Source: an uncultured bacterium
GTDB lineage: Bacteria > Patescibacteriota > JABMPQ01 > CAVVCK01
Length of the DNA stretch: 64,000 nucleotides
Direction: 5' to 3'
Assembly (NCBI GenBank): GCA_963746775.1
Contig: CAVVCK010000001.1
Location: forward strand, 483,151-547,150
In this document: positions 1-64,000 of the stretch, one piece after another
Layout: every line of letters starts with the position of its first letter
Position numbering within the stretch: position 1 is the stretch's first letter
Translations under genes and position numbers: made by a program
Notes under the pieces: generated by a model
Databases searched by the model: none
Told to the model about the DNA's origin: nothing
Seen by the model: only the letters and a program-made list of their open reading frames with translations

Positions 1-2535
1 AAATTTTGGCGCCGGATCATCAGTTGATTTTACAAAATCATTACCTGTTAAAGATTCAATATTAGTTACCACCCAAGTAGATTTATTTTCATCAGCCCTA
101 AAATTTTGCACTTGAGTGGGAGGAGTAGTGTCTATTAAAAATTTTAAATAAGGAGCATCACCTAATTGATTAGTATTAGATGGATTAACATTACCCACTT
201 TATCTTTCGAAGTTATAGCCATGGTGTGCCAGCCCTCAGCCAATTCTGGTGCCGTCCAATTTAGCGTATTGCCAATAAAAGTATCAATCCCTCCCTGACC
301 ATCCGGCGTAGGATCATCAATGGCCACATAATAGCCATCAATTCCAGAATTAGCATCATAAGCGCTGTCCCATTTAAAAGAAGGGGTGGTATCCTGAGTA
401 GCGCTTTCCAGCCAAATTGTTTTATTAGTATCACCTTTTAAATTTTTAATTTTAGTAGGCGCTTCCCCATCAATATAAATTTCAAATTTAGCTGGTGAAT
501 TTTTATATAAATCATTTTCTTGGCCATTATAGAGAGCAAATATTTCTTGAAAATTATTAGAATTATTAGGCGACTTTATTTTAAATTGATATTTTATTTT
601 CTCTCCTGGCTTAACTTCTCTGTTCAGTAAAGTAGGCTGCCATTGATTCGGCCAATCAGAGGTGCTAAAAATACTATTTCTCTTGTGCGGATAAGTAGTA
701 ATTAAATTGGGTGAATTATTTTTGCCAGTAAACCAGGTAGCCTCGCCCGTATTTTCATATTCAATCCATAATTCTTTTTCCTCTCCTGGCCGCATATAAA
801 TTTTTTTATCAGATTGAGAAACAGCCTGAGCATCAAAAACACCCGCCTCATTTTCACCGCCTCCTCCCTGTTCTCCAATACTATCTCCAAAAAAGTTAAT
901 ATGATCATTGCTCTCCGTCGCTAGAATTAATTCTTCTCCTTCTGACTGAGGATTAATATTAGAAGCCGCAATATCGCTTAAATTCTGCTTATCCGGCGCG
1001 ATAATATAACCCGCTTTAGATAAAAGCCCTCCCCAAGCTTGATTCAAATCCCGATCCCAATAAAAATAGACTTTATTTTGATTGCCAGAAGCTAGCACTG
1101 CCAAATAATCTCTTACTCCATCATTGCCCTTGAATTTGCCCGTAACCATTTCTTTAACAAATCCGCCTGAAGCTCCATCAACATAGCCTTGTTTTTTAAA
1201 ATTTACTTCCTCAATCTGTCCTCGCCAATTTTTCTTATTGCTATAAAAATATTCATAGACATGATCATCATTACTGGTGGCTACCATTAATTCATCATAA
1301 CCATTGCCGTCTATATCCATACAAGCTAGAGCAGAAATAGTAGGATTGCCGTCATGCGCATCCAGCCAATTATGCTCAACTTTATCCACAGTAAAACCAA
1401 CTGCGCTCTTATGCCAATTATCAAACATATAAATATGATCATCAGCCTTAGTTGATACAAATAATTCGTCCCGACCATCATGATCAACATCGCCAGTGGT
1501 AATTTGATTAGCCTGCGGCCGACCGTCATGGGTATCCACGGAACCAACTAAAGAATTGTTATAATAAAAATATACCAAGTCAGATCCCTGGTATATAATA
1601 GCTAAATATTCTTTTGAGCCACCTTCAAATTTTCCAGAAACCATATCTTGTATTTTCTTGCCCTTGCCTTCTATTCTAGATAATTGATTAGCCGCCTGCC
1701 CTTCATATATTTTTTTTCCATTCCATTCCCCGTAAAAATAAACATCCTGATCAGGCGCATTAGTAGCCAAATGAAATCCCTGCACCGATCCGCCGAAATT
1801 GCCGGAAGATAGGTGAGTTGCTTTTGGACTATTGGAATGGGCGTCTAACCAGCCGATGTGGTTGAGAGAGAAGGGGGTGATTTGGGAAGTGTTGGAAGAG
1901 GTGTTGGAATTGTTGGAGTTGTGGGAAGATGTATCTGCGCTAGAATTATTTGAATCAGAATTTGTACTTTGGACTGAAGAAGAATCGGGCGTATACCCTG
2001 GAATTCTGAGCCAGCCTTGGACTTGATAAACTCCAGTAGGAGAAATATAATACTTGCCATTATCAACTGTTAACTTTAATTTTCTAGTAGCACTATTTCT
2101 GCTCCAATTTTGCTCAATAATATTTACATAATCATCACCTACTTCGGTTATTATAGCTACATGACCATAGCCGCCGCCACTAAAAGTTAATAAATCATCT
2201 GGCTGGGGAGATATTGAACCATTATTAGGATTAGCCTCAAGACCTTTGGATGCAGCATTTCCAAAATAATTTCCTCCGTCTCCTGATCCACGCATATTTT
2301 TCCAACCCAAAGCTTTTACATAAAAACGATTAACATATTCAACACATTGAAACTGATAACCATATTCTTTATAAGGTCCATTTACCCCGTGCGTATTGCC
2401 ATTAGAATATGCGTTTACTCCTTTATAAGATCCTATTTCAACACCAAAATCCGCTGCAAAAGAAAAATTAATTATAAATAAACTAAAAACTAAACAAAAA
2501 CAAACAATTAGAAAAATTTGATATTTATTTTTCAT
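1..2535 (-). CDS. secreted CHAP-domain peptidoglycan hydrolase fused to FG-GAP/VCBS-type repeats (partial; C-terminus runs off window start)
   Basis: Minus-strand frame open from ATG at 2535 to position 1 (845 codons). N-terminal signal peptide MKNKYQIFLIVCFCLVFSLFIINFS. CHAP-like Cys/His context (QCVEYVNRFY ... GHVAIITEV). Repeated DxDxDG motifs (DVDHDGRDELFV, DIDGNGYDELMV). SD AGGGGGT upstream. Absent from the ORF track because there is no in-window stop. Confidence 0.6.
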   Translation of the reverse strand, partial: MKNKYQIFLIVCFCLVFSLFIINFSFAADFGVEIGSYKGVNAYSNGNTHGVNGPYKEYGYQFQCVEYVNRFYVKALGWKNMRGSGDGGNYFGNAASKGLEANPNNGSISPQPDDLLTFSGGGYGHVAIITEVGDDYVNIIEQNWSRNSATRKLKLTVDNGKYYISPTGVYQVQGWLRIPGYTPDSSSVQSTNSDSNNSSADTSSHNSNNSNTSSNTSQITPFSLNHIGWLDAHSNSPKATHLSSGNFGGSVQGFHLATNAPDQDVYFYGEWNGKKIYEGQAANQLSRIEGKGKKIQDMVSGKFEGGSKEYLAIIYQGSDLVYFYYNNSLVGSVDTHDGRPQANQITTGDVDHDGRDELFVSTKADDHIYMFDNWHKSAVGFTVDKVEHNWLDAHDGNPTISALACMDIDGNGYDELMVATSNDDHVYEYFYSNKKNWRGQIEEVNFKKQGYVDGASGGFVKEMVTGKFKGNDGVRDYLAVLASGNQNKVYFYWDRDLNQAWGGLLSKAGYIIAPDKQNLSDIAASNINPQSEGEELILATESNDHINFFGDSIGEQGGGGENEAGVFDAQAVSQSDKKIYMRPGEEKELWIEYENTGEATWFTGKNNSPNLITTYPHKRNSIFSTSDWPNQWQPTLLNREVKPGEKIKYQFKIKSPNNSNNFQEIFALYNGQENDLYKNSPAKFEIYIDGEAPTKIKNLKGDTNKTIWLESATQDTTPSFKWDSAYDANSGIDGYYVAIDDPTPDGQGGIDTFIGNTLNWTAPELAEGWHTMAITSKDKVGNVNPSNTNQLGDAPYLKFLIDTTPPTQVQNFRADENKSTWVVTNIESLTGNDFVKSTDDPAPKF

Positions 2536-2561
2536 TTAACCCCCTATTAAATAAAAAATCG

Positions 2562-3125
2562 TTATGGATTTAATTTAAAAGTATCAATTATTCTCTCTAT
2601 ATCTGTATTCAATTCTTTAATTTCACAATCTGGCATACCCACACAATCATTACTACTAGAATAATAGAGTAAATATTTGTTATTTCTTGTAATATATTTT
2701 TGTGGATAATCTATAATAGAAGGATCATTTTCGTCTTCTGTTTTGACAATCTGTATTTGAATATATTGATTTAATCCTTTTGAACTTAAAAGTATTGATT
2801 TATAAATTTTAGATCCCTCGAAAATTTTAACATTTTCTTCATTTAATTTGCCCCATTCTTTCGGATACCTCAAACTAAACCCATACTCTTCATTTTCATA
2901 GGTGAACCAATTAGAAGTATCAATTTCATTTGAATTCTCATTATTATCTTCTGTATTTTTAACATTGTCTTCTTCCTGATTCTCCTCATTCGAAATTTCC
3001 GCCGCCGGAGCTTTGGCTTCTTTGTAGGCTACAAAATAATATAAAATAAGCAGTAAAAAAATCGCTAAAACAATAAAAACAATAAAATAAATTTTTTTGC
3101 TCTTTTTCTTTTTTTCTTCTGCCAT
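2562..3125 (-). CDS. N-terminally membrane-anchored acidic low-complexity protein, hypothetical
   Basis: 187-aa ORF. Lys-rich start followed by a TM helix (IYFIVFIVLAIFLLLILYYFVAY), then an E/N/D-rich region. Lies 26 bp upstream of the CHAP gene on the same strand, so likely the same operon. Confidence 0.5.
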   Translation of the reverse strand: MAEEKKKKSKKIYFIVFIVLAIFLLLILYYFVAYKEAKAPAAEISNEENQEEDNVKNTEDNNENSNEIDTSNWFTYENEEYGFSLRYPKEWGKLNEENVKIFEGSKIYKSILLSSKGLNQYIQIQIVKTEDENDPSIIDYPQKYITRNNKYLLYYSSSNDCVGMPDCEIKELNTDIERIIDTFKLNP

Positions 3126-3376
3126 TTTTTTATAAATTAAACTAAAAAATTCCCATCAAAAAGTTTGGGAAATTATAAATTAATAATATCATTATTAAAT
3201 AAATTTTTGTTGCCTCCATCAACATTTTTTATTTTGAATAATAAATTTTTTGTTCTCTATTTTAAGTTAGCACTAAAACAAATCCAGGTCAAAATAATTT
3301 TTGTGGATAAAAATTTTGAACAAGATTTATTTCCCTCCGAGAAGAATGCCCGGAGGGTTTCAAAGATCAAAACCTG

Positions 3377-3502
3377 TTAGAGGTCTCTCTTCTTTTTCTT
3401 ATGTACTTCTCTCCTTTCCAGGGCATACTTTGTTGCTACATCCGACGCCGCTGTAATTACAAAATACAATAAAATGACAAGAACTACCACACTAACAAAC
3501 AT
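3377..3502 (-). CDS. possible small single-TM protein (41 aa), hypothetical
   Basis: ATG preceded by a GGAGGAGGAGG run. Product MFVSVVVLVILLYFVITAASDVATKYALERREVHKKKKRDL is one hydrophobic helix plus a basic tail. Not in the ORF track (too short). Confidence 0.25.
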   Translation of the reverse strand: MFVSVVVLVILLYFVITAASDVATKYALERREVHKKKKRDL

Positions 3503-3610
3503 CCTCCTCCTCCATTGCAAGTTGATAAATTTTTACTCCTAATTCCCTTATTTGTCAATATATCCTTTATTTTTAAATAAAAAAGTATTAGAATATATTT
3601 AAAATAAAAT

Positions 3611-4495
3611 ATGAATGAAAAATTAGAGGGTGAATTTATACCTGAAGATCTGGCAATAAGCGATCAGGAAGAGCTAGATCCAGAAAATAAAGAAGAAGAA
3701 ATAACCATAGAAGCAAAATACGAAGGCGAAAATCCTAAGCTTTTTGTAATAGAATTAATCAAAGATGCTCATGTTAAAGGAGTCAAGCTGACTTTCAAGG
3801 AGGTTATGAAACAGATTGAAGAAGCTATACAAGAAAAAGACGAAGGAGAAGAAAAATTCAGCTTCGAGAAAAGCATACAAACTAAATCTGCTGATATTAT
3901 AATTCCCAAAGGAATAACTTTTTCAATTAAAGCCAAGCCTTCTGAAACAATACAGTCGGCAGAAGAACAGCCAGAAGAAGATGATCTCGATTTCGATGAC
4001 GATGATGAGCAAAAAGAGGAAAGAGAATCACAAAGAAAAAAGGACAAAGATGAAAAAGAAGATGATATATTTGAAACAGAATTGATGAAAGTAAGAGATG
4101 CCCTCGAAACCACTGAGGGAACAATCTTAAATCGATCTTTAGAGAAAATAAAAGAAATAGGGAAAAGGTTAGTAAATAAACTAAAGGGCTTGGGAAATAA
4201 TCCATTAGAATCAGAAATTCCTGAACCAGATAATATTCAAACAGATAGCTTAGAATTATTAAGATTTTTAGAAGAAGCAGAAGAAAATGGCAGTAAATTA
4301 ACTAAAAAACTTAAAGAAGACTTTGACATAAACCTTACAAGAAGTCTTGTTCCTAGTGAATATATCCTAGCTTATTTGTATAAAATATATAAAGAGAAGG
4401 GCGTAGAAATACCTGATAAAATACTTAATTCAAGGCGTTCGGGTAGCTCGCCAGATACTTTACAAAAAGCAGTAGATATAGAAAGATTGAAATAA
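3611..4495 (+). CDS. highly acidic (Glu/Asp-rich) hypothetical protein
   Basis: 294-aa ORF with long E/D/K low-complexity stretches and no recognisable domain. Followed by a terminator hairpin. Confidence 0.5.
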   Translation: MNEKLEGEFIPEDLAISDQEELDPENKEEEITIEAKYEGENPKLFVIELIKDAHVKGVKLTFKEVMKQIEEAIQEKDEGEEKFSFEKSIQTKSADIIIPKGITFSIKAKPSETIQSAEEQPEEDDLDFDDDDEQKEERESQRKKDKDEKEDDIFETELMKVRDALETTEGTILNRSLEKIKEIGKRLVNKLKGLGNNPLESEIPEPDNIQTDSLELLRFLEEAEENGSKLTKKLKEDFDINLTRSLVPSEYILAYLYKIYKEKGVEIPDKILNSRRSGSSPDTLQKAVDIERLK

Positions 4496-4507
4496 ATTTT
4501 TACATTA

Positions 4508-4538
4508 CAAAAAAGCGGGTATAAAACCCGCTTTTTAT
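4508..4538. terminator. bidirectional intrinsic terminator hairpin (AAAAGCGGGT-ATAAA-ACCCGCTTTTT)
   Basis: GC stem flanked by an A-run and a T-run, between convergent genes 3611..4495(+) and 4553..5620(-). Confidence 0.55.
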
Positions 4539-4552
4539 TTTTACAATAGCTA

Positions 4553-5620
4553 CTAATAAACAGTAAGCATAAACCCTACTTCCGTAGCACCTACTTGTGC
4601 AGCATCAAAAGGCGCAACCATTAGCATATCCGGATATTCACTATTGCTATTAGTGGAAACACCCATAAAGGCTGGTGGACCTTGTTGTCCGGTCGAATCA
4701 TTGTTAACAACAGCACTCCAATATCTACTAATAACATTAAACTCAAAAGTTAAGAGATACGTGCCCTGCATATCTTCACAGCTTATAGTAGAATTATCAT
4801 AAGTCCATTGCCTTGTACAGCTTCCATCACTCTCTACATAGACTAAAGCTTTGACTGCCCCATTGTCAGCTAAACTCTGATTTATATCTCCTTGAGTTGA
4901 TATATCTCCACTAACGTTAAGACTTCCTATGCTTAAACTAGCTTGAGAAGAAACATCACTACCTGTTATCGTCCCATTAGTTATCATGCTAGAGGTAACA
5001 CTAGATACATTCAAAGTTACATCTCCTGATTCCCCTCCTCCACTAAGTCCATCTCCTGCTATTATAGAAGTTATTCCACCACTACCACTGTCTCCTCCAG
5101 ATTGATCAACCCATACTAAACTTTCTCCGTCATAAGATAAAACTTGATCACTGGAAGGATTATTACTAGTTGCAATATTATCAGTATGAATAACATCGCT
5201 ACCTACAATATTACCCACCTTAACATCACCATTAAAATAAGCATCTTCAAAAGGTCTTAGAGTACTTCCTATATCTACTGAATCCCCCCAAGAAAATAAG
5301 CTGTTTTCTATTTTAATATGACCTTCCATTCCAGTTAAAGAGCCGTATATTTTAACATCATCACCAAGAGCAATTTCACCAGAAGGATTTATTATAGTGC
5401 CATAAGCAAAAATAACTCCACCGTCTTCTTTATTTCCTATATGAACTGAGTTAAACCTTGCTGTACTATCTACGGTAATATCTTCTTTATATTTTATAGT
5501 AGAAGCTGGTTGTAATAAATCAGCTTGAGAAGAAGCAAGAGCAGCGTTCGTTAAAAAAAACAATAAAGAAAATACGCTCAAAGAAAGAGTTGTCTTTAAT
5601 AAAAAGTTACCTGTTTTCAT
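4553..5620 (-). CDS. secreted Ser/Thr/Gly-rich protein, hypothetical
   Basis: 355 aa with a signal peptide (MKTGNFLLKTTLSLSVFSLLFFLTNAALASS). G/S/T/D-rich repetitive body. Local GC is somewhat above the window average. Confidence 0.5.
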   Translation of the reverse strand: MKTGNFLLKTTLSLSVFSLLFFLTNAALASSQADLLQPASTIKYKEDITVDSTARFNSVHIGNKEDGGVIFAYGTIINPSGEIALGDDVKIYGSLTGMEGHIKIENSLFSWGDSVDIGSTLRPFEDAYFNGDVKVGNIVGSDVIHTDNIATSNNPSSDQVLSYDGESLVWVDQSGGDSGSGGITSIIAGDGLSGGGESGDVTLNVSSVTSSMITNGTITGSDVSSQASLSIGSLNVSGDISTQGDINQSLADNGAVKALVYVESDGSCTRQWTYDNSTISCEDMQGTYLLTFEFNVISRYWSAVVNNDSTGQQGPPAFMGVSTNSNSEYPDMLMVAPFDAAQVGATEVGFMLTVY

Positions 5621-5749
5621 TTTTTTTTATTTAATATTTTTTATACCAATACATAATAGCAAATTTTTTAAAACCTGTACAAATCTTTTTTAGAGCTAGC
5701 AATAAAGCATACTCCAATAGAATATTTGCAAAAATAACTTTCCTAAATT

Positions 5750-6742
5750 TTAAACTATTCCAAATAGCCTTCCAATAAAAAATAGATAAAGCACTATATA
5801 CATCGCCCCTTCATAAATATGAATTCTTCTAGAAATACCGGAAATTACAAATAAGAATGTCGCCACAATCATCACTGGCACACCCAATGCAAAAGTTTGA
5901 TCATCCACCTGTAAAGTTTTAAATAATCCCGGCACACCTACTACAAATAAAATATTGAAAATATTTGAACCGAAGATTCCTCCCAAAGCCATTTCCGCTT
6001 TTTTATTCCAGGCAGCCTTAACCGATACTAATAATTCCGGTAAAGATGTGCCAACAGAAGCAGCAGCTAAGGCAATCACGCCCGTACTAATATTGAAAAT
6101 AACAGATAATTCAATCATAGCATCTACAAAATATTTAGAGCCTACCAGTAAGAAAGCTAGCCCGATAATTAAAATTATTATATCTTTAGCTGTAATTTTC
6201 GGTCTTTCCTTGATTTCTTGCTTAGACATAGTAACTTCGTGCTTTCTTCTCTCGGCTCTGCCCGGTAATTTTTCTTTTTTCTCATCTTCCTTATCTTCTT
6301 TATATAATATGGAATATAAAATATATATAACAAATAAAACAAGTAAAACTATAGATTCACCTAAAACTATTTTTTGGTCTAAAACAACTCCTAAAAAGAC
6401 GACTGTGCTGATAGCAATAAGGGGTATGTCCAAATCTATTAAATTTTTAGTAACCGCTAATTTCCCGCCAATTATAGAAGCAATACCAATAATAAGTAAT
6501 ATATTAGCAATATTAGATCCAATCACACCAGCTGTAACTATTTCTGTTTGATCTTTAAAAACTGCCACCATGGAAGAAACTACTTCAGGAAAAGATGTAC
6601 CTATACCAACTATAACTACACCTACTATAAAAGGAGGAAGACCAATAGCTAAGCCTATTTTTTCTGCACTTTTAAGCAACCAGTCAGCTCCTTTGACTAG
6701 AGCAGCTAAAGATACAATAAAGACCACAATCCAAAATATCAC
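5750..6742 (-). CDS. Na+/Ca2+ exchanger family (CaCA, YrbG-like) membrane protein
   Basis: Two alpha-repeat signatures (GTSFPEVVSSMVA and GTSLPELLVSVKAA) in a ~330-aa polytopic protein. Confidence 0.7.
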   Translation of the reverse strand: MIFWIVVFIVSLAALVKGADWLLKSAEKIGLAIGLPPFIVGVVIVGIGTSFPEVVSSMVAVFKDQTEIVTAGVIGSNIANILLIIGIASIIGGKLAVTKNLIDLDIPLIAISTVVFLGVVLDQKIVLGESIVLLVLFVIYILYSILYKEDKEDEKKEKLPGRAERRKHEVTMSKQEIKERPKITAKDIIILIIGLAFLLVGSKYFVDAMIELSVIFNISTGVIALAAASVGTSLPELLVSVKAAWNKKAEMALGGIFGSNIFNILFVVGVPGLFKTLQVDDQTFALGVPVMIVATFLFVISGISRRIHIYEGAMYIVLYLFFIGRLFGIV

Positions 6743-6902
6743 TTTTTTGTTTTTATTTTTGTTTTTTATATATAAAAGAAATATTTACTTTATTATATTA
6801 TAGCAAAAATTTGACTTTTTAGCAAATATTTCTTTAGAAATTGATTTTCGCTTACGAGAGTAAGCGAGATATATAAAGGTGCATGTATTGGAGAGATTCG
6901 TT

Positions 6903-7319
6903 TTACTTATTAATTTCTTTAATATTATCTATTTCTTGTCGTACTTTTACTGTTTCCAGTTCTATTCCTGCCGCTTCTCTCTGCAATTTTTCTATAGCAA
7001 CACGGTGTTTCAGAATTTCTATTTCCATTCTTCTTTGCGCCATTTCTTGAGCCAATTGGCCTTCATCTTTTTTTATAGCCGCAGCGTAAGCTTCAGCGAT
7101 CAGATATCGCACAAAAGATTCTTCACTTTCCCTCTGCGCATTATATAAATCACTTTTTACCTTTTCTCGCATAGCTTCCAGCTCAGTCTCACCCCTAGGC
7201 AAACCCAACTGCCATAGCTTTTGAACATACAAAATCAATATTATCGCAGCAGCTGTAGCTGCCACCAAGAAAGCCACCAGAATAGCAATGACCAGAATTT
7301 CAATGATCATCTCCAACAT
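6903..7319 (-). CDS. membrane-anchored coiled-coil protein, hypothetical
   Basis: N-terminal TM helix followed by an A/E/K/R/Q-rich predicted coiled coil. Confidence 0.45.
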   Translation of the reverse strand: MLEMIIEILVIAILVAFLVAATAAAIILILYVQKLWQLGLPRGETELEAMREKVKSDLYNAQRESEESFVRYLIAEAYAAAIKKDEGQLAQEMAQRRMEIEILKHRVAIEKLQREAAGIELETVKVRQEIDNIKEINK

Positions 7320-7469
7320 TTCATTCCTCCTTTTTCAATCTCCAAGCATCTCCTTCGTGCTTGGGGATTTATAATATTATCAATTGATATTTTAAAGTCA
7401 AACACTAAAAAGAAGCTTCTAATTAGAAGCTTCTTTTACAAAACATTATTTTAAAGGATAGGGCGAAGA

Positions 7470-7856
7470 CTATGTTTTACTTTGTTTTTCCATAGTTTCG
7501 CCTTGGCTGGAGAAGGTAAATTTAACTGAGCTTCTAGTAGCACTCATCTGTACATTTTCTAATTTATGTACTCCTCTGCTTTGAGCACTTTCCAAAGCGT
7601 ACCTCAAAACTTTGATTTTTTCCTTAAGCTTCTTGCCATATACTCCGATTAATATTTCCACCTTGCCAGAATCCAACACATAAATTCTAATACTATAGAA
7701 TTTTCTCTCCCACATCATGTGCTTCTCAGGATCAATAAGATCATTCATCACTGCTTGGAGATAATCATTTTTCTTGCTGTCGTCCCTAATAAAAGTGGAA
7801 ATCCAATAACCCAGTATCAGTTTAACTACTTCCCATCTTTTATCTTCAGGTTTCAT
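7470..7856 (-). CDS. hypothetical protein (faint RelE/ParE-like C-terminal pattern, unconfirmed)
   Basis: 128-aa ORF. The motif YSIRIYVLDSGKVEILIGVYGKK loosely resembles the toxin beta-sheet core. No partner antitoxin ORF upstream. Confidence 0.35.
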   Translation of the reverse strand: MKPEDKRWEVVKLILGYWISTFIRDDSKKNDYLQAVMNDLIDPEKHMMWERKFYSIRIYVLDSGKVEILIGVYGKKLKEKIKVLRYALESAQSRGVHKLENVQMSATRSSVKFTFSSQGETMEKQSKT

Positions 7857-7982
7857 TTTACCTTTCCTCGCTTAAAGAACGTGACCTATAAATATAGTAT
7901 AAATGATAGAAATAGCAAGCAAACAATATCTTTTCTAAATAAAAATACCCCGTTGAAAATAACGGGATATTTATGCCGAAGG

Positions 7983-8067
7983 CGGGAGTCGAACCCGCAT
8001 GACTTTAAAGGTCACAGGATTTTAAGTCCTGCGTGTATACCAGTTCCACCACTTCGGCTTATCTTTA
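7983..8067 (-). tRNA. tRNA-Leu (anticodon TAA), long variable arm
   Basis: Hand-folded from the reverse complement: acceptor GCCGAAG/CTTCGGC, anticodon loop CTTAAAA, T-arm GCGGGTTCGACTCCCGC. Confidence 0.8.
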
Positions 8068-8120
8068 TTGCTTTATACTATATTATATTTTATTATAAAG
8101 AAAATAAATAATTTAAAAAC

Positions 8121-8327
8121 ATGTCTGAACGTAGAGAACCAAGCGTAAATTTTAACGAAGAAGGCATTCAAATCTGCCCAACTTGCAAAAGGCCAGTAAC
8201 GGATAAATCTTCCGGTTGTAATAATTGCCTACATAGTGCCTATCGAGGTGAAAATCCTTTCGAACCAAGCCTGGAATCAGGTTATAAACCACCAGTACCT
8301 GAGGAAAAAACAGAGAAATCAAAATAG
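8121..8327 (+). CDS. small zinc-ribbon protein (CxxC ... CxxC), hypothetical
   Basis: 68 aa with CPTCKRPV ... CNNC. Followed by a T-rich terminator hairpin (aaagacaa ... ttgtcttttttt). Confidence 0.4.
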   Translation: MSERREPSVNFNEEGIQICPTCKRPVTDKSSGCNNCLHSAYRGENPFEPSLESGYKPPVPEEKTEKSK

Positions 8328-8417
8328 ATACAAACTGTCAAAGATGGAATAAAAAAGACAATTATAGAATAATTTTTGTCTTTTTTTAATATTTTGAAAA
8401 AACTTGCCGGTCTATTT

Positions 8418-9173
8418 TTAAAAACTTTCTACCTTCACTCTAATTAATCCTTCTCCTAGGGAAGCAATTTCTGAAAAAGCGCTATCAGATAAATCAATCA
8501 CTCTGCCAGAAATAAAAGGACCTCTATCAACTATTCTCACTATACAGGATTTATTATTATCCTTATTAGTTACCTTGACCTCATCACCTATTTCAAATTG
8601 ATTCATGGCAGCGGTCATTTCCTGCCCGTTATAATACCAACTAGCTAATCCTTCATATTCCTCTTTAGGAACAATGTCTTCCAAAACTACTATTTTGCTA
8701 TAAGGCAGATGTGTAATTGCTTTGACATAGCCGCTATTACTATCAGCATAGGAAGGTAACTCTATCCAGCCATTTTTATTGCTATCCCAATAATATAAGG
8801 ATTTTCGAGCCTTGCTTTCTGAATTATATTTCAAGGCTATCCAGGAAGGTTTTTTTACAATAATTGGATTATATTGAAGCCCAATCATATCAAAACTATA
8901 GGTATTAGAAACAATTTTCTTGCCTTTTGGTAAAGGATGCTTATCAATATTGATATCCTTAAGCGTCACCTGGACTTCTTGATCAACCTGATTAGGAGTT
9001 ACAGCAAAACGAATATCGTTATTATTATGCGTTACAGTGTAACCTTTAACAATGGTCTGCTTATCTATCCTAAGGTCGGTACTTACACTGCTGGCATCTA
9101 TACTGAAACAAAGAGCAAATAATCCTGAAAAAATAATTGTTAAAATAAAAAGGAGACTTTTAATCTTGGTCAT
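8418..9173 (-). CDS. rlpA: RlpA-like double-psi beta-barrel (septal ring lytic transglycosylase family) secreted protein
   Basis: Signal peptide. C-terminal DPBB signature ASWYYNGQEMTAAMNQFEIGDEVKVTNKDNNKSCIVRIVDRGPF ... IDLSDSAF. Confidence 0.65.
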   Translation of the reverse strand: MTKIKSLLFILTIIFSGLFALCFSIDASSVSTDLRIDKQTIVKGYTVTHNNNDIRFAVTPNQVDQEVQVTLKDINIDKHPLPKGKKIVSNTYSFDMIGLQYNPIIVKKPSWIALKYNSESKARKSLYYWDSNKNGWIELPSYADSNSGYVKAITHLPYSKIVVLEDIVPKEEYEGLASWYYNGQEMTAAMNQFEIGDEVKVTNKDNNKSCIVRIVDRGPFISGRVIDLSDSAFSEIASLGEGLIRVKVESF

Positions 9174-9197
9174 TTTGTGATTTTTTACTTTTTCCTC

Positions 9198-9653
9198 CTA
9201 ATTATTAATTATTTGAAATATTGCTATCCCACAGGCCACGGAAACATTTAAAGATTCTTTCTGGCCTTGCATGGGAATTTCTATTATTCTATCGCACTTA
9301 TTAAGTACTCGGCGAGGCAATCCTTCAACTTCAGCTCCCAGAATTATAGCTATTGGATATTTTGGTTTAAATTTAGAATAATTTAAACTTTCTTTGTTCT
9401 GCTCTAGGGCTACAATTTGAAATCCTTCTCTTTTTAGTTTATCAACAAGTCTTCCTGTTTGTCTATATCCCTCCCAATCTACATAATTTTCAGCACCTAG
9501 GGCCACTTTAGATATTCTGGAATGCGGAGGAATAGGTGTTATTCCACATAAATATATTTTATTAATCCCAGCCCCATCAGCCGTTCTAAATATTGAACCT
9601 ACATTATATCTACTTCTAATATTATGTAAAATTAAAACTATCTTTTTTTTCAT
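9198..9653 (-). CDS. SpoU/TrmH-family RNA 2'-O-methyltransferase
   Basis: SpoU motifs (GSIFRTADGAG; ILGAEVEGL; IPMQGQKESLNVSVACGIAIFQI). Start set at the internal ATG (MKKKIVLIL) because the longer track ORF would overlap tRNA-Cys. Confidence 0.65.
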   Translation of the reverse strand: MKKKIVLILHNIRSRYNVGSIFRTADGAGINKIYLCGITPIPPHSRISKVALGAENYVDWEGYRQTGRLVDKLKREGFQIVALEQNKESLNYSKFKPKYPIAIILGAEVEGLPRRVLNKCDRIIEIPMQGQKESLNVSVACGIAIFQIINN

Positions 9654-9654
9654 A

Positions 9655-9728
9655 TGGAGGCCTGGACCGGACTTGAACCGGTGTACTCGGTTTTGCAGAC
9701 CGATGCGTAACCACTCCGCCACCAGGCC
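9655..9728 (-). tRNA. tRNA-Cys (GCA), CCA encoded
   Basis: Hand-folded: acceptor GGCCTGG/CCAGGCC, anticodon stem-loop TCGGT-CTGCAAA-ACCGA, T-arm ACCGGTTCAAGTCCGGT. Confidence 0.8.
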
Positions 9729-9768
9729 CTTCAATCCGGATATTATAAAAATCTAATTATATTCCTAA

Positions 9769-9839
9769 GCGGGCAAGCAGAATCGAACTGCCGTCTCGTC
9801 CTTGGCAAGGACGCATAATAGCCACTATACGATGCCCGC
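9769..9839 (-). tRNA. tRNA-Gly (GCC)
   Basis: Hand-folded: acceptor GCGGGCA/TGCCCGC, anticodon loop TTGCCAA, T-loop TTCGATT. Confidence 0.8.
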
Positions 9840-9931
9840 CCGGTTAGAAATTTTGGTAAATTAGAGATACTGTTAATTAATATTTTGTAATAATCAACAG
9901 TAGAAGCATTACGAACCAATACTTCTAACCG
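9840..9931. repeat. tRNA-5'-abutting hairpin element with terminal inverted repeats, copy 1
   Basis: Left end CCGGTTAGAAATTTTGG and right end CCAATACTTCTAACCG are inverted. Starts at the first base after the tRNA-Gly 5' end. Same TIR family as 11654..11758 and 30591..30690. Confidence 0.6.
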
Positions 9932-10160
9932 AGCACGCCACTTTGTAGAATATATGAAAAAGTAATAAGAAAAAATATCCTTATTACCTTAAGAGTATAA
10001 CAAAAAAAATTAAAAAGAAAAGCTTTTTAGGTGTATAAATAATTAGACCATTTTATTAAGCTTTACCCTAAAAATATAACTAATTTTACCTTTAGGGTAA
10101 AGGAAAACAAGTGAGAAATCACAAGTTTTCAGGAAGGAGCAAGAAAAGTAAAAAGTGCGC

Positions 10161-10531
10161 TTACGGACCGTTTTCTAATTCACGAAGTTTACCTTCGGCC
10201 CATTTCTTGGCCTTTTTCTCGGAAGAAAAAACTCCCAAGAAACAATCATCTCTACTTATGCTGGTATTTATTTTTACCGAACATGCCCAGCGGTTTTTAC
10301 CATCACAACACTCTACTTTTAACCCTGTTCTGGTTAGCTTGACTAAGAAAGGGGGCATATTCAAGGCTTGCCCTCGACTTATTTCTTTTCCCTCAAGTGG
10401 TCTAGTAAGATCTTTGTGTCGTATTAAGACCAAATAACAAGTAACCTTGAACAACTTTTCTACAGGCAATTGTTCGACAATACTTTGAGCCCTTTTAATC
10501 CACTCTTGAATAGTATTTATGTTTTCCATCA
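10161..10531 (-). CDS. hypothetical protein in a GC-richer segment between tRNA clusters
   Basis: ATGATG start preceded by GAGAGGAGG. No recognisable domain. Local GC is near 45%, above the window background. The antisense ORF 10111..10437 was not chosen. Confidence 0.35.
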
Positions 10532-10616
10532 TCTCCAACCTCCTCTCAATGCCTCGGCTACTGAAGCCAAAGGGCAAATCAAGTCATTATGTGGTATTAA
10601 AACAATTTTGTCAAAA

Positions 10617-10652
10617 ATAAAACCCAAGCTTTATAAGCTTGGGGTAAATTTA
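10617..10652 (-). terminator. intrinsic terminator (CCCAAGCTT-TAT-AAGCTTGGG plus T-run on minus strand)
   Basis: Hairpin followed by a U-tract in the minus-strand sense, downstream of 10852..11292. Confidence 0.5.
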
Positions 10653-10851
10653 AATACAATATATGCACCACATTTGACGTTATCAGAACTTATCTAGTCG
10701 AACACTCCACTGCAGTAGTATTACCTCCTGGCCCTTGGTTAAGCAAAACACTGGATGAAATACTAGAATCTGAATCTGAGTAAATGTCTACACAATACTC
10801 TATTTATTACTAATATATTTAAACATGTAATGCTAATTGAACTCTATTAAG

Positions 10852-11292
10852 CTACCATGCTTTTACCTTACAATATAAATTGCCAGAACAAAGATTATGA
10901 GAAAACCCAGCACAATAATCTTTACCCTCAATAATTTTCACCTCCTGAACATGAAAAATACTTATGACCACTGTAATAAGTGTAACTATAACACTGACAA
11001 TCGCTATTGTTATTGCCCATCTTGAACTCCTCCTAGCTTCCACAAGTTCTTCATATTCTATTAGTTTAAATGCACCACTAAAAGTTAAGTGAAAATTTTT
11101 TTCATTACTACTATCATCAAGCCTAAAAACCTCTTCTCCATTTCCTAATTCCATTTCACGACTAATAATATCCTTCTGTTTAGGAAATTCCTCTAATATT
11201 TCATGCTTCGTAAATTTTCCTTTTTTATTGGCCCACTTTAGTATTTCTGCATATATATTCCTACTCTTTTCAGATTCTATAGATATTTTCAT
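10852..11292 (-). CDS. hypothetical protein with C-terminal TM helix
   Basis: 146 aa. TM helix WAITIAIVSVIVTLITVVISIF near the C-terminus. Confidence 0.4.
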   Translation of the reverse strand: MKISIESEKSRNIYAEILKWANKKGKFTKHEILEEFPKQKDIISREMELGNGEEVFRLDDSSNEKNFHLTFSGAFKLIEYEELVEARRSSRWAITIAIVSVIVTLITVVISIFHVQEVKIIEGKDYCAGFSHNLCSGNLYCKVKAW

Positions 11293-11579
11293 AGAGTGTC
11301 ATTTAATTTGCATTAAACAATGTCTTATTCCTTAACCTATATTTATCCGTCGCTATCAAATAAAAAGACTTTGCAAACTTTTTATGCTCTCGCTTATTTT
11401 AAATAAATTTATACCGCCAATACATTTTCAAAAAACAAAACACAAATCATCGCTACTTAATCGAGAGATAAATTAAATTTTAAAACTATTGTAATGAACT
11501 CAACACCAAAAAAATAAAACCGCTTTCTTTAGCCAAAAAACCTTTAAAATTCATGGAAAGTTCGACCAAACTTCTCACG

Positions 11580-11654
11580 TGGTGCCGGGGGAGAGAATTG
11601 AACTCTCGACACAAGGATTTTCAGTCCTTTGCTCTACCACTGAGCTACCCCGGC
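11580..11654 (-). tRNA. tRNA-Phe (GAA), CCA encoded
   Basis: Reverse complement GCCGGGGTAGCTCAGTGGTAGAGCAAAGGACTGAAAATCCTTGTGTCGAGAGTTCAATTCTCTCCCCCGGCACCA folds canonically. Confidence 0.85.
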
Positions 11655-11758
11655 CAGTTAGAAGTTTTGGCAATTGACGTTTATACTATTGTTTCTAGTT
11701 TTACAACAATCAACGGTACAGGTTTTGATTACCAATACTTCTAACTGGCCACCGGCCC
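11654..11758. repeat. tRNA-5'-abutting hairpin element with 17-bp terminal inverted repeats, copy 2
   Basis: CCAGTTAGAAGTTTTGG ... CCAATACTTCTAACTGG is a perfect or near-perfect inversion. The left end overlaps the first base of tRNA-Phe. Confidence 0.65.
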
Positions 11759-11790
11759 TAAGTTAATATTATAATTTTTCTTTTCCCTTG

Positions 11791-11867
11791 GTGGGCGATC
11801 GAGGACTCGAACCTCGGACCTCGTCATTATCAGTGACGCGCTCTAACCACCTGAGCTAATCGCCCCC
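11791..11867 (-). tRNA. tRNA-Ile (GAT) in the 16S downstream spacer, CCA encoded
   Basis: Reverse complement GGGCGATTAGCTCAGGTGGTTAGAGCGCGTCACTGATAATGACGAGGTCCGAGGTTCGAGTCCTCGATCGCCCACCA. Confidence 0.8.
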
Positions 11868-12124
11868 TATGCCCCCGTAGGGGCCTTCTATTTTATGCCA
11901 TGACCTAAACAGAAAGACTAAATTTTCAGTCTTTCTAAATTCAAAATATATAGAAAAATGATAACAAAAAAGATTGGTAATTACAAGCAAAATTAATATA
12001 CCAATCTTTTTTATCATTAACAACTAAAAAGCGATAGGAGTGTCTCTGCACCATAAATGATGTGAGATCGACCACTATAGTCTATCGATAATTACAAATG
12101 TAATTACAAATAACTATTATCCTT

Positions 12125-13630
<1,506 letters not shown>

Positions 13631-13886
13631 AAAAATGATTTGAGAAAATAAATTCTCAAATTATAGAGATTGAGTCTTATGGTTTAATAAATTAAACCAG
13701 ACTCCGAGCTCTAAAAAAATTATAAAGCATGTTACATATCACCAAGTGATACATACATTATTGTTCCTATCGCTTTTCAATTGTTAATGTTCTTGAATCT
13801 CAGTACAAAAAACTACCTTAGATAACCTAAGATATTACAAACTTTTTATACTTAGTTTCAGTATTAATAATTTAATATACTAAATA

Positions 13887-14574
13887 TTACTTGTCAACAT
13901 TAATTTTACTTTTTTTCTGCCTAAATTCAGATATTTTTTTATGATTTCCTGATAATAATACCTTTGGTACCTTTAGTTCCTTGATTCTTGATTCTATATT
14001 CTTAATTCTAAACACTTCTGGTCTCGTATATTGAGGATACTCCACATAACCTTTTTTATTATGTGTTTCTTCAAATAAAGATTCTTCCTTGTTTAAAACA
14101 CCTGGAATTAATCTTGTCACCGCATCAATAATAGTCATAGCCGGTAATTCCCCACCAGTTAAAACATAATCTCCAACAGATACTTTTTCATCAATAAACT
14201 TTTCCACTCTTTTATCAAAACCTTCATAACGTCCACATAAAAAAACTATATTATCCAACTTAGAATATTTACGAGCCATATTTTGATCAAATTTTTTACC
14301 AGCCGGATCCATCATTATTATTTTTTGTCCCTTTATTTTTTTAATTTTTTTTAAAGCTTTGTAAATAGGTTCAATTTTTAAAATCATCCCCGGACCTCCC
14401 CCATAGGGACGATCATCTACAGACCTATGTTTATCTGTAGTATAATCTCTTAAATTATGTAAATTGATTTTAGCTAATTTCTTTTTTTTGGCACATCCAA
14501 TCATACCTGTATTAAAATAGGCTTCAAATATTTCTGGAAAAATTGTAATTATATCGAATATCATGTTTTTAGAA
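13887..14574 (-). CDS. trmD: tRNA (guanine37-N1)-methyltransferase TrmD
   Basis: MIFDIITIFPEIF ... RPYGGGPGMIL ... GRYEGFDKRV ... TGGELPAMTIIDAVTRLIPG. Start placed at the internal ATG; the track's N-terminal extension crosses a repeat. Confidence 0.75.
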
Positions 14575-14700
14575 ATTAGCTGTTTGGAAATTAGAAAATG
14601 GTAATAGAAATTTGAAACTAGAAAATAGAAAACAAATTTCCAATTTCTATTTTCTATTACTAATATCCATTTTCTATAATACCAATTTCTTTTAAAATTC
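14575..14700. repeat. TAGAAAAT-word imperfect palindromic intergenic repeat, copy 1
   Basis: Left arm GGAAATTAG ... TAGAAAATAGAAAA. Right arm ATTTCCAATTTCTATTTTCTATTA ... CCAATTTC. The same word family recurs at 20845..20972 and 61110..61230. Confidence 0.55.
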
Positions 14701-14717
14701 AAGTACTATCAACACAA

Positions 14718-14758
14718 AAACCGCCTAGCCTAAAATAGCATCCGCGGTTTTTGTTATG
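14718..14758 (-). terminator. intrinsic terminator downstream of KH-domain gene (AAAAACCGC ... GCGGTTTTTG)
   Basis: GC stem with a T-run in the minus-strand sense. Confidence 0.45.
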
Positions 14759-14765
14759 TGGAGAT

Positions 14766-15104
14766 TTATAATTTTAAATCTTCAACTACATCGTCAGCTG
14801 AGCTGTCTGATGTAGGTCTGCTTGTATTCTCAGGTCTTCTTCCTCTGGTAGAACCTTCAGGTTCTGTGATCTTTAAGTTGACACGTGCATTATTCTTAGC
14901 ACCGACAACTTTTAGAAGAGTTCTGATAGCTTTTGCAGTTTGTCCTTGACGACCAATGACTTGACCCATATCAGATGGATCAACATCAAGAGTGATTAAA
15001 ACACCCATTTCGTCAACAGTTCTGTTGGCTTTTACTTTGTCAGGATTGTCGACTAAAGATTTTACAACATAGTCAACAAATTCAATATCTTTTTCGTCTG
15101 CCAT
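14766..15104 (-). CDS. KH-domain RNA-binding protein (KhpA/UPF0109-like)
   Basis: VIGRQGQTAKAIRTLLKVVG (GXXG KH loop). 112 aa. Confidence 0.6.
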   Translation of the reverse strand: MADEKDIEFVDYVVKSLVDNPDKVKANRTVDEMGVLITLDVDPSDMGQVIGRQGQTAKAIRTLLKVVGAKNNARVNLKITEPEGSTRGRRPENTSRPTSDSSADDVVEDLKL

Positions 15105-15235
15105 TTCTTTAAATTTAATAGTTCATCTTTATAAACAAATGTACACAAGTGATCGACCTTGCTACAGCTCCGTGGGAGCTGCTTCACTCTATCAATTCAA
15201 TTACAATTTTATAATAGTGTCTTTTTTTGTCAATA

Positions 15236-15892
15236 TTACTTAGCTACAGAATTTATTATTTCTATTTTTATATCTTCTAAAGATTCTAGGATCAAATCGG
15301 CTCTCGATAAATCTTGTTTGGGAGTGTATTTATTCTCAATAGCAATACAAAAACAACCTGCAGATTTAGCAGAAACTACCCCATTTTCAGCATCTTCTAT
15401 GACCAAACATTCATCTGGCTTCAAGTTTAATCTTTTTACAGTTTTTAAATAAGGTTCTGGATCAGGTTTTCCATATACTACATCATCACCAGATATAATT
15501 TGACAAAAATATTTTTTTAAATCAAATTTGTTCAAAAAATACTCTATGTATTCTTTTGTTCCAGAAGAAGTGAGAGCTAACTTATATTGATCTTTAAAAA
15601 GATCGAGAGAATATACTATTCCTGGCAATAATTCTATTTTATTTCTTTCTTTTCCAAAAATTTCCGATCTAGCCCTGGTTAATTCTTTAATACCTATTTT
15701 TAAGTTTAATTTTCTTTTCGTTGCTTTCAACATATCACTAACTCTCCTGCCAATAAAATTAGATAAATCAATATTAGCATCACTACTAAATTTACTTTTT
15801 AACTTTTTTAATAAAATTTCTTCTGCCCTTATAGCTACAGGATAAGTATTAATGATCACATCATCCATATCATAAATAATAGCTTTAATCAT
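15236..15892 (-). CDS. HAD-superfamily hydrolase (beta-phosphoglucomutase-like subfamily IA)
   Basis: Motif I IYDMDDVII. Typical HAD-IA length and motif spacing. Confidence 0.6.
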   Translation of the reverse strand: MIKAIIYDMDDVIINTYPVAIRAEEILLKKLKSKFSSDANIDLSNFIGRRVSDMLKATKRKLNLKIGIKELTRARSEIFGKERNKIELLPGIVYSLDLFKDQYKLALTSSGTKEYIEYFLNKFDLKKYFCQIISGDDVVYGKPDPEPYLKTVKRLNLKPDECLVIEDAENGVVSAKSAGCFCIAIENKYTPKQDLSRADLILESLEDIKIEIINSVAK

Positions 15893-15895
15893 ATT

Positions 15896-16453
15896 TTATT
15901 TATTGAATATTCTATTCTTAAAATCTTCCTTTGTGTTTTTGTTCAGAATAGCTTCATACATATCAATTTTTAACTCTGGCGGCGCAGCAAATTTTTTATC
16001 TCTGCACATATTTAAAAATTCATCAAAATTAATTAGTTTCATCTTAATTTTTTCCCCAGCATCTAAATTCTGCTCAGCTACTTTTTGGCAATTATGAGCT
16101 ACAATTAGATATTCATGATAATAAATTTTTGAGCTGCCCAAGTATTCATTAATAATTTTAAAATTTTCTGCCCTATAGCCAGTTTCCTCTAATAATTCAC
16201 GCTCTGCCGCATCTAATACTTTTTCTCCTTTTTCAATCCTACCAGCAACCAATGAAGGATAAATATTTGTGCCTGGCTGCTCTTGATCTATAACAATAAT
16301 TTTATCACCTACTAAGGGTAATATATCAACTGTCGACTTCCTCTCTAACCTTTCAAAAGTTTCAAAAGATCCATCAAACATTTTCTGTTGATAGTGATAA
16401 ACATCAAATAATATTCCTTCAAATTTTTTCTTGGCGTTTTTTGGTATTTTCAT
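15896..16453 (-). CDS. NUDIX hydrolase
   Basis: Nudix box GRIEKGEKVLDAAERELLEETGY. Confidence 0.65.
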   Translation of the reverse strand: MKIPKNAKKKFEGILFDVYHYQQKMFDGSFETFERLERKSTVDILPLVGDKIIVIDQEQPGTNIYPSLVAGRIEKGEKVLDAAERELLEETGYRAENFKIINEYLGSSKIYYHEYLIVAHNCQKVAEQNLDAGEKIKMKLINFDEFLNMCRDKKFAAPPELKIDMYEAILNKNTKEDFKNRIFNK

Positions 16454-17700
16454 AAATTATTATCAATTGATTTTCCCGCTAACCATCCAGTCGAAAAAGC
16501 TGCCTGTAAATTAAATCCGCCCGTATCAGCATCTAAATCTAATACCTCTCCAGCAAAATACAATCCAGGAATAATTCGCGATTCCATTGTCTTTGGATTT
16601 ATTTCTCTCAAATCAACTCCACCGGAAGTTACAATAGCCTGATCATAAGATTTATAGCCGGAAATGGAAAACCTAAAATCTTTCAATAACATCTTAAGCT
16701 TTTTTCTTTCTTCAGAATTGATTTGATTTAATTTTTTATCAGCTGGAATATCTAATTTTTCTACAAATACAAGAATTAATTTGGCTGGCAGTAAATTTTT
16801 TAATAAACTTTTAAAATATTTTTTACCCCCATTGTTAATTTCTCTCCTAAGCCTACCATCAAGCTTCTGATGATCCAAAGCAGTCTTGAGGTCAACTGAT
16901 ACATATATTTTCTTCTTGTCGTCCAGAAGGGGTACTGCGTGCTTACTAAGCGATAATATAATTGGACCAGACAAGCCAAAATCAGTAAATAGCATTTCAC
17001 CAAATTGTTCAACTATTTTTTTATTATCGCAATAGAGACTAGCTTTTACGTTTTTTAAGGACAGTCCTTGTAAATTTTTGGCATCAGGACCTTTGGTAGT
17101 TAGAGGAGTTAGTGATGGTTTTGGCTCTATTATCCGATGACCTAGGCTCCTGGCTAGTTTGTATCCATCGCCACTAGATCCTGTTCTTGGATATGATTTT
17201 CCTCCGCAAGCTATGACTATTTTTTCTGCTTCAAGACTTTTTTCACCTTCTATTTTTACTTCAAATCTTTCGTCTACTTTTTTTATACTTTTAACTTCAT
17301 AGTTTTTTAAAATTGAAACACCTTTTGATTTCACATCACTAATCAGAACCTCCGCAATATCAAAAGCACTATCGCTTTCAGGAAAATACCGCCCGCCTCT
17401 TTCAAGTTTAAATTTTACACCCAGCTCTTCAAAATACTCTATCAAGTCAGTATTAAAAAAATTAGAAAAAGCATGTTTTAAAAATCGGCCACCTTTACCA
17501 AAATGAGCTATAAAATCTTTTAGATTAGCACTATTAGTAATATTACATCTACCCTTGCCTGTTAGTTTCAACTTTATACAAGGATTATCCATCTTCTCTA
17601 AGACAACTATTTTTTGGCTATTTTCTGCACACTTAGAAGCCGCCATTAGCCCTGCTGGCCCTGCACCTATTATTAAGATATTATATTTTTCTTTACCCAT
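16450..17700 (-). CDS. HI0933/BaiN-family FAD-dependent flavoprotein
   Basis: N-terminal GxGxxG (ILIIGAGPAGLMAA). C-terminal VTSGGVDLREINPKTMESRIIPGLYFAGEVLD signature. Confidence 0.65.
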   Translation of the reverse strand: MGKEKYNILIIGAGPAGLMAASKCAENSQKIVVLEKMDNPCIKLKLTGKGRCNITNSANLKDFIAHFGKGGRFLKHAFSNFFNTDLIEYFEELGVKFKLERGGRYFPESDSAFDIAEVLISDVKSKGVSILKNYEVKSIKKVDERFEVKIEGEKSLEAEKIVIACGGKSYPRTGSSGDGYKLARSLGHRIIEPKPSLTPLTTKGPDAKNLQGLSLKNVKASLYCDNKKIVEQFGEMLFTDFGLSGPIILSLSKHAVPLLDDKKKIYVSVDLKTALDHQKLDGRLRREINNGGKKYFKSLLKNLLPAKLILVFVEKLDIPADKKLNQINSEERKKLKMLLKDFRFSISGYKSYDQAIVTSGGVDLREINPKTMESRIIPGLYFAGEVLDLDADTGGFNLQAAFSTGWLAGKSIDNNL

Positions 17701-17702
17701 AG

Positions 17703-18080
17703 CTATTTTTTGTTTTGTTCAGCTTCATAGGCCCAGTATCCCCAAATCTCTAATATAGCAAGCAGTATAAAAGTACCCATGAATAAGCTATTATAATTAA
17801 ATGCTTGAAGACTGGCCAAAAAATACATAAATAAAAAACCAAAAAAACCGACTAGTAAATCCATTATTCTATTGCTAAGCATCTCTCTAACCTTATGCTT
17901 ATATTCAAATATTTCCCACAAAACCATTAATACAAATAATAATAGAAAATTTAACCAGCGCGGCATTTCTAAAATTATTAAAAAGCCAGCTAATAAAAAT
18001 CCGGAAAAAAAATGATTAAAAAACCAAAAATCAATATACTTTCCTTCCGACCAAATATTAATATACCATTTATTTTTCAT
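17703..18080 (-). CDS. small polytopic membrane protein, hypothetical
   Basis: 125 aa, Phe/Leu-rich, about 4 TM helices. Preceded by a conserved leader element (18091..18147). Confidence 0.4.
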   Translation of the reverse strand: MKNKWYINIWSEGKYIDFWFFNHFFSGFLLAGFLIILEMPRWLNFLLLFVLMVLWEIFEYKHKVREMLSNRIMDLLVGFFGFLFMYFLASLQAFNYNSLFMGTFILLAILEIWGYWAYEAEQNKK

Positions 18081-18090
18081 ACTTTTTTCT

Positions 18091-18147
18091 GAAGATTGTC
18101 ACGGATACTTATTTATAACGAAATATTTAAGAATATATATCCTTTAT
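18091..18147 (-). promoter_or_regulatory. conserved 5' leader/operator element, copy 1 (AAGATTGTCACGGATAC ... TAACGAAATATTTAAGAATATATATCCTT)
   Basis: About 57 nt, shared at roughly 85% identity with 19897..19953. Both copies lie immediately upstream of small membrane-protein genes on the minus strand. Confidence 0.45.
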
Positions 18148-18542
18148 CTGATTTTATTTAAATCGCCATTTATTATAACAGGTTTTACGGCTTCAATTTC
18201 AGTCCGACAATAATCCATATCAGGAATATCATTCCATAAATATATTTTTTGTCCTAAAACATGTGCAAAACCAATCTCCATTAAGGTATTGCCACCGATA
18301 TAATTTTTAATATTATTTTTATCAAAATTTAAAACCAAAACGGCCTCTGCTCCTTGCATCAAATCCCAAAATTCACGAATAGCATCTTGATTATATTTTT
18401 GTTCTAACTTCATTGCTTCTATTTCTTCATCACTTTTACCTACCATACCCTCGCAAAATTTAGTCACAAAAGCATCGTGACCAACTTCTCTTAATTTATC
18501 ACGTACTTCTATCATTTTGTTCGACAAATTGCATTGAGCCAA
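18144..18542 (-). CDS. hypothetical protein, possibly nucleoside 2-deoxyribosyltransferase-like fold
   Basis: 132 aa. Motif AVLVLNFD ... GGNTLMEIGFAHVLGQKIY resembles the PF05014-type glutamate-containing core. Not verified. Confidence 0.3.
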   Translation of the reverse strand: MAQCNLSNKMIEVRDKLREVGHDAFVTKFCEGMVGKSDEEIEAMKLEQKYNQDAIREFWDLMQGAEAVLVLNFDKNNIKNYIGGNTLMEIGFAHVLGQKIYLWNDIPDMDYCRTEIEAVKPVIINGDLNKIR

Positions 18543-18554
18543 TTATTCCTATTT

Positions 18555-18998
18555 TCATTTATATTTTTTAATTTCTTTTTCTAAAAATTTCTCAAATTTC
18601 TCCATTTCTTTTTTGTATTTACCCAAGTTTTCATAATTATCTGAAATGAGCCTTGAGTAATAAAGTAATTTTTCGTGCAAACCTTTATCCAAGGGTTTCA
18701 CCCAAGCAGTCTCCCAAATTTCATTATTAATAATATCGATTTTATCCTTATCAATCCATTTTACATGATATTTCTTAATAAATTTACCTCCATCCAAAAC
18801 AATAACTTCCCATTCTCCATCAATCTCACTATGCTCTGTTATAGATTTTTCTAAAGGCTGATTTTTAATTAATACTTGTTTCATAACTCTATAGCCTTTA
18901 GTCGTATTATCAAAAGATATAGCCTCTTTTTTATTTAAGCCTACAGATATAAAATAATTAGTTTTTGGGGTTGGATTATAGTCTACTTCAATATCCAT
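18555..18998 (-). CDS. hypothetical protein
   Basis: 147-aa ORF with a K/E-rich C-terminus and no recognised motif. Confidence 0.4.
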   Translation of the reverse strand: MDIEVDYNPTPKTNYFISVGLNKKEAISFDNTTKGYRVMKQVLIKNQPLEKSITEHSEIDGEWEVIVLDGGKFIKKYHVKWIDKDKIDIINNEIWETAWVKPLDKGLHEKLLYYSRLISDNYENLGKYKKEMEKFEKFLEKEIKKYK

Positions 18999-19002
18999 AC
19001 TT

Positions 19003-19551
19003 TTAATTATTATTTAATTCCTCTAAAGCCTCATTATACCACTTTTTAGAAATTTGTTTGGCCTCACTGGAAGATATCCTATTAAAATTATATTCAATCT
19101 TATCTCTTATTTCTTCTTTTGTTTTGCCTTTTTCTTTGTAATTCCTGGCATGCCTTAAGGCTGAACTTTCCAGATAAGTCATAGCGTCAGCATCGCACAA
19201 CACACCTTGCTCTCCATTACTTTTTTCTTGATGATGAGCAATTAAATTTTTAATTTTATCAATTTTATCTCTATCAACTCTCTCTTTCTCCAAAAATTTC
19301 CCTACTTCCAGCGCAGATAAATCTTGATGTTTTTTTATTTTCTCAGGATCAATCGAGCCTGCTTTCCAATCGCCATAAATAGCTCGCTCAATATCATGGC
19401 AAATAGCAGCTGTTAATAATATCTCATCTGCATCTGGCTTTAATTGCTTTATCCAATAAACTGTTCTTTGATGATGCTCAATACATTTATCATTACCAGC
19501 TTTTTTAAAGGCCTTGATCATAAATTGTTCTGCTTTCTGGTATAGGATCAT
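19003..19551 (-). CDS. HD-domain phosphohydrolase
   Basis: Conserved HD pair (TAAICHDIER) plus downstream His/Asp residues. Confidence 0.55.
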   Translation of the reverse strand: MILYQKAEQFMIKAFKKAGNDKCIEHHQRTVYWIKQLKPDADEILLTAAICHDIERAIYGDWKAGSIDPEKIKKHQDLSALEVGKFLEKERVDRDKIDKIKNLIAHHQEKSNGEQGVLCDADAMTYLESSALRHARNYKEKGKTKEEIRDKIEYNFNRISSSEAKQISKKWYNEALEELNNN

Positions 19552-19613
19552 AAATAAATATTTAAAGATTTAAGATCGCTCCAAATTTTCATCTAAAGCA
19601 ATCGGAATATATT

Positions 19614-19868
19614 TTATTTCTGATACATTAATCTTTGAATAAATAAAATCAGCCACACTGTTCCCGTAATAAAAGTAATAACACTCGAAAAAAACAAAGC
19701 TAGCGTCCAATAAGTAAAAGAAACCACATATAAACCAATAAAGGTTGGTATGGATGTTTGAAATTTTATTGGACCAACTTTTTCTTTAAATCCACTATAA
19801 ATCTGAGGAATTAGCGATACTGAAAATACGATGCTCATACTAGAAATAAGTATATCCTGCCAAATCAT
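19614..19868 (-). CDS. SemiSWEET-type (PQ-loop) small sugar transporter
   Basis: 84 aa, 3 TM helices, PQ motif in TM1 (SLIPQIYSGFKEK). Confidence 0.5.
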   Translation of the reverse strand: MIWQDILISSMSIVFSVSLIPQIYSGFKEKVGPIKFQTSIPTFIGLYVVSFTYWTLALFFSSVITFITGTVWLILFIQRLMYQK

Positions 19869-19896
19869 GTTTTTATAATTAGCTGTTATAAATTTT

Positions 19897-19953
19897 CAAG
19901 ATTGTTACGGATATTCATCCGTAACGAAATATTTGAGGGATATATATCCCTAT
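19897..19953 (-). promoter_or_regulatory. conserved 5' leader/operator element, copy 2 (perfect hairpin TTACGGATATTCATCCGTAA plus perfect 16-bp palindrome AGGGATATATATCCCT)
   Basis: Immediately upstream of the SemiSWEET gene. Homologous to 18091..18147. Confidence 0.5.
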
Positions 19954-20021
19954 TTTATTGCGCTCCAGATAAATATCTGGAGCGATCTCAATTTTCTTTC
20001 ATATTTTGGAGGTTACAAATG

Positions 20022-20468
20022 TTATTCTTTCTCCTCCCACCCATATTCCGAATTATATTTTTTATGTATAAACACTTGTTCAATGACAAATTTCACAAAA
20101 GGAATTATATTTTTTGGCAATTTATTAAGATCAAACCATCTTAAATCATCACATTTATTGGGTTCTTTTATTTCAATTTCCCCAGACCACTTATGGCAGA
20201 GAAAAAAATGATCAATCCAAATGGCTGATTTATCTTCTTTTATTCTATGAGAAATATGAACTGATTTTAAATTTTTTTTTAATATTCTAATACCCACCTC
20301 TTCAAAAGTCTCTCTAATCATCGCCTCGATAAAAGTTTCATTATCTTCAACTTTTCCTGACGGACAAGTATATTGCCCATCCGCAAAACCAGTATTAAAT
20401 CTTCTTTGCAACAATATTTTACCCTCTTTTTCTAAAATTAGAAGAGAGGCGAGTTTTTTGGGGATCAT
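20022..20468 (-). CDS. NUDIX hydrolase
   Basis: Nudix box GKVEDNETFIEAMIRETFEEVGI. Confidence 0.6.
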   Translation of the reverse strand: MIPKKLASLLILEKEGKILLQRRFNTGFADGQYTCPSGKVEDNETFIEAMIRETFEEVGIRILKKNLKSVHISHRIKEDKSAIWIDHFFLCHKWSGEIEIKEPNKCDDLRWFDLNKLPKNIIPFVKFVIEQVFIHKKYNSEYGWEEKE

Positions 20469-20523
20469 ATTTTCATCTTATCATAAAAAAACACAGCCCT
20501 TCAGCTGTGCATTTTAATTGATT

Positions 20524-20793
20524 TTATTTAGCAATTGCAGTCTTTGCCGTAGCTTTCTTGACAGTTGGATTTATAAGGCTTGCTACCGTATCACTCATTT
20601 GCGCTCCATTGCCTACCCAGTAATCCACTCTATCCTTTTTAAATACTAATCCCAATTTATCTTCTTGATGCGGATCGTATGATCCAAGAATTTCTATAAA
20701 TTTACCTTTAATAGGCTTGGTATGCTCACAAACTACGATTCGATAAAAAGGCCTATTTTTCTTACCTACTCTGGTTAGTCTAATTTTTAACAT
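20524..20793 (-). CDS. rpsP: 30S ribosomal protein S16
   Basis: MLKIRLTRVGKKNRPFYRIVV ... matches the conserved S16 N-terminus. Confidence 0.85.
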   Translation of the reverse strand: MLKIRLTRVGKKNRPFYRIVVCEHTKPIKGKFIEILGSYDPHQEDKLGLVFKKDRVDYWVGNGAQMSDTVASLINPTVKKATAKTAIAK

Positions 20794-20844
20794 ATTTTTG
20801 TTATTTATAATTTATTAAATTAATTACTGTTGCTAAAATTATAT

Positions 20845-20972
20845 TAGAAAATAGTTATATAGAACTTGGAAATTAGTAATGAAAACTAGAAAATAGAAAA
20901 TAGATTAAATACTAATTTCCAACATCCAATTTCTATTACCAATTTCTATTTTCCAAACAACTAATTTCTATA
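20845..20972. repeat. TAGAAAAT-word imperfect palindromic intergenic repeat, copy 2
   Basis: GGAAATTAGTAATGAAAACTAGAAAATAGAAAATAG ... CCAATTTCTATTACCAATTTCTATTTTCC. Lies between rpsP and smc. Confidence 0.55.
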
Positions 20973-20976
20973 CATA

Positions 20977-23618
20977 CTACGCCACTGGAATATCATCTAG
21001 CTTCACTGAAAGTAATTTAGTAATACCACTCTTCTCCATCGTCACCCCATAAATAGCATTAGCCATTTTCATAGTTTCTCTGTTGTGGGTAATAGCAATA
21101 AATTGTGATTTATTGGCTACTGAAGTTAGAATATCAGCATACCTTTCTGAATTTGCCTCATCAAGCGCTGCGTCCACTTCATCTAAAACTATAAATGGTG
21201 AAGGATTATTTTCAATAATAGCTAGGATCAAGGCTATAGCAGTTAGAGCCTTCTCGCCACCAGATAACATAGATAAATTAGTTAGCTTTTTGCCTGGAGG
21301 GTTAGCTTTGATCTCAATAGAAGTATTAATATAATCGTCTTTTTCTTTTAATGTCAAATCTTCTGCTGCCCCCTCATTCTCCTCAGAACCATCCTCCTCA
21401 AATCTTTTTTTAATTAATTTAGCCTTGCCTCCGGAAAATAATACCTCAAAATATCGCTGGAAATGTTCATTGATATTTTTGAAAGAATTTTCAAATTTCT
21501 GGCCCATCATATCGTTCAAATCACCAATAACCTGACGCAAGGACTTCATGGCCTTATCTAAATCTTCCTTCTGTTCTGATAAGAAGGTATAGCGCGTCTG
21601 GCAATCTTCATACTCTCTTAGCGCTTCCATATCCGGTTCGCCAATTTGAATCAACTGATTTTTAATTCTATCAATCGTAGATCTTAGACATTTAACCTCA
21701 TTTTCTTCCTTTTGACAAGGGCTTTTAGTAAATTTAGCCATTAACTCTTCTAATCTATCCTTACTAAATATTTCTCCAATTTCCTGATTTATATTATTCC
21801 TCTGATCAGTAAATCTAGCCTCTTGAATTTCTATTTCAGATCTTCTATCTCTAATCTTATTTAATTCTTCCTGAATAATCCTATACTTTTTTTCTAATTC
21901 AAATATTTTTCCTCTCTCCGCTTCTTGAGCTGAAACAAAAGAAGATAATATTTTTTCTATTTCCTTAATTTTATTATTTAAATCGGACAATTGTTCACTA
22001 AATTCTTTTTTTTCTTTAAGCAATTGATCTATGGCTGGATTTTTATCAGCCTGTTTTTCCTTTGATTCTTGAAATTCTATTTTCTTTTCTAAAAATTTTT
22101 CTTCCTCACGTAATTTATTTAATTCTTCTTCTTTAAATCCATATTCTGTGGATAGTTTAACTTGTTCAACTTTAAAATTGTTGACTTCCTCGTCTGCCTT
22201 ATTTTTATCAATCAGTAATAAATCTAATTTACTTTGTATTTTTTGGACTTCCCTATTTTCTTCCACATCACTTTGCCCTTCTACCTCTTCTTTAATTTTA
22301 GCAATTAATTTTTCAAATTCTGTTTTATGATTTTTTATATCTTTCTTTAGAGCTTCTAGTTCTTCTAAGCTTTTAGCTGCTTCTATTTTTTCAATAATAA
22401 TTTCCTGGCTTTTATAAATTAATTCCAATTCTCTTAATAAACTACTCATCGTTACACTTGGTTTTTCCTCTGTTTGTTTTACTTTCTGTAAATCTGCTTG
22501 CAAATTACTTATTTCGACTAAAATATTTTTCTGGTTCTCTAATTTTTTACTAGCCTCATTTTTAATTTCTTCTATCTTTTCTCTTAAATCAAGGAGGCTT
22601 GATTCTAAATCAAATATTTTTCCGCCTACTCTTTCTTTCTGCTGATATAAATCTTGTAAATTATAGGATGACTTTTGCTCTTTAGCTAGCTGTATTCGTC
22701 CATCTATTAAAGATAATTCTTGCTCTAGTTTATTCCTTTTTTCTTTTAAAATACCTAATTGCTCTTCGTGTTTAGTCGCTTCATGGGTACTTTTTTTATT
22801 TTCTAGGTTATTTAATTTTTCTTTGATATTACCTAAATCTGTTTCAAAAAATCTCTCGTTTTGATTTATTCTATCACCTTCTTCAGTTAACTCTTTTAAC
22901 TTAATTTGATAGAAATTATAGAAAAAATTTAAATAAACCTCAGCAATCTCTTTTAATTCTTTTTCTAAACTTTCTTTCTTATAAACTTTACTAGCTTGTC
23001 TTTTTAATGATCTTAGCCGGGGTAAAATTTCTTCCAGCAATCCAGCAATTCTAATTAAATTCTGTTTGGTTAAATTTAATTTGTTTAAGCTTATCTGTTT
23101 TTTTATTTGATATTGTTTAATACCAGCGGCTTCTTCAAATAATTCTCTTTTCTCTTTAGGTCCAGCCTGCACTATCCGCTCAATCATACCTTGACCTATA
23201 ATACTATAAGTTTTTTGCCCAAAGCCAGCCTTAGCTAATAAACTCTGAATGTCTAATAACCTAGCCCTGGATTTATTAATAAAATATTCAGATTCACCTG
23301 ATCGATAAATTCTTCTAGTTAGAACCACGTCCGTATAATCAATAGGAATCTTTTGATCTTGATTATCTAAATATAAAGAAATTTCAGCCATGCCAGAACG
23401 GCCCTTGTCTTTAGAGCCTGCAAAAATAATATCTTCTGTCTTTTTGCCACGCAAAGTTTTCATGCTCTTCTCGCCCATGACCCAGCGTATAGCATCGGCA
23501 ATATTAGATTTACCTGAACCATTAGGACCTACCACCGCTGTAATCCCTGGTGCTAATTCTAGCCTAGTTTTGTCAGCAAAAGACTTAAATCCTTGTAATT
23601 CTATACTTTTTAAATGCA
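20977..23618 (-). CDS. smc: SMC chromosome segregation ATPase (short form, about 880 aa)
   Basis: N-terminal Walker A GPNGSGKSN ~30 aa from MHLKS. Long coiled coils. C-terminal signature LSGGEKALTAIALILAI ... VLDEVDAALD. Start chosen at MHLKSIELQGFKSF. Confidence 0.75.
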
Positions 23619-23816
23619 TAGTGTTTGGAAATTCCAATATTTAAATAGCAAAAACAAAATAAATTATAAATTACAAACAACAAATCTCTATTTTTTGTAA
23701 TTTGAGATTTAAAGTTTGTTTGTTATTTATTTTTTAGTATCTGTTATTTATTAAAGTATAACAGACTTATTTTGGCAAGTAAATTTATTTTTAATCCAAA
23801 AAATTTAAATAATTAA

Positions 23817-23862
23817 AAAGATCAACTTAGTCACACTTAATTAAATTGATCTTTTATTTAGC
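23817..23862 (-). terminator. intrinsic terminator downstream of dnaN (AAAGATCAA ... TTGATCTTT plus T-run)
   Basis: Inverted repeat with a U-tract in the minus-strand sense. Confidence 0.45.
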
Positions 23863-23885
23863 TTTTAAGTTTTATATTCCACATT

Positions 23886-24986
23886 CTACTTCTTAATCGG
23901 CATTATAATATAAAGATAGCTATCGTCATCAACTGCTTTCAAAACAGCTGGCCCACTATCATTATTAAAAAGTAACAACACTTCAGAACTCTTTATAGCC
24001 GATAGTCCTTCTAAAATATATTGGTGATTAAAAATAACTTTTTCGTCTTTACCTTCAATATTTAAAGTAGATAATTTTGTTTTACCAACTCCTACTTGTT
24101 TTGATTCCGCTTGAATAATAATTTCCTTATTTTTTAAATCAGTTTCAATGTTTACTTCATTAGTGTCTTGTTTAGAAAAAAGACTTGATGATTTTAGCGC
24201 TTGGATAAATTCATTCCTATTTAATTTTATTTTTACAGTACTACCATCAGGAATAATTTGTTTATAATCAGGATATTGCCCGTCAACTATTTTAGAAATA
24301 AAAATAACATTATCAAAGGAAAATTTTAATTGCCCCTCCGAACTCACTACTTCTATTGTATTGTCGCTATTAATAATTTTACCAACTTCTAATATAGTGT
24401 CAGCTGGTATAATATAATCATTTTCAACATTTACTTCTTCTGTTTTTACTTTCTTTTCAGCTAATCTATAGCTATCTGTAGCCGCTAGAAATGACTCTTT
24501 TTTGCCTAATTTTAACAAAATACCAGCAATTTCTGGCCTAGATTCATCCTTTGCACTTGCAAAGACGACTTTAGATATACTTGTCTTTAATTCATCCCCC
24601 TTAAACTTACAAATTATTTCTCCTTCAACTTCTGGGATTAAAGGAAATTCGTTAGGATCATAACATTTAATATCTGCTCTAAAATCATTACAAGCGAGAG
24701 TTAAAACGTCTCCTTCTAAGCTTAAAATAATTTTTTCTTGAGGAAGATTATTCACATAAGATAAAAATAATTGAGCTGGGATTACTGCTCTACCTTCTTT
24801 TTCTATTTTACCTCGAATATAATTTATAATTCCTATTTCTAAATTAGTGGCAGATAATTTTATTTGACCTTTCTCTACTTCCAGTAAAATATTTGAGAGT
24901 ATTGAAAGACTAGCTGATTTTTTTATACAGCTTGAAACTATATTTATCCCTTTTAATAAATTTTCTTTTGTACAAATTATTTTCAT
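23886..24986 (-). CDS. dnaN: DNA polymerase III beta sliding clamp
   Basis: 366 aa. Conserved three-domain pattern beginning MKIICTKENLLKGINIVS. Adjacent to dnaA. Confidence 0.8.
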   Translation of the reverse strand: MKIICTKENLLKGINIVSSCIKKSASLSILSNILLEVEKGQIKLSATNLEIGIINYIRGKIEKEGRAVIPAQLFLSYVNNLPQEKIILSLEGDVLTLACNDFRADIKCYDPNEFPLIPEVEGEIICKFKGDELKTSISKVVFASAKDESRPEIAGILLKLGKKESFLAATDSYRLAEKKVKTEEVNVENDYIIPADTILEVGKIINSDNTIEVVSSEGQLKFSFDNVIFISKIVDGQYPDYKQIIPDGSTVKIKLNRNEFIQALKSSSLFSKQDTNEVNIETDLKNKEIIIQAESKQVGVGKTKLSTLNIEGKDEKVIFNHQYILEGLSAIKSSEVLLLFNNDSGPAVLKAVDDDSYLYIIMPIKK

Positions 24987-25244
24987 ACTTATGCACCCTC
25001 TTAATTATTATTAAATATTTATATAAATAAATAGTAATAATAATAAGGGCTGTTAATATGTTTATAAAAAAGTTTTTCCTCTAAAATAAAACCAAAAGCA
25101 ATACATTATTAGTCTATTAAACTGTTAATTTTACAGTTAATAAAATCTAATAAAAAGGTGAATAACTTATAAATATTACTTTATTAGATTTTGTACGCAA
25201 GTTTCTACACAGAATATTCACTAAATAAAAGAACTTATCAACAA

Positions 25245-26657
25245 TTATTTTGAAAGTGGTGTTTGTAAAAGCTGCTGCCTAATAGCCTCTATTTCTTGCC
25301 TAATACTATCATTTTCCTCTATTTCTCGGGATACTTTATCACAAGCATGAATAGCAGTAGTATGGTCTCTTCCGCCAAGCTCTGATCCGATAGTAGGATA
25401 GCTTATTTTACCTTCATTGCGCATTAAATACATGGCAATCTGTCTTGGCCAGGCAACTTCTTTTTTACGGTTTTTAGCTAATAATTCATCTTTCTTAATA
25501 TTATAAAAAGAAGTAATAGTACTTATAATTTTATCAGAAGTTAGAGCCATTCTGGTGGGATTAATAGAAGTATTTGATAGAATATTTTTAGCCATACTTT
25601 CGGTGGGAAGTTCATTTTTTAACTGGCAGTGGGCAATAATTTTACTTAAAGCGCCTTCTAGTTCCCTAATATTATTTTGAATATTACGAGCAATATAATT
25701 AAGCACTTCTTCTGGCATAGCTAAATTTCTTTCCTTACATTTAAAAAATAAAATTGCTTTTCTGGTTTCTAGATCTGGCATACCTATATCGGCTACCATG
25801 CCTCCTTCAAAACGAGAAATTAATCTATCTTCTAATTCAGGAATAGCCTTAGGTGGTCTATCTGAAGTTAGTACTATTTGCTTGTTTTTCTGGTAGAGGG
25901 TATTAAAAGTATGGAAAAATTCTTCCTGAGTTCCTTCTTTGCCGCCCAAAAACTGAATATCATCAATTAAAAGAAAATCAGTGTTTCTATATCTATCTTT
26001 AAAAGATGATTCATGGTCCTTGCCTTTGTTCTTATGGATAAAAGTTATAAAATCATCAATAAATGTCTCACAAGTAACGTAAACTATTTTTTTAGACTTG
26101 TCATTTTTAATAATTTCATTGCCTATAGCCTGCATTAAGTGAGTTTTACCAAGCCCTACACCGCCATATATAAAAAGAGGATTGTAATTAGTACCAGGGT
26201 TATCTTTAACAGCCATGGCGGCAGCTCTGGCTAACTCATTGTTTTTACCAACTACATAATTTTCGAAAGTATATTTAGGATTAAAATCAAGTAAACCGCC
26301 ATTATTGGGATTATTTACAACAATATTTGTACTTTGGTTCTCTGCAGGGAAATTGAAGACTGGTATGATTGACTCTTTTTCTTTAAAAATGTTATTATTA
26401 CAACTTTTTTTACTTACTAATTCATAAGAAACCTTTTTAATTCTAGAATTAGTGGTATTTTGGAGGGCGTGGGCAATATCTTTATTATATTTACCTTGCA
26501 GCCATTCTTTTGTGAAATGATTTGGAACTCCTATAACGAATTCCCCGTCTTTATTGCAGACAATTTTTGTGTTTTTAAACCAAGTGGTAAAATTAGCTTT
26601 GCTTAGAGTGAGTTCTAATTCACCTAACACAGCCTCCCAGATTTGGTCATTATCCAT
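25245..26657 (-). CDS. dnaA: chromosomal replication initiator DnaA
   Basis: AAA+ Walker A GGVGLGKTHLMQAIGNE. DnaA signature ELGGRDHTTAIHACDKV in the C-terminal DNA-binding domain. Confidence 0.9.
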   Translation of the reverse strand: MDNDQIWEAVLGELELTLSKANFTTWFKNTKIVCNKDGEFVIGVPNHFTKEWLQGKYNKDIAHALQNTTNSRIKKVSYELVSKKSCNNNIFKEKESIIPVFNFPAENQSTNIVVNNPNNGGLLDFNPKYTFENYVVGKNNELARAAAMAVKDNPGTNYNPLFIYGGVGLGKTHLMQAIGNEIIKNDKSKKIVYVTCETFIDDFITFIHKNKGKDHESSFKDRYRNTDFLLIDDIQFLGGKEGTQEEFFHTFNTLYQKNKQIVLTSDRPPKAIPELEDRLISRFEGGMVADIGMPDLETRKAILFFKCKERNLAMPEEVLNYIARNIQNNIRELEGALSKIIAHCQLKNELPTESMAKNILSNTSINPTRMALTSDKIISTITSFYNIKKDELLAKNRKKEVAWPRQIAMYLMRNEGKISYPTIGSELGGRDHTTAIHACDKVSREIEENDSIRQEIEAIRQQLLQTPLSK

Positions 26658-27065
26658 ATTTTTTTATTTAGAGAATTAAAATATTTAAAAGAAATTTTTG
26701 TTTTATTTGAATGTATAAAAAATTATAGCACAATAATAAATTTTAAAAGGTCTAAATTGTTAACTGTTTGTTAACAAACTGTGGATGAAAGGTGGATATG
26801 TTTTTTAAAAAAGTAGTATAATACTTAAATACTAATGATTTTAAAATTCTTGTCAATTTAAACCACAAAAACACAAGAACAAAATAACATAAAAACAAAG
26901 CTGAGATTATTGTTTTGTTAAAATAAGTAATAATTAGTATTTTAATATTAGTATTTTTATAGTAAAATTACAGGGCAATTAAATAAAAAACACAAGCACA
27001 AAAAACATTAAAACAATATTAATAAGAAATTTGTTTTAAGGTTTTTATGTTTTAATATTGCAAAA
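26658..27065. other. putative chromosomal replication origin (oriC), upstream of dnaA
   Basis: 408-bp region with very low GC. Gene orientation switches here (all-minus to the left, plus to the right). Carries DnaA-box-like 9-mers TGTGGATGA and GGTGGATAT and the palindromes TTGTTAACAGTT/TGTTAACAA. Confidence 0.5.
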
Positions 27066-28733
27066 GTGTCACAAAAAATAAAGGAAAGAAAAAAAAGAGA
27101 GAAAAAAAATAAAATTATATTTAGTATTAGTGTTTTATTTATTACTATATTATTTATAATTTCAGGAGCTTACTATATTTATGCTAAATTTTTTGCTCCG
27201 CGCAAGATAGAATCATTTTTTCCTAAAGAAATTTCTTCCCTTTTTTTAGTTAAAAGTAATTTTACTACAGACGTAGGTGATAAATTAAAAAAACTTGGTT
27301 TAAAATTTGGAGATGAAAAATATTTTCAAAATTATTTAGAAGATTTAATATTTCCCAGGTTAAGAGATCAAAAATTAAATATTCCGGATGAAAAAGTTTT
27401 TGGTTGGAGGGGTGATTTTGTGGCTGTAGGAAGTATAAAAGTTAGTAATATTGAGAATACCCCTATTTTTGTAATACAAATAAAAAATCCGGCATTATGT
27501 GAAGAATTTTTAAGAACGTTAGAAGAGAACTTAGCTAATCGAGGTTATATTATTAACTCGGAAGAGTTTAGAGACAAAAAAGTTACTACTAACCGAGGCT
27601 TGAGTGATATTTCCTATGCCCTGTACGATAATTATTTGTTAGTTTCTGGTAAGCCAGATGGAGTAAAAAAAATGATTGATACAGCTCACGGTAAATTTGC
27701 TTCCATGGTAGAGGATTCACAGTATTTTAAAATGAAAAAGAAATTGTCTGAAAATGACTCAGTAGTTTTTAGCTATTTTGATCCGCTGGAGCTGGCTAGA
27801 GCTATACCAATTTTAAATCAAAGCAATCTTGATTCTATAGGAAAGCTTGGCATTAATGATTCTAATCTTCGCATGGGCATTACTTTTATTCCTGGCGCAC
27901 AAGGCATTGAAGCTAGGGTTTATAACCGCAATGATTACACTAAAGATATTAAAGGGGTAGGCAGAAATCTTGTTTTCGCTAAAAAAATTCCTTATGATTC
28001 CTTATTATATTTAGAAGGACGCGATATCGAATCGCTGCTAGAAGGTATTATATCAGGACAAGATGATACAGCTGATCCAGAAGCTACTATTTCGGCTTTA
28101 AAGAAATTAGTGGAAATGGAGACGGGTGTTGATTTAGATAAAGACTTATTTCAATATATCAACAAAAATTATGCTTTTTATATGCTTCCCAGTTCTGAAA
28201 AAGAAAGACTGGATTTAACGCTTGCTTTTGAATTATCTAAATCAGAAGAATTTAGTGGAAAAATAAATAAAATAGAAGATGCAGTTTTAAATTTAATCCA
28301 AAAATCATCAATTAAAGAAGAAATGTCAGGCCGGACTTTTACGGACCACAGCTACCAAAATATAAATTATAAATACTTAAATTTACCTGATAGCTGGCGG
28401 ATTGATTTAGTTATTGGACAGATAAATGATTATTTCTTCATAGCTAGTTCAGAAGAAGCTGCTCAAAATGTCATCGACGTTATTTTAGGCAGAATTCCTA
28501 AAGTGCTAGCGGATAGTAGTACTTTTAAGTCTTCTTATGAACTTTCTAAAAACAAGGATTCAGATATTTTCTTTTTTGGAGATATGCAAGAATTTACTAA
28601 GTATTTATCATATAATATGGATTTTAATTATGAAGATTTAGACCAAAAATTTAAAATTCTAGAAACGCTAAATTTGACCAGAGAAGAGAAATCGAGAGAA
28701 AATTATTATAATCTATTTTTAAAAGTAAGATAA
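27066..28733 (+). CDS. N-terminally membrane-anchored large extracytoplasmic protein, hypothetical
   Basis: 555 aa. Basic N-terminus plus a TM helix. Weak paralogy to the next gene (motifs DNYLLVSGKPDG and YKDYLIVSTDENLLEEAIQ). GTG start, so the start is uncertain. Confidence 0.45.
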   Translation: MSQKIKERKKREKKNKIIFSISVLFITILFIISGAYYIYAKFFAPRKIESFFPKEISSLFLVKSNFTTDVGDKLKKLGLKFGDEKYFQNYLEDLIFPRLRDQKLNIPDEKVFGWRGDFVAVGSIKVSNIENTPIFVIQIKNPALCEEFLRTLEENLANRGYIINSEEFRDKKVTTNRGLSDISYALYDNYLLVSGKPDGVKKMIDTAHGKFASMVEDSQYFKMKKKLSENDSVVFSYFDPLELARAIPILNQSNLDSIGKLGINDSNLRMGITFIPGAQGIEARVYNRNDYTKDIKGVGRNLVFAKKIPYDSLLYLEGRDIESLLEGIISGQDDTADPEATISALKKLVEMETGVDLDKDLFQYINKNYAFYMLPSSEKERLDLTLAFELSKSEEFSGKINKIEDAVLNLIQKSSIKEEMSGRTFTDHSYQNINYKYLNLPDSWRIDLVIGQINDYFFIASSEEAAQNVIDVILGRIPKVLADSSTFKSSYELSKNKDSDIFFFGDMQEFTKYLSYNMDFNYEDLDQKFKILETLNLTREEKSRENYYNLFLKVR

Positions 28734-28736
28734 AAT

Positions 28737-30557
28737 ATGGGTAAAATTAATATAAAGATAAGCAAAGACGGAATTAAAAAAATACATTTAGAAAATGTTC
28801 AGCATGGACCAGAATTGTCTGATATTAAAGAAAGCCGAGGTCATAAGAAAATGAATGTTAGCAACCAAGATGCTCCCAGAGTACTGAAAATAAAAGAAAA
28901 AAAGCCTAAAAAAAACGCTAAAAGAAGGTTTAAATTTAAAATAAGTTATTTGATTATTCCTCTTTTGGTAATTATTTTAGGTCTAGGGTTTTATTTTGGC
29001 TATAATTTATTAAAAAATGACAAAGTATTAAAAATTTTGCCTGAAAATACTGTTTTTTATAGTAAAATTGATTTAAAAAAAATTAAAAAAGACTATGTTG
29101 ATGGAAATTTAGGGAAGATTATTGACGCCCTATCTTCAAAAGATGAATTTAAAGAAGAAATTGCTCAAATAGTTAATGATAATATCTTAAATGATTATGG
29201 ATTAAATTTTAGGGCTGATATAGAGGGAGAAATTAAAAATGAAATATCGCTAGCGTCTTTTAAAGACAATAGTAATGAACTTAATTTGCACACAATAATA
29301 GCTTTAGAAGTAAAAAATAAGCAAAAAATAAAAGACATTATTAATAAAAGCGTAGATATTGATTATATTAATAATTATTCCTATGAAGGTTCAGATATTT
29401 ATGAAATTATTTTTAAAAATGAAAAAAATAATTTTTATTATACCTTCTCTAATAATTTTTTAATTTTAGCCAAAGACGATAGGGCGCTAGAAGAAATGCT
29501 AGATGTTGCTAATAAAAAGAAACTATCTCTAGCTAGTTACCAGCCGTTTAAAGATGCCGTGCCGTATGTTTATAGATTAGAAAATAATTATTTTTATACT
29601 AATTTAGCCTCGGTGTCATTTGACAATATAAAGGATCAAGATTTTTTTGGCTTAAAATTAAAAGATTCATTTTTCCTTTATGCTTATCTAAAAAAAATAG
29701 GACAAGCCTCTTTTTATTTAAAACCAGAGAGCAATGGTTTAAAATTATACGGACACACTGCTTATAATGCAGAAGAAAATATGGAAGTTAATATTTCTGA
29801 TTTTGCTATAGATAGAGCATCTTTAGTCTATAATGGCTATAATCTAGCAAAAGATTTTAATGATAATATAAACATATTTAATGAAGATGAAAAAAACAGC
29901 TCTTCTTTAAAAATGCTAGCTAGTAGCCTGCAGACAGAATATAATTTAAATCCAGCAGAAGATATTAGTCCTTTCTTCGAACAGGAAGCTGAAATTTCAG
30001 TTGTTTCAGAGGAAGGAAGAGATGAGTTGGTAGTTGTTCTAAAAGCTCAGGATAATACTGAAAATGAGAAAAGAATAAAGAAACTAGAAAATGCTGCTTC
30101 TCATTATTTTGGTATTTTGTATCCGCAGGAAAGTGAATTTGAATTAGCTGATGGATCGATTGCGCTTGAACTTTTTGCTAATGATGGTGCTTTTCCATTT
30201 GAAGATTTAAAATTAGGTGATATAAAAATAAGAAGCATTGTCAATCCTGGCATTCAGCAACATTATGCCTATGCTTTTTATAAAGATTATTTAATTGTAA
30301 GCACGGATGAGAATCTATTAGAAGAAGCAATACAAACTGAACAAGATAAAAATGGTTTAGCCTACAAACCAGAATTCAATAATCTTATAAATGGACAAAT
30401 AAGTGATAATAATATATTTTATCTAGACCTTATGAAAATATATGATAAAATGGGAACTTCTGATAACGGATTTTTAAATAGATTTAAGAAATTCATTTTA
30501 ACCGAAGAGAATAAGACAAAAGGGATGGATTTTATGGGAACGGTTTCAGTTGAGTAA
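28737..30557 (+). CDS. N-terminally membrane-anchored large extracytoplasmic protein, hypothetical (paralogue of the preceding gene)
   Basis: 606 aa. TM helix YLIIPLLVIILGLGFYFGY. Begins 3 bp after the upstream gene's stop. Confidence 0.45.
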   Translation: MGKINIKISKDGIKKIHLENVQHGPELSDIKESRGHKKMNVSNQDAPRVLKIKEKKPKKNAKRRFKFKISYLIIPLLVIILGLGFYFGYNLLKNDKVLKILPENTVFYSKIDLKKIKKDYVDGNLGKIIDALSSKDEFKEEIAQIVNDNILNDYGLNFRADIEGEIKNEISLASFKDNSNELNLHTIIALEVKNKQKIKDIINKSVDIDYINNYSYEGSDIYEIIFKNEKNNFYYTFSNNFLILAKDDRALEEMLDVANKKKLSLASYQPFKDAVPYVYRLENNYFYTNLASVSFDNIKDQDFFGLKLKDSFFLYAYLKKIGQASFYLKPESNGLKLYGHTAYNAEENMEVNISDFAIDRASLVYNGYNLAKDFNDNINIFNEDEKNSSSLKMLASSLQTEYNLNPAEDISPFFEQEAEISVVSEEGRDELVVVLKAQDNTENEKRIKKLENAASHYFGILYPQESEFELADGSIALELFANDGAFPFEDLKLGDIKIRSIVNPGIQQHYAYAFYKDYLIVSTDENLLEEAIQTEQDKNGLAYKPEFNNLINGQISDNNIFYLDLMKIYDKMGTSDNGFLNRFKKFILTEENKTKGMDFMGTVSVE

Positions 30558-30590
30558 ATGCTGGGGTTAGATTCTTAAAATATAAGCCCT

Positions 30591-30690
30591 CGGCCAGTTA
30601 GAAGTTTATGTAATAAAAGTATTTTTGCTGTTGTTTTTAAATTAAATTATAAACAACGGTATGTATTAGATTGCACATACTCCTAACTGG
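30591..30690. repeat. tRNA-5'-abutting hairpin element with terminal inverted repeats, copy 3
   Basis: CCAGTTAGAAG ... CTCCTAACTGG. Flanked by GCCCTCGG on the left and GCCCTCGT (tRNA 5' start) on the right, a TSD-like duplication. Confidence 0.55.
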
Positions 30691-30815
30691 CCCTCGTAGT
30701 TCAATGGATAAAACACCAGTCCGGTTATTCGACCAGATAAACCTTCTAAGTTGGTTATGTAGGTTCGCCAGGTCATTCGACCTGGCGCCCAGTCGGATGA
30801 CTGGGCGATTCCTGG
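30690..30815 (+). pseudogene. degenerate tRNA-Arg(TCT)-derived copy with two internal insertions, no 3' acceptor strand, ending in a terminator-like hairpin plus T6
   Basis: Colinear with the intact tRNA-Arg(TCT) at 31095 through the 5' acceptor, D-arm, anticodon loop CTTCTAA and T-stem. Interrupted by a 21-nt and a 40-nt insertion (hairpins CCAGGTCATTCGACCTGG and CGCCCAGTCGGATGACTGGGCG), then TTTTTT. Confidence 0.5.
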
Positions 30816-30831
30816 TTTTTTAATAAAGCAC

Positions 30832-31104
30832 ATGTATTATTTATATATACTTTTGTTAAAAAATAAGCAATTATACAAGGGATCAACTAGTGATTTAAAA
30901 CGAAGATTCAATGAACACAAAAACGGCAAAGTTAAATAAACTAAATACAGAAGACCTTTAAAATTAATACATTATGAAGCATATATATTAAAAAGCGATG
31001 CCGAAAGAAGAGAAAGGTTTTTAAAAACAACAGAAGGAAGAAGATTATTAAAACAACAAATAAAAGATATTCTAAATAAACATAGTAAACATACGCCCTC
31101 GTAG
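30832..31104 (+). pseudogene. GIY-YIG nuclease-family small protein gene interrupted by an in-frame TAA
   Basis: Translation MYYLYILLLKNKQLYKGSTSDLKRRFNEHKNGKVK-stop-TKYRRPLKLIHYEAYILKSDAERRERFLKTTEGRRLLKQQIKDILNKHSKH. GIY ... YIG-family core (YxGST ... RR ... EH ... G). The TAA at 30937 sits where the family has Tyr (TAY). The ORF's 3' end overlaps the first 10 nt of tRNA-Arg. Confidence 0.55.
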
Positions 31105-31166
31105 TTCAATGGACAGAACACCAGCCTTCTAAGCTGGTTATGTAGGTTCGATTCCTGCCGAGGGCA
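31095..31166 (+). tRNA. tRNA-Arg (TCT)
   Basis: GCCCTCGTAGTTCAATGGACAGAACACCAGCCTTCTAAGCTGGTTATGTAGGTTCGATTCCTGCCGAGGGCA folds canonically. Confidence 0.8.
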
Positions 31167-31266
31167 AGTTATTATGTTCTAGTTGTTGTAAATGTCAGAA
31201 CTGTTGTAATTGAAAAAATATTTAAAACATCTATAACAATTAGAATTGTTACAACATTTTATGCAG

Positions 31267-31339
31267 GGGCCTCTAGCTCATCTGGTAGAGCGCATCCATG
31301 GCATGGATGAGGTGAGGAGTTCGAGTCTCCTGAGGTCCA
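31267..31339 (+). tRNA. tRNA-Ala (GGC), G3-U70 present
   Basis: GGGCCTCTAGCTCATCTGGTAGAGCGCATCCATGGCATGGATGAGGTGAGGAGTTCGAGTCTCCTGAGGTCCA. Acceptor carries a G-U at 3:70. Confidence 0.85.
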
Positions 31340-31343
31340 TAGT

Positions 31344-31415
31344 GGTGACTATAGTTCAATGGTAGAACACTAGTCTGTGGCACTAGTTACGAGGGTTCGA
31401 TTCCCTCTAGTCACC
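31344..31415 (+). tRNA. tRNA-His (GTG) with encoded G-1
   Basis: GGTGACTATAGTTCAATGGTAGAACACTAGTCTGTGGCACTAGTTACGAGGGTTCGATTCCCTCTAGTCACC. The extra 5' G pairs with the discriminator C. Confidence 0.85.
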
Positions 31416-31464
31416 TTGGTGATATATAAAAATATTTTTTTTAAAGTAATACTTAATTCAAAAA

Positions 31465-31495
31465 TATAAAAGCCCATTATGGGTCTTTTTTATTT
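31465..31495 (+). terminator. intrinsic terminator after the tRNA-Arg/Ala/His cluster (AAAGCCCATTATGGGTCTTTTTT)
   Basis: Hairpin followed by a T-run. Confidence 0.5.
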
Positions 31496-31657
31496 ATTCT
31501 TTTAATGATTCTAAAAATACTAATAATTAAAAATAAGCAACCTCTAAAATGGGAAAAGGCGCCATTCATTGAACGTGTACGTTCTCCGAAATGACGCCTT
31601 GAGATGTGCAAATGAGCTTGGGTCGAGTTGACCCGGGATGGGAAAAGAACGGTAGGT

Positions 31658-32920
31658 CTAGAAAAGCTGGTCAAGGATGACTCCCAGTCGGTCGCGATTG
31701 ACCAAACCTTCCTTGACTAGGGTGTTAATGGAAGGAATTACCCTATCAGCCTTTTTTGACCGGCAGATCGGAGCGCCAGCAGTCTCCGGAAGAATAGGAA
31801 CAACTTCCATCTGTCCAAACCGCTGGTTGATCCCCTCGATATCCTCAAGCGACCAGGTGTGACTGGGCTTGCCGGTCATGGCGAACGCGTTAATAGCCCT
31901 GCAGATCATATGCATCATGCACTGTTCTGCCCAGCGTCCGTTACAACCGTCAACCCTCGAACCTGGAATGACCACTTGGCTAGTAGTGTGGCCGAAGCCA
32001 TTGAGGTTCCTCCCCTCGATTCCGAAGTTGATGATCGTCTCCAACACGTAGCTAGTGGCGAGTGGGATCCGCAGGAAGTCTTCAGCCCGGATGATCCGTT
32101 CGCCCGTGAGCATCCAGGTTAGGCGGAGCAGGCTGGGCTGGATCTGTCGAATAAAAGCGGAAACTGCTGGGTCGGGGTGAAAGGCAGCGATACTCTCCAA
32201 CCCAACTCGTGCGGCGTAGACTGCTTCGTTGCCGCGATCCACTTGACAGCCCAACACATGATTGTGCCGATGCGACGCTACCACTAGCGGGTAGGTCAAA
32301 AAACGCGCCCCATTATAGGAACGAACATCAATAAGCTCGGAGTCGTGCATCATAATGCATGCATCCTCGTAGATCGTGCCACGCTCCATCATCGCCTGAA
32401 CGATGGCCAAGCCAACCATGATGGGAATGCCCTTGCCCACAACATTTTGACGCTGAAGACTAAGAAGCTGGAAGAGTTCGGGACTGACGGATTGATCAAG
32501 AACGTGCTGTACATCGATGACCGGAACCTCCCAACGCCTGACCTCAACAACAGCTTCTTCACCAGAACGATCATTTAAAACAATAACGTTTTGGCGCGGA
32601 ATCTGGCAGTCGTTCAACAGGTAGTCCAAAACCTCCCGGGGCACGAATTCGGGCTCACCGCCCTGCTCGTGCATCGGGATCAGAACCACGATTTTGCCAC
32701 TTTGAAGTATATTGTCAACATCTTCTTTCGCCTGGTGGATTCCAACCTCACCAGGATCGTAGAGTCCCGCTTCCATTTCCCGGCAAAACTCGGAGGCAAT
32801 CTTCTCGTTGTCATTACAGAACAGCCGCAAAGCACGCTCTCTGTCCACGCCCCTCGTTCGTTCTTTAGCAGTTTCACCACCAGTCGCACTACCCAGTCCC
32901 ACAGTACCAAACCGTTCCAT
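31658..32920 (-). CDS. mannosyl-3-phosphoglycerate synthase-like (GT55-type) glycosyltransferase encoded in a high-GC island
   Basis: 420 aa. Remembered MpgS blocks: ERFG near the N-terminus; VVLIPMHEQ ... VIVLNDRSGEE (compare VVVPMKNE ... IILVSNSRRE); GKGIPIMVGLAIVQAM (compare GKAEGMVLALLLAAM); TGERIIRAED (compare TGNAGEHAMT). The canonical DAD motif is not obvious. GC is about 52% against a window average near 30%. SD AAGGAGAGG upstream. Confidence 0.5.
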   Translation of the reverse strand: MERFGTVGLGSATGGETAKERTRGVDRERALRLFCNDNEKIASEFCREMEAGLYDPGEVGIHQAKEDVDNILQSGKIVVLIPMHEQGGEPEFVPREVLDYLLNDCQIPRQNVIVLNDRSGEEAVVEVRRWEVPVIDVQHVLDQSVSPELFQLLSLQRQNVVGKGIPIMVGLAIVQAMMERGTIYEDACIMMHDSELIDVRSYNGARFLTYPLVVASHRHNHVLGCQVDRGNEAVYAARVGLESIAAFHPDPAVSAFIRQIQPSLLRLTWMLTGERIIRAEDFLRIPLATSYVLETIINFGIEGRNLNGFGHTTSQVVIPGSRVDGCNGRWAEQCMMHMICRAINAFAMTGKPSHTWSLEDIEGINQRFGQMEVVPILPETAGAPICRSKKADRVIPSINTLVKEGLVNRDRLGVILDQLF

Positions 32921-33031
32921 AGCCTCTCCTTGAGACCCATCGAGTCTCTCGTTCCCCCTTGGTTAATTAAAAAAGGTGCTTTCTGATTCAAAAAAGAAGG
33001 CAAATTTTACCTCCTTTTTCGAATCTAAAAG

Positions 33032-34228
33032 CTATGAAATTTTAAGGAAATTAAAGCTGGTCCTTGCTTGATATAGCATCTCCGCAGTTAGAAGATTCCA
33101 ACTGACAAATCTCGGTGCACATAAAGGTTTTCCAGAATCCGCATGGTAATTCTCGTGCATACCGCCTGTTTTTTTAATATCTTGCAAACATAAATTAGTA
33201 ATTTTTTTGGCTAACATTTTTGCTTCTTTCCTAAAACCATAATTTAACAAAATATGCAGGCAAAAATAATTAGCAATGGGCCAAATAGGTCCCTGCCAAT
33301 TAGAGCAAGGCTTAATGATAGCCTTGTTATTATAATCAGGATCATCATAGGCTAGCGTCCTTACGCCATATTTTGACCAAAGCTTTTTCGGATTTAACAT
33401 ATATTTTCTAATCATTTCTATCCCCTTCTCTTCTGGCAATAACTTTTCCCATAAGGGAATAAAATTAGAATAAGTATGCCTTTTAATTAATTTTCCATCT
33501 TTAGTATCCAAATTATAATAACTTTTATCATTCTCATCCCATAAATATTTATTGATATTTCTTTTTATTTTATGAGCTTTTTCTCTATATATTTTTTCTT
33601 TCTCGGATTTGCCTAAATTGCAAGCAATTAAGCTTAGACATTTATATTCACGATACAAGAAAGTATTAAGATCTGCACCAATAATGGTTTTTTTGGGGTA
33701 TGGCGCTACAGCTACATTATTATCTGCTCCACATTCCATTCCGTTATACCACATAGCCAGGTCATATTTTTTGCTCCACATATATCTTTCGCGGTAAGTA
33801 GCCGCTTTTTCTAATTTATCAAAATATTTCTCAATCCAAGTAAAATCTTCTAAATTTTTAGCGGCAAAATAAACTTGTTGTACTAAAAAAGGTTTTACAT
33901 GATATAGCCGCTTATCTCTGCCTTTGGGTGTAACTAATCCAGGGGTAAAGCCTGTTTTATGATTAACACAATTCAAATAATTTAAGGCACAGTTCTTCAT
34001 ATAAATAGCTTCCGAAGGAATCTCAGAGGCCAGAGCTACACCAATAAAAAAAGAATCCCAGTCCCACTGTTCCTGGTAAGGTCCGCAAGGGACGAGATAA
34101 TCATATTTTAGAGCACCCTTGGCCTTCTTTTTAACCTCTGATCTATACGAGAAAAAGTGTTTTTTAAGCTGTTCTTCTGTAGTCATAAAGTATTTTTTTC
34201 TAAATAATATTTTATCATACAGTATCAT
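33032..34228 (-). CDS. (alpha/alpha)6-barrel glycoside hydrolase, GH63-like (mannosyl-/glucosylglycerate hydrolase-like)
   Basis: About 399 aa. Motif YLVPCGPYQEQWDWDSFF and the overall length suggest a GH63/GH37-type catalytic barrel. Native AT-rich composition. Start is uncertain (ATG at 34228 or internal MTTEEQ). Confidence 0.4.
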   Translation of the reverse strand: MILYDKILFRKKYFMTTEEQLKKHFFSYRSEVKKKAKGALKYDYLVPCGPYQEQWDWDSFFIGVALASEIPSEAIYMKNCALNYLNCVNHKTGFTPGLVTPKGRDKRLYHVKPFLVQQVYFAAKNLEDFTWIEKYFDKLEKAATYRERYMWSKKYDLAMWYNGMECGADNNVAVAPYPKKTIIGADLNTFLYREYKCLSLIACNLGKSEKEKIYREKAHKIKRNINKYLWDENDKSYYNLDTKDGKLIKRHTYSNFIPLWEKLLPEEKGIEMIRKYMLNPKKLWSKYGVRTLAYDDPDYNNKAIIKPCSNWQGPIWPIANYFCLHILLNYGFRKEAKMLAKKITNLCLQDIKKTGGMHENYHADSGKPLCAPRFVSWNLLTAEMLYQARTSFNFLKIS

Positions 34229-34425
34229 ACACACACATTTTACTTATTTTACTAAATTATCTCTATAGAGGTCAATACATTTTTTGTGCATAAAAATAGC
34301 CAATTTTATTTTGGCTATTTTAAAATAAAATTTAACCATCTAAACAAAATACCCCAATGTTTTTAAGAAACATTGGGGTATTTAAACTAAATCTATTTTA
34401 TTAATTTCTATATACTATTAAAAAA

Positions 34426-35448
34426 CTATTTTTCTTGTTTCCCAATATACTCAACCAATTTCATCATATTAGAGGCATAACCCCATTCATTATCATACCA
34501 AGCAATAATTTTGATTAGTCTCTTATCTAAAACATCCGTGGAGAGGGCATCAACTGTAGAAGCCATAGCATTGCCTCTGTAATCAATCGAAACTAAAGGT
34601 AGATCACTAACAGCTAATACGCCTTTCATTTCTCCTCTTGCTGCTTCTCTAAAGGTTTTATTTAAACTTTCAATATCTGCATCTTTTTCAATTTCACATA
34701 CTAAGTCTACTACTGAGACAGTAATAGTAGGTACGCGCAAAGAAATGCCTTTCAATTTACCGGCCATTTCTGGAATTACTTTGGCTACTGCTTCACTGGC
34801 ACCAGTGGTGGTTGGAATGATAGATTCACAAGCAGCTCGGGATCTTCTTAAATCATCTTTCTTATGAGGCGCATCATGTAAATTTTGGTCATTAGTGTAA
34901 GAGTGAATTGTATTCATAAATCCGTGTTTTATGCCATAAGCTTTATGTAATACTTTACAGATAGGGGCTAAACAAGTAGTGGTGCAAGAAGCAGCTGATA
35001 TAATCTTATCTTTTTCTGGATCATAATCTTTTTCATTAATGCCAGCAATTATAGTCTTAATATTATCCCCTTTACCAGGAGCGGAAATTAATACTCTTTT
35101 AGCTCCTGCAGTCAGATGTTTATCGCAATCTTCATATTTTCTAAAAGCACCGGTAGCCTCGATTACTAAATCAACACCTAAATCTTTCCAAGGAAGTTCT
35201 GCCGGATCATCTATATGCAGCATTTTAATTCTCTTTCCATCAATAATAAAATCTTTATCATCAACTTTTATTTCTTTATCCCAAACACCATAAATTGAGT
35301 CATATTTAATCAAATGGGTATAAACATCAATGGAAGAGCGGCTATTGGCGGCTACTAAGTTAATATTAGGATTTTCTATTGCCTGCCTAAAGGCTGTTCG
35401 GCCAATTCTGCCTAGGCCATTGATAGCTACGTTTAATTGTTTAGACAT
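34426..35448 (-). CDS. gap: type I glyceraldehyde-3-phosphate dehydrogenase
   Basis: NGLGRIGR Rossmann motif. Active-site SCTTTCLAP. 340 aa. Confidence 0.9.
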   Translation of the reverse strand: MSKQLNVAINGLGRIGRTAFRQAIENPNINLVAANSRSSIDVYTHLIKYDSIYGVWDKEIKVDDKDFIIDGKRIKMLHIDDPAELPWKDLGVDLVIEATGAFRKYEDCDKHLTAGAKRVLISAPGKGDNIKTIIAGINEKDYDPEKDKIISAASCTTTCLAPICKVLHKAYGIKHGFMNTIHSYTNDQNLHDAPHKKDDLRRSRAACESIIPTTTGASEAVAKVIPEMAGKLKGISLRVPTITVSVVDLVCEIEKDADIESLNKTFREAARGEMKGVLAVSDLPLVSIDYRGNAMASTVDALSTDVLDKRLIKIIAWYDNEWGYASNMMKLVEYIGKQEK

Positions 35449-35523
35449 TTTTTTAAATTAAATAAAATATTTTCCCGACTTTAGTCGGAAATTATTATCC
35501 TGCTAAAGCAGGGTTAATAACTT

Positions 35524-36600
35524 TTAAACAATTTCTATTTCCTTACACAAATAAACATCCTGTACTGCATTAATAATCTCTACCCCTTCTTCCATTGGTC
35601 TTTGAAAAGCTTTGCGACCCAATATCAATCCACTGCCACCTGCCCTTTTATTAACTGTGGCTGTATAGATGGCATCATGTAAATCATTGCCGCCGCTTGA
35701 TCCGCCAGAATTAATCAAACCAATTCTGCCCATATAGCAATTGGCTATTTGATAACGACACAAATCAATAGGATGATCGCTGGCTAAATCTGTATACATT
35801 TTCTCATCGTATTTACCATATTTTTCAGTTTTATTCATATATTCATAGCCGCCGTTTAATTCCGGAAGTTTTTGTTTAATAATATCTGCTCCTATAGTTA
35901 CACCTAAATAATTTGCTTGTCCAGTCAGATCTGCAGAGGTGTGATAATTATGTTCATCATCGGCTTTAAAAGCATTATTACGCAAATAACACCAAAGAAT
36001 AGTAAACATACCCATTTCATGAGCTTCTGCAAAAGCTTTACTTACTTCCTGAATCTGCCTCTTGGATTCTTCTGAGCCAAAATAGATGGTAGCACCTACT
36101 CCTAGAGCTCCCATATTATGAGCTTCTTTGGGGGAAGTAAACATTATCTGGTCATAGGTGTTAGGATATCTTAAAATTTCATTATGATTAAGTTTAACAA
36201 TAAAAGGAATTTTATCAGCATATTTTTTAGACATCATGGCTAATATACCGTAAGTTGAAGCTACTCCATTACAACCAGCCTCAATAGCTAATTTAATTAT
36301 ATTTTCTGGATCAAAATAATCAGGATTTTTAGCAAAGCTTGCTCCAGCTGAATGCTCAACCCCCTGATCTACGGGTAAAATAGAATAGTAGCCAGTGCCA
36401 GAGAGTCTTCCGTGATCTCTTAATTTCTTTAAATTTTCTTTAACTTTATCGCTTCTATTAGATAAATTAAAAACATTATCAATATGATTTGGTCCTGGAA
36501 CATGCAAGCGTTCTTTTTTTATTTTTGGATCATTAAAATCTAATAATTTTTCGGAATCATTTTCTAAAATTTTTTGAATTGATGAAAAATCATAGGACAT
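35524..36600 (-). CDS. fbaB: class I fructose-bisphosphate aldolase (FbaB/DhnA type)
   Basis: Near-colinear with remembered E. coli FbaB: [50 protein letters not shown] ... KLNHNE ... [11 protein letters not shown] ... [10 protein letters not shown] ... [17 protein letters not shown]. Confidence 0.85.
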
Positions 36601-36737
36601 AATTTTGATATATTAAAATTTATATATTATTGAACACAAGTGATTACTAATTCCCAATTTCCAATAGGATGACAAATACTAAATTATTAATTTGACATTA
36701 GAAATTTTATTGGAGATCGGATATTAATTATTGGTAA

Positions 36738-37724
36738 TTAAATATTATAATGTCTTGTCTCAATATACCTAATAGTTTTTTCTTGCGCTCTCATACTCAT
36801 AGAAAAGGTCTTAGCACCATAAGGGGTAAAATCAACACCTCTTAAAAATGATCCGGTTGATACACCTGTAGCAATAAACATACAATCATTGCCTTGGACT
36901 AAATCATCCTGAGTCATTTTTTTATTTAAATCAGATACGCCCATTTTTATAGCTTTTTCTTTTAAACTATCGGTATCTTTGCCTTTTAATTCCCCAATAT
37001 CAAATACTAATCTGCCTTGCATTTCTCCACCTAAACATTTTATAGCAGCGGCTGTAATTACACCTTCTGGCGCTGCACCATAGCCTAGTAAAATATCAAT
37101 ATCAGAATCTTCCAAACAAGAGGCTACGCCGCCTGATACATCGCCATCTGATATTAAAGTAAGCCTTGCCCCTTCTTGGCGTACTTCTTCAATTAATTTA
37201 GCATTATAATCTCTCTCTAGCATTATTACCATTAAATCCCTAACATTCATACTCTTTGCTTGTGCGACTGCTTTTAGATTATCGGCTACTGATTTATCTA
37301 GATCTATCATACCTTTAGCTTCTGGTCCGACAGCGATTTTTTGCATATAGACATCTGGGGCGTGAAGCATAGTACCTTGTGGGGCAGCAGCCATAACGGC
37401 AATAGCATTAGGTCGGCCATAAGCGACACTATTAGTACACTCTAGTGGATCAACAGCAATATCTATTGCATCACCGCTGCCTTTGCCAACTTCCTCACCT
37501 ATAAATAGCATTGGAGCTTCGTCTCGCTCGCCTTCGCCAATTACAATTCTGCCTTTCATTTCCAGGTTGTTAAAATATTTTCTCATCTCTTCGGTAGCAG
37601 CACTATCAGCCGCATCTTTATCACCTCTGCCATAAAACCTAGCAGAAGCAATAGCTGCTGCCTCGGTTACTTTCACAAAATCTAGAGCTAAATTTTTATC
37701 CATTATTTTATTATTAAAAAACAT
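36738..37724 (-). CDS. glpX: class II fructose-1,6-bisphosphatase GlpX
   Basis: LALDFVKVTEAAAIASARFYGRGDKDAADSAA ... typical GlpX N-terminus and length. Alternative start at 37703 (MDKNLAL). Confidence 0.85.
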   Translation of the reverse strand: MFFNNKIMDKNLALDFVKVTEAAAIASARFYGRGDKDAADSAATEEMRKYFNNLEMKGRIVIGEGERDEAPMLFIGEEVGKGSGDAIDIAVDPLECTNSVAYGRPNAIAVMAAAPQGTMLHAPDVYMQKIAVGPEAKGMIDLDKSVADNLKAVAQAKSMNVRDLMVIMLERDYNAKLIEEVRQEGARLTLISDGDVSGGVASCLEDSDIDILLGYGAAPEGVITAAAIKCLGGEMQGRLVFDIGELKGKDTDSLKEKAIKMGVSDLNKKMTQDDLVQGNDCMFIATGVSTGSFLRGVDFTPYGAKTFSMSMRAQEKTIRYIETRHYNI

Positions 37725-37872
37725 TAAAACTTAAAAACAATAAAAACAAAATATTATAAATAGGCATTATTTCTTTGTATTTTGTTTTTATGTTCTAGTG
37801 CTTTATTGTTCTTGTGAATTCACATACCATCATACGATATTAAACGTTTTGGTCAATTATCTTTGTGGATAA

Positions 37873-38601
37873 TTATTTACTCGGCCATTCTTTCTTAGCT
37901 CGTTCGTAGGCCTGTGGTGTACCTATATCATACCATTCACCATCAAAATGATAACCGTGCAAACTTCCTTCCATAGCTAATTTGGGCAAAACATCTCTTT
38001 CAAATTTGGAATATTTTTTATTCTTAGGTACTAATTTTAAAACTTTAGGGTCAATGACATAAATACCAGCTGAAATAACCCTAGATAAATTTGGCTTTCT
38101 TTCAGGCTTTTCTAAAAATCCTAAGATTTTACTTCCTCTTAATTTTACTACTCCATAGCCTTCTGGATTTTGAACAGAAGTTAGGGCGAGGGTTACGGCA
38201 CTATTTTTCTCTTCATGAAAAGCTAGTAAATCTTTCAAATCAACATTAGCTAGTGTGTCTCCATAAAGCATTAGGAATGATTCATCGGATAAATATTTTC
38301 TAGCTTTATAGATAGCATTTCCAGTGCCTATTCTATCATTGCATTTAACATAAGTAATTTTTACTCCAAATTTTTCTCCATTTTTAAAATAATTTTTTAT
38401 GGCATTACCCTTGTAGCCTATTAATATAATAATATCTCTAATTCCATTTTCTTTTAATTGATTAATAATGTGCTCTAAGACTGGTTTTCCCTGGACTTTC
38501 AACATAGTTTTGGGTGCATCTATGGTTAGAGATTTAACCTTACTTCCTCTTGTACCAGCCAAAATATAGGCTTTTTTAATGCCAGAGCGTAATCCTTTCA
38601 T
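37873..38601 (-). CDS. sugar-1-phosphate nucleotidyltransferase (NTP_transferase domain; mannose-1-P guanylyltransferase/glucose-1-P thymidylyltransferase-like)
   Basis: N-terminal AGTRGSK ... loop, PKxML ... KP motif. Single-domain, 242 aa. Confidence 0.6.
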   Translation of the reverse strand: MKGLRSGIKKAYILAGTRGSKVKSLTIDAPKTMLKVQGKPVLEHIINQLKENGIRDIIILIGYKGNAIKNYFKNGEKFGVKITYVKCNDRIGTGNAIYKARKYLSDESFLMLYGDTLANVDLKDLLAFHEEKNSAVTLALTSVQNPEGYGVVKLRGSKILGFLEKPERKPNLSRVISAGIYVIDPKVLKLVPKNKKYSKFERDVLPKLAMEGSLHGYHFDGEWYDIGTPQAYERAKKEWPSK

Positions 38602-38886
38602 TACTAAATATTCAATAGCATGGGACCTATTTCTGATTTTTTCTTTATCTATAACATTGTTCTATCTGAGGAAGAAGATCTTTATCAATTGTAATGGTTA
38701 TTCTAGATCGATGCATAAAGTTTAATTATTATAATTTTATTATAACAAAAAATATGCTTTAGAAAAGTAAAAAAGTATAAAAACATATATTAAACCTCTA
38801 ATTAATTCAAAAAGACCTACAATTAAGCCTTTTTAGTTTATCTAGAAAGTTGTTATTTAAATGGTTTGGAAAGAACGGGTGAATGA

Positions 38887-39217
38887 TGGTTTTATACCCC
38901 ATTGCCATCTTTTTCTAGAAGGTCAGGATTTTCTACTGCAAATCCTCTGGTTGGCAAGTAGAATCAGAAAATTTTCAAGATGCTAATGGTGCTTACTAAG
39001 ATGCAGATAAGATTTATACTATTAAATTTCAAAATAAAGATAATAGTGAAACCAATATTGAATTTAGAAACCCTATTTTAGAGACAGGCTATGAAGCTTG
39101 TAAAGTAGCTTTCGAAGAAATGGAACTAGATTTTAATGAAACCAACCCTAATAAAATGAGCCCAGCCTTAATTATCTGTTATAGACAGGACTTTCTTGTT
39201 ATAATAAATATATGAAA
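38887..39217 (+). pseudogene. decayed reading frame with two in-frame stops (TAG, TAA), translationally coupled to the downstream gene
   Basis: One frame reads MMVLYPIAIFF-TAG-KVRIFYCKSSGWQVESENFQDANGAY-TAA-DADKIYTIKFQNKDNSETNIEFRNPILETGYEACKVAFEEMELDFNETNPNKMSPALIICYRQDFLVIINI-TGA. The terminal ATATGA overlaps the ATG of 39212. Confidence 0.35.
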
Positions 39218-40141
39218 ATAATAAAAAAATTAACTATTATATTATTAGCTATTGATTTTTTTATAATTACTTTAACTGGTCTTATTAAAGCGCTAGAGCT
39301 TTATAATATTTCAGATACTGGATTTAGGCTTCTGCCAAGATATACAGTTAATTTGTTTCATGATATCAGTGGGATCGTATTTATATTATTAATATTGATT
39401 CATCTAATTATTAAAAGGCAATATTTTATTGCTCCTCAGATTTTAAATAAGAAATTTTTAAAAATAAGAATTTGGGTTTATTATTTAATTTTGTTTTTAA
39501 TTTTAGCTGGATCAATAACTGTTCTATATACTAGTCAGCTTAATTTAGCTAGTAATACGGTGAAGCAATTAGCTAGGAGTGAAGTAAAAGAATATCAAGG
39601 AGAAAAGCTTGATTCTATAATTGATTTAGAAAATACTGGTATCAAAGGAACACAGAACATTAATATTGAAGATTATTCTTTGAATATAGAGGGTTTAGTT
39701 AATAATCCCAGATCTTATACTTATGATGAAGTATTGCAGTTACAGAAATATTCCAAAGTAGTAGAATTAAATTGTGTAGTTGGCTGGAGAGCTAAAATAT
39801 TATGGGAAGGTATTAAACTAATTGATTTATTAGATGGGTCTAATATAAAAGATAATGCCAAAGAAGTAATATTTTATGCGGAGGACGGTTACTCTACTTC
39901 CCTATCCCTAAATTATATAAGAGACAATAATATTTTATTAGCATATAAAATAAATGGTGTTGTTTTGCCACCAGAGAAAGGATTTCCTTTTCAACTAGTG
40001 GCAGAGCAGAAATGGGGTTATAAATGGATAAAATGGATTACTAAAATAGAGTTATCGGATAATACAGATTATAAAGGAACTTATGAAAGCAGTGGCTATA
40101 GTAAAGATGGAGATTTGGATAAGCCGAAGAGAGGAAAATAA
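39212..40141 (+). CDS. membrane-anchored protein with sulfite-oxidase-family molybdopterin-binding (Oxidored_molyb-like) domain
   Basis: N-terminal 2-3 TM helices. C-terminal NCVVGWRAKILWEGIKLIDLL ... VIFYAEDGYSTSLSLNYIRDNNILLAYKINGVVLPPEKGFPFQLVAEQKWGYKWIKWITKIEL matches the MsrP/YedY-type fold pattern. Confidence 0.45.
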   Translation: MKIIKKLTIILLAIDFFIITLTGLIKALELYNISDTGFRLLPRYTVNLFHDISGIVFILLILIHLIIKRQYFIAPQILNKKFLKIRIWVYYLILFLILAGSITVLYTSQLNLASNTVKQLARSEVKEYQGEKLDSIIDLENTGIKGTQNINIEDYSLNIEGLVNNPRSYTYDEVLQLQKYSKVVELNCVVGWRAKILWEGIKLIDLLDGSNIKDNAKEVIFYAEDGYSTSLSLNYIRDNNILLAYKINGVVLPPEKGFPFQLVAEQKWGYKWIKWITKIELSDNTDYKGTYESSGYSKDGDLDKPKRGK

Positions 40142-40196
40142 ATTTTATAATTAATTTATATTTGTTATAATAGTATATAGAAATTAATAAAATTGT

Positions 40197-40349
40197 ATGG
40201 ATAAAGAAGATAGAATATTTAATGAGGAAATAGATTTATCGGAAGAAAATCGTCCGCCTTTTCAGTTTGATGAAAAATTAGAAAAAGCTCTTGATAAGGT
40301 AAAGAAAATAATTGAATCAGAGGAGGAAGATGCTAAAAGAAATTGCTAG
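40197..40349 (+). CDS. small acidic ORF (50 aa) overlapping the PIN gene start; candidate antitoxin
   Basis: MDKEDRIFNEEIDLSEENRPPFQFDEKLEKALDKVKKIIESEEEDAKRNC. Stop TAG at 40347 overlaps the downstream ATG at 40330 by 20 nt. No SD upstream and no DNA-binding motif recognised. Confidence 0.2.
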   Translation: MDKEDRIFNEEIDLSEENRPPFQFDEKLEKALDKVKKIIESEEEDAKRNC

Positions 40350-40872
40350 AAAATATCTGTTATTAGATACTAATATTTTAGTTGATTCTGCAAAATATAA
40401 AGATAATTTTAAGCCTTTTTATGCTGAATTAAAAAAGCTTAATGTTGCTCCCGTGATAGACAGCTCAATTAAGTTAGAATTTTTAAGGAGTGCAAATAAT
40501 ATAAAAAATTTACAAGAAAAAATCTGGTGTTTAAATGTTTTATTGGGTAGTCAAAAAGACAGACTAGAACTTCCAATTACTGACGAAACGCTTATAGATG
40601 CTAGAAAGCTATCTAATTTATATCATCACTTAAAAATTAAGAAGAAGAAATCAATATCAGTAGTAGATTGTTTATTAGCTGCTCATTTAAAAAAATATAT
40701 TAATAATCTTTATCTAGCTACATCTAATAATAGTGATTTTACTACTAAAATATTTGATAGAATTCATATATTTAATATAGGAATAAACGATGAAATTAGG
40801 AATATTGGTATCTATAAATACTCGGAAAAGAAATACCTAGAAGTTTTAGAAAAATTCAAAAGAAGTAAATAA
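40330..40872 (+). CDS. PIN-domain nuclease (VapC-like toxin), long form
   Basis: ATG preceded by AGGAGGAAG. N-terminal LLDTNILVD. Mid DCLLAAHL (the D-x-LIAA motif). C-terminal LATSNNSDF (the T-x-N-x-DF motif). The track start at 40312 is TTG. Confidence 0.45.
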   Translation: MLKEIARKYLLLDTNILVDSAKYKDNFKPFYAELKKLNVAPVIDSSIKLEFLRSANNIKNLQEKIWCLNVLLGSQKDRLELPITDETLIDARKLSNLYHHLKIKKKKSISVVDCLLAAHLKKYINNLYLATSNNSDFTTKIFDRIHIFNIGINDEIRNIGIYKYSEKKYLEVLEKFKRSK

Positions 40873-40874
40873 AA

Positions 40875-40906
40875 AACCCGCTAAACAGCGGGTTTTAAAA
40901 TTCTTC
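40875..40906. terminator. bidirectional intrinsic terminator (AAAAACCCGCTAAACAGCGGGTTTTAAAA)
   Basis: GC stem flanked by A- and T-runs, between convergent genes. Confidence 0.55.
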
Positions 40907-40915
40907 AAATTATTT

Positions 40916-42112
40916 TTAACTATTATACTTCTCTAGCGCATCTTTTAATAATTCCATCGCATGAGCCAAGTCTTCAGACTTAAGAACATAGGCGATTCTT
41001 ATTTCATCTAATCCTAGTCCTGGTGTGGCATAAAATCCGGGAGCGGGGGCTATCATTACCGTTTCTTTATTATTTTCATATTTTTCTAATATCCATTTAG
41101 CAAAATCTTCTGAATCTTTAATGGGAAGTCTGGGTAGAGCATAGAAAGCACCTTCAGGTTTAAGACAAGTAACTCCATCTATCTTTTGTAAATATTCATA
41201 AACGGTATTTCTTCTTTTTCTATATTCTTCTACAACTGGTGGAACTAATTCCAAAGAATTTTCCAAAGCTGGTACAGCAGCCAATTGTTCTATTGTGGCT
41301 ACTGATAATCTTGCTTGACCGAATTTTAAGGCGCAGGCAATCACCTCTTTGTTTTTAGAAGCCAGACAGCCGATTCTAATGCCGCAAGAACTAAATCTTT
41401 TCGAAATACTATCTTGAATAATTACTCTATCCTCTACTCCTTTAATATCGAGCATGCTAGTCACTCGACCCTCTCCATCTAAATTAAATTCTCTATAAGT
41501 TTCATCTGATAAAATGAATAAATTATGTTCAATGGCTATATCAGCGATTACTTGTAATTCTTCTTTAGTGTAAACGGTGCCGGTGGGATTATTAGGATTA
41601 CAAATTATTATTGCCTTCGTTTTATTGGTAATTTTTTCTTCTATTTTTTCTTTGGTAGGCAATCTAAAACCATCTTCGACGCTAGTTTTGACAGGTACTA
41701 CTTTACAGCCGACTACTGAAGAAAAGCCATTATAATTAGTGTAAAAAGGTTCGAAAGTTATTACTTCCTCATAAGGATCACAGGTAATAGCCATAGCAAA
41801 AGCAATAGCCTCACTACCGCCGGAAGTGACAATTATATCTTCAGCTCTCAAATCTATTTTATTGTCTTGATAATATTTCTCCCAAGCAGATTTACATTCA
41901 GCAAGACCATCTGAGGGAGCGTAAGCCACTGATTTTTCATGGAATTTTTCTATAGCTTCTCGAATTACAGAAGGAGTTTCAATATCAGGCTGGCCGATAT
42001 TTAAATGGTATACTTTTACTCCTCTGGCCTTAGCTTCGTTAGCAAAGGGAATTAGTTTTCGTAAAGGAGACGACTGGGCCTCGGCTGCACGTTTTGAAAC
42101 TTTTGGAGACAT
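40916..42112 (-). CDS. PLP-dependent class I/II aminotransferase (aspartate/aromatic type)
   Basis: 398 aa. PLP-lysine context SISKRFSSCGIRIG. N/D ... Y ... motifs of fold type I. Confidence 0.75.
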   Translation of the reverse strand: MSPKVSKRAAEAQSSPLRKLIPFANEAKARGVKVYHLNIGQPDIETPSVIREAIEKFHEKSVAYAPSDGLAECKSAWEKYYQDNKIDLRAEDIIVTSGGSEAIAFAMAITCDPYEEVITFEPFYTNYNGFSSVVGCKVVPVKTSVEDGFRLPTKEKIEEKITNKTKAIIICNPNNPTGTVYTKEELQVIADIAIEHNLFILSDETYREFNLDGEGRVTSMLDIKGVEDRVIIQDSISKRFSSCGIRIGCLASKNKEVIACALKFGQARLSVATIEQLAAVPALENSLELVPPVVEEYRKRRNTVYEYLQKIDGVTCLKPEGAFYALPRLPIKDSEDFAKWILEKYENNKETVMIAPAPGFYATPGLGLDEIRIAYVLKSEDLAHAMELLKDALEKYNS

Positions 42113-42230
42113 AATTTTTTATTAATTTATATTATAGTATCATACGAATTACTGTTTATTATAAATTTCTTCGGATCTAATGTCAAAAAACTTATTAACA
42201 GGTATTATTAAGAAGTATAAAATATAAAAA

Positions 42231-42277
42231 TACGCCCCTGTAGAGGCAGGTTTTAAACCCGTCTCTACAGGGGCGTA
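42231..42277. terminator. long near-perfect palindrome (TACGCCCCTGTAGAGGCAGG-TTTTAAA-CCCGTCTCTACAGGGGCGTA), bidirectional terminator-like
   Basis: 20-bp arms with an A-run upstream and a T-run downstream. Separates the Cys-rich peptide gene from the aminotransferase gene. Confidence 0.5.
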
Positions 42278-42300
42278 TTTATTAAAATTGCTTGTTTAGC

Positions 42301-42408
42301 TTATTCTTCATCATCTCCACCACAACATCCTCCACAATCATCACAGCCACCATTAAAGTCACAACAACCGCCGCCGAAACAGCAGCCTCCACCTATTAAT
42401 TTTTTCAT
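42301..42408 (-). CDS. 35-aa Cys/Gly-rich peptide (MKKLIGGGCCFGGGCCDFNGGCDDCGGCCGGDDEE), metallothionein-like or RiPP-precursor-like
   Basis: Strong SD GGGAGGTGA 8 nt upstream of ATG. 11 Cys in 35 residues, including four CC pairs. Acidic tail. Own terminator downstream. Confidence 0.5.
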   Translation of the reverse strand: MKKLIGGGCCFGGGCCDFNGGCDDCGGCCGGDDEE

Positions 42409-42419
42409 ATTTATCACCT

Positions 42420-42556
42420 CCCTCGTGTTAATTTATTAATATAAAATAAAATGCGTCCTCTCCCTTTATAAAAGGGAGAGCTAGAGAGGGATTTTTACTA
42501 CATAATTTTGTGGTATAAATCTCCCTCTAACCCCCTCTTTTGTTTAAGAGGGAGGA
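42420..42556 (-). promoter_or_regulatory. structured leader: three consecutive stem-loops built from GGGAG/CTCCC units between the permease and the Cys-rich peptide gene
   Basis: In minus-strand sense the stem-loops are CCTCCCTCTT-AAACAA-AAGAGGGGG, TAGAGGGAGATTT-(24 nt)-AAATCCCTCTCTA and CTCTCCCTT-TTATAA-AGGGAGAG, followed by a U-rich stretch and then the SD. Confidence 0.4.
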
Positions 42557-43510
42557 CTAAAGGACTTTTTCCAGAAAATTAAATAAATAGCCTATCAATA
42601 TTATACCAAATCCGACAATTGTAAAGAATATGGCTAATAATCTGCCTCTCATAATTCTTTTCAATATTATACCCTCGGGTAGGGAAAGTCCAGCGATAGA
42701 CATCATAAAAGCCAGGGAAGTACCCAGTGGTACACCGTTAGCTGTAATACTGAAAATTAAAGGAACAACGGTAGAGCAGCCGGCGTAAATTGGAATACCG
42801 ATTATAACGGCTACTGGAACAGCTAGAAAATTATATTTTCCAATAATATTCATAAAAAAATCTTGAGGAACATAGCCGTGAATAATAGCTCCAATAGCTA
42901 CACCTCCTAGGACGTATAGAAATAGTTTTTTGAAAGTTTTTTTCCCTTCTTTCAGAGAATATTTAATTTTTTTAGAAAATTCTTGAGGAAGAGTTTTGAA
43001 TTTTTTATCTTTATTATTATCATTTAAGATTATCTGATCATCCATTCTAAGAGATCCTAAGATCATGCCAGCTACTACTCCCAGAATAATTCCAGTTAGG
43101 GCGTAAATAATAGCCAATGTCCAACCAAATAATTCCCCCATCAAAACAAAGGCTATTTCGTTAACTAGAGGTGAGGTAATGAGAAAAGAAAAGGCAATTC
43201 CCATAGGAACTTTTGCCTTTATAAAACCAATAAATAAAGGGATAGAAGAGCAGGAACAAAAAGGAGTAACTGAGCCAAAAAGAGAGGCAATAATATTTCC
43301 TATACCAAATTTTGATTTAGAAGCAGCTTTTTGCACTTTAGAAATTGGAAAATATGTACGTACGAAAGCAATAATTGAGACAACTATAAAAATTAAGAAT
43401 AATATTTTTAGAGAATCATAAATAAAGAAATTGAGAGCAATATCGAGCTTTGATTGTTCGGATAAATTTAGAATATTGTGAGTAATGAGATTAGCGATAT
43501 ATTGAAACAT
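42557..43510 (-). CDS. DUF318/ArsP-type permease with vicinal-Cys TPFCSCSS motif
   Basis: 317 aa, about 8 TM helices. Motif VTPFCSCSSIPLFIGF is characteristic of the YraQ/ArsP predicted-permease family. Confidence 0.6.
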   Translation of the reverse strand: MFQYIANLITHNILNLSEQSKLDIALNFFIYDSLKILFLIFIVVSIIAFVRTYFPISKVQKAASKSKFGIGNIIASLFGSVTPFCSCSSIPLFIGFIKAKVPMGIAFSFLITSPLVNEIAFVLMGELFGWTLAIIYALTGIILGVVAGMILGSLRMDDQIILNDNNKDKKFKTLPQEFSKKIKYSLKEGKKTFKKLFLYVLGGVAIGAIIHGYVPQDFFMNIIGKYNFLAVPVAVIIGIPIYAGCSTVVPLIFSITANGVPLGTSLAFMMSIAGLSLPEGIILKRIMRGRLLAIFFTIVGFGIILIGYLFNFLEKVL

Positions 43511-43644
43511 GGGAGTAGAATTTATAAATTATAATGTAAAATGTAAAATTAATTATAAAACATTATTATTTTAATGTAAAAAATGTTTTGATTATTCTAT
43601 TTTCTTTGCTAATATCTACTTATAAATTTCGAATTCAAAAATCC

Positions 43645-44103
43645 GAATGACGAATAAATGACAAAAATAAAAAATGCCTAAGATAAAATATGATCTTGAA
43701 GAAAGGACGGCTATATTTGGTGAAAATATAATAAAATTTACAAGAAAAATACCAAAAGACCCAGTAAATATTTCTTTAATAAGTCAATGCACTAGATCTG
43801 GTACAAGTGTTGGAGCTAATTATCGTGAAGCAGATGATGCACAATCTGGTAGAGATTTTTTACATAAAATTAGTATATGTAAAAAAGAATCTAGAGAGAC
43901 AAAACATTGGCTTAGGATGATTGTAGAATCGTCACCAATCTTAAAAGAAGAAGCAAGAATATTATATAAAGAAGCTCAAGAGTTAAATCTAATCTTTGCA
44001 GCAATTATTAGAAATAAAAAAGAAAATGATTTAGTGAAAAAGCGTAAAAAGATTAGTCATTGAATCATTAAATAATTTATTCTTCATTCTGGTTTATTAA
44101 TTA
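43645..44103 (+). mobile_element. four-helix-bundle (IVS-protein) gene cassette bounded by conserved end motifs (CGAATAAATGACAAA ... TTCATTCTGGTTT)
   Basis: The same end motifs bound an ORF-less 77-bp copy at 57246..57322. GAATGAC ... GTCATTC inverted at the extremities. Confidence 0.5.
43674..44063 (+). CDS. four-helix-bundle protein (23S rRNA intervening-sequence protein family, TIGR02436-like)
   Basis: SQCTRSGTSVGANYREADDAQSGRDFLHKISICKKESRETKHWLRMI matches the family core (RSGTSVGANY.EA ... F.HKL.IA.KE.RET.YWL). Confidence 0.7.
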   Translation: MPKIKYDLEERTAIFGENIIKFTRKIPKDPVNISLISQCTRSGTSVGANYREADDAQSGRDFLHKISICKKESRETKHWLRMIVESSPILKEEARILYKEAQELNLIFAAIIRNKKENDLVKKRKKISH

Positions 44104-44117
44104 GTCATTCAAATTAA

Positions 44118-45185
44118 ATGTCTTTACAAATCGGCATTGTAGGGTTGCCCAATGTTGGCAAATCAACCCTATTCCAAGCCTTAACTAAAAAACAAGTAGA
44201 TAGATCTAATTACCCCTTTTGTACCATTGATCCAAATGTAGGGGTTGTTAAGGTACCTGATTTTCGGGTAGATAAATTAGCAGAAATATCTAAATCGGCT
44301 AAGAAAATTTATGCTACAGTAGAATTTGTTGATATTGCTGGATTAGTGAAAGGTGCTAGTCAAGGAGAGGGTTTGGGTAATAAATTTCTAGCAAACATAA
44401 GGGAAGTAGATTTAATTTGCTATGTATTGCGCTGTTTTAAAAATGATAAAATTATAAAGCATGATTCCAGTCAAGATCCTATATCTGATAAAGAAATCCT
44501 AGATGCAGAAATGGCTCTGAAAGATTTGGAAACTTTGGATAAAAGAATATCAGGACTAGAGCGCGAAGCAAAATCTGGTGATAAAGAGAAAATATTTGAG
44601 CTTGAAGTAATAAAGAAAGCAAAAGTTATCATTGAGCGTGATCAAGTTTTATATAAAGAAGATTGGGAAAAAGAAGAGAAGAAAGTATTGAAGCAATATG
44701 AATTTTTGACTTTCAAACCTAGGCTATATTTATTAAATGGAAATAAAGATGAGATTGATGAGAATGTAATTCAAAAATTTGAGAAAAATAATTGGCCCTA
44801 TTTAATAATAAATATATTGGAAGAATTTGATGCTATTGGATTAACTGTCGATGAGCGCAGGGAATTAGAATTACCAGAAAAATTAGAAATGGATAATTTA
44901 ATTAAGAAGGCTTATGAGAAGTTAGGCTTAATTACCTTCCTAACCACGGGTGAAGATGAAACTAGAGCTTGGACTACAGATAAAGGATCTAGTGCACCTC
45001 AGGCTTCTGGTGTTATTCATACTGATTTTGAAAAATATTTTATCAATGCGGAGGTGGTGAGCTATAGTGATTTGGTTGAAGTGGGTGGATTGGTTCAGGC
45101 TAGAGAGAGAGGATTAGTTCGAACTGAGGGGAAAGGTTATATTGTAAAGGATGGGGATGTAATTGAGGTAAGGAGTGGGAAATAG
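44118..45185 (+). CDS. ychF: ribosome-binding ATPase YchF
   Basis: GIVGLPNVGKSTLFQALT ... NYPFCTIDPNVGVV. C-terminal TGS domain. 355 aa. Confidence 0.85.
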   Translation: MSLQIGIVGLPNVGKSTLFQALTKKQVDRSNYPFCTIDPNVGVVKVPDFRVDKLAEISKSAKKIYATVEFVDIAGLVKGASQGEGLGNKFLANIREVDLICYVLRCFKNDKIIKHDSSQDPISDKEILDAEMALKDLETLDKRISGLEREAKSGDKEKIFELEVIKKAKVIIERDQVLYKEDWEKEEKKVLKQYEFLTFKPRLYLLNGNKDEIDENVIQKFEKNNWPYLIINILEEFDAIGLTVDERRELELPEKLEMDNLIKKAYEKLGLITFLTTGEDETRAWTTDKGSSAPQASGVIHTDFEKYFINAEVVSYSDLVEVGGLVQARERGLVRTEGKGYIVKDGDVIEVRSGK

Positions 45186-45188
45186 ATG

Positions 45189-45235
45189 GAGACAGGTTTG
45201 AAACCTGTCTGTACGGGTAAAGGCCTTATTTTTTA
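45189..45235 (+). terminator. intrinsic terminator after ychF (AGACAGGTTTGAAACCTGTCT ... T-run)
   Basis: Perfect inverted repeat followed by TTTTTT. Related in sequence to the 42231 palindrome (CAGGTTT-AAACC core). Confidence 0.5.
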
Positions 45236-45367
45236 ATGTTTAAAGATTTTAAATTTATTCATTATTTTGGAGATATAATTATTTATATTTCCATTTTATT
45301 GATAAATTGGAGATATGTTAAATTATATTTCTAAATCAAAAAAAGCAATCATCATGATTGCTTTTTT

Positions 45368-45443
45368 TGGTGGGCGCTGAGGGGCTCGAACCCCCGACCC
45401 CCTCGGTGTAAACGAGGTGCTCTACCAACTGAGCTAAGCGCCC
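45368..45443 (-). tRNA. tRNA-Val (TAC), CCA encoded
   Basis: Reverse complement GGGCGCTTAGCTCAGTTGGTAGAGCACCTCGTTTACACCGAGGGGGTCGGGGGTTCGAGCCCCTCAGCGCCCACCA. Confidence 0.85.
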
Positions 45444-45573
45444 ATTTCGCCCCATAAGGGCGTATGTTGTAGTTGTTGTAATTGTTCAATCGTTCACTCC
45501 GCTTGCTTGTTCTAATTGCACATTTAAAACACTAGAACAAATAAAACATTTCGAACATTCATCATTGCCGAGG

Positions 45574-45655
45574 ACAGGACTTGAACCTGCACAGCCTTTC
45601 GGCTACTACCACCTCAAGGTAGCGCGTATACCAAATTCCGCCACCTCGGCTTGGA
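45574..45655 (-). tRNA. tRNA-Leu (GAG), long variable arm
   Basis: Reverse complement GCCGAGGTGGCGGAATTTGGTATACGCGCTACCTTGAGGTGGTAGTAGCCGAAAGGCTGTGCAGGTTCAAGTCCTGTCCTCGGCA. Confidence 0.8.
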
Positions 45656-45690
45656 GGCCGAAATATATAATATTATAACAAAAATATAAA

Positions 45691-46332
45691 TTACTTTTTA
45701 GCTTTTTCTTTCTCTTTTTTAGGATTTTCTTCTTTTTTCGGCTCTTCTTTTTTGGATTCTTCTTTCTTAATTTCTTTTTCTTTGCTTTCAGGCTTCTTTT
45801 GAGGTTCCTTAGATTTATCTTTAGGTTTTTCTGCTTTAGTATCTTTATCTTCGGATTTAGCTTCTTTCTTGTCTTCAGCCTTTTTCTCTCCTTTAACTTC
45901 TTTTTCTTTCTTAGGCTCTTCTACAGTTTCGTCAAATTTTAATTTTTCTAAATCTTTAGGACTTAATTTAATTTCTTGAAGTCTTGAATCTTTTTCTTTC
46001 TTATCTCTTAAATAATATAGTCTGGCTCTTCTTACTTTACCTCTTTTAACTACTTCAACTTTTACAATACTTGGCATATGAATTGGAAAATTTTTTTCGA
46101 CTCCAACGCCAGAAGCAGTTTTTCTAACCAAAAAACTACCATTCATACCCTTGCCTCCACGAATTCGTAAAACTACTCCTTCAAAAATCTGAATTCTTTC
46201 TTTGTCACCCTTTTTTCCTTTGGCGTTGCTTTCTTCTTTAATTTTTTGATGTACGCGAACAGTATCTCCAGGCCTTATAGCTGGAAAAGTTCTTTTAATT
46301 TGTGTTTTTTCAAATTCTTGTATTATGTCCAT
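45691..46332 (-). CDS. rplS: 50S ribosomal protein L19 with ~100-aa Lys/Glu-rich C-terminal extension
   Basis: RPGDTVRVHQKIKE ... ERIQIFEGVVLRIRGGKGMNGSFLVRKTASGVGVEKNFPIHMPSIVKVEVVKRGKVRRARLYYLRD matches L19. The tail is K/E low complexity. Confidence 0.8.
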   Translation of the reverse strand: MDIIQEFEKTQIKRTFPAIRPGDTVRVHQKIKEESNAKGKKGDKERIQIFEGVVLRIRGGKGMNGSFLVRKTASGVGVEKNFPIHMPSIVKVEVVKRGKVRRARLYYLRDKKEKDSRLQEIKLSPKDLEKLKFDETVEEPKKEKEVKGEKKAEDKKEAKSEDKDTKAEKPKDKSKEPQKKPESKEKEIKKEESKKEEPKKEENPKKEKEKAKK

Positions 46333-46336
46333 TTTC

Positions 46337-46870
46337 TTACTTAAAATTATTTGCTCTATTTAAAATAAGCTCTGAAATTTCATCCGGAGATTTATTTTCA
46401 GAGTTAATAACTAAATCATAGTAGGATTTGTTGCCTATGTCAATATTATAATATTTTAAATATCTTTCCTTTTCGCTTCTTTCTCTCATCTTGGTTTTTT
46501 CTTTCATTTCTACCAGATCTTTGTGTTCTCTTTGGATGACTCTTTTTACTCTGGTTTCAAAAGGGGCTTCAATCCATATTTTTAATGATTTTATTCTATT
46601 TTGGCTGCATAAAGCACCAATGAGCCTTCCTTCCAAAATAATATTTTCTTTATGGCGGGCATAATCAACCATTCTTTTATCCAATTCACGATCAATAGAA
46701 TCATCTGATTCAGCTATTTTAGAAAGACCCAAAATATCTGTATTCCTTTCTATAGCCATTTTATCCCATATTTGTCCAGCATCAATGTGTTGAATTTTTA
46801 ATTTTCTGGATAGTATTTTGGATACAGTAGAAGTTCCGCTGCCAGCTAAACCTCCGATTGTTACTTTCAT
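46337..46870 (-). CDS. cmk: cytidylate kinase-like P-loop NMP kinase
   Basis: MKVTIGGLAGSGTSTVSKILSRKL P-loop. 177 aa. Confidence 0.6.
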   Translation of the reverse strand: MKVTIGGLAGSGTSTVSKILSRKLKIQHIDAGQIWDKMAIERNTDILGLSKIAESDDSIDRELDKRMVDYARHKENIILEGRLIGALCSQNRIKSLKIWIEAPFETRVKRVIQREHKDLVEMKEKTKMRERSEKERYLKYYNIDIGNKSYYDLVINSENKSPDEISELILNRANNFK

Positions 46871-46886
46871 ATATTTGTAATTTCTT

Positions 46887-46916
46887 GTAGGGGTTCAAAA
46901 TTTTAAACTCCTACAG
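46887..46916. repeat. repeated palindromic hairpin TGTAGGGGTTCAAAATTTTAAACTCCTACA, copy 1
   Basis: Near-identical to the perfect palindrome at 48955..48984. Overlaps the stop of the RluA-family gene. Confidence 0.5.
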
Positions 46917-47558
46917 GCTTAATTTATTTAGATAATTCTTCAAGTCCTGTGGTAAGTCTATTTCAAATTCTTTAATTTCTTTTCCTAAACTTAATTTTAA
47001 ATAATAAGAATGCAGAAAATGTCTATTAATAGGAAAAGGCTCTTTTAAATTTCTAAAAGTATATTCATGGTCACCAACAAGAGGATGACCGATCATTTTC
47101 ATATGTTGTCTGATTTGGTGCATACGGCCAGTCTTTATTTCTATATTAAGCAGGGTAAAATCTTTAATATATTTTAAAACTTTATAGTAAGTAATCGCCT
47201 CTTGTTTATTAACTCTACCCTTTTTAGCAATAGCATAAGTGATAACACCCGATTCGTTTTTAACTTTACCATAAACTAAGGCTTGATATCTTTTTTCAAC
47301 TTTTTTATCTTTGAACTGATTTAATAAATATTCGTATGTCTTCTGATTTTTAGCACAAATAACTAAGCCAGAGGTATCTTTATCTAAGCGATGAACTATT
47401 CCTGGTCTAAATTTTTCGCCCACGTTTTTAATAGCTGGATAATAATCTAACAGAAAATCAACCAGTGTTCCAGCTTTTGTATATTTATCTGGATGAACTA
47501 GGATACCAGGTTTTTTATTTATAACGATAACATTAGTATCTTCGAATATAATGTCCAT
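46911..47558 (-). CDS. RluA-family pseudouridine synthase
   Basis: Catalytic HRLDKDTSGLVICAKN motif. 215 aa. Confidence 0.7.
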   Translation of the reverse strand: MDIIFEDTNVIVINKKPGILVHPDKYTKAGTLVDFLLDYYPAIKNVGEKFRPGIVHRLDKDTSGLVICAKNQKTYEYLLNQFKDKKVEKRYQALVYGKVKNESGVITYAIAKKGRVNKQEAITYYKVLKYIKDFTLLNIEIKTGRMHQIRQHMKMIGHPLVGDHEYTFRNLKEPFPINRHFLHSYYLKLSLGKEIKEFEIDLPQDLKNYLNKLSL

Positions 47559-47576
47559 TTTTATTATTCAAAAATG

Positions 47577-47648
47577 CGTCCAGAAGGATTCGAACCTTCG
47601 ACCTTAGGCTTAAGAGGCCTCTGCTCTACCAACTGAGCTATGGACGCG
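47577..47648 (-). tRNA. tRNA-Lys (CTT)
   Basis: Reverse complement GCGTCCATAGCTCAGTTGGTAGAGCAGAGGCCTCTTAAGCCTAAGGTCGAAGGTTCGAATCCTTCTGGACGC. One G-A mismatch at 27:43. Confidence 0.8.
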
Positions 47649-47724
47649 TGGGGAAAATGTTGTAATTGAGAAAATTGTTCTAAATGTTCTAATTGCACAT
47701 TTACAATAGTGATAACATCTTATT

Positions 47725-47795
47725 TGCCCTCGACAGGATTCGAACCCGTAATTCTTGGTCCGAAGCCAAGCGTGATATCCATTTCACCACGAGGG
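47725..47795 (-). tRNA. tRNA-Arg (TCG)
   Basis: Reverse complement GCCCTCGTGGTGAAATGGATATCACGCTTGGCTTCGGACCAAGAATTACGGGTTCGAATCCTGTCGAGGGCA. Confidence 0.75.
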
Positions 47796-47921
47796 CAATA
47801 ATATAGGATTAAGTTAACACGAAAAAAATATTTTATCAATAATTATTGTAAAATTAGATATTTAAATAATAAAGAAAGTATAATTGACACTTATAGCCAA
47901 ATAAACAATAATATCTAAGCT

Positions 47922-48296
47922 ATGAAATATCTATATAGCATAAAAAGAAAAGTAGTAGAGGGTAATAAAATAGCTAGAACTTTTGGTTATCCAACAGCTA
48001 ATTTTAGGTATTATAAAAGAGACAATAAATTAGAGAATGGAGTTTATGTTATTAGACTTAAAATTACTAAAAATTATTTTCAAGGGCTAGCTTTTATAGG
48101 AAAACCAAAGACCATAGAAGCTGATAAGAGGATTGAAATATTTATTTTAAAATTTAGGGGTAATTTGTATAATAAGATTATAAAAGTTAAATTTTTAAAA
48201 AGAATAAGGGGAGTAAAGAAGTTCAAGGATGTTAAAGATTTAAAATTGGAAATTCAGGAAGATATAAAAAAAGCAAAAAAGTTTTTTAAATGTTAA
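47922..48296 (+). CDS. monofunctional riboflavin kinase (flavokinase domain)
   Basis: GNKIARTFGYPTANF (the G.K.GR.LGFPTAN motif). 124 aa. Upstream of ribE and ribH. Confidence 0.55.
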   Translation: MKYLYSIKRKVVEGNKIARTFGYPTANFRYYKRDNKLENGVYVIRLKITKNYFQGLAFIGKPKTIEADKRIEIFILKFRGNLYNKIIKVKFLKRIRGVKKFKDVKDLKLEIQEDIKKAKKFFKC

Positions 48297-48300
48297 ATCA

Positions 48301-48939
48301 ATGTTCACAGGTATAGTTCAAGAAAAAGGAAAGATTAAAAATATAAAAAAATCTTCAGGTAAGACTGTTTTTTTGGTTGAATTCAGGAAAGCTATAGAAA
48401 ATTTAGAAATAGGCAGCAGCATCGCTTGCAATGGAGCTTGTTTGACAGTGATAAATATTGATAAAAATACCTTTGAAGTAGAAGCTATTCCGGAGACCCT
48501 GAAGCTTACTAATTTAGGCAATTTAAAAATAGGAAATTTTATTAATTTAGAGCCATCATTAAGGCTTCAAGATGAGCTTTCCGGTCATATAGTTTTGGGT
48601 CATATTGATGGCACGGGTAGGATTTCTAATATAAAATCTGAAGGTGATTCTATTTTAATGACTATCGGATTTGAGGAGAATTTAGGTAAATATATTGCTT
48701 ATAAGGGGTCAATAACTATTGATGGCATAAGTTTAACTGTAGCCAGGGTGAGTGATAAAGATTTTACAGTAGCTCTTATTCCCCATACGCTAGAAGTTAC
48801 TACTTTGAAAGAAAAGAAAATAGGTGATATGTTAAATTTAGAAGTAGATGTGGTAGCTAGGTATTTGGAAAAGTTAGTTAGTAATAAAGATGATAAAGGA
48901 GTTAGGTTGTTGAATTTGAAAGATAAGGGATTTGTTTAG
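48301..48939 (+). CDS. ribE: riboflavin synthase alpha subunit
   Basis: MFTGIVQEKGKI ... GSSIACNGACLTV and the duplicated lumazine-binding half GHIDGTG. 212 aa. Confidence 0.8.
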   Translation: MFTGIVQEKGKIKNIKKSSGKTVFLVEFRKAIENLEIGSSIACNGACLTVINIDKNTFEVEAIPETLKLTNLGNLKIGNFINLEPSLRLQDELSGHIVLGHIDGTGRISNIKSEGDSILMTIGFEENLGKYIAYKGSITIDGISLTVARVSDKDFTVALIPHTLEVTTLKEKKIGDMLNLEVDVVARYLEKLVSNKDDKGVRLLNLKDKGFV

Positions 48940-48954
48940 AAAATTAATACTTAT

Positions 48955-48984
48955 TGTAGGGGTTCAAAATTTTGAACCCCTACA
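48955..48984. repeat. repeated palindromic hairpin TGTAGGGGTTCAAAATTTTGAACCCCTACA, copy 2 (perfect)
   Basis: Perfect 30-bp palindrome between ribE and ribH. Copy 1 is at 46887. Confidence 0.55.
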
Positions 48985-49005
48985 ATATAAAATAATTTAA
49001 AAAAT

Positions 49006-49476
49006 ATGAAAATAATTCAAGGCAATTTAGACGGCAAGGGTTTAAAAATAGGTATAATAGTTTCTCGTTTTAATGATTTTATAACTGATAAATTATTATC
49101 AGGTGCAATTGAGGCTCTAAAAATGCATGGAGTTTCTGACTCTAATATTGAGGTAGTTAAAATCCCGGGAGCTTTTGAAATGGGAACAGTAATTCAAAAG
49201 ATGTCTAAATCTAAAAAATATAATGCTCTAGTTTGTTTAGGGGCAGTAATTCGTGGGGCTACTTCTCATTATGATTTTGTAGCAGGTGAGTCTATTAGAA
49301 AAGTAGCCCAATCTTCTTACGATACGGGTATGCCTTGTTCTCTAGGTATTATTACAACTGAAAATATTGAGCAAGCGATAGAGAGAGCAGGCAGTAAACA
49401 AGGTAATAAAGGTTATGAGGCAGCTCAGGTAGCGATTGAAATGGCTAATTTAATGAAAATCATTAAAACAAAATAA
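49006..49476 (+). CDS. ribH: 6,7-dimethyl-8-ribityllumazine synthase
   Basis: KIGIIVSRFNDFITDKLLSGAIEAL ... IPGAFEMG ... ALVCLGAVIRGATSHYDFVAGE matches the conserved RibH core. Confidence 0.85.
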   Translation: MKIIQGNLDGKGLKIGIIVSRFNDFITDKLLSGAIEALKMHGVSDSNIEVVKIPGAFEMGTVIQKMSKSKKYNALVCLGAVIRGATSHYDFVAGESIRKVAQSSYDTGMPCSLGIITTENIEQAIERAGSKQGNKGYEAAQVAIEMANLMKIIKTK

Positions 49477-49561
49477 CAAGATAACACAAGAATAAAAAAA
49501 ACAGATCAAATTAATAAGAGCTGTTTTTTATTTAGCAGATATACTAAAACAAAAATAAGAA

Positions 49562-50368
49562 CTATTTTTTTATAGCTATAAGTACTTTCATATCAGTACA
49601 TTTGTTTTTATATTCATTGTAAATATCTATTGAATAGCCTTTTATATAGTGCAAGTAATCTTTTTCTAAAACGATTTCACAATTTGACTCTTCTAATATT
49701 TTTTTAATTTTATCCCATTCAATGTGGTCATCTGGAAAGACGTGAATATCCCCTTCTGCCTGATATTTAGGATTTAATATTTTTTTAATTTTGCCTGTAT
49801 ATTTAGACAATTTAAAAAATCTTTTCCAATTTTTTTCTATTTTAACTAATTTTAAAAAGTTTAGATATTCATCGTTTTTATTCCAAAAAGACTCATTGTT
49901 TTCATGATCAACGTATATTATGCCACCAGGCTTAATGACTCGTGTAAACTCTTTAATTATTGATAAATAATCTGGAATATGATGCAGAACAGAATAAGTA
50001 GCTATTAGATCAAATTGACTATCTTGAATATTTAATAAATCCTGCCCATTTAATTTCAAAAGCTCTAATTTATTAGTATGTCCGTATTTTTCTTTTACCT
50101 GTGCTAGAAAATTTTCTGAAATATCGCTAGCAGTGACGAATAAATCAAGATTAATTAAATGTTCAGTAAGATTGCCTGATCCACAACCAAAATCAAGCGC
50201 GCATTTAGGGCTAGAATTTGTATTAATAAAGCCTACAGCTTGCTTTAATTGTTCTTGAAGTCTGCCTTGCTCTATAGGATTATAAATTTCACTATGTATT
50301 TTTTCATATTTATTATAAACGCTGTTATGAGCCTTGATATTATGTTGAAGTGCACTATCTTGTTTCAT
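49562..50368 (-). CDS. class I SAM-dependent methyltransferase
   Basis: Motif I LDFGCGSGNLTEHL. Acidic motif II DLIATYSVLHH. Confidence 0.6.
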   Translation of the reverse strand: MKQDSALQHNIKAHNSVYNKYEKIHSEIYNPIEQGRLQEQLKQAVGFINTNSSPKCALDFGCGSGNLTEHLINLDLFVTASDISENFLAQVKEKYGHTNKLELLKLNGQDLLNIQDSQFDLIATYSVLHHIPDYLSIIKEFTRVIKPGGIIYVDHENNESFWNKNDEYLNFLKLVKIEKNWKRFFKLSKYTGKIKKILNPKYQAEGDIHVFPDDHIEWDKIKKILEESNCEIVLEKDYLHYIKGYSIDIYNEYKNKCTDMKVLIAIKK

Positions 50369-50442
50369 AATTAAAAATAAAATTTAATATAATTATTATT
50401 TATTATATACTTATAGTATAATATATAATAAACATTTTATAT

Positions 50443-51906
50443 ATGAATTCTTTTAGAATATCTAATATTTATATTTTTACAGCCTTAAGCACTATTGCCA
50501 TTTCCATATTGATAATAGCTTCTTTTTTTATTCCTTTTAATATTTTTCTCTATATCTTTACTGTGGGTTTAGCTTCTATTTTTATATTTAAAAAGCCAGA
50601 AGTAGGACTTTATACTATTATAGTCTCAACTTTTATTTTCGGATTTTCTTTTGGGCTACTTTCCTTTGAATGGAATGATGAGGCATATAAATTATATCCA
50701 ATTGATGTTTTGACCATAATTACTGCTCTAAGTTTTCTAGTTTTGAAATTAAAAAATCCTGATATAAAAATTAAAATTGGAGGAAAGCTTGGCTTATTAA
50801 TTTCTGTGTTTTTAGCTTTTTGCTTATTTTCTATGATTTATGGTGTAGCTAGTGGTGGAGAATTTAGTGTTGCTTTTAGCACATTTAAAAACTATGCTAT
50901 TTATTCAATATTTTTCTTCCTTACCATTAATATTATTAGGGGCAGAGATAAGCTAAAAGAGTTAATTAATATATTTTTAATAGGAGGTATTTTATTGATT
51001 CCTTTCATATTTTTAGGTCTTTTTCAAGGGTCAGGTCTTTTTATAGAATTTACTCCTCTATCTACCGAAGGAACTAGGTTGCTTGCTCCCAATCAAGGCT
51101 TTAATTTATGTATAGCTATAATTTTTGCTCTCAACCTGATTGCTTTTAAGAAGAAGCTTTTTGGAAAATTAACTACTATTATAATTTTAGTGCAAGTAAT
51201 TGGTGTAGTGGGATCACTAACTCGGCATTTATGGATAGCCTTGTTTTGCTGTGTTGTTTTAACTTTCATATTTTTACCCAGAGAAAGAAAGAAAAATTTA
51301 TTGGAGGTTTTTGCTTATCAGGGTTTGTTTTTGGTAATTATTATGATAATTTATGCTCTGGGCAGTTTTATTCTGACTCAGGAAATAAAACTTTTTGGAC
51401 TGGATTATTTGAAGGATGCTATTATTCGTTTACAGAGTTTGTTTAATTATTCATCAAGTCAGGATAGTAGTGTTTATTATAGAATATTGTCTTGGGAAAA
51501 AGCCTACAGTTTGTTTATTGGAAGTCCTATAATTGGGATTGGTTTTGGACAAAAATTATCCTTTGATCTTCTAGGTTGGCCGATAATTATTGAAGTAAGA
51601 GAATTACACAATAATTTCGTAGGTATGATTTTGCAAATGGGAATTTTAGGATTTTTAACATTTTTAATTTTTAACATTTATTTTTTAATAAAAAGCTTCG
51701 CGCTGCTTTTAAAATCAAATGAAAAATTATTTCCATATATATTAGGGGCAATAGGATGCTATGTGTTATACATAATTTCCGCTAATTTTGGTACCTACTT
51801 TGATTCCAATATTTTTAATATTTTTTATTGGATATTTTTGGGGATAATTATAGTGATAGAGGATATTAAACGGTTTGAGGTAAAAAATAAAATACAAACG
51901 GTATAA
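50443..51906 (+). CDS. O-antigen ligase/polymerase-family (Wzy_C-like) polytopic membrane protein
   Basis: About 12 TM helices. GSLTRHLW loop resembling the Wzy_C signature. Confidence 0.45.
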   Translation: MNSFRISNIYIFTALSTIAISILIIASFFIPFNIFLYIFTVGLASIFIFKKPEVGLYTIIVSTFIFGFSFGLLSFEWNDEAYKLYPIDVLTIITALSFLVLKLKNPDIKIKIGGKLGLLISVFLAFCLFSMIYGVASGGEFSVAFSTFKNYAIYSIFFFLTINIIRGRDKLKELINIFLIGGILLIPFIFLGLFQGSGLFIEFTPLSTEGTRLLAPNQGFNLCIAIIFALNLIAFKKKLFGKLTTIIILVQVIGVVGSLTRHLWIALFCCVVLTFIFLPRERKKNLLEVFAYQGLFLVIIMIIYALGSFILTQEIKLFGLDYLKDAIIRLQSLFNYSSSQDSSVYYRILSWEKAYSLFIGSPIIGIGFGQKLSFDLLGWPIIIEVRELHNNFVGMILQMGILGFLTFLIFNIYFLIKSFALLLKSNEKLFPYILGAIGCYVLYIISANFGTYFDSNIFNIFYWIFLGIIIVIEDIKRFEVKNKIQTV

Positions 51907-51985
51907 TAAGAAGAAATACAGTTGAAATACATAGAAATACAATAGAAATTTATGGTATTTCAACTGTGTTTTAATTATATTTCAA

Positions 51986-52807
51986 TTGTATTTCTTTCAT
52001 CTACATTTAACCATGCTAAAACAAAAAACATACTATAAACATACAAATTATCAAAAAGAGCCAGCCGGCTTGCGTAAGCTTGATTTTATAGTGGAACAAA
52101 TTGAAAGAAGGGCGGAATTTCAAGATAAAAAGTCCATTAAAATACTAGATATAGGTTGCGGTCGGGGTAATATTTCTATTCCCTTGGCTAGTTTAAATTA
52201 TCAAGTATTGGGCATTGATTTGGATGAAAATTCTATTGAAGAAATAAATAAGAAAAATACTTTTGAAAATGCAGAATTCAGGGTGCAAGATGCAACTACG
52301 CTGGATATAAATGATAAATATGATTTTATAATTGCTTCGGAAGTAATAGAGCACATTGAAAAACCAGAAGATTTATTGAAATCTTTAAAAAATATTTTAA
52401 AAGATAAAGGGTTTTTAATTATTACTATTCCTAACGGTAAATCATGGGAAGAGAGATTTAGAAAATTTACTACCCATAGTGAAAGAGGAAAAAAATTAAA
52501 AAAAACCATAAAAGAAAAATTAGGCAGTGAAGATATAATTCAAACGCACGCTAATAGTCCTCACCTACATTTTTTTACTTTGAAAAAATTTGAAAAATTA
52601 ATTACGAGTGAAGGTTATGAAATTATTGCTTGCCAAAACCAAGCTTCAATTTTCAAAGAAGTCTATTATTTATTTTTAAGATTTATTTTAAAAAGAGGTT
52701 CAAAAGTTTTTAGATTTTTTGATAGAATAGATAATTTTTTAGCTGATATTACACCTCAGAGTATGGCGGATGGATGGATGCTTGTAATCAAATCACGAGC
52801 ACATTAA
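51986..52807 (+). CDS. class I SAM-dependent methyltransferase
   Basis: ILDIGCGRGNISIPLA motif I. DFIIASEVIEHI motif. Confidence 0.55.
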   Translation: MYFFHLHLTMLKQKTYYKHTNYQKEPAGLRKLDFIVEQIERRAEFQDKKSIKILDIGCGRGNISIPLASLNYQVLGIDLDENSIEEINKKNTFENAEFRVQDATTLDINDKYDFIIASEVIEHIEKPEDLLKSLKNILKDKGFLIITIPNGKSWEERFRKFTTHSERGKKLKKTIKEKLGSEDIIQTHANSPHLHFFTLKKFEKLITSEGYEIIACQNQASIFKEVYYLFLRFILKRGSKVFRFFDRIDNFLADITPQSMADGWMLVIKSRAH

Positions 52808-52832
52808 AACACTAGAACAATATAACAAAAAA

Positions 52833-52863
52833 ACGACTATTTTATTTGAAACAGTCGTTTTTT
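52833..52863 (+). terminator. intrinsic terminator (ACGACTATTTTATTTGAAACAGTCGTTTTTT)
   Basis: Hairpin followed by a T-run, downstream of the methyltransferase. Confidence 0.5.
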
Positions 52864-52930
52864 ATGATTTTCATTTTCAACATCTGTAACAGTTTGAACA
52901 ATTATAACATTTTTGCACTTTCTATCAGAA

Positions 52931-53215
52931 CGCATAAAGGAGGAGAGAGATTTTATCCCGTAGGGGTATTTTTCTCAACCGCCTAAAAGTAGTTGAGAAA
53001 AATTCTTTATGCGTTGTAGTAAAAAATGTTTATAAAGTGTTTTATTTACCCGACTTTAGTCGGCTATTAACCTCAGGAAAATAAAATAAGATTTATTTTA
53101 GGAGTTCCAGCGAAAGTCCTTGATCCGCCGAAAGAGACGGTCTGGAGAAGAAAGACGGCTTAAGCGTCTAGTCTCCGACCTGCCTCGTCGGCAGGCAGGC
53201 TTATTAAAGGAGGGG
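52931..53215. other. structured, locally GC-rich intergenic segment (candidate ncRNA or complex 3' UTR)
   Basis: CGCATAAAGG ... CTTTATGCG encloses hairpins CCCGTAGGGG and TCTCAACCGCCTAAAAGTAGTTGAGA. Then comes the repeated hairpin CCCGACTTTAGTCGG (also at 35474). A ~120-nt stretch at 50-55% GC follows, with nested stems (GGTCTGGAG ... CTCCGACC, AGACG ... CGTCT, CTGCCTCGTCGGCAG). Strand unresolved. Confidence 0.25.
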
Positions 53216-53221
53216 AAAACA

Positions 53222-56200
53222 CTACTTCGCTACCGAAACACTAATACCTCCCCTAAATTTAGGATCAAAAGTATAAAATCTTAAAGGTAGCATCTCTCCT
53301 ACTGGGTTAAAAGTTAAAACTTGAGGACCTCCACCTTGAGTTGGTCCAGTTATCACTTCTATTTTGCCATCATTATCTATATCACCAATATCTAAATCAG
53401 CACCAAATAAGAAATCTCCATAAGCTTTCCATTCGCTTATTATGGTTTGATTATTATTATATCTATATATTTTAATCCAAGATTGATCACCTACAGCTGC
53501 TTGAGTAACACCAATTTCATCTTTACCATCACCATCGACATCACCAGCAGCAACTCTTACCCCACCCCTATATGATGGGTGAAAGGCAAAAAATTGAATT
53601 GGCTTTAGTATACCATTGGCTTCAAAAACTCTAATTTGAGGACCGCCGCCAGGACCAGCACCTACGATTACTTCATCTTGACCGTCTATATCAATATCGC
53701 CCATAGCTACATCTCCTCCACACTCTACTTGTCCATAAGCATTCCATTCTCCAAGCACGGGGAAGCCAGCCGAAATTCTATAGATCTTAACCCAAGCTTG
53801 TCCATTTGAAGCTTGAACTACTGCTACTTCATCTTTGCCATCGAAATCTACATCACCGGCAGCTACATTAATACCACCGTGAAAATCTTTGCTGAAGGCG
53901 AAGAAATTAGCAATTTCTTTACCATTTTCTTTGAATATTCTAACTTGCGGACCGCCGCCTTGGCCTGTGCCTGTAATTATTTCATTTTTTCCATCACCAT
54001 CCACATCCCCGAAAGCAACATCTACTCCGCCATGAAAATTTTTATCATAAACATATTGATTAAATTGAGTTGGAATACCTTCTCTATCAAAAGTTTTAAC
54101 ATGAGGATTGCCACCATAACCAGCACCTATTAATATCCTGGATTCATTACTAGATATATCTCCACTTCCGCCTCTTTCCCCAGAATTAGTTTCAGTATTA
54201 TTAGTAGAAGAAGATTCATTTTCATCACTGCTATTTGTATTATTATTATCAATATTAGTTTCATCGGGTGCAGTTACTTCTGTCATATCAAGTTCAATAG
54301 CTGTTACTGAATGAGCAGGAAAAGAATAATTAAAATTATCACCAGCGTAAGCAATACTTTTTTCTTCTATAGTTACTTGATCAGAATAATTATTGTCTGC
54401 ATTAATAGTTGGTCCATTGAGCGTATAAACCTTAGCTTCTTTTTTAACTTTAGCATTTTTAATATTAATAGAAGATCGCATAGTAGCCAGGCTATGTTTG
54501 TTAACTGCTATGATGTAAAGTTTATTCTCTTCATTATTTTTAGAAGAATAGGCAGTTAAATATGGGACGTTAGGTAAATCTGGTACGTTTCTTTTTTCAT
54601 TAACTGAAAAAGTTGGTGTATCAGTTACAGTAGTATTGGTTAATATTTGACCAAAGTGTTTAGAAAATAAAGAAATGGCTAAAGCTGCTGGTTTGGCTCT
54701 AAAATCAGTAGTATAAGCAGCCCAATGATAGTTGGTATTATTATTCAATTGATGAAATTGTCCTATTTTAACTCCTTTTTCGGCAAATTCTCCCATCAAA
54801 TCAGCAGTAGTTAGACCATAAACTAAGCTTTTACCTTTTTCATAATTTCCTGTATTAAATTCTGTAACTACGAATTCAATTTTACCAACTCGATTGGGTG
54901 CATATTTCTCTATTAAATCATTGGTTTGTTCTACTATTCCTTTGCTATTATCGTAAGCTGTATTATATTTGTTAGCAAAAGCATAGGGCGTAGCTAGGAT
55001 CTGATTATTGCTCACATCTGTCTCTGTCCAGTAAGGATAGAAATGAAAAATTACAAAATCAAAATAATCAGCTGCGTTTTTAAATACTGCCACATCCCAA
55101 TCAGATAAGCCCAAGAGCATAGTTGCACCAATTTTAATAGAGGGGTCAACTGCTTTCATGGCTTGTGAATATTCTTTAACTCTCTCTGCATACACAGAGC
55201 TTGGATTATAATTCTCACCCCAAATAAAATTTTCATTGCCAAGTTCCCAATATTTTACATTGTAATCATTATCAATATTTAATTGTTTAACCAGATTAGC
55301 AGCGCCTTGCGCTGAGTCTCTCATATTAACGCAAACTACAGGTTCAGCGTTAGTTTCACGGGCTAATCTTAATTGTCCATCAAAATCTTTTACACCCCAC
55401 GGATTATTAGAAGAATAAGGCTGATCTATCTCTGCGCGCCACATAAATCTGTAGCCAGATAGTGTTCCTGTTTGGCGGAAGGAATAGCCTATATAACCCA
55501 AATCATAGGAATTTGTGCCATTTGATTGAGTTTTTAAATTAATTGTATAGTTACCCCAGTTTTTACTGCCAGCCATTTTTATAGCTAGAGCTTGTCTTCC
55601 CTGATGAATATATTGGCCGGAAATTAAATTCCAGCCGTTATTATCATGCCAAGGAGACATGTCATCATTACCCCAGGCGTTAATGTTATCAAAATTGTCA
55701 TTAAATAGAGTTTTTCCACCGGAGCTAACTGAGACATCATCAAAAACAGTATCGTTATTATAACTAGACAGAATTCCTATTTGTCCTTTAGAAAAAGTAG
55801 AATCGCTAACATCAAAAATTAAACTATTATCAACGTAGGTTCTTATTCTGGAACCAGAAACAATAGTTTTTAAATTATATTCTCTATTAGCTTCATAGGG
55901 CACATCATCAGAAGCAAGAACTGTATAAACACCATCATCAACTCTAACAAGCATTCTGGCGCCTGGATCGTAACCCTCAATAACTCTGAATGATTTTAAG
56001 CCGTCTTCTTTGACAGCTTGTGCTAATTCTGGACTATATTCAAAATCAGAGCCACTGCTATAACCATACAGATCAGGGCTTATTTTCGATTTATTATTAT
56101 AAGCATCTATCTCGATTGTAGGATTATAGGTTAGACCGAATGATTCAATAATAGTGATAATAATAATTACCACCAAAAAAATAGCTAGAATTTCAAATAA

Positions 56201-56311
56201 ATAGGAGCCTTTATTGAAAAAATATTTTTTTAGTCTATTTTTAGGCTTTCTCTTCATATGTAATTGATTTTTCGAACATAATATAGTATCATAAAATAAT
56301 AAAAATGTCAA
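53222..56311 (-). CDS. giant secreted clan GH-A-type glycoside hydrolase fused to C-terminal FG-GAP/VCBS repeats
   Basis: 1029 aa. N-terminal TM/signal. Acid/base-like WELGNENF. Nucleophile-like EFVVTEFN. C-terminal repeats GDVDGDGKNEIITGTGQGGGPQVRIF, GDIDIDGQDEVIVGAGPGGGPQIRVF and others. Confidence 0.55.
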   Translation of the reverse strand: MTFLLFYDTILCSKNQLHMKRKPKNRLKKYFFNKGSYLFEILAIFLVVIIIITIIESFGLTYNPTIEIDAYNNKSKISPDLYGYSSGSDFEYSPELAQAVKEDGLKSFRVIEGYDPGARMLVRVDDGVYTVLASDDVPYEANREYNLKTIVSGSRIRTYVDNSLIFDVSDSTFSKGQIGILSSYNNDTVFDDVSVSSGGKTLFNDNFDNINAWGNDDMSPWHDNNGWNLISGQYIHQGRQALAIKMAGSKNWGNYTINLKTQSNGTNSYDLGYIGYSFRQTGTLSGYRFMWRAEIDQPYSSNNPWGVKDFDGQLRLARETNAEPVVCVNMRDSAQGAANLVKQLNIDNDYNVKYWELGNENFIWGENYNPSSVYAERVKEYSQAMKAVDPSIKIGATMLLGLSDWDVAVFKNAADYFDFVIFHFYPYWTETDVSNNQILATPYAFANKYNTAYDNSKGIVEQTNDLIEKYAPNRVGKIEFVVTEFNTGNYEKGKSLVYGLTTADLMGEFAEKGVKIGQFHQLNNNTNYHWAAYTTDFRAKPAALAISLFSKHFGQILTNTTVTDTPTFSVNEKRNVPDLPNVPYLTAYSSKNNEENKLYIIAVNKHSLATMRSSINIKNAKVKKEAKVYTLNGPTINADNNYSDQVTIEEKSIAYAGDNFNYSFPAHSVTAIELDMTEVTAPDETNIDNNNTNSSDENESSSTNNTETNSGERGGSGDISSNESRILIGAGYGGNPHVKTFDREGIPTQFNQYVYDKNFHGGVDVAFGDVDGDGKNEIITGTGQGGGPQVRIFKENGKEIANFFAFSKDFHGGINVAAGDVDFDGKDEVAVVQASNGQAWVKIYRISAGFPVLGEWNAYGQVECGGDVAMGDIDIDGQDEVIVGAGPGGGPQIRVFEANGILKPIQFFAFHPSYRGGVRVAAGDVDGDGKDEIGVTQAAVGDQSWIKIYRYNNNQTIISEWKAYGDFLFGADLDIGDIDNDGKIEVITGPTQGGGPQVLTFNPVGEMLPLRFYTFDPKFRGGISVSVAK

Positions 56312-56514
56312 CAGTAACTTTATTTTAATGTATTTATATAAATATTACAGAATAAAAAACATTTAACATTCAAGTGGTATTGAATGTTTTTTACAACATT
56401 TTGTTTTAAAATAAACAAAAATGGGGTTATTATTTAGGCCAGAACATTGTTCCAGGGTGTAAATAGTAATAAAAAAGTGTTTAATATAATGGTATTTTAT
56501 GTTATTATAAAAAT

Positions 56515-56844
56515 ATGAAATTAGTTATAATAATTACTCAAAAAGAAGATTCAAAAAAGCTAGGAGATGTTTTAGTTGAAAATAAATATCAACTAACCAA
56601 GCTGGATAGTTCTGGTGGTTTTTTGAAAAAGAAAAATTATACTTTTTTGGTTGGTATTGATGATAATAAGCTTGATAATTTATTAGAGTTGATCGAAAAG
56701 ATATGTAGGAAAAGAAAAGAGATTATTACTGCTCCTGATTTTGGCGGTGCATTAGGTGAAACCTTAATAACCAATGGGGCTAAGGTGCAAGAGGGTGGAG
56801 CAATTGTTTTTGTAACGGAAGTTTCTAAATTTATGAAAGTATAA
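56515..56844 (+). CDS. darA: PII-like cyclic-di-AMP receptor DarA (PstA)
   Basis: Colinear with remembered B. subtilis DarA: MKLVIIITQ ... TKLDSSGGFLKKKNYTFLVGIDD ... GGAIVFVTEVSKF. Confidence 0.7.
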   Translation: MKLVIIITQKEDSKKLGDVLVENKYQLTKLDSSGGFLKKKNYTFLVGIDDNKLDNLLELIEKICRKRKEIITAPDFGGALGETLITNGAKVQEGGAIVFVTEVSKFMKV

Positions 56845-56909
56845 ACGCGATACTAATATACTAATGCATACGAATTATACTAATATGAACATTGTAAATT
56901 AGTATTAAG

Positions 56910-57212
56910 TTAATCTGTAACTTTATATTGAATTCTTACTACGGTATTTTCACCAAATTCCTCATTAATTGCTTCAGTTATTTGGAAAGACATCATTTGA
57001 ATTTCATTAGCCCACAGGGAATTTTTTACCATTATCGTTAAAATATTATTTTGAAATGAAAAAGCCTTTACGCAACCTTGGCTTTTTTTATTTTTTTCTA
57101 AAATTACTTTATCAGAATAGTCACAAATTCTGGCAGCCTCAACCTGAGCTGAGACACCCGCCTTGTTTAATGATTTTAGAAGCAATTCTTTATTTATTTT
57201 TATGGGCAGCAT
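56910..57212 (-). CDS. DUF721 (DciA-like) protein
   Basis: 100 aa. Motif SLWANEIQMMSFQITEAINEEFG fits DUF721. Adjacent to recF, as commonly seen. Confidence 0.45.
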   Translation of the reverse strand: MLPIKINKELLLKSLNKAGVSAQVEAARICDYSDKVILEKNKKSQGCVKAFSFQNNILTIMVKNSLWANEIQMMSFQITEAINEEFGENTVVRIQYKVTD

Positions 57213-57245
57213 TTTAAAAAATGATTAATGATTAAATCATAATGT

Positions 57246-57322
57246 CGAATAAATGACAAATGTTTAATTTAGAATTTAATATTAGACATTTGTCATTTTA
57301 AATTTATTCATCATTCTGGTTT
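57246..57322. mobile_element. ORF-less miniature copy of the four-helix-bundle cassette ends (CGAATAAATGACAAA ... TTCATCATTCTGGTTT)
   Basis: Shares both end motifs with 43645..44103. Internal 13-bp inverted repeat AAATGACAAATGT/ACATTTGTCATTT. Confidence 0.5.
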
Positions 57323-57325
57323 TTC

Positions 57326-58414
57326 TTAATTCTTAATTTTTGTGATTTCAGCCTCGCTAATTAATTCCCTTCCAATAAGCTCAAGTTCAGTTGTCGTAAT
57401 TATTGTCTGTTGATCTCTAGCTATTTTAACAATATTACGTCGATGTTCAAAGTCTAATTCAGAAAAAATATCGTCGAGCAGTAAAATTGGCTTTATTCTA
57501 AAAACTTCTTTAGAAAAGGAGAGTTCGGCTAATTTTAGAGCTAAGATAATACTTCTAGTTTCCCCTCTTGAGGCAAAATAGCTAGCATTTTTATTTTCTA
57601 ATAACATTTCAAAATCATCTCGATGTGGTCCTACTAAAGTTCTATTTCTTCTAATTTCATCTGATAGTTTTTCTCTAAGTTTTTTTCTAAATTCTTCTTC
57701 GAAATTTTCTAAATTAATTTCTTTTAATTTTGATTTATATTTAATTTGTAACTTTTTTCCCTTCAAACCTATTTGCGAAACAAACTCTGGCAATTTTCTA
57801 TTTATAAAATTTATTAAATAGGCTCTTTTCCTAAAAATATTTTTGCTTAAGTTAATTAATCTCTCATTCCAAAATTCTAGTATGCTAGGATCAACTCCCT
57901 TTTCTTTTATTTCAAACAAAAGCTTATTTCTATTTAATAAGATTTTTTTTAATTCAGCTATTTCCTGATAATATTTTCTGTCTGCCTGAGAAATAACGAT
58001 ATTTAAATATCTTCTTCTGATACTTGGTGATTCTGAAATCAAATTTAAATCTTCCGGACAAAACAAAACAATAAAAAATTGCCCAACTAAACTAGATACC
58101 GACTTTACATTATTATTAATTTTTATAATCTTTTTCTGTCCTTTAGTTTTTGATAAATATATTTCTACTTCAGTTATATTGTTTTCTTTTTCAAAAATTC
58201 CTTCACATCTGGCAAAATCACCACCCCAATTGATTAATTCGTGATCAGCTTTAGCTCGAAATGATTTAGGTAGAGACAGAAATCTGATGGCTTCTAGAAT
58301 ATTTGTTTTACCCGAAGCGTTAGGACCATAAAAAACAGTAATATTTTTATTAAAGTTATGTTGAAAATCTGGGTGATTACGGAAATTGTGGAGTTTTAAT
58401 AGTTTAAGCTTCAT
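57326..58414 (-). CDS. recF: DNA replication and repair protein RecF
   Basis: Walker A FYGPNASGKTNILEAI. Signature and D-loop LLDDIFSELD. Confidence 0.85.
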   Translation of the reverse strand: MKLKLLKLHNFRNHPDFQHNFNKNITVFYGPNASGKTNILEAIRFLSLPKSFRAKADHELINWGGDFARCEGIFEKENNITEVEIYLSKTKGQKKIIKINNNVKSVSSLVGQFFIVLFCPEDLNLISESPSIRRRYLNIVISQADRKYYQEIAELKKILLNRNKLLFEIKEKGVDPSILEFWNERLINLSKNIFRKRAYLINFINRKLPEFVSQIGLKGKKLQIKYKSKLKEINLENFEEEFRKKLREKLSDEIRRNRTLVGPHRDDFEMLLENKNASYFASRGETRSIILALKLAELSFSKEVFRIKPILLLDDIFSELDFEHRRNIVKIARDQQTIITTTELELIGRELISEAEITKIKN

Positions 58415-58496
58415 AATTTTTCTATTATCTAATTTTAGCCTAGAGTTTTTTAACTGTAAAGATTACGAAGATAAAAAATCTTCTAATTTAAATTTC

Positions 58497-58541
58497 AGAC
58501 GTCCGATGTCTTAAAAGACATCGGACGTCTTTGTTTTTTGA
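58497..58541 (+). terminator. strong plus-strand intrinsic terminator (16-bp perfect stem AGACGTCCGATGTCTT-AAAAGACATCGGACGTCT followed by TTGTTTTTT) with no upstream plus-strand gene
   Basis: Lies in the divergent recF/infB intergenic region, ~210 bp upstream of infB. Confidence 0.5.
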
Positions 58542-58750
58542 TTATCGGGTTTTGGTTTAAGTGGAAATTAGCCTATAGAAAGTAAATTTACATTATATAA
58601 TAGTAATGAAAACATTTTAGACTTTTTTATATAAAATTGATTTTATATTTGATAAATATAGAATATTGACGTAGAATAAAACAAAAGATATAATTATCTG
58701 CTTATTTTGAATTATAAAAAGTATTTTAATAACATCTAAAATCAAATTTC

Positions 58751-60685
58751 ATGAATATAACCATTCTCTCCAAAAGATTAAATATGCCCGTCCCAGAGCT
58801 TATGAAGAAAATTGCGAGCTTCGGCTTTAAATTACGCAATAATACTAAGAAAATAAGTGATAGAAAAGCCAAAGAGATTATTAAGAAAGTTGAGCGGGAG
58901 AGAAGAGAAGCTGCTAATAAAAAAGAAGAAGTATATGAAGTACCAGAGAAAATAGCTCTATCTTCTTCAGTGACAGTTAAAGAATTTGCTGAGAAGCTTA
59001 ATATGCCCGTAACCAAAGTTATTCCGGAACTGATGAAAAATGGCATTATGGCCACCATCAATGAAGAGATTGATTATGAAACAGCCGCCATTATAGCAGA
59101 GGAGATGGGTGTAAAGGTAGAAGAACACAGAGAAGAAAAAGATATTTTAAAAGAAGAAGGAGTTAGAAAGAAAATTTTAAAACAATTAGCAGGTGAGAAA
59201 GCAACAGATTTAAAAAGTAGACCTCCGGTTGTCTGCGTCTTGGGTCATGTTGATCATGGGAAAACAACCCTGCTTGATGCTATTCGAGAAACCAATATAG
59301 TTGAAGGTGAGTCAGGTGGTATTACTCAGCATATTGGTGCTTATCAAGCAAAGATTAAAGGTAAAAATATTACTTTCCTAGATACTCCAGGACACGAAGC
59401 GTTTAAGGCTATGCGTGAGCGAGGTGCTAAGGTAACTGATATCGCAATTTTGGTGGTAGCTGCTGATGATAGCGTTCAGCCTCAAACTGCTGAGGCTATA
59501 GCACATATCAAGAAAGCCAAGGTCCCGATGGTGGTAGCTATTAACAAAATAGATAAACCAGAGGCAGATGTTGAGAAAACCAAAAAACAATTGGCGGATC
59601 ACGATGTTCTAACTGAAGAATGGGGTGGAGATACTGTTTGTGTGGAAATATCCGCTAAACAAAAGATAAATCTAGATAAATTATTGGAATCAATATTACT
59701 TGTTTCTGAAATGGAAGAACTAAAAGCAAGTCCCGAAACTCGCGCTGTGGGAACTATTATTGAATCTAATATGGATGCTAATCAAGGACCAGTGGCGACA
59801 GTATTGGTACAAAACGGAACTTTGAAACTTAATGATCCGGTGACAGTTTTTGGCATTATAGGAACTATTAAATCAATGGAAAATTTTAAAGGTGAGAAGA
59901 TAGAGTATGCCGAGCCTTCTACGCCAGTTAGAATATTAGGCTTAGAAAAAGTTCCTGAAGTCGGAGATATTTTACAAGTAGAAGATAGTAGAGAGGAAGC
60001 TAGAAAAAAAATAGGCAGTTTTAAAAAAATAAAAAATATTTCTAAAAAATATAAAAATGATAAAAATAGCAAAGTAAAAACTTTAAACATTATCTTAACT
60101 GCTGATGTGCAAGGATCATTGGAAGCAATAATGTCTGAATTCAATAAAATTGAGATTGAGGGTGTTAACTTACAAATTGTGAATTTCAAAGTAGGAAAAA
60201 TTAGTGAGTCTGATGTAATGATGGCTTCATCTTCTAACGCTATGATTATTGGTTTTAATAATAGCATTACTTCAGTAGCTTCTAGAATGGCTGAAGATAG
60301 AAAGGTTGATGTTAAAATTTACAAAATAATTTATGAGATGCTGGATGAATTAAAAGCAAAGCTAGAGAGTATGGTAGAAATAGAACTAGAATTAGCTAAA
60401 ATAGGTAAATTGGAAGTATTGGCAATCTTTAGAACAGAAAAAGATAAAAGAATTATAGGGGGGAAAGTGGTTTCAGGTAAAATGAAAAGAGGAGTAGTAG
60501 CTAAAATAGTAAGAGATGACCAAGTGATTGGTGAAGGTAAATTATCTAATTTGCAATTAGGCAAAAAAGATACTGCCGAAGTTGATAGTGGAAAAGAATG
60601 CGGAATTACCTTTACTGGGCATGTTAAAATTAAAGAAGGAGACGTGTTGGAGGCTTATGAAGAGAGGGAAGTAAAACGTAAATAG
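58751..60685 (+). CDS. infB: translation initiation factor IF-2
   Basis: G-domain [31 protein letters not shown]. 644 aa. Confidence 0.9.
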
Positions 60686-60766
60686 TAATTATACATTAGA
60701 CATTAGGAAGAACATATTTGTATCTCCCCTTTACTAATTGCTAATGTCTATTGTTCAGTCATAAAA

Positions 60767-61102
60767 ATGTCAAATAATAGAATTAGTAAATTAAATAGTC
60801 TTGTTAAAGATGAACTTTCTAAAATAATTCAAAGAAAGGTTGATTTTGAAGAGGGTGTTTTGGTTACAATTTACAAAGTAGAGGTTTCGATTGATATTGC
60901 TCATGCCAATATACATATCAGTGTAATTCCTGAGGAAAAAGAAAAAAAAGCCTTTGAAGTACTTCAAGAAAATATTTTTCAAATACAACAGGAATTAAAT
61001 AAAAAACTAGTCTTAAAGATAATTCCTAAAATAAGATTTGTGTTGGATGATTCTATAAAAAGAGCAGCTGCTATGGAGGAATTGTTTAAACAAGTATCTT
61101 AA
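60767..61102 (+). CDS. rbfA: ribosome-binding factor A
   Basis: 111 aa. Motif VTIYKVEVSIDIAHANIHISV typical of RbfA. Immediately downstream of infB. Confidence 0.75.
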   Translation: MSNNRISKLNSLVKDELSKIIQRKVDFEEGVLVTIYKVEVSIDIAHANIHISVIPEEKEKKAFEVLQENIFQIQQELNKKLVLKIIPKIRFVLDDSIKRAAAMEELFKQVS

Positions 61103-61109
61103 TGTTGGA

Positions 61110-61230
61110 AATTAGTTATACAGAAAGTAGAAATTAGTAATAGAAAATAGAAATTGGAAATTTGCTTTCTATTTTCTAATTTCAAGTTTCTATTACCATT
61201 TTCCAATTTCCAAATAGCCAATTTCGTATG
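61110..61230. repeat. TAGAAAAT-word imperfect palindromic intergenic repeat, copy 3
   Basis: GGAAATTAGTTATACAGAAAGTAGAAATTAGTAATAGAAAATAGAAATTGGAAATTTGCTTTCTATTTTCTAATTTCAAGTTTCTATTACCATTTTCCAATTTCC. Confidence 0.55.
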
Positions 61231-62199
61231 TTATATTCATTTACCGACATTCAAATAAACAGAGCTTTTTATTTAATAAAAAAAAGTAAGAACATTTTAC
61301 TTACAGCTCATAGGAAGCCTGATTCGGATACATTAGGATCAGTTTTGGCATTAAATAATATTTTAAAGAAATTAGAGAAAAACATATTTTGTTATTGTCA
61401 GGATAGTATACCAGAGCGATTTAATTTTTTAATTGGATCTAATGAGATAATCATTGGTAGTAAAATACTATCAAAAATATCTGACATAGATTTAATTATT
61501 ACGCTAGATAGTGGAAGTATTAAAATGGCTGGAATCAATAAATTACCGTTTACAAAAGAAATTCCAATTATTAATATTGATCACCATCAAGATTCAACCT
61601 ATTTTGGGAAAATAAATATTGTTAAAGGCAATACTTCATCTACATCTGAAATTATTTATGATATATTAGATAAGGTAGGCTTGCCTATTAATATGGAAAT
61701 AGCTACTTGTCTGCTGACAGGAATATTTGGTGATACAGATAGTTTCAAAAATCCAAATACAACCGATAGAACTTTAATTATTACATCTAAGTTATTGGCA
61801 GCGGGGGCTAAATTAAAGCAAATAACTCGCTTTACGCTACAGGATAAATCCTTATCTACACTAAAGCTTTGGGGTGAAATATTGTCTCGTATCAAAAGAC
61901 ACAATAATCTTAATATGGTTTCAGCTGTTATAACACGTGAAGATTTAAAAAAATCTAACGCTACTTATGATGATTTAGAGGGTATATCTAATTTTCTTAA
62001 TTCTATTCCTGATACCAGAGCCTCGTTAGTTTTAACTGAGCGAGAAGGTGAAATAAAGGGAAGTCTCCGAACTTTAAGAAAAAATGTTGATGTTTCTAAA
62101 ATAGCTCATTTGTTCGGTGGAGGAGGACACAAGAAAGCGGCGGGATTTACTATACCGGGGAGACTGGAGAAGACTAAAAAAGGATGGAAAATAGTTTAA
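61228..62199 (+). CDS. nrnA: DHH/DHHA1 phosphoesterase (NrnA-type bifunctional oligoribonuclease/pAp phosphatase)
   Basis: DSDTLGS, DHHQ and GGGGHKKAAG motifs. Confidence 0.7.
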   Translation: MLYSFTDIQINRAFYLIKKSKNILLTAHRKPDSDTLGSVLALNNILKKLEKNIFCYCQDSIPERFNFLIGSNEIIIGSKILSKISDIDLIITLDSGSIKMAGINKLPFTKEIPIINIDHHQDSTYFGKINIVKGNTSSTSEIIYDILDKVGLPINMEIATCLLTGIFGDTDSFKNPNTTDRTLIITSKLLAAGAKLKQITRFTLQDKSLSTLKLWGEILSRIKRHNNLNMVSAVITREDLKKSNATYDDLEGISNFLNSIPDTRASLVLTEREGEIKGSLRTLRKNVDVSKIAHLFGGGGHKKAAGFTIPGRLEKTKKGWKIV

Positions 62200-62361
62200 T
62201 TACTAATTACTAATTTCTAATAAAATTTTAAATATCTAATAACAAATGATTAATTTTAGATATTTTATAAGTAGAACATTTTATTGGAAATTAGATATTG
62301 TCGCCTTGTAGGCGACCTGCCGAAGAGGCATGGGATGTTATAAATTTATATTATAAAAAGT

Positions 62362-63159
62362 ATGTCTTTAAGCGCTAATATTCTAGAAAGTATAGCCGTT
62401 CACCTTAGTAATCTTACTTGGGGTGGAATATTTTTAACTGTTGTTGATATTATAATAGTTAGTATTTTGTCTTATTATGCTTTTTCACTCATTAAAGGAA
62501 CAAAAGCTACTAGAATATTTTACGGCATTTTAATATTGGCAGTCATTTTAGTAATTGGTCGAATTTTAAAATTAGAAACACTTAATTGGGTGCTGTCTCA
62601 TTTAACCACTTTGGTTTTAGTAGCTATTCCTGTTGTTTTTCAACCAGAACTTAGAAGGGGTTTGGAAAAACTTGGTAGAATTAAAATATTTGGTGGTGAT
62701 GTATTTTTTGAAAAAAGAATAAAAGGAAGAGTAATCAATGAAATATTACAAGCTATAAAAGTTTTAGAGAAAAATAAAGTTGGAGCAATTATATCTCTAC
62801 AAAGAAAGACCGGACTTAGTGATTATATTGAAACAGGCACAGATCTAAATTCAAAATTAACTAGTAAATTGCTTTTAACTATTTTCTTTCCTAAGTCACC
62901 ATTGCATGATGGAGCTGTGATAGTTAATGGTGATAAAATATTAGCTGCTGGCTGTATTTTGCCTTTGTCTGATAGTGAAATTGGTTACAAATTTGGGACT
63001 AGACATCGAGCTGCACTAGGTCTTTCTGAGAGAACAGACGTGGTATCTATCGTTGTTTCTGAAGAAAGAGGAGAAGCGTCATTAGTGTATGATGGTGATA
63101 TAAAAGAGAATTTGAGTATAGAAGAGATTGAGGAGGAGTTGGGAGAACTGTTTGGATGA
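62362..63159 (+). CDS. cdaA: diadenylate cyclase CdaA
   Basis: Three N-terminal TM helices. DAC domain DGAVIVNGDKILAAGC ... GTRHRAALGLSE. Confidence 0.8.
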   Translation: MSLSANILESIAVHLSNLTWGGIFLTVVDIIIVSILSYYAFSLIKGTKATRIFYGILILAVILVIGRILKLETLNWVLSHLTTLVLVAIPVVFQPELRRGLEKLGRIKIFGGDVFFEKRIKGRVINEILQAIKVLEKNKVGAIISLQRKTGLSDYIETGTDLNSKLTSKLLLTIFFPKSPLHDGAVIVNGDKILAAGCILPLSDSEIGYKFGTRHRAALGLSERTDVVSIVVSEERGEASLVYDGDIKENLSIEEIEEELGELFG

Positions 63160-63334
63160 GGAAGTAATTAGATATTGGACATTAGATATTTGGAAATAGA
63201 ATAATGAAGCAAAATATTATTAATGTTTCTGACTTTGATTTTTTAATAAAAAATCTAAATAAACTACATGGGAAATTAAATGCTTTTATAAAATCGGTAA
63301 AAGCAAAAAAATAATCCCCAATTACAAATTAATA

Positions 63335-64000
63335 ATGCCTAACGACTCTTCAAAACATAATAAGCTTAATCAATACATCACTGATTTTCTCGAGTATTGT
63401 GAAATAGAAAAAAATAAAAGTGCTCATACTATTGAAGACTATCGTCATTATTTAGAAAGATTTTCTGAGTTTTCTAAAATAAAAGATCCTAAGGATATTG
63501 ATTTGGATTCAGTTCGCAAGTATAGAATTTATCTCAACAGGCTTCAAAATAAAAATGGGCAGCCTCTAAAAACAATTACTCAAAATTACCACGTAGTAGC
63601 TCTGCGTGCTTTTTTAAAATATTTAGCTAAAAGAGATGTTAAGACCTTGGCAGCTGAGAAAATAGAATTACAAAAAATTCCTGATAGAATGGTTGAATTT
63701 TTATCAAGCGAAGAACTAGAAAATCTCTTACAACAGCCTAAAACAGACAAAATACGTGGGGTAAGAGATAAGGCAATCTTAGAAACATTATTTAGCACTG
63801 GTCTTCGTATTGCAGAACTTGTTTCATTAAATAGAACTCAAGTGAATCCAGAGAAAGACGATTTTTCCGTAACGGGTAAGGGCGGTAAAGTTAGAATTGT
63901 TTTTTTGTCCAAAGATGCGCAGTATTGGCTTCGGAAATATGTTTATATGAGATCAGATAATCAAAAGCCTTTATTTATAAACCATTCAGAAAAAGAAGAT
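63335..64000 (+). CDS. tyrosine site-specific recombinase (XerC/XerD-like), truncated at window end
   Basis: N-terminal SAM-like domain (YITDFLEYCEIEKNKSAHTIEDYRHYLERF). Start of the catalytic domain (LLQQPKTDKIRGVRDKAILETLFSTGLRIAEL). Confidence 0.7.
   Translation, partial: MPNDSSKHNKLNQYITDFLEYCEIEKNKSAHTIEDYRHYLERFSEFSKIKDPKDIDLDSVRKYRIYLNRLQNKNGQPLKTITQNYHVVALRAFLKYLAKRDVKTLAAEKIELQKIPDRMVEFLSSEELENLLQQPKTDKIRGVRDKAILETLFSTGLRIAELVSLNRTQVNPEKDDFSVTGKGGKVRIVFLSKDAQYWLRKYVYMRSDNQKPLFINHSEKED

Follow-up and report, generated by a model that had tools for sequence, protein, structure and literature searches.

A predicted GpgS/MpgS-type glycosyltransferase and an adjacent GH63-like hydrolase as a probable make-and-break pair for a small alpha-glycoside

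The window, that is, the whole 64,000-nt stretch of DNA analysed here, belongs to a tiny-genome bacterium (547-kb genome). Six minus-strand open reading frames, described in an earlier note made from the sequence alone, were borne out in position and order, apart from the start codon of the hydrolase gene discussed below, and four of them could be assigned firmly. These encode a sugar-1-phosphate nucleotidyltransferase (37873..38601; 242 aa; Pfam NTP_transferase PF00483, 3e-43), a GlpX-type class II fructose-1,6-bisphosphatase (36738..37724; PF03320, 3.7e-130; TIGR00330, 379 bits, cut-off 259), a class I fructose-bisphosphate aldolase of the DeoC/LacD family, FbaB-like (35524..36600; NF006707, 603 bits, cut-off 327), and a type I GAPDH (gap, 34426..35448; TIGR01534, 416 bits, cut-off 367; Gp_dh_N and Gp_dh_C). 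They are followed by a GH63/GH37-clan (alpha/alpha)6 hydrolase classed as MGH1-like by Pfam (33032..34186; 384 aa) and by gene X (31658..32920; 420 aa), which has no Pfam match and which profile searches and structure modelling point to as a GT-A fold, retaining-type glycosyltransferase.

The earlier note suggested that all six genes might form one module. A strong intrinsic-terminator-like hairpin lies directly 3' of gap (34342..34383, minus strand; 16-bp perfect stem and U-run; RNA fold dG -21 kcal/mol, z = -5.85 against shuffles), and since it stands between gap and the hydrolase gene, a single operon of all six is improbable. A consensus scan placed a sigma-70-like promoter match 5' of the hydrolase gene (34246..34275, minus strand; TTGACC, 18-nt spacer, TAAAAT); it agrees at 10 of 12 consensus positions and is weak in that the region overall is no richer in matches than shuffles. 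Hydrolase and X lie 111 nt apart (32921..33031, minus strand); this spacer carries a Shine-Dalgarno-like AGGAG 6 nt 5' of the X start codon, and a scan found no terminator in it. A candidate terminator for the pair, a long imperfect hairpin with UUUUCCCAUUUU after it, lies about 58 nt 3' of the stop codon of X (31545..31600, minus strand; dG -23.8 kcal/mol, z = -4.0). Judged from these elements, the hydrolase-X pair seems to be served by a promoter-like site and terminators of its own.

With the hydrolase alone as query, 46 GTDB loci/genomes were collected independently of X, and in 23 of them an X-family gene adjoins the hydrolase. The arrangements (GH->X, X->GH, convergent and GH-X-GH) cover three orientations, and the loci come from many Patescibacteria classes as well as Dadabacteria, Limisphaerales and Bdellovibrionota. 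This supports a functional coupling of hydrolase and X, and the functional unit is taken to be the pair (33032-34186 and 31658-32920) rather than all six genes. Hexokinase genes occur near the pair in four loci, one of which, L029, has a hydrolase::hexokinase fusion; ROK glucokinase-like genes occur in three to four loci, TrmB regulators in four, NTP_transferase homologues in seven, and a sucrose-phosphorylase-family gene in one (L037). A HAD-IIB phosphatase gene was found near the pair in L012 and L013, the only two loci with HAD genes, and no glycerate kinase was found among the recurrent neighbours.

As a single sequence, X had no match in Pfam, NCBIfam or the PDB. Nor did ten members of the X family from the other clade match any curated family, and PF09488 (Osmo_MPGsynth) was touched, weakly (0.003), by only 2 of 62 X-family members. 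SHMT fusions occur among distant members of the family. The label MpgS-like, which the single sequence did not sustain, could be upheld only with a profile of the family and a modelled structure. The profile, made from 62 sequences, matched no structures but those of MpgS and GpgS, among them MpgS 3f1y (1.6e-6), GpgS 4y6n (1e-5) and MpgS 2zu7 (8e-5). With the AF2 model of X (pLDDT 94.5), the best 50 Foldseek matches in the PDB were all MpgS or GpgS (E 3e-11 to 2e-8, target TM about 0.7). Identity to solved GpgS/MpgS is 13-18%, and profile and model together mark X as a remote but genuine relative of these enzymes.

On the beta face of these retaining glycosyltransferases, just one feature is strictly conserved, the Asp134-Lys114-Glu232 network (Mtb GpgS numbering; PMC2581804). 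The network is kept in X, because three motifs align to GpgS/MpgS: at motif level, GKG(162-164) with SGKGEGM of P. horikoshii MpgS, MMHD193SE195L with VFIDSDL, and LTGE...SY291VLE294T with LSGEY...GYGVEI. The network residues are K163 (in GKG), D193 (in HDSE) and E294 (in SYVLET), and each of K163, D193, Y291 and E294 is found in all 62 family members or in no fewer than 90% of them. The DXD equivalent is D193-S-E195 (family consensus HD[AS]E), with Glu as the second acid. In GpgS, His258 of a loop is the third metal ligand beside the DXD motif (PMC2581804). The X loop R322-V-D324-G-C-N327 resembles GpgS R256-A-H258-R-N260 in motif and secondary-structure position, not by superposition, with a probable Asp for the His. 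The prediction for X is a retaining GT-A enzyme that depends on a metal and belongs to the GpgS/MpgS lineage of glycosyltransferases (GT81/GT55).

The hydrolase gene had been taken to start at 34228. This is probably wrong, as is a start at 34234, to which the frame stays open; all homologues begin at the equivalent of the ATG at 34186, which is most likely the start (384 aa, MTTEEQ...). The top Pfam family, for this protein as for its homologues, is PF22422 (MGH1-like_GH; 113.9 bits, cut-off 27; 1.6e-32), ahead of Trehalase (94 bits, 1.1e-26), GH63 (71 bits, 8.6e-20) and GDE_C (29 bits). The best match of an enzyme placed near GH63 in the earlier note is accordingly neither a trehalase nor a debranching enzyme, both identities being outscored. 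By profile, the nearest PDB entries are GH63 glucosidase I (6e-20), YgjK (3e-17) and trehalases (2e-16), and the characterised MgH (Tt8MGH) and GgH (MhGgH) follow at 1e-10 and 5e-4; for the NCBIfam glucosylglycerate hydrolase equivalog NF047898 the score was 28 bits (cut-off 550).

Near its N-terminus the hydrolase has a YxxxWxWD motif (Y37, W41, W43 and D44 in the 384-aa numbering), which does not vary among 32 homologues and is spaced like Tyr36/Trp40/Trp42/Asp43 of MhGgH. The catalytic acid D155 (GADNN) and base E345 (HENY) are likewise invariant in the 32 sequences and align to SG(L/M)DD and (Y/Q)ENY, the catalytic motifs in GH63 enzymes such as glucosidase I and YgjK. In MhGgH, the catalytic residues are Asp182 and Glu419, and the substrate is bound by Tyr36, Trp40, Trp42, Asp43, Tyr88, Gln115, Arg216, Tyr222, Tyr375 and Trp376, with Tyr36, Trp40 and Tyr375 among the glycerate contacts (PMC6608630). 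W297 corresponds to Trp376, and the Tyr375 position is an invariant Asn296; Tyr88, Arg216 and Tyr222 lie outside the stretches that the alignments to MgH and GgH cover.

A mannosyl product, with the nucleotidyltransferase as the source of GDP-mannose, had been suggested. The best NCBIfam match of this enzyme is man1P_GTase_Rv (Man-1-P guanylyltransferase; 168 bits, cut-off 440), followed by Arch_glmU (164 against 292) and rmlA_long (147 against 320); on the question of ManC, RmlA or GalU, no NCBIfam model reaches its curated equivalog cut-off. The nearest solved structure is a UTP-Glc-1-P uridylyltransferase (8x7s), and other near PDB chains are a Glc-1-P cytidylyltransferase and Man-1-P guanylyltransferases, so that the specificities are mixed and neither a mannosyl product nor a supply of GDP-mannose is supported. 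The G-x-G-T-R motif at the N-terminus of the enzyme looks degenerate. The hexose moved by X would be glucose or mannose.

The absence of an MpgP-type phosphatase from the window, noticed earlier, held up: no open reading frame carries a DxDxT or RHG motif (HAD or histidine phosphatase), and phmmer with the L012 HAD protein found nothing in the window. We presume a phosphorylated intermediate and a phosphatase acting on it. Single-step glycosylation of D-glycerate, as by the Rhodothermus marinus MGS (GT78), would explain the absence. This enzyme is also a retaining GT-A, and GT78 MGS and these glycosyltransferases have an acceptor-binding loop in common (PMC2581804); no GT78 structure is among the best 50 Foldseek matches of X. 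In GpgS, the carboxylate of 3-phosphoglycerate (3-PGA) is held by the Val186 main chain and Thr187 (PMC2581804). The GRNNE sequence of X (consensus G-R229-N-N231-E; R229 invariant, N231 near-invariant) resembles the GRVTE loop of GpgS, and this motif resemblance suggests 3-PGA or a glycerate-type compound as the acceptor.

Considering these features together, the pair probably forms a make-and-break cycle for an alpha-hexosyl small compound. X would take an alpha-hexose, either glucose or mannose, from an NDP-sugar and attach it to a small acceptor, a glycerate/3-phosphoglycerate-type carboxylate being the likeliest, and the adjacent inverting GH63-like enzyme would cleave the alpha-glycoside to free hexose. 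To our knowledge, all characterised GH63/GH37 enzymes act on alpha-glycosides (see also PMC6608630). The product would be an alpha-glycoside because a retaining glycosyltransferase uses an alpha-NDP-sugar, which fits the alpha-specific GH63/GH37 clan. The hexose may be recaptured in other genomes by the hexokinase or ROK kinases next door and re-activated by a nearby nucleotidyltransferase; in this genome, the neighbouring FBPase, aldolase and GAPDH could lead to hexose phosphate and the C3 acid. By analogy with mycobacterial glucosylglycerate turnover, the glycoside may serve as a compatible solute or carbon reserve. We give this explanation as a whole, a small intracellular alpha-glycoside on a glycerate- or 3-phosphoglycerate-type acceptor, jointly with the prediction for X, about an even chance. 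Counted against it are the lack of a curated GT55/GT81 match for X, its low identity, its DxE and its probable Asp for His258; the closeness of the hydrolase to glucosidase I, YgjK and trehalase and its Asn for Tyr375; and, among the other genes, the missing phosphatase and glycerate kinase and the apparently degenerate G-x-G-T-R motif.

The closest parallel is the mycobacterial GpgS (GT81)/GpgP/GgH (GH63) cycle, in which synthesis and hydrolysis of one alpha-glycoside yield a regulated pool (PMC2581804, PMC5381378, PMC6608630). It likewise pairs a retaining GT-A synthase with a Lys-Asp-Glu network and an inverting GH63-type hydrolase with the Tyr/Trp/Trp/Asp substrate motif (PMC2581804, PMC6608630). 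However, X falls below all curated GT81/GT55 models, exceeds the GT81 enzymes in length by about 100 residues and shows DxE in place of DxD and, probably, Asp where they have the metal-binding His; GgH has 446 aa, against 384 aa here; and the synthase and hydrolase genes are adjacent in this window, which holds no phosphatase. The MpgS (GT55)/MpgP and MgH (GH63) system of Thermus, Pyrococcus and Rubrobacter is similar in that 2zu7, 2wvl and 3f1y are among the top fold matches of X, that the SGKGEGM of P. horikoshii MpgS aligns with GKG, and that the top Pfam family of the hydrolase bears the name of MgH. It differs in that X alone does not match Osmo_MPGsynth, in that GDP-mannose is unsupported as donor here, and in MpgP, absent from the window. 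Among solved sequences, the hydrolase comes closest to GH63 YgjK, processing alpha-glucosidase I and the GH37 trehalases. These share its catalytic Asp and Glu motifs, but they have an N-terminal beta-sandwich domain and oligosaccharide substrates, whereas the hydrolase, like MgH and GgH, is a bare (alpha/alpha)6 barrel with an N-terminal Y-x3-W-x-W-D motif.

The profile ranking of the hydrolase, with glucosidase I, YgjK and trehalases ahead of MgH and GgH, and its Asn at the Tyr375 position could also mean that the pair handles another alpha-glucoside, such as a kojibiose-, nigerose- or trehalose-like disaccharide or another small-molecule glycoside, X being merely GpgS/MpgS-folded. The lack of a regular phosphatase or glycerate kinase neighbour, the trehalase-like paralogue and galactokinase adjoining it in L031, and the SHMT fusions, which hint at other acceptors, are in keeping with this reading. 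Nevertheless, 3-PGA is the acceptor for every PDB structural neighbour of X among the best 50 Foldseek matches, the GRNNE loop resembles the one that binds the acceptor carboxylate in GpgS, the Y/W/W/D motif common to MgH and GgH holds the glycerate-contacting Tyr36 and Trp40, and the 3-PGA-proximal enzymes gap, pgk and apgM recur near the pair. The disaccharide synthases known to us (OtsA, TreT) are, moreover, GT-B enzymes. We therefore regard another glucoside as a tentative and rather unlikely alternative.

The bearing of the other four genes on the pair is a separate matter. The complete six-gene order is confined to the close relatives L001, L003 and L009, and the surroundings of the pair are quite unlike this in L010 and in most of the GTDB loci. 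In these small genomes each glycolytic gene is present in a single copy and therefore cannot be dedicated to the pair. Together with the terminator hairpin and promoter-like site between gap and the hydrolase, this makes it quite possible, if somewhat short of an even chance, that gap, fbaB, glpX and the nucleotidyltransferase gene are housekeeping neighbours in an accident of inherited synteny, only the pair being a unit. On the other side, the link to glycolysis/gluconeogenesis, which the earlier note had drawn, is seen again with enzymes that are not orthologous. Class I FBA and GlpX in the window face class II FBA in L001/L009; of two unrelated loci, L018 has gap and apgM, and L029 has a class II FBA-like enzyme, class I FBPase and PGK. 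Non-orthologous genes of these pathways neighbour the pair in three unrelated contexts, and the arrangements in L018 and L029 are built from non-homologous isoenzymes. The NTP_transferase genes of the seven loci occupy five different relative positions.

X stands out as a sharp GC island (53% GC; GC3 0.61, against 0.22 +/- 0.03 in 41 other window ORFs), with a G+C content far above that of the genome at large; the island is present across many lineages, with GC3 up to 0.96 against 0.31 elsewhere. X also diverges far faster than the hydrolase, and its L003 copy was called at only 231 aa. Such features would suit a recent foreign import that is decaying or weakly expressed, has no settled role in this host and lies beside the hydrolase only by chance. 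This is very improbable and has largely been refuted already by signs of purifying selection (dN/dS 0.056 relative to a homologue of 81% identity, synonymous sites saturated) and by the place beside the hydrolase, which X has kept in more than 20 lineages. X is a real protein-coding gene with a good Shine-Dalgarno sequence 5' of its start codon and invariant catalytic residues.

Two adjacent minus-strand genes, a GH63-like hydrolase (33032-34186) and a 420-aa ORF directly downstream of it (31658-32920, here called X), form a conserved pair in which X is an unannotated MpgS/GpgS-like synthase. The window has a low GC content (about 31%) and contains a bacterial 16S rRNA and many tRNAs; in a search of species-representative genomes, the nearest relatives of its genes were Patescibacteria MAGs. 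The observation in the earlier note was confirmed, as all six minus-strand ORFs exist in the order nucleotidyltransferase, glpX, fbaB, gap, hydrolase and X, and its interpretation as a mannosylglycerate-type solute module is supported in part. The GlpX FBPase (TIGR00330, 379 bits vs a cut-off of 259), class I FBP aldolase (NF006707, 603 vs 327 bits) and type I GAPDH (TIGR01534, 416 vs 367 bits) were firmly assigned. The sugar-1-phosphate nucleotidyltransferase is firm at the level of the NTP_transferase family and could not be placed as ManC, RmlA or GalU: no curated cut-off was reached (best model, Man-1-P guanylyltransferase, 168 vs 440 bits), and its closest solved relatives were a mixture of UTP-Glc-1-P uridylyltransferase, Glc-1-P cytidylyltransferase and Man-1-P guanylyltransferases.

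The hydrolase, for which the earlier note had considered GH63, GH37 and GDE_C, was matched best by the Pfam family MGH1-like_GH (114 bits), ahead of Trehalase (94), GH63 (71) and GDE_C (29). Two invariant residues, D155 in GADNN as the catalytic acid and E345 in HENY as the base, align with the GH63 catalytic motifs. The aromatic motif pointed out in the earlier note is real and likewise invariant (Y37-x3-W41-x-W43-D44), and these residues have the same spacing and nearly the same position as Tyr36, Trp40, Trp42 and Asp43 of the Mycolicibacterium hassiacum glucosylglycerate hydrolase (MhGgH), which bind both parts of the substrate, sugar and glycerate (PMC6608630). In contrast, the glycerate-contacting Tyr375 of MhGgH is replaced by an invariant Asn. 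The protein is a bare (alpha/alpha)6 barrel of 384 aa, as in mannosyl- and glucosylglycerate hydrolases (MgH and GgH); the beta-sandwich domain found in YgjK and glucosidase I is absent. Within the GH63/GH37 clan it stands as a separate subfamily rather than as the orthologue of any characterised enzyme.

As a single sequence, X had no match in Pfam, NCBIfam or the PDB sequences, and a word-indexed search of 5.8 billion proteins returned only five relatives. Comparison with an 81%-identical homologue gave a dN/dS of 0.056, the synonymous sites being saturated. X is therefore a real protein-coding gene, and the idea that the GC-rich 1.4 kb is a structured RNA was rejected on the same grounds; Rfam found nothing there at gathering score or at E<=1. 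An exhaustive profile search yielded 154 cluster representatives, and the whole family is Pfam-dark. An alignment of 62 family members was used for both the profile search and the structure model. The only top matches of the profile were MpgS/GpgS chains (3f1y, 1.6e-6; 4y6n, 1e-5; 2zu7, 8e-5). A first AF2 model from 5 sequences was unusable (pLDDT 47); remade with the 62 sequences it reached a pLDDT of 94.5, and its best 50 Foldseek matches in the PDB were all GpgS or MpgS. The active-site residues were mapped on local HMMER alignments, in which GKG (162-164) aligns to SGKGEGM of Pyrococcus horikoshii MpgS, MMHD193-S-E195-L to VFIDSDL of M. hassiacum GpgS, and LTGE...SY291VLE294T to LSGEY...GYGVEI. 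The Asp-Lys-Glu network, singled out in the GpgS structure paper as the sole beta-face feature strictly conserved among these retaining transferases (PMC2581804), is thus present, and it is conserved throughout the family. X differs from GpgS/MpgS in carrying DxE instead of DxD and in having an extra helical stretch of about 70 residues at the N-terminus; judged from the motif, Asp324 probably takes the place of the metal-binding His258 of GpgS. The loop G-R229-N-N231-E resembles, and no more than resembles, the 3-PGA carboxylate-binding loop G-R-V-T187-E of GpgS. The label "MpgS-like" therefore holds at the superfamily level and not as membership of GT55/GT81 as currently modelled.

Every close homologue of X lies immediately downstream of a copy of this hydrolase gene, and in locus L010 a 31%-identical X does so in a completely different neighbourhood. 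Species-representative genomes were searched with the hydrolase alone, which gave 46 loci; a genome locus search with the X-family alignment gave no tblastn-confirmed match. An X-family gene adjoined the hydrolase in 23 of the 46 loci (hydrolase-X, 10; X-hydrolase, 10; convergent, 2; hydrolase-X-hydrolase, 1), including Kerfeld-, Buchanan-, Wildermuth-, Roizman- and Peregrinibacteria, Microgenomates, Dadabacteria, Limisphaerales and Bdellovibrionota. Hydrolase copies of Aminicenantes and Acidobacteriota were without X. X was the only strongly recurrent neighbour; NTP_transferase genes occurred near the hydrolase in 7 loci at five relative positions, hexokinases in 4, ROK glucokinase-like kinases in 3-4 and TrmB sugar regulators in 4. 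One of the hexokinases is fused to the hydrolase (L029, 5962-8142, MGH1-like_GH with Hexokinase_1/2), which implies that hydrolysis releases a hexose and that this is phosphorylated immediately. Single neighbours were a sucrose-phosphorylase-family enzyme in a Limisphaerales genome (L037, 7131-8591; TIGR03852, 534 bits) and an archaeal-type PEP carboxylase (L015, 8910-10421). In the window, gap is followed by a perfect 16-bp hairpin with a U-run (dG -21 kcal/mol, z -5.9), a promoter-like site lies upstream of the hydrolase, an AGGAG ribosome-binding site is present in the 111-nt spacer before X, and a long hairpin with a U-run follows X. These signals suggest a transcription unit made up of the hydrolase and X and distinct from that of gap.

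The exact six-gene order was found only in the close relatives L001, L003 and L009, so that order alone represents inherited synteny. Glycolytic or gluconeogenic genes nevertheless recur beside the pair in unrelated settings, represented by non-homologous isoenzymes: a class II aldolase in L001 and L009, gap and a cofactor-independent phosphoglycerate mutase at 8605-10844 in L018 (hydrolase-X-gap-apgM), and the series X, hydrolase::hexokinase, glutamate dehydrogenase, class II FBA-like, class I FBPase and PGK in L029. This recurrence gives modest, independent support to the earlier note's idea of a tie between the pair and the hexose-phosphate/3-PGA axis.

The fold of X, the catalytic residues and the coupling of the two genes are established, whereas the acceptor, the sugar, any phosphorylated intermediate and the physiological role are inferred. 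X would be a retaining GT-A enzyme transferring an alpha-hexose from an NDP-sugar to a small acceptor, probably a carboxylate of the glycerate or 3-PGA type; the inverting GH63-like hydrolase would cleave the resulting alpha-glycoside, and kinases together with the nucleotidyltransferase would recycle the released hexose. Among known systems, the mycobacterial GpgS/GpgP/GgH glucosylglycerate cycle comes closest. The main rival holds that the product is a non-glycerate alpha-glucoside, such as a disaccharide, and it is favoured by the PDB matches of a 32-sequence hydrolase profile, which lies closer to GH63 processing glucosidase I (6e-20), YgjK (3e-17) and trehalases (2e-16) than to the mannosylglycerate hydrolase Tt8MGH (1e-10) or mycobacterial GgH (5e-4). 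As the earlier note had remarked of a dedicated MpgP, no phosphatase was found in the window. Fusion of a phosphatase to X was rejected, since the longer X-family proteins contain no such domain. A glycerate-type cycle might need none if it followed a single-step route like that of Rhodothermus MGS, or the phosphatase gene might lie elsewhere in the genome. Only in L012 (6296-7327) and L013 (10359-11258) is X followed, two genes on, by a HAD-IIB (Hydrolase_3) phosphatase bearing a DLDGT motif; it lies within a larger GC-rich stretch, and its N-terminal match to the MPGP family is weak (29 bits vs a cut-off of 165).

X also stands out by its composition, which adds interest to the pair. Its GC content is 53% and its GC3 0.61, against 0.222 ± 0.032 (maximum 0.294) for the 41 other ORFs of the window (z = 12), and the edges of this GC island are those of the ORF. 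The island recurred in nearly every locus of the hydrolase-X clade, next to a hydrolase of host-like composition, with X GC3 values of 0.958 in L015 (7373-8677; vs 0.314 ± 0.039, z = 16), 0.905 in L013 (7371-8816), 0.897 in L016 (1892-3157), 0.845 in L012 (3353-4807), 0.839 in L014 (7310-8725) and 0.834 in L021 (7269-8507); the X-hydrolase clade showed no such effect. Divergence is also far greater in X than in the hydrolase (40% vs 83% identity between L001 and L009; 23% vs 75% between L012 and L013), yet its identity groups still broadly mirror those of the hydrolase. Since hydrolases about 70% identical (L012/L014/L015) imply saturated synonymous sites, and X nevertheless keeps a GC3 of 0.84-0.96, vertical descent with neutral evolution is excluded for such groups. 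One alternative is that X has been replaced repeatedly, at a fixed locus, by copies from high-GC donors not yet sampled; the other is gene-specific selection or biased gene conversion for GC. A parsimony test of GC3 stationarity versus amelioration gave S>W:W>S = 62:48 and had little power, as we estimate that parallel S>W changes would give a ratio of about 1.8:1 under amelioration. The X mRNA folds more stably than synonymous shuffles in 13/13 loci (mean z about -2.6; hydrolase about 0). The GC-rich neighbour genes in L012 and L013 fold in the same way, so the effect is not specific to X. An island confined to one gene across many lineages is an unusual signal in molecular evolution and merits dedicated study, whether it arose by repeated replacement at one locus or through selection on base composition.

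The metabolism of Patescibacteria (CPR) is regarded as minimal and largely fermentative, and in the literature searched no glycosylglycerate-type solute or dedicated glycoside cycle was linked to them. We put forward tentatively, as a possibility rather than an expectation, a joint reading in which X represents a glycosyltransferase family not yet described (Pfam-dark, about 150 clusters at 50% identity) and, together with its dedicated GH63-like hydrolase, provides ultra-small Patescibacteria and some other phyla with a hitherto unknown glycoside cycle for solute or reserve. Its GC3, up to 0.96 in genomes with a GC3 of 0.31, would be held through speciation by gene-specific selection or biased conversion and not stem from recent transfer, and the island would perhaps gate expression via mRNA structure or rare codons. 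If true, these cells would buffer carbon or osmotic/nutrient stress with a small glycoside through a conserved synthase-hydrolase pair linked to hexose kinases, to sugar activation and to gluconeogenesis, and the pair would constitute a new branch of the GpgS/MpgS lineage that is easy to test.

Several minor features were also seen. Among distant X-family proteins, P0093, P0111, P0133 and P0149 carry an N-terminal serine hydroxymethyltransferase fusion, and in forms of about 800 aa (P0069, P0075, P0080) the N-terminal half is Pfam-dark; in L053, one such gene of about 800 aa (4988-7432) lies between two hydrolase copies. The X homologue of L003, a metagenome contig, was called at only 231 aa (5863-6978, the C-terminal half) with a 371-aa ORF open upstream, and may be disrupted or mis-started. 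X is followed by infB-rbfA-DHH-DAC in L001, L003 and L009 and directly by three tRNA genes (Arg-TCT, Ala-GGC and His-GTG) in the window (31095-31416), where four ORFs of 644, 111, 323 and 265 aa at 58751-63159, about 26 kb away on the other strand, match infB-rbfA-DHH-DAC by size and order only. This would fit a rearrangement with its breakpoint at the end of the pair. After the complete 16S rRNA gene come tRNA-Ile and tRNA-Phe (12127-13636 and 11580-11865), and because no 23S or 5S rRNA was found anywhere in the 64-kb window, the rRNA genes are apparently unlinked. On the plus strand, two adjacent large ORFs (27066-30557; 555 and 606 aa) are Lys/Asn-rich, with an N-terminal hydrophobic segment.

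What the first reader, a model, noticed from the sequence alone, without database searches (positions are those of the whole stretch)
42301..43510. Two-gene module: CxC-motif ArsP/DUF318 permease followed by a strongly SD-led 35-aa Cys/Gly-rich peptide
The peptide MKKLIGGGCCFGGGCCDFNGGCDDCGGCCGGDDEE has 11 Cys, including four CC pairs, plus an acidic tail. It has a strong SD (GGGAGGTGA) and its own terminator.

Directly upstream on the same strand is a polytopic permease carrying the TPFCSCSS vicinal-cysteine motif. That family includes organoarsenical and other thiophilic-substrate exporters. A triple-hairpin leader separates the two genes.

The peptide could be a metallothionein-like ligand or chaperone for a soft metal(loid) handled by the permease. 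Alternatively it could be a Cys-rich RiPP-type precursor exported by it. Neither pairing is, to my knowledge, a described system.
Basis: partly seen in the sequence, partly recalled or inferred. Interest (0 to 1): 0.75.

Follow-up and report, generated by a model that had tools for sequence, protein, structure and literature searches.

The report
Cysteine-rich mini-peptide partnered with ArsP-type permease
A tiny (35-residue) cysteine/glycine-rich peptide gene sits behind an arsenic/metal-type export pump in a candidate-phyla-radiation bacterium; it is a real, conserved gene and looks like the smallest known version of the thiol-rich helper proteins that commonly accompany this pump family.

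Summary
The two-gene module is real. It lies on the minus strand: an ArsP_1 (PF03773) permease at 43510-42557, then a 35-aa peptide at 42408-42301 with a 9-nt Shine-Dalgarno match and its own terminator.

The "triple hairpin" is a window-specific insertion, absent from relatives.

The peptide recurs behind 93%-identical permeases on two other metagenomic contigs. There it is 31 and 34 aa long, differs only by in-frame indels, and shows synonymous changes only in its conserved ends, so it is under purifying selection.

It is absent from permeases at or below 74% identity. Other Patescibacteria lineages instead carry ArsR - FmdB zinc-ribbon - permease operons. The zinc-ribbon tail (GGCC-x5-C-x3-C...CCG) has the same Cys spacing as the 31/34-aa peptides.

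In cultured bacteria the homologous permeases sit beside small thioredoxin-like (MTH895/ArsE) or GDCCVxC proteins, often in ars operons.

Best reading: a free-standing vicinal-dithiol accessory (metal(loid) chaperone or buffer) for a thiophilic-substrate efflux permease. A RiPP reading is not supported.

Verdict: new variant of a known kind, moderately interesting.

The parts
43552..43580 (-). Promoter-like site (TTTACA-17-TATAAT, 11/12) about 40 nt upstream of the permease start. Candidate operon promoter.
   Evidence: Consensus scan only. Not evidence of function.
42557..43510 (-). ArsP_1-family permease gene (317 aa, roughly 8 hydrophobic segments).
   Evidence: Pfam PF03773 E = 6e-61. NCBIfam SaoE and SO_0444 matches fall below their cut-offs. 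8000 homologues were found, the best ones from Patescibacteria.
43244..43267 (-). Codons for TPFCSCSS (residues 82-89), holding the vicinal CxC pair C85/C87.
   Evidence: Read from the sequence. C85 and C87 are invariant in 120/120 best homologues.
42770..42787 (-). Codons for YAGCST (residues 242-247), holding the third invariant Cys, C245, in the second half of the permease.
   Evidence: C245 is invariant in 120/120 homologues, and 113/120 homologues have exactly three Cys.
42455..42557 (-). 103-nt three-way-junction RNA structure (three hairpins closed by a stem). It starts at the permease stop codon and is specific to this window.
   Evidence: Fold -47.3 kcal/mol; region z-score -6.9. Most of it is absent from L029 and L072. 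It is not repeated in the window and matches no Rfam family.
42414..42422 (-). Shine-Dalgarno sequence GGGAGGTGA, 5 nt before the ATG.
   Evidence: Complementary to the 16S 3' end ATCACCTCC in this window. Conserved in L029 and L072.
42301..42408 (-). 35-aa Cys/Gly-rich acidic peptide gene (MKKLIGGGCCFGGGCCDFNGGCDDCGGCCGGDDEE, stop included).
   Evidence: Variants of 31 and 34 aa lie behind 93%-identical permeases. Substitutions in the conserved ends are all synonymous.
42228..42280 (-). Intrinsic terminator (long G+C-rich hairpin followed by a U run) that ends the two-gene unit.
   Evidence: Terminator-like hairpins also follow the peptide in L029 and L072.
42158..42186 (-). Perfect sigma-70-type consensus (TTGACA-17-TATAAT) for the downstream aminotransferase gene. 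It marks the boundary of the module.
   Evidence: 12/12 match. The aminotransferase is identified.

Best explanation
The module is a two-gene operon. An ArsP-family secondary efflux permease has three invariant, membrane-embedded cysteines (C85-x-C87 and C245), likely the thiophilic substrate site. It is followed by a real, translated, cytosolic peptide of 31-35 residues built from vicinal Cys pairs, glycines and an acidic tail.

The most likely function of the peptide is a free-standing thiol accessory of the permease. It would capture a trivalent (organo)arsenical, or another soft metal(loid), on its CC pairs in the cytosol. It would then pass the substrate by thiol ligand exchange to the permease's Cys triad for proton-motive-force-driven export. 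The same chemistry could also buffer the toxicant or keep the permease thiols reduced. The acidic tail may dock on the Lys-rich central loop of the permease.

Shown here:
- the gene order and the translation and termination signals;
- the family assignment of the permease;
- invariance of the three Cys;
- conservation of the peptide under purifying selection;
- recurrence of the same Cys motif, tethered to FmdB zinc ribbons, in ArsR-permease operons;
- ars-operon context in relatives.

Inferred: metal(loid) binding, hand-off to the permease, docking, and the identity of the substrate.
For: (1) Real gene.
- Three contigs carry permease-peptide with conserved SD, start and stop and only in-frame indels (35, 31 and 34 aa).
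- Window vs L029: permease dS 0.64 and dN 0.04. The 20 terminal peptide codons show 4 synonymous and 0 nonsynonymous changes.
- L029 vs L072: 5 synonymous and 0 nonsynonymous changes in 29 codons.
- DNA similarity collapses right after the stop codon.

(2) Linked to the permease.
- The spacer shrinks to 47 nt without any hairpin in L072, and a terminator follows the peptide in all three contigs.
- Genes downstream of the peptide differ between contigs.

(3) Thiophilic permease.
- It carries the ArsP_1 domain.
- C85, C87 and C245 are invariant in 120/120 homologues, and 113/120 homologues have only these three Cys.
- Family members export MAs(III)/Rox(III) (PMC6205960) or confer Zn/Cu resistance (10.1101/072470; 10.1101/2022.07.06.499078).

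(4) The same motif in a partner protein elsewhere.
- ArsR - FmdB zinc ribbon (TIGR02605) with tail GGCC-x5-C-x3-C...CCG - permease occurs in L024, L026, L027, L046, L047, L050 and L065-L071. Shorter Cys/Gly tails occur in L031 and L048.
- In 890,604 scanned codon positions, the pattern [GS]GCC-x5-C-x3-C occurs only in these tails and in the L029/L072 peptides.

(5) Arsenic context.
- L024 has ACR3 (396 bits) and an ArsC-like gene just upstream.
- Sulfuricella pSCD has ArsC - ACR3 - GDCCVxC protein - permease - a protein ending GSCC...NSCC - ArsM.
- 7 of 8 annotated plasmid homologues have a small thioredoxin-family protein in the operon. The two tested belong to the MTH895/ArsE family.
Against: - There is no expression, binding or transport evidence of any kind.
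- The peptide is confined to one narrow lineage. It is absent next to permeases at or below 74% identity, including the sister clade L001/L003. The permease therefore does not need it.
- The window holds no ArsR, ArsC, ACR3 or ArsM, so the substrate is not pinned down here.
- The window's own peptide departs from the CC-x5-C-x3-C spacing.
- Homology between low-complexity Cys/Gly sequences cannot be proven. phmmer found no relatives at all, and Pfam and NCBIfam give no hit.
- The permease scores below the curated cut-offs of the only characterised NCBIfam subfamilies.
Confidence: 0.5

Rival explanations
1. Redox partner. The peptide stands in for the small thioredoxin-like (MTH895/ArsE) protein that usually accompanies ArsP_1 permeases. 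As a sacrificial or recyclable dithiol, it would keep the permease's three cysteines reduced, or reduce the substrate, rather than carry metal(loid) itself.
For: 7 of 8 annotated homologous permeases have a thioredoxin-family neighbour. The two tested match TIGR00412 above its cut-off. ArsR - Trx - permease in Chlorohelix has the same gene order as ArsR - FmdB-tail - permease.
Against: The peptide has no thioredoxin fold or CxxC motif, so nothing tunes a redox potential. Vicinal CC pairs form strained disulfides and are typical of metal(loid) ligands (ArsD, MerA and MerT, from my own knowledge). No reductase gene is nearby.
Confidence: 0.2
2. Co-substrate. The peptide acts as a gene-encoded phytochelatin- or glutathione-like ligand, and the peptide-metal(loid) complex itself is what leaves the cell or is sequestered.
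For: The composition (Cys pairs, Gly, acidic tail) resembles phytochelatin or metallothionein ligands. The strong SD and flanking stable RNA structures suggest the peptide is made in excess of the permease. The tight operon link is shown.
Against: ArsP-family proteins are small 4+4-TMS carriers of the TOG superfamily (PMC7176098) with small-molecule substrates, so a 3.4-kDa peptide complex is an unlikely cargo. In other lineages the same motif is tethered to a cytosolic zinc-ribbon domain, which argues for a ligand that stays in the cell.
Confidence: 0.1
3. RiPP precursor. The Cys/Gly-rich peptide is a thiazole/TOMM- or heterocycloanthracin-like precursor that is modified and then exported by the permease.
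For: The Cys/Gly core superficially resembles microcin B17 or heterocycloanthracin cores. From memory, the TIGR02605 description itself notes that FmdB tails resemble such precursors.
Against: Only 5 residues (MKKLI) precede the core, so there is no leader. No YcaO, cyclodehydratase, radical-SAM or Lan enzyme occurs among the ORFs of 180 aa or more in the 64-kb window, and no CX3CX2C ORF is present. The neighbours are housekeeping genes. The partner is a metal(loid)-type permease, not an ABC or peptidase exporter. In relatives the motif is fused to a zinc ribbon in ArsR operons.
Confidence: 0.05
4. Not a functional partner. The ORF is a lineage-specific young or accidental gene, or a cis-regulatory leader for downstream genes, that merely happens to lie behind the permease.
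For: It is restricted to one narrow lineage and absent from the sister clade. No database relatives were found. The middle of the peptide is variable in sequence and length.
Against: Substitutions in the conserved ends are all synonymous at dS of about 0.4-0.6. The SD is perfect. A terminator plus a perfect promoter separate it from the aminotransferase. The downstream genes differ between contigs while the permease-peptide link is kept. The motif recurs next to homologous permeases.
Confidence: 0.08

Closest known systems
ArsP methylarsenite/roxarsone(III) efflux permease (Campylobacter jejuni; TC 2.A.119; Pfam ArsP_1)
   Same: Same Pfam family and similar size. Same TPFCSC-type vicinal Cys pair in a hydrophobic segment. 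Relatives sit in ars operons and under ArsR.
   Different: No accessory peptide is described for C. jejuni ArsP. The window has no ars genes. Orthology to C. jejuni ArsP and the substrate were not tested.
ArsD-ArsAB arsenic metallochaperone system
   Same: A small cytosolic protein with vicinal Cys pairs is encoded next to the efflux transporter and, in the FmdB-tail operons, sits between ArsR and the pump as arsD does. The proposed thiol-to-thiol hand-off is the same.
   Different: ArsD is a roughly 120-aa thioredoxin-fold protein that serves the ArsA ATPase. Here the partner is an unstructured 31-35-aa peptide and the pump is a secondary carrier. There is no sequence similarity.
MTH895/ArsE family thioredoxin-like proteins (TIGR00412) next to ArsP_1 permeases
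   Same: A small (about 77 aa) Cys-containing protein directly adjacent to homologous permeases, often with ArsR.
   Different: It is a folded thioredoxin-like protein with one CxxC, whereas the peptide has no fold and uses CC pairs.
GDCCVxC domain (seleno)protein (NCBIfam NF041374)
   Same: A small zinc-ribbon-like protein with vicinal CC motifs immediately upstream of a homologous permease in an ars operon (Sulfuricella pSCD).
   Different: It is a different family: neither the FmdB-tail proteins nor the peptide match NF041374. No publication was found.
FmdB family zinc ribbon proteins (TIGR02605 / PF09723) with Cys/Gly tails
   Same: The tail GGCC-x5-C-x3-C...CCG has the same Cys spacing as the L029/L072 peptides and lies next to homologous permeases.
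   Different: The window peptide lacks the zinc-ribbon domain entirely. It lies downstream, not upstream, of the permease, and has no ArsR.
Metallothioneins / phytochelatins
   Same: Short, Cys-rich, unstructured soft-metal ligands.
   Different: No match to any metallothionein model. It is much shorter than bacterial SmtA/BmtA. It uses CC-Gly repeats rather than CxC/CxxC clusters around a zinc-finger fold. Unlike phytochelatin, it is ribosomally encoded.
SaoE / SaoC of the SAO locus (Haft, bioRxiv 10.1101/2022.07.06.499078)
   Same: An ArsP-family efflux protein with a CSC motif is encoded beside a protein ending in a Cys-Cys dipeptide.
   Different: SaoC is a roughly 158-aa secreted lipoprotein. 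The window permease scores 102 bits against a cut-off of 325 for SaoE. No SAO genes are present.

Membership tests
ArsP_1 / Organo-Arsenical Exporter family (PF03773, TC 2.A.119) | Full-length match to the Pfam ArsP_1 domain | tested here: met
   E = 6.1e-61, 206.6 bits against a cut-off of 32.3; residues 24-312 cover profile positions 4-294 of 294.
ArsP_1 / Organo-Arsenical Exporter family (PF03773, TC 2.A.119) | Conserved vicinal Cys pair (CxC) in a membrane segment | tested here: met
   TPFCSCSS at residues 82-89. C85 and C87 are invariant in 120/120 homologues, as is a third Cys, C245.
ArsP sensu stricto (MAs(III)/Rox(III) efflux permease of ars operons) | Location in an ars operon or under ArsR control | tested here: not met
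   No ArsR, ArsC, ACR3 or ArsM in the 64-kb window. The feature is met in relatives.
ArsP sensu stricto (MAs(III)/Rox(III) efflux permease of ars operons) | Efflux of trivalent organoarsenicals | not testable with these tools
   Needs transport or resistance assays.
SaoE (NF040736) and SO_0444 Cu/Zn efflux (NF033936) | Score above the curated equivalog cut-off | tested here: not met
   102.1 bits against 325, and 82.6 bits against 300.
Metallothionein (any Pfam/NCBIfam model) | Match to a metallothionein family profile | tested here: not met
   The peptide matches 0 families at E <= 1 in both Pfam and NCBIfam.
RiPP precursor (TOMM / heterocycloanthracin-like) | N-terminal leader peptide for maturase recognition | tested here: not met
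   Only MKKLI precedes the first Gly/Cys.
RiPP precursor (TOMM / heterocycloanthracin-like) | Maturase genes encoded nearby (YcaO/cyclodehydratase, dehydrogenase, radical SAM, Lan) | tested here: not met
   None among the ORFs of 180 aa or more in the window, and no CX3CX2C ORF. The rest of the genome was not available.
FmdB family zinc ribbon (TIGR02605) | Two CxxC motifs about 17-25 residues apart forming the zinc ribbon | tested here: not met
   Absent from the 35-aa peptide. Present in the partner proteins of other lineages, which score 32-46 bits against a cut-off of 31.3.
FmdB-tail Cys motif (defined here) | [GS]GCC-x5-C-x3-C ... [GS]CCG | tested here: inconclusive
   The L029 and L072 peptides match exactly. 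The window peptide has GGGCC...CC...C..C..CCGG with different spacing.
ArsD metallochaperone | ArsD thioredoxin-like fold and a neighbouring ArsA ATPase | tested here: not met
   The peptide matches no Pfam family, and no ArsA is in the window. Only the vicinal-Cys feature is shared.
GDCCVxC domain (NF041374) / MTH895-ArsE (TIGR00412) | Profile match | tested here: not met
   No NCBIfam hit for the peptide at E <= 1.

The most novel reading that the evidence does not exclude
ArsP-family permeases generally work with a dedicated vicinal-thiol partner. This partner is a thioredoxin-like ArsE/MTH895 protein or a GDCCVxC protein in cultured bacteria, and a zinc ribbon with a Cys/Gly tail in Patescibacteria. 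In this lineage it has been pared down to a ribosomally made, 31-35-residue 'phytochelatin-like' peptide. That would be the smallest gene-encoded metallochaperone known, and in glutathione-poor CPR cells possibly the main cytosolic ligand for arsenicals and soft metals.
Probability: 0.3. Interest if true: 0.75.

Novelty: new variant of a known kind. Interest (0 to 1): 0.55.

Why it matters
No accessory factor has been described for ArsP-type permeases, and how they acquire thiol-bound substrates is unknown. This module, together with the ArsR - zinc-ribbon(Cys tail) - permease operons found here, gives a concrete and cheaply testable hypothesis. A synthetic 31-35-mer, one permease gene and an ars-deleted E. 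coli would suffice to test it. If the hypothesis is right, it adds a minimal chaperone to metal(loid) resistance. It would also show that sub-40-aa genes, which most annotation pipelines and protein indexes drop, carry function in reduced CPR genomes. And it would assign a role to the unexplained Cys/Gly tails of FmdB-family proteins.

Tried and rejected
**Searches with the peptide itself (all negative)**
A padded query found nothing. Peptides under 40 aa appear not to be indexed.
- Exhaustive phmmer against 1.84 billion representatives gave 0 hits.
- Pfam and NCBIfam gave none.
- Two degenerate-DNA scans of viral contigs gave 0.
- Exact look-up of the window peptide did not find it in the collection. 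The GTG-start form of the L029 peptide was found, and that led to the third variant, P0140.

**Other searches that led nowhere**
- tblastn of an FmdB-tail protein against plasmids found no match.
- Neither the permease nor the FmdB-tail protein has a relative of solved structure.

**Ideas considered and rejected**
- Spacer hairpins as a riboswitch or repeat element: there is no Rfam family and no other copy in the window, and they are absent in relatives. Rejected as part of the module.
- Peptide as an attenuation leader for the downstream aminotransferase: a strong terminator and a 12/12 consensus promoter lie between them, and the downstream genes differ in L029. Rejected.
- The two class-I methyltransferases at 49.5-52.8 kb as ArsM: they give only generic matches far below cut-offs. 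Rejected.
- The zinc-ribbon gene next to the Citrobacter plasmid permease as the same kind of tail protein: it has no Cys/Gly tail. Rejected.
- Lipoprotein or secretion signal: the hydrophobic region is only 2 residues long. Rejected from the sequence.

**Not done**
- Structure prediction was not run. A Gly/Cys peptide gives no usable model, and the tools return no coordinates for measuring Cys-Cys distances in the permease.
- The Chen et al. 2015 ArsP paper (PMC4681449) is not held. Statements about its Cys pair rest on my own knowledge.
Full report
**What is in the window.** Both genes lie on the minus strand.
- The 317-aa ORF 43510..42557 is a full-length Pfam ArsP_1 permease (PF03773, E = 6e-61). 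Its matches to the NCBIfam families SaoE and SO_0444 Cu/Zn efflux are weak and below cut-off.
- Next comes a 148-nt spacer, then a Shine-Dalgarno sequence GGGAGGTGA (42422..42414). It is complementary over 9 nt to the 16S rRNA 3' end encoded in the same window (...GGATCACCTCCTTTCT).
- Five nt after the SD, the ATG opens a 35-codon ORF (42408..42301): MKKLIGGGCCFGGGCCDFNGGCDDCGGCCGGDDEE.
- A long hairpin plus U run (about 42280..42228, roughly -42 kcal/mol) follows.
- After that comes a perfect TTGACA-17-TATAAT promoter for the next gene, an aminotransferase. The module is therefore a closed two-gene unit.
- The best permease homologues come from Parcubacteria, Gracilibacteria and Peregrinibacteria, so the organism belongs to Patescibacteria (CPR).
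- The window also holds 16S rRNA, dnaA and dnaN, and housekeeping genes.

**Corrections to the observation.**
- The peptide has 8 Cys (three CC pairs and two single Cys) and 12 Gly, not 11 Cys in four CC pairs.
- It is nonetheless unique. No other stop-free 35-codon stretch in any frame of the window has more than 5 Cys.
- The 'triple-hairpin leader' is real as a fold: a 103-nt three-way junction, 42557..42455, -47 kcal/mol.
- It is not conserved. Most of it is missing from the two related contigs, whose spacers are 72 nt (one weak hairpin) and 47 nt (none).
- It matches no Rfam family and is not repeated elsewhere in the window. I treat it as a lineage-specific insertion, not part of the mechanism.

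**Is the peptide a real gene?** Yes, with good confidence.
- A JGI contig (L029) carries a 93%-identical permease followed by the same SD and MKKLIGGGCCEFRGGCGEGCDGGCCGGDDEE, 31 aa.
- An exact-sequence look-up of that peptide's cluster led to a third contig (L072). It also has a 93%-identical permease fragment, followed by MKKLIGGGCCEFRGGCGEGCDGGCCGGDDQDDEE, 34 aa.
- All length differences between the three peptides are in frame. Start, SD and stop line up, and DNA similarity collapses right after the stop codon.
- Divergence is large enough to test selection. Window vs L029, the permease has dS 0.64 and dN 0.042.
- In the 20 terminal peptide codons there are 4 synonymous and 0 nonsynonymous differences.
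- L029 vs L072, the peptide has 5 synonymous and 0 nonsynonymous differences in 29 codons, plus a 9-nt in-frame insertion.
- The middle of the peptide varies in sequence and length but keeps its Gly/Cys/acidic composition.
- A terminator-like hairpin follows the peptide in all three contigs. The genes beyond it differ. The peptide therefore travels with the permease.

**Distribution.**
- I recovered 60 loci with related permeases from genome and metagenome collections. None at or below 74% identity has the free peptide, and this includes the sister clade L001/L003.
- A different partner turned up repeatedly instead. A small FmdB-family zinc-ribbon protein (TIGR02605/PF09723) lies immediately upstream of the permease and usually after an ArsR/SmtB regulator with a CVC motif.
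- Its C-terminal tail is Cys/Gly-rich, for example ...GGCCSGGDVCDISCKPDESGKSDCEDKNSNGGCCG...GGGCCFGGNTCGAGCK...GGCCG...GGGCCCGGGCH and ...CGCKGKCE.
- Working from the zinc-ribbon side, four such proteins were looked up on seven contigs. Every one lies in the order ArsR - zinc ribbon - ArsP_1 permease.
- The pattern [GS]GCC-x5-C-x3-C occurs in 890,604 scanned codon positions only in these tails and in the L029/L072 free peptides.
- The window peptide shares the GGGCC start and the CCGG end, but its internal spacing differs.
- In a rough NJ tree, the ArsR - FmdB(GGCC...CCG) - permease loci form one clade. L031 and L048 lie in another, and the free-peptide lineage in a third. The partnership is therefore patchy, and was gained or lost several times.

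**Link to arsenic and soft metals.**
- The permease has exactly three Cys: C85 and C87 in TPFCSCSS, and C245 in YAGCST. All lie in hydrophobic segments.
- All three are invariant in the 120 best homologues, and 113 of the 120 have no other Cys. Three thiolates is the classic As(III) ligand set (own knowledge).
- In L024 the FmdB-tail - permease pair follows ACR3 (TIGR00832, 396 bits) and an ArsC-like gene.
- I read eight annotated plasmid contexts of homologous permeases (about 40% identity). Seven have a small thioredoxin-family protein in the same operon, several with ArsR or ArsC/ACR3/ArsF/ArsG. The two I tested are MTH895/ArsE-family proteins.
- The eighth is Sulfuricella denitrificans pSCD. 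Its order is ArsC - ACR3 - a 72-aa GDCCVxC-domain protein (NF041374) - permease - a 103-aa protein ending GSCCAPTAKGNSCC - ArsM.
- The literature agrees on thiophilic substrates for the family. C. jejuni ArsP exports MAs(III) and Rox(III) (PMC6205960). A Shewanella DUF318/arsP-like gene is important under zinc stress (10.1101/072470). Haft proposes that the CSC motif of SaoE/SO_0444 is a metal site, sometimes USC, with CC-ended proteins nearby (10.1101/2022.07.06.499078).

**How it most likely works.**
- The peptide has no signal peptide and no transmembrane segment, so it should be cytosolic. Its net charge is about -5.
- I propose that it captures a trivalent (organo)arsenical or other soft metal(loid) on its vicinal dithiols. 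It then passes the substrate by ligand exchange to the C85/C87/C245 site of the permease, which exports it.
- This is analogous to ArsD-ArsAB, CopZ-CopA or MerP-MerT (own knowledge).
- The same chemistry would let the peptide act as a buffer, or keep the permease thiols reduced.
- The Lys-rich central loop of the permease (13 K/R against 6 D/E) is a plausible docking surface for the acidic tail.
- Everything beyond gene structure, conservation and context is inference.

**Rivals.**
- *Redox partner.* A pure redox role, replacing the thioredoxin-like neighbour, is the strongest rival.
- *Co-substrate.* Export of the peptide-metal complex is unlikely for a small 4+4-TMS carrier (PMC7176098). It also fits poorly with the tethered zinc-ribbon versions.
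- *RiPP precursor.* The peptide has no leader and there is no maturase anywhere in the 64 kb.
- *Spurious ORF or downstream leader.* This is contradicted by the selection pattern and by the terminator-promoter boundary.

**Novelty.**
- I found no paper on an ArsP_1 permease with a free Cys peptide, with an FmdB-tail protein, or with a GDCCVxC protein.
- The broader idea is already familiar: a small Cys protein beside a thiophilic-substrate transporter. It is partly captured by database curation (ArsE/MTH895, GDCCVxC, SaoC).
- I therefore rate this a new variant of a known kind. It is real, conserved in a narrow lineage, mechanistically suggestive and easy to test, but so far supported only by comparative sequence evidence.

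Noticed in passing
window 42455-42557 (-): A 103-nt three-way-junction RNA structure (-47 kcal/mol) starts at the permease stop codon. It is absent from the two close relatives, is not repeated in the window and has no Rfam match. It may be an inserted palindromic element, or an mRNA-stability or processing element that uncouples permease and peptide levels.
   Followed up: partly
L024, L026, L027, L046, L047, L050, L065-L071 (e.g. L026 2368-3960; L067 3674-5213): A conserved three-gene operon in Patescibacteria: ArsR (CVC motif) - FmdB zinc ribbon with a GGCC...CCG tail - ArsP_1 permease. It appears undescribed, and it gives the unexplained Cys/Gly tails of FmdB-family proteins a genomic context.
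   Followed up: yes
L076 (Sulfuricella denitrificans pSCD) 2936-3247: An unannotated-function 103-aa protein between the ArsP_1 permease and ArsM ends in GSCCAPTAKGNSCC. That is two vicinal Cys pairs, like the FmdB tails. It has no NCBIfam match.
   Followed up: partly
L007 4486-4695 (-): A metallothionein-like 69-aa ORF (core MGDCKCKCNACGKEEVCEGEGCECTLECCGAKMEKVCSTEEKPEGGCCGGTCA, 13 Cys, ending GGCCGGTCA). It lies beside an MntP-like gene and converges on an ArsP_1 permease. It has no family match.
   Followed up: partly
L040 / L041 about 1084 (+), roughly 1.4 kb upstream of the permease: A small membrane protein with the Cys-rich tail ...SCCDSCGDACDTACCDTAC followed by a Lys-rich end. It may be another Cys-tail protein near an ArsP_1 permease.
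   Followed up: no
L016, L017, L018, L021, L049 (permease residues about 82-89): A subgroup of the related permeases has TPFCNCSS instead of TPFCSCSS, so the middle residue of the CxC motif is not fixed across the wider family.
   Followed up: partly
window 14566-14689, 20841-20968, 61102-61225: Three copies of an AT-rich intergenic repeat of about 120 nt, made of GAAAAT/TAGAAA-type units followed by their complement-like half (families D2/D3).
   Followed up: no
window 43674-44063 (+): A stand-alone '23S rRNA intervening sequence protein' / four-helix-bundle gene (TIGR02436). It lies divergently next to the permease and is not inside a 23S rRNA gene.
   Followed up: no
window 39212-40141 (+): A fusion of a DUF4405 membrane domain with a molybdopterin oxidoreductase domain (MsrP/sulfite-oxidase-like). 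This is unusual for a reduced CPR genome.
   Followed up: no
window 40197-40872 (+): A 50-aa ORF overlapping a 186-aa ORF. On the matching Logan contig the latter carries only a faint PIN-domain hit and it gave no Pfam or NCBIfam match here. It looks like a toxin-antitoxin pair.
   Followed up: no
window 46882-46936, 48951-49005, 42228-42280: Several terminators in this genome share a related core (CCCCTGTAGAG / TTGTAGGGGTTCAAAATTTTGAACCCCTACAA). This suggests a recurring terminator or palindromic element family.
   Followed up: no

Follow-up and report, generated by a model that had tools for sequence, protein, structure and literature searches.

The stretch of DNA analysed here (64,000 nucleotides, in the following called the window) has a GC content of 32% and belongs to a Patescibacteria/Parcubacteria genome. 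Its minus strand, the sense strand of the locus, carries a gene for an ArsP_1-family permease and downstream of it, in the same orientation, a gene for a short Cys/Gly-rich peptide. The 148-nt spacer between them contains three consecutive hairpins, H1, H2 and H3 (Table 1). The permease, for which 7578 homologues were found, matches the SaoE and SO_0444 Cu/Zn efflux families of NCBIfam below threshold, and its CSC motif is typical of the SO_0444/SaoE metal-efflux relatives. The promoter-like site in front of the permease gene resembles sigma-70 sites and is, judged from its match to the consensus, likely the promoter of the operon, and an intrinsic terminator follows the peptide gene. Neither promoter-like nor terminator-like calls were obtained by the consensus and terminator scans within the 148-nt spacer. 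In some relatives only 15 nt separate the two genes, which implies an operon, and we infer that permease and peptide are co-transcribed. The Logan assembly L029 is identical to the window base for base across the region; since it is independent, the hairpins are not an assembly artefact. The identical locus was assembled in run ERR11571143.

A gene for a 23S-IVP-family (four-helix-bundle) protein (43674-44063) adjoins the permease gene. Elsewhere, the window contains a complete 16S rRNA gene (12127-13636, minus strand), then tRNA-Ile and tRNA-Phe (tRNA genes 11580-11865 and 9655-9840); a 23S rRNA gene was not found in the 64 kb.

Table 1. Features of the permease-peptide locus in the window and of corresponding loci in related genomes
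Feature	DNA	Position	Strand	Description
Promoter-like site TTTACA-17-TATAAT	window	43552..43580	-	consensus scan 11/12; ~40 nt 5' of permease ATG
ArsP_1-family permease gene	window	42557-43510	-	317 aa, CSC motif, upstream cistron; Pfam PF03773 E=6e-61
Permease stop codon TAG	window	42557-42559	-	
Hairpin H1	window	42531-42554	-	CCTCCCTCTT/AAACAA/AAGAGGGGG; 9 bp incl. one G.U; 6-nt loop; -13.8 kcal/mol
Hairpin H2	window	42482-42529	-	TAGAGGGAGATTTATAC...GTAAAAATCCCTCTCTA; 21 bp, three internal mismatches; -15.6 kcal/mol
Hairpin H3	window	42458-42480	-	CTCTCCCTTT/TAT/AAAGGGAGAG; 10 perfect bp, 3-nt loop; -13.6 kcal/mol
U-rich tract UUUUAUUUU	window	42443..42451	-	begins 6 nt past H3; no call in terminator scan
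A/T-rich block ATATTAATAAAYTnAYACGA	window	42425..42442	-	alignment; common to window, L030 and L031; between H3 and Shine-Dalgarno sequence
Peptide-gene Shine-Dalgarno sequence GAGGGAGGUGAU (= GAGGGAGGTGAT / GGAGGUGAU)	window	42413-42424	-	
Cys/Gly-rich peptide gene	window	42301-42408	-	ORF, 35 aa, MKKLIGGGCCFGGGCCDFNGGCDDCGGCCGGDDEE; downstream cistron
Intrinsic terminator of operon	window	42228-42280	-	26-nt arms then T-run; terminator scan
Peptide gene	L030	1109-1204		
Peptide gene	L031	4120-4224		
Peptide gene	L037	4161-4262		
Peptide gene	L038	448-546		
Peptide gene	L040	3964-4080		
Peptide gene	L043	3017-3112		
Dispersed palindrome	window	45190-45214, 42232-42276		
Dispersed palindrome	L031	604-624		
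Dispersed palindrome	L040	622-647		
Dispersed palindrome	L042	1865-1895		
Dispersed palindrome	L043	145-165, 3144-3174		
Spacer, 148 nt	window / L029			H1-H3
Spacer, 171 nt	L031-36			H1, H2, H3 and a 22-nt GC mini-hairpin nested in H2 3' arm; no U-tract after H3
Spacer, 72 nt	L030			decayed H3 only, 3/10 pairs broken; fold z = -0.6
Spacer, 212 nt	L037			AT-rich, no significant structure (z = +0.9)
Spacer, ~180 nt	L038/39			AT-rich, unstructured; adjoins truncated permease
Spacer, 15 nt	L040-42 and L043			AGGGAGGTGATATAT

The three hairpins were located, as the preliminary description had stated, between the permease stop codon and the Shine-Dalgarno sequence of the peptide gene. The 171-nt stretch containing them folds with -52.7 kcal/mol compared to -33.1 ± 3.5 kcal/mol for dinucleotide shuffles (z = -5.6; none of 200 shuffles was as good), and in the ensemble the pair probabilities are 0.96 for H1, 0.99 for H2 and 0.96 for H3. 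Both in the window and in the relative L031, H1 starts 2 nt past the permease stop codon. The reuse of the same purine and pyrimidine words, also described before, was found as well: H1 and H3 are paralogous units of the form CTCCCTYTT-N3-6-AARAGGGAG with CTYTAG before each, and the pattern CTCCCT-N(3-33)-AGGGAG occurs twice in the 64-kb window (0.06 expected), both times in this spacer. The apical loop of H2 contains a start-stop AUG UAG (42501-42506, minus strand), present at the same position in L031 and probably incidental because no Shine-Dalgarno sequence lies at a usable distance.

H1-H3 belongs to no described RNA family. At the gathering threshold, Rfam detected the 16S rRNA and tRNAs only in the whole window, and in a permissive scan of 41000-44500 the hairpins gave chance-level miRNA/sRNA matches only (MIR825 28 bits, gathering 160). 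A sub-threshold AdoCbl-II match (42783-42857, minus strand; 28.3 bits vs a gathering value of 36.5, E=0.001) falls within the coding region of the permease and was attributed to chance. An attC/integron-like site was rejected as well, the R'/R'' core motifs being unmatched and no integrase being nearby. The same applies for read-through or recoding of the UAG in front of H1: a second in-frame TAG follows 9 codons on in the window and in L031, and the C-terminus of the permease aligns end-to-end with homologues ending at TAA or TGA.

Nine nucleotides of the peptide-gene Shine-Dalgarno sequence are perfectly complementary to the 3' tail of the genome's own 16S rRNA (GGAUCACCUCCUUUCU, ~12127), and GGAGGTGATA is kept in every lineage with the peptide. 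In the ensemble the sequence is mostly unpaired (0.65). The exact word AGGGAGG, which had been reported from the hairpins, occurs only in this true Shine-Dalgarno sequence; in the hairpin arms it is varied to AGGGAGA and GAGGGGG. The permease gene, in contrast to the peptide gene with its perfect 9-nt Shine-Dalgarno sequence, is preceded by no recognisable one (43511-43525, minus strand; ...AATTCTACTCCC ATG), suggesting that the translation efficiencies of the two cistrons are very different.

Relatives with the permease-peptide pair were found via a protein collection and one metagenome scan and represent six lineages. In all 28 GTDB species representatives with a related permease (54-73% identity) the peptide is absent downstream of it, so that these are of no use for a comparison of the leaders. 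The trio H1-H3 is present in two of the six lineages, those of the window and of L031. Permease identities define two clades, one comprising the window and L030 (93%), the other L031, L037, P0003 and P0007 (81-90%), with 73% between them. Each clade thus holds both carriers and non-carriers of the trio; L030, the closest relative of the window, is without an intact one. The hairpin cassette is therefore dispensable, having been lost or never present in four of the six lineages. Comparison of the spacers leads us to infer that the 15-nt junction of L040-43, with the Shine-Dalgarno sequence directly after the permease stop codon, would be the basal arrangement, presumably with co-transcription and tight translational coupling.

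Between the two carrier lineages the trio appears to be under constraint. In the hairpin block, 93 of 99 aligned positions (94%) are identical between the window and L031, compared to 76% for the permease DNA, 82% for the YchF DNA and 56-65%, which is near noise level, for other non-coding DNA. Synonymous sites in the last 40 permease codons have clearly diverged right up to the stop codon, which makes a recent transfer of the segment unlikely. Substitutions affect 2 of 74 paired positions but 13 of 72 loop and flank positions (Fisher p=0.002), and both stem changes keep or improve pairing on the sense strand. In H1 of L031, one pair is changed from G.U to A-U. H2 is 95.6% identical between the two; the 22-nt insertion of L031 forms a side hairpin and leaves H2 unbroken. 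This constraint on the stems, seen against one distant lineage, makes a cis-acting role on the operon plausible. Base-pair changes could be followed at 37 pairs in three sequences only and comprise three single-sided ones that keep pairing and no double changes. As the loops are near-identical between the carriers alongside the stems, the lack of covariation hints at sequence-specific recognition.

The peptides found in the six lineages, which represent one Parcubacteria clade, have 31-38 aa and are rich in Cys and Gly; their genes directly follow the one for the CSC-motif ArsP_1 permease. Invariant in all six is the N-terminus M[KT]KLIGGGCC, and each lineage also keeps the Shine-Dalgarno sequence and the terminator; these conserved features clearly identify the peptide gene as a real gene. 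The C-terminus GGCCGGDDE is found in four of the six, the forms in the family being GGCCGGDDEE or CGGCG[I]K; the peptide of the window reads MKKLIGGGCC...GGCCGGDDEE. No Pfam or NCBIfam family exists for the peptide. A HMMER scan of 1.8 billion representative proteins gave no matches, a concatenated two-peptide protein query yielded nothing at E<=10, and an exact look-up found no record. The failure of these protein searches is likely due to the short length and low complexity of the peptide. A degenerate DNA pattern for MxKLIGGGCC detected one further lineage only in the metagenome collection, L038/L039. Of the permease gene, this lineage has only the last 45-60 codons left (L038 86-265, L039 1351-1485); an AT-rich spacer of ~180 nt and an intact peptide gene with its Shine-Dalgarno sequence and terminator follow. 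An intact permease next to it is therefore not required for the peptide to persist. The peptide probably binds metal as a partner of the exporter, the two forming a metal-handling pair.

We consider it the best reading, with a probability of roughly 0.4, that H1-H2-H3 is a lineage-restricted structured cassette in a bicistronic mRNA which uncouples the two genes via processing or stabilisation. About 100 nt of stable hairpins part the two cistrons in the window lineage and in L031. They would replace the tight coupling of the 15-nt state, and the expression of permease and small peptide would thus be separated after transcription. H1, abutting the stop codon, may cap the permease segment and protect its 3' end, and it could delay ribosomes at termination as well. 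H2, with its long imperfect duplex, is a plausible entry site for an endonuclease of the RNase III type. H3 would then be left to protect the 5' end of the peptide segment, about 35 nt before the peptide Shine-Dalgarno sequence, which is predicted to stay single-stranded and available to the 16S tail it matches perfectly. As a result, permease and peptide would be made in a fixed, unequal stoichiometry, with no ligand-dependent switching. The layout of the operon agrees with this, one good promoter preceding the permease, one strong terminator following the peptide and none being called in between; so does the ensemble, which is dominated by the hairpins and leaves the Shine-Dalgarno sequence mostly free. 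Other observations argue against it. The cassette is dispensable, even in the sister lineage L030, only two independent lineages carry it, and no compensatory double substitution was found. The identity of the loops is not explained by a role that any stable hairpin could fill. Furthermore, the antisense strand folds slightly better, so that the energies do not settle that the sense-strand RNA is the active form.

Stem-loops with such properties are known from other bacteria. In malE-malF, in puf and throughout the E. coli genome, the stoichiometry of operons is set by intergenic stem-loops that lack a U-tract (PMC5927463); the same holds for the products of the Clostridium cip-cel operon (PMC4423207). 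Like the REP hairpin of E. coli malE-malF, the Rhodobacter puf hairpins and E. coli menBCE (PMC5927463), H1-H3 are stable, have no adjacent U-tract and lie between cistrons that are co-transcribed, in our case presumably. The operons with differential decay described there may also contain several consecutive hairpins, which are more conserved than their surroundings (PMC5927463). The malE-malF REP element, however, occurs genome-wide, whereas the trio is single-copy in the DNA searched. In addition, and unlike malE-malF, puf and menBCE, it shares words resembling Shine-Dalgarno and anti-Shine-Dalgarno sequences and is missing from most relatives. For the SRPS of Clostridium cellulolyticum cip-cel, related species differ in how many stem-loops they have and in how strong these are, as they do here (PMC4423207; PMC10311766). 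There, stem-loops and processing sites set the stoichiometry from one primary transcript; in the present case the processing is presumed, and the partners are not enzyme subunits but a permease and a 35-aa peptide in an uncultured member of the Patescibacteria. The trio is thus a real and statistically strong intercistronic structured mRNA element and is best filed under that known kind. With stable stem-loops between two cistrons it fits the protective stem-loop/SRPS class in its positional and structural features only, processing, RNase III dependence and abundance being presumed.

The position of H1 recalls another known effect. A REP element near a stop codon, as Liang, Rudd and Deutscher reportedly found in 2015, stalls ribosomes at termination and thereby lowers expression of the gene in front of it. 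As H1 starts 2 nt past that codon of the permease gene in both carriers, a terminating ribosome must melt it. H1, unlike such elements, does not belong to a repeated REP family, and an effect on termination or trans-translation is a prediction.

Alternatively, it might be that the hairpins are selfish or neutral palindromic DNA, i.e. inserted or duplicated modules (MITE/PATE- or REP-like, or generated by template switching from the Shine-Dalgarno word AGGGAG) with no role in expression. We regard this as a serious, though unlikely, alternative. The presence or absence of the trio among close relatives is patchy and modular, H1 and H3 are paralogous, and H2 of L031 contains a nested 22-nt palindrome. 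In the same genomes, terminator loops harbour another family of palindromes, which is truly dispersed. Moreover, the gap in L030, where H1 and H2 are missing, lies exactly between the direct repeats CTTTAG and CTCTAG, which precede H1 and H3. In small hairpin modules, modular gain and loss, nested insertion and CTYTAG boundary repeats the trio resembles REP/BIME and IS200/IS605-derived MITE/PATE elements. The repeats around the H1+H2 unit and the indel in L030 are, however, equally well explained by a deletion between direct repeats as by MITE/PATE boundaries, and the location of the gap points to loss rather than gain. REP/BIME elements are recognised by many dispersed copies. Further copies of H1-H3 were found neither by BLAST nor by pattern search nor with a covariance model in the 64-kb window (~12% of the ~0.55-Mb genome) and 215 kb from 37 related loci, 279 kb in total, which speaks against a mobile element of high copy number. 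Neither a transposase gene nor a RAYT gene lies close by. The H2 and H3 patterns gave no matches in viral contigs and blastn against phage records gave a chance 37-nt match only, so neither source links the trio to a mobile element or phage. The trio also differs from mobile palindromes in occupying the same site in two diverged lineages. For neutral DNA, a block identity of 94% next to ~56-65% in other non-coding DNA and diverged synonymous sites would need recent independent insertions at this very site.

A leaky terminator combined with an internal promoter is distinctly unlikely. Most permease transcripts would then be stopped at the hairpins, and the A/T-rich block, or TTTACA in the H3 loop, would drive a separate peptide transcript. 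The preliminary description had the last hairpin followed by a U-rich tract. Such a tract is indeed present in the window, but it starts 6 nt off the stem and is not kept in L031, which has AACGTATCTTAATAT at this place. None of the three hairpins combines a G+C-rich stem with a T-run within 0-2 nt in the window or in L031, and no terminator was called for H1-H3 in either; structures that do combine both are found at 42228-42280 in the window and at the equivalent place after the peptide gene in L031, L037 and L038. As to the promoter, ATATTAATAAAYT of the A/T-rich block is kept in the window, L030 and L031, and L031 contains TTTACA-18-TAATAT with the -35 element in the H3 loop. In the window, no sigma-70-like site was called in the block (42425-42442) or elsewhere in the spacer, and the site in L031 is at chance level (2 found vs 1.8 expected). 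The survival of the peptide gene in L038/39 without an intact permease makes an own promoter possible in some lineages; the 15-nt junctions are too short for one. A candidate internal promoter at the 3' end of the permease gene (TTTACA...TGGTATAAT) was rejected because in this AT-rich genome it is inseparable from codon constraints (FFTIVGFGII).

Binding at the DNA level, where the palindromes H1, H3 and H2 would be operators for a dimeric, possibly metal-responsive regulator acting as a roadblock or on an internal promoter, seems quite improbable to us. It would account for the perfect or near-perfect palindromes and for conservation at the sequence level, including the loops, without covariation, and the operon appears metal-related (CSC motif of the permease, CC motifs of the peptide). 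The thermodynamics would not contradict it either. The antisense fold of the whole stretch has -54.8 kcal/mol, and the hairpin block -49.7 kcal/mol as antisense vs -44.4 kcal/mol as sense, so that the antisense folds as well or slightly better and the strand is not assignable from fold energies; G.U pairs favoured neither strand as well. On the other hand, G/C-rich arms of 10 to more than 20 nt are long for operators, and no regulator gene adjoins the operon in the window. In relatives, a gene for 127-141 aa lies 5' of the permease. As a candidate regulator it was rejected, since it has no Pfam match and is present with or without the hairpins.

The composition of the arms allows a further, very improbable reading, in which the trio would be a sequence-specific cis-regulatory RNA module of one Parcubacteria clade whose arms mimic the duplex of Shine-Dalgarno and anti-Shine-Dalgarno sequence, making peptide synthesis dependent on permease translation or on a metal/thiol signal. 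The pyrimidine arms are similar to the 16S tail and the purine arms to its complement, AGAAAGGAGG, which suggests, speculatively, the 16S tail as a candidate partner. A ribosome terminating on the permease would melt H1, and the Shine-Dalgarno-like words set free might capture the 30S subunit and relay it to the distant peptide Shine-Dalgarno sequence, or they might re-pair and mask this sequence. An invariant partner such as 16S rRNA would explain sequence conservation without covariation.

The idea from which the analysis started, an attenuator or riboswitch platform in which GGGAG/CTCCC re-pairing responds to a ligand or to translation and controls read-through or access to the Shine-Dalgarno sequence, is extremely improbable. 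The purine and pyrimidine words are mutually complementary, and the 5' arm of H1 (CCTCCCTC) is the exact complement of the Shine-Dalgarno sequence GAGGGAGG. If the 3' arm of H3 is blocked, an alternative fold sequesters the Shine-Dalgarno sequence. The mutually exclusive pairings that had been suggested thus exist on paper, but they are uncompetitive: with H3 blocked, the best structure reaches -48.2 kcal/mol vs -54.2 kcal/mol, i.e. it is 6 kcal/mol worse, and all three hairpins have pair probabilities of at least 0.96. The U-rich tract of the window would fit an attenuator but is not conserved. Neither conserved multi-helix junctions nor an unpaired aptamer-like core was found in the trio, Rfam gave no match, and the spacer has no leader peptide ORF preceded by a Shine-Dalgarno sequence. 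A lack of conservation in relatives with the same gene pair had been named as the result on which the idea would fall; the trio is missing or decayed in four of the six lineages. In the trp leader, the T-box and the riboswitches of Rfam, too, a run of hairpins whose arms could in principle re-pair stands 5' of a gene. The trio, however, sits between two cistrons and not after a promoter, and a conserved terminator is lacking. H1-H3 does not look like a sensor but like an optional structured spacer in the operon mRNA. An antisense RNA from the hairpin region is possible, but is without promoter or terminator support.

To our knowledge, almost nothing is known about the regulatory RNA biology of Patescibacteria. 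If the processing or stabilisation proposed for the cassette holds, the trio would be among the first indications of post-transcriptional tuning of operon stoichiometry in these tiny-genome bacteria. As a regulatory RNA its significance is modest, as it is not a riboswitch, is known from two lineages and is dispensable. The series of spacers represents a natural experiment, with 15 nt, with one decayed hairpin, with three hairpins and, in L031, with three and a nested fourth. The peptide-permease pair with its spacer variants is thus a convenient test case, and it highlights a Cys/Gly-rich peptide that is conserved, lacks annotation and is paired with an ArsP-type permease carrying the CSC motif.

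The dispersed palindrome GTACAGAC[A/G]GGTTTnAAACC[T/C]GTCTGTAC is nested in the loops of otherwise ordinary terminator hairpins. Two copies are present in the window compared to none expected, and several related genomes carry the palindrome 3' of YchF and of the peptide gene; a remnant was observed in L030 at ~1240. It looks like a REP-like or protein-binding module of the clade. One copy forms the inner part of the operon terminator at 42228-42280, and the 22-nt insert in H2 of L031 has CCTGCCTCT in common with a variant of the palindrome in the window.
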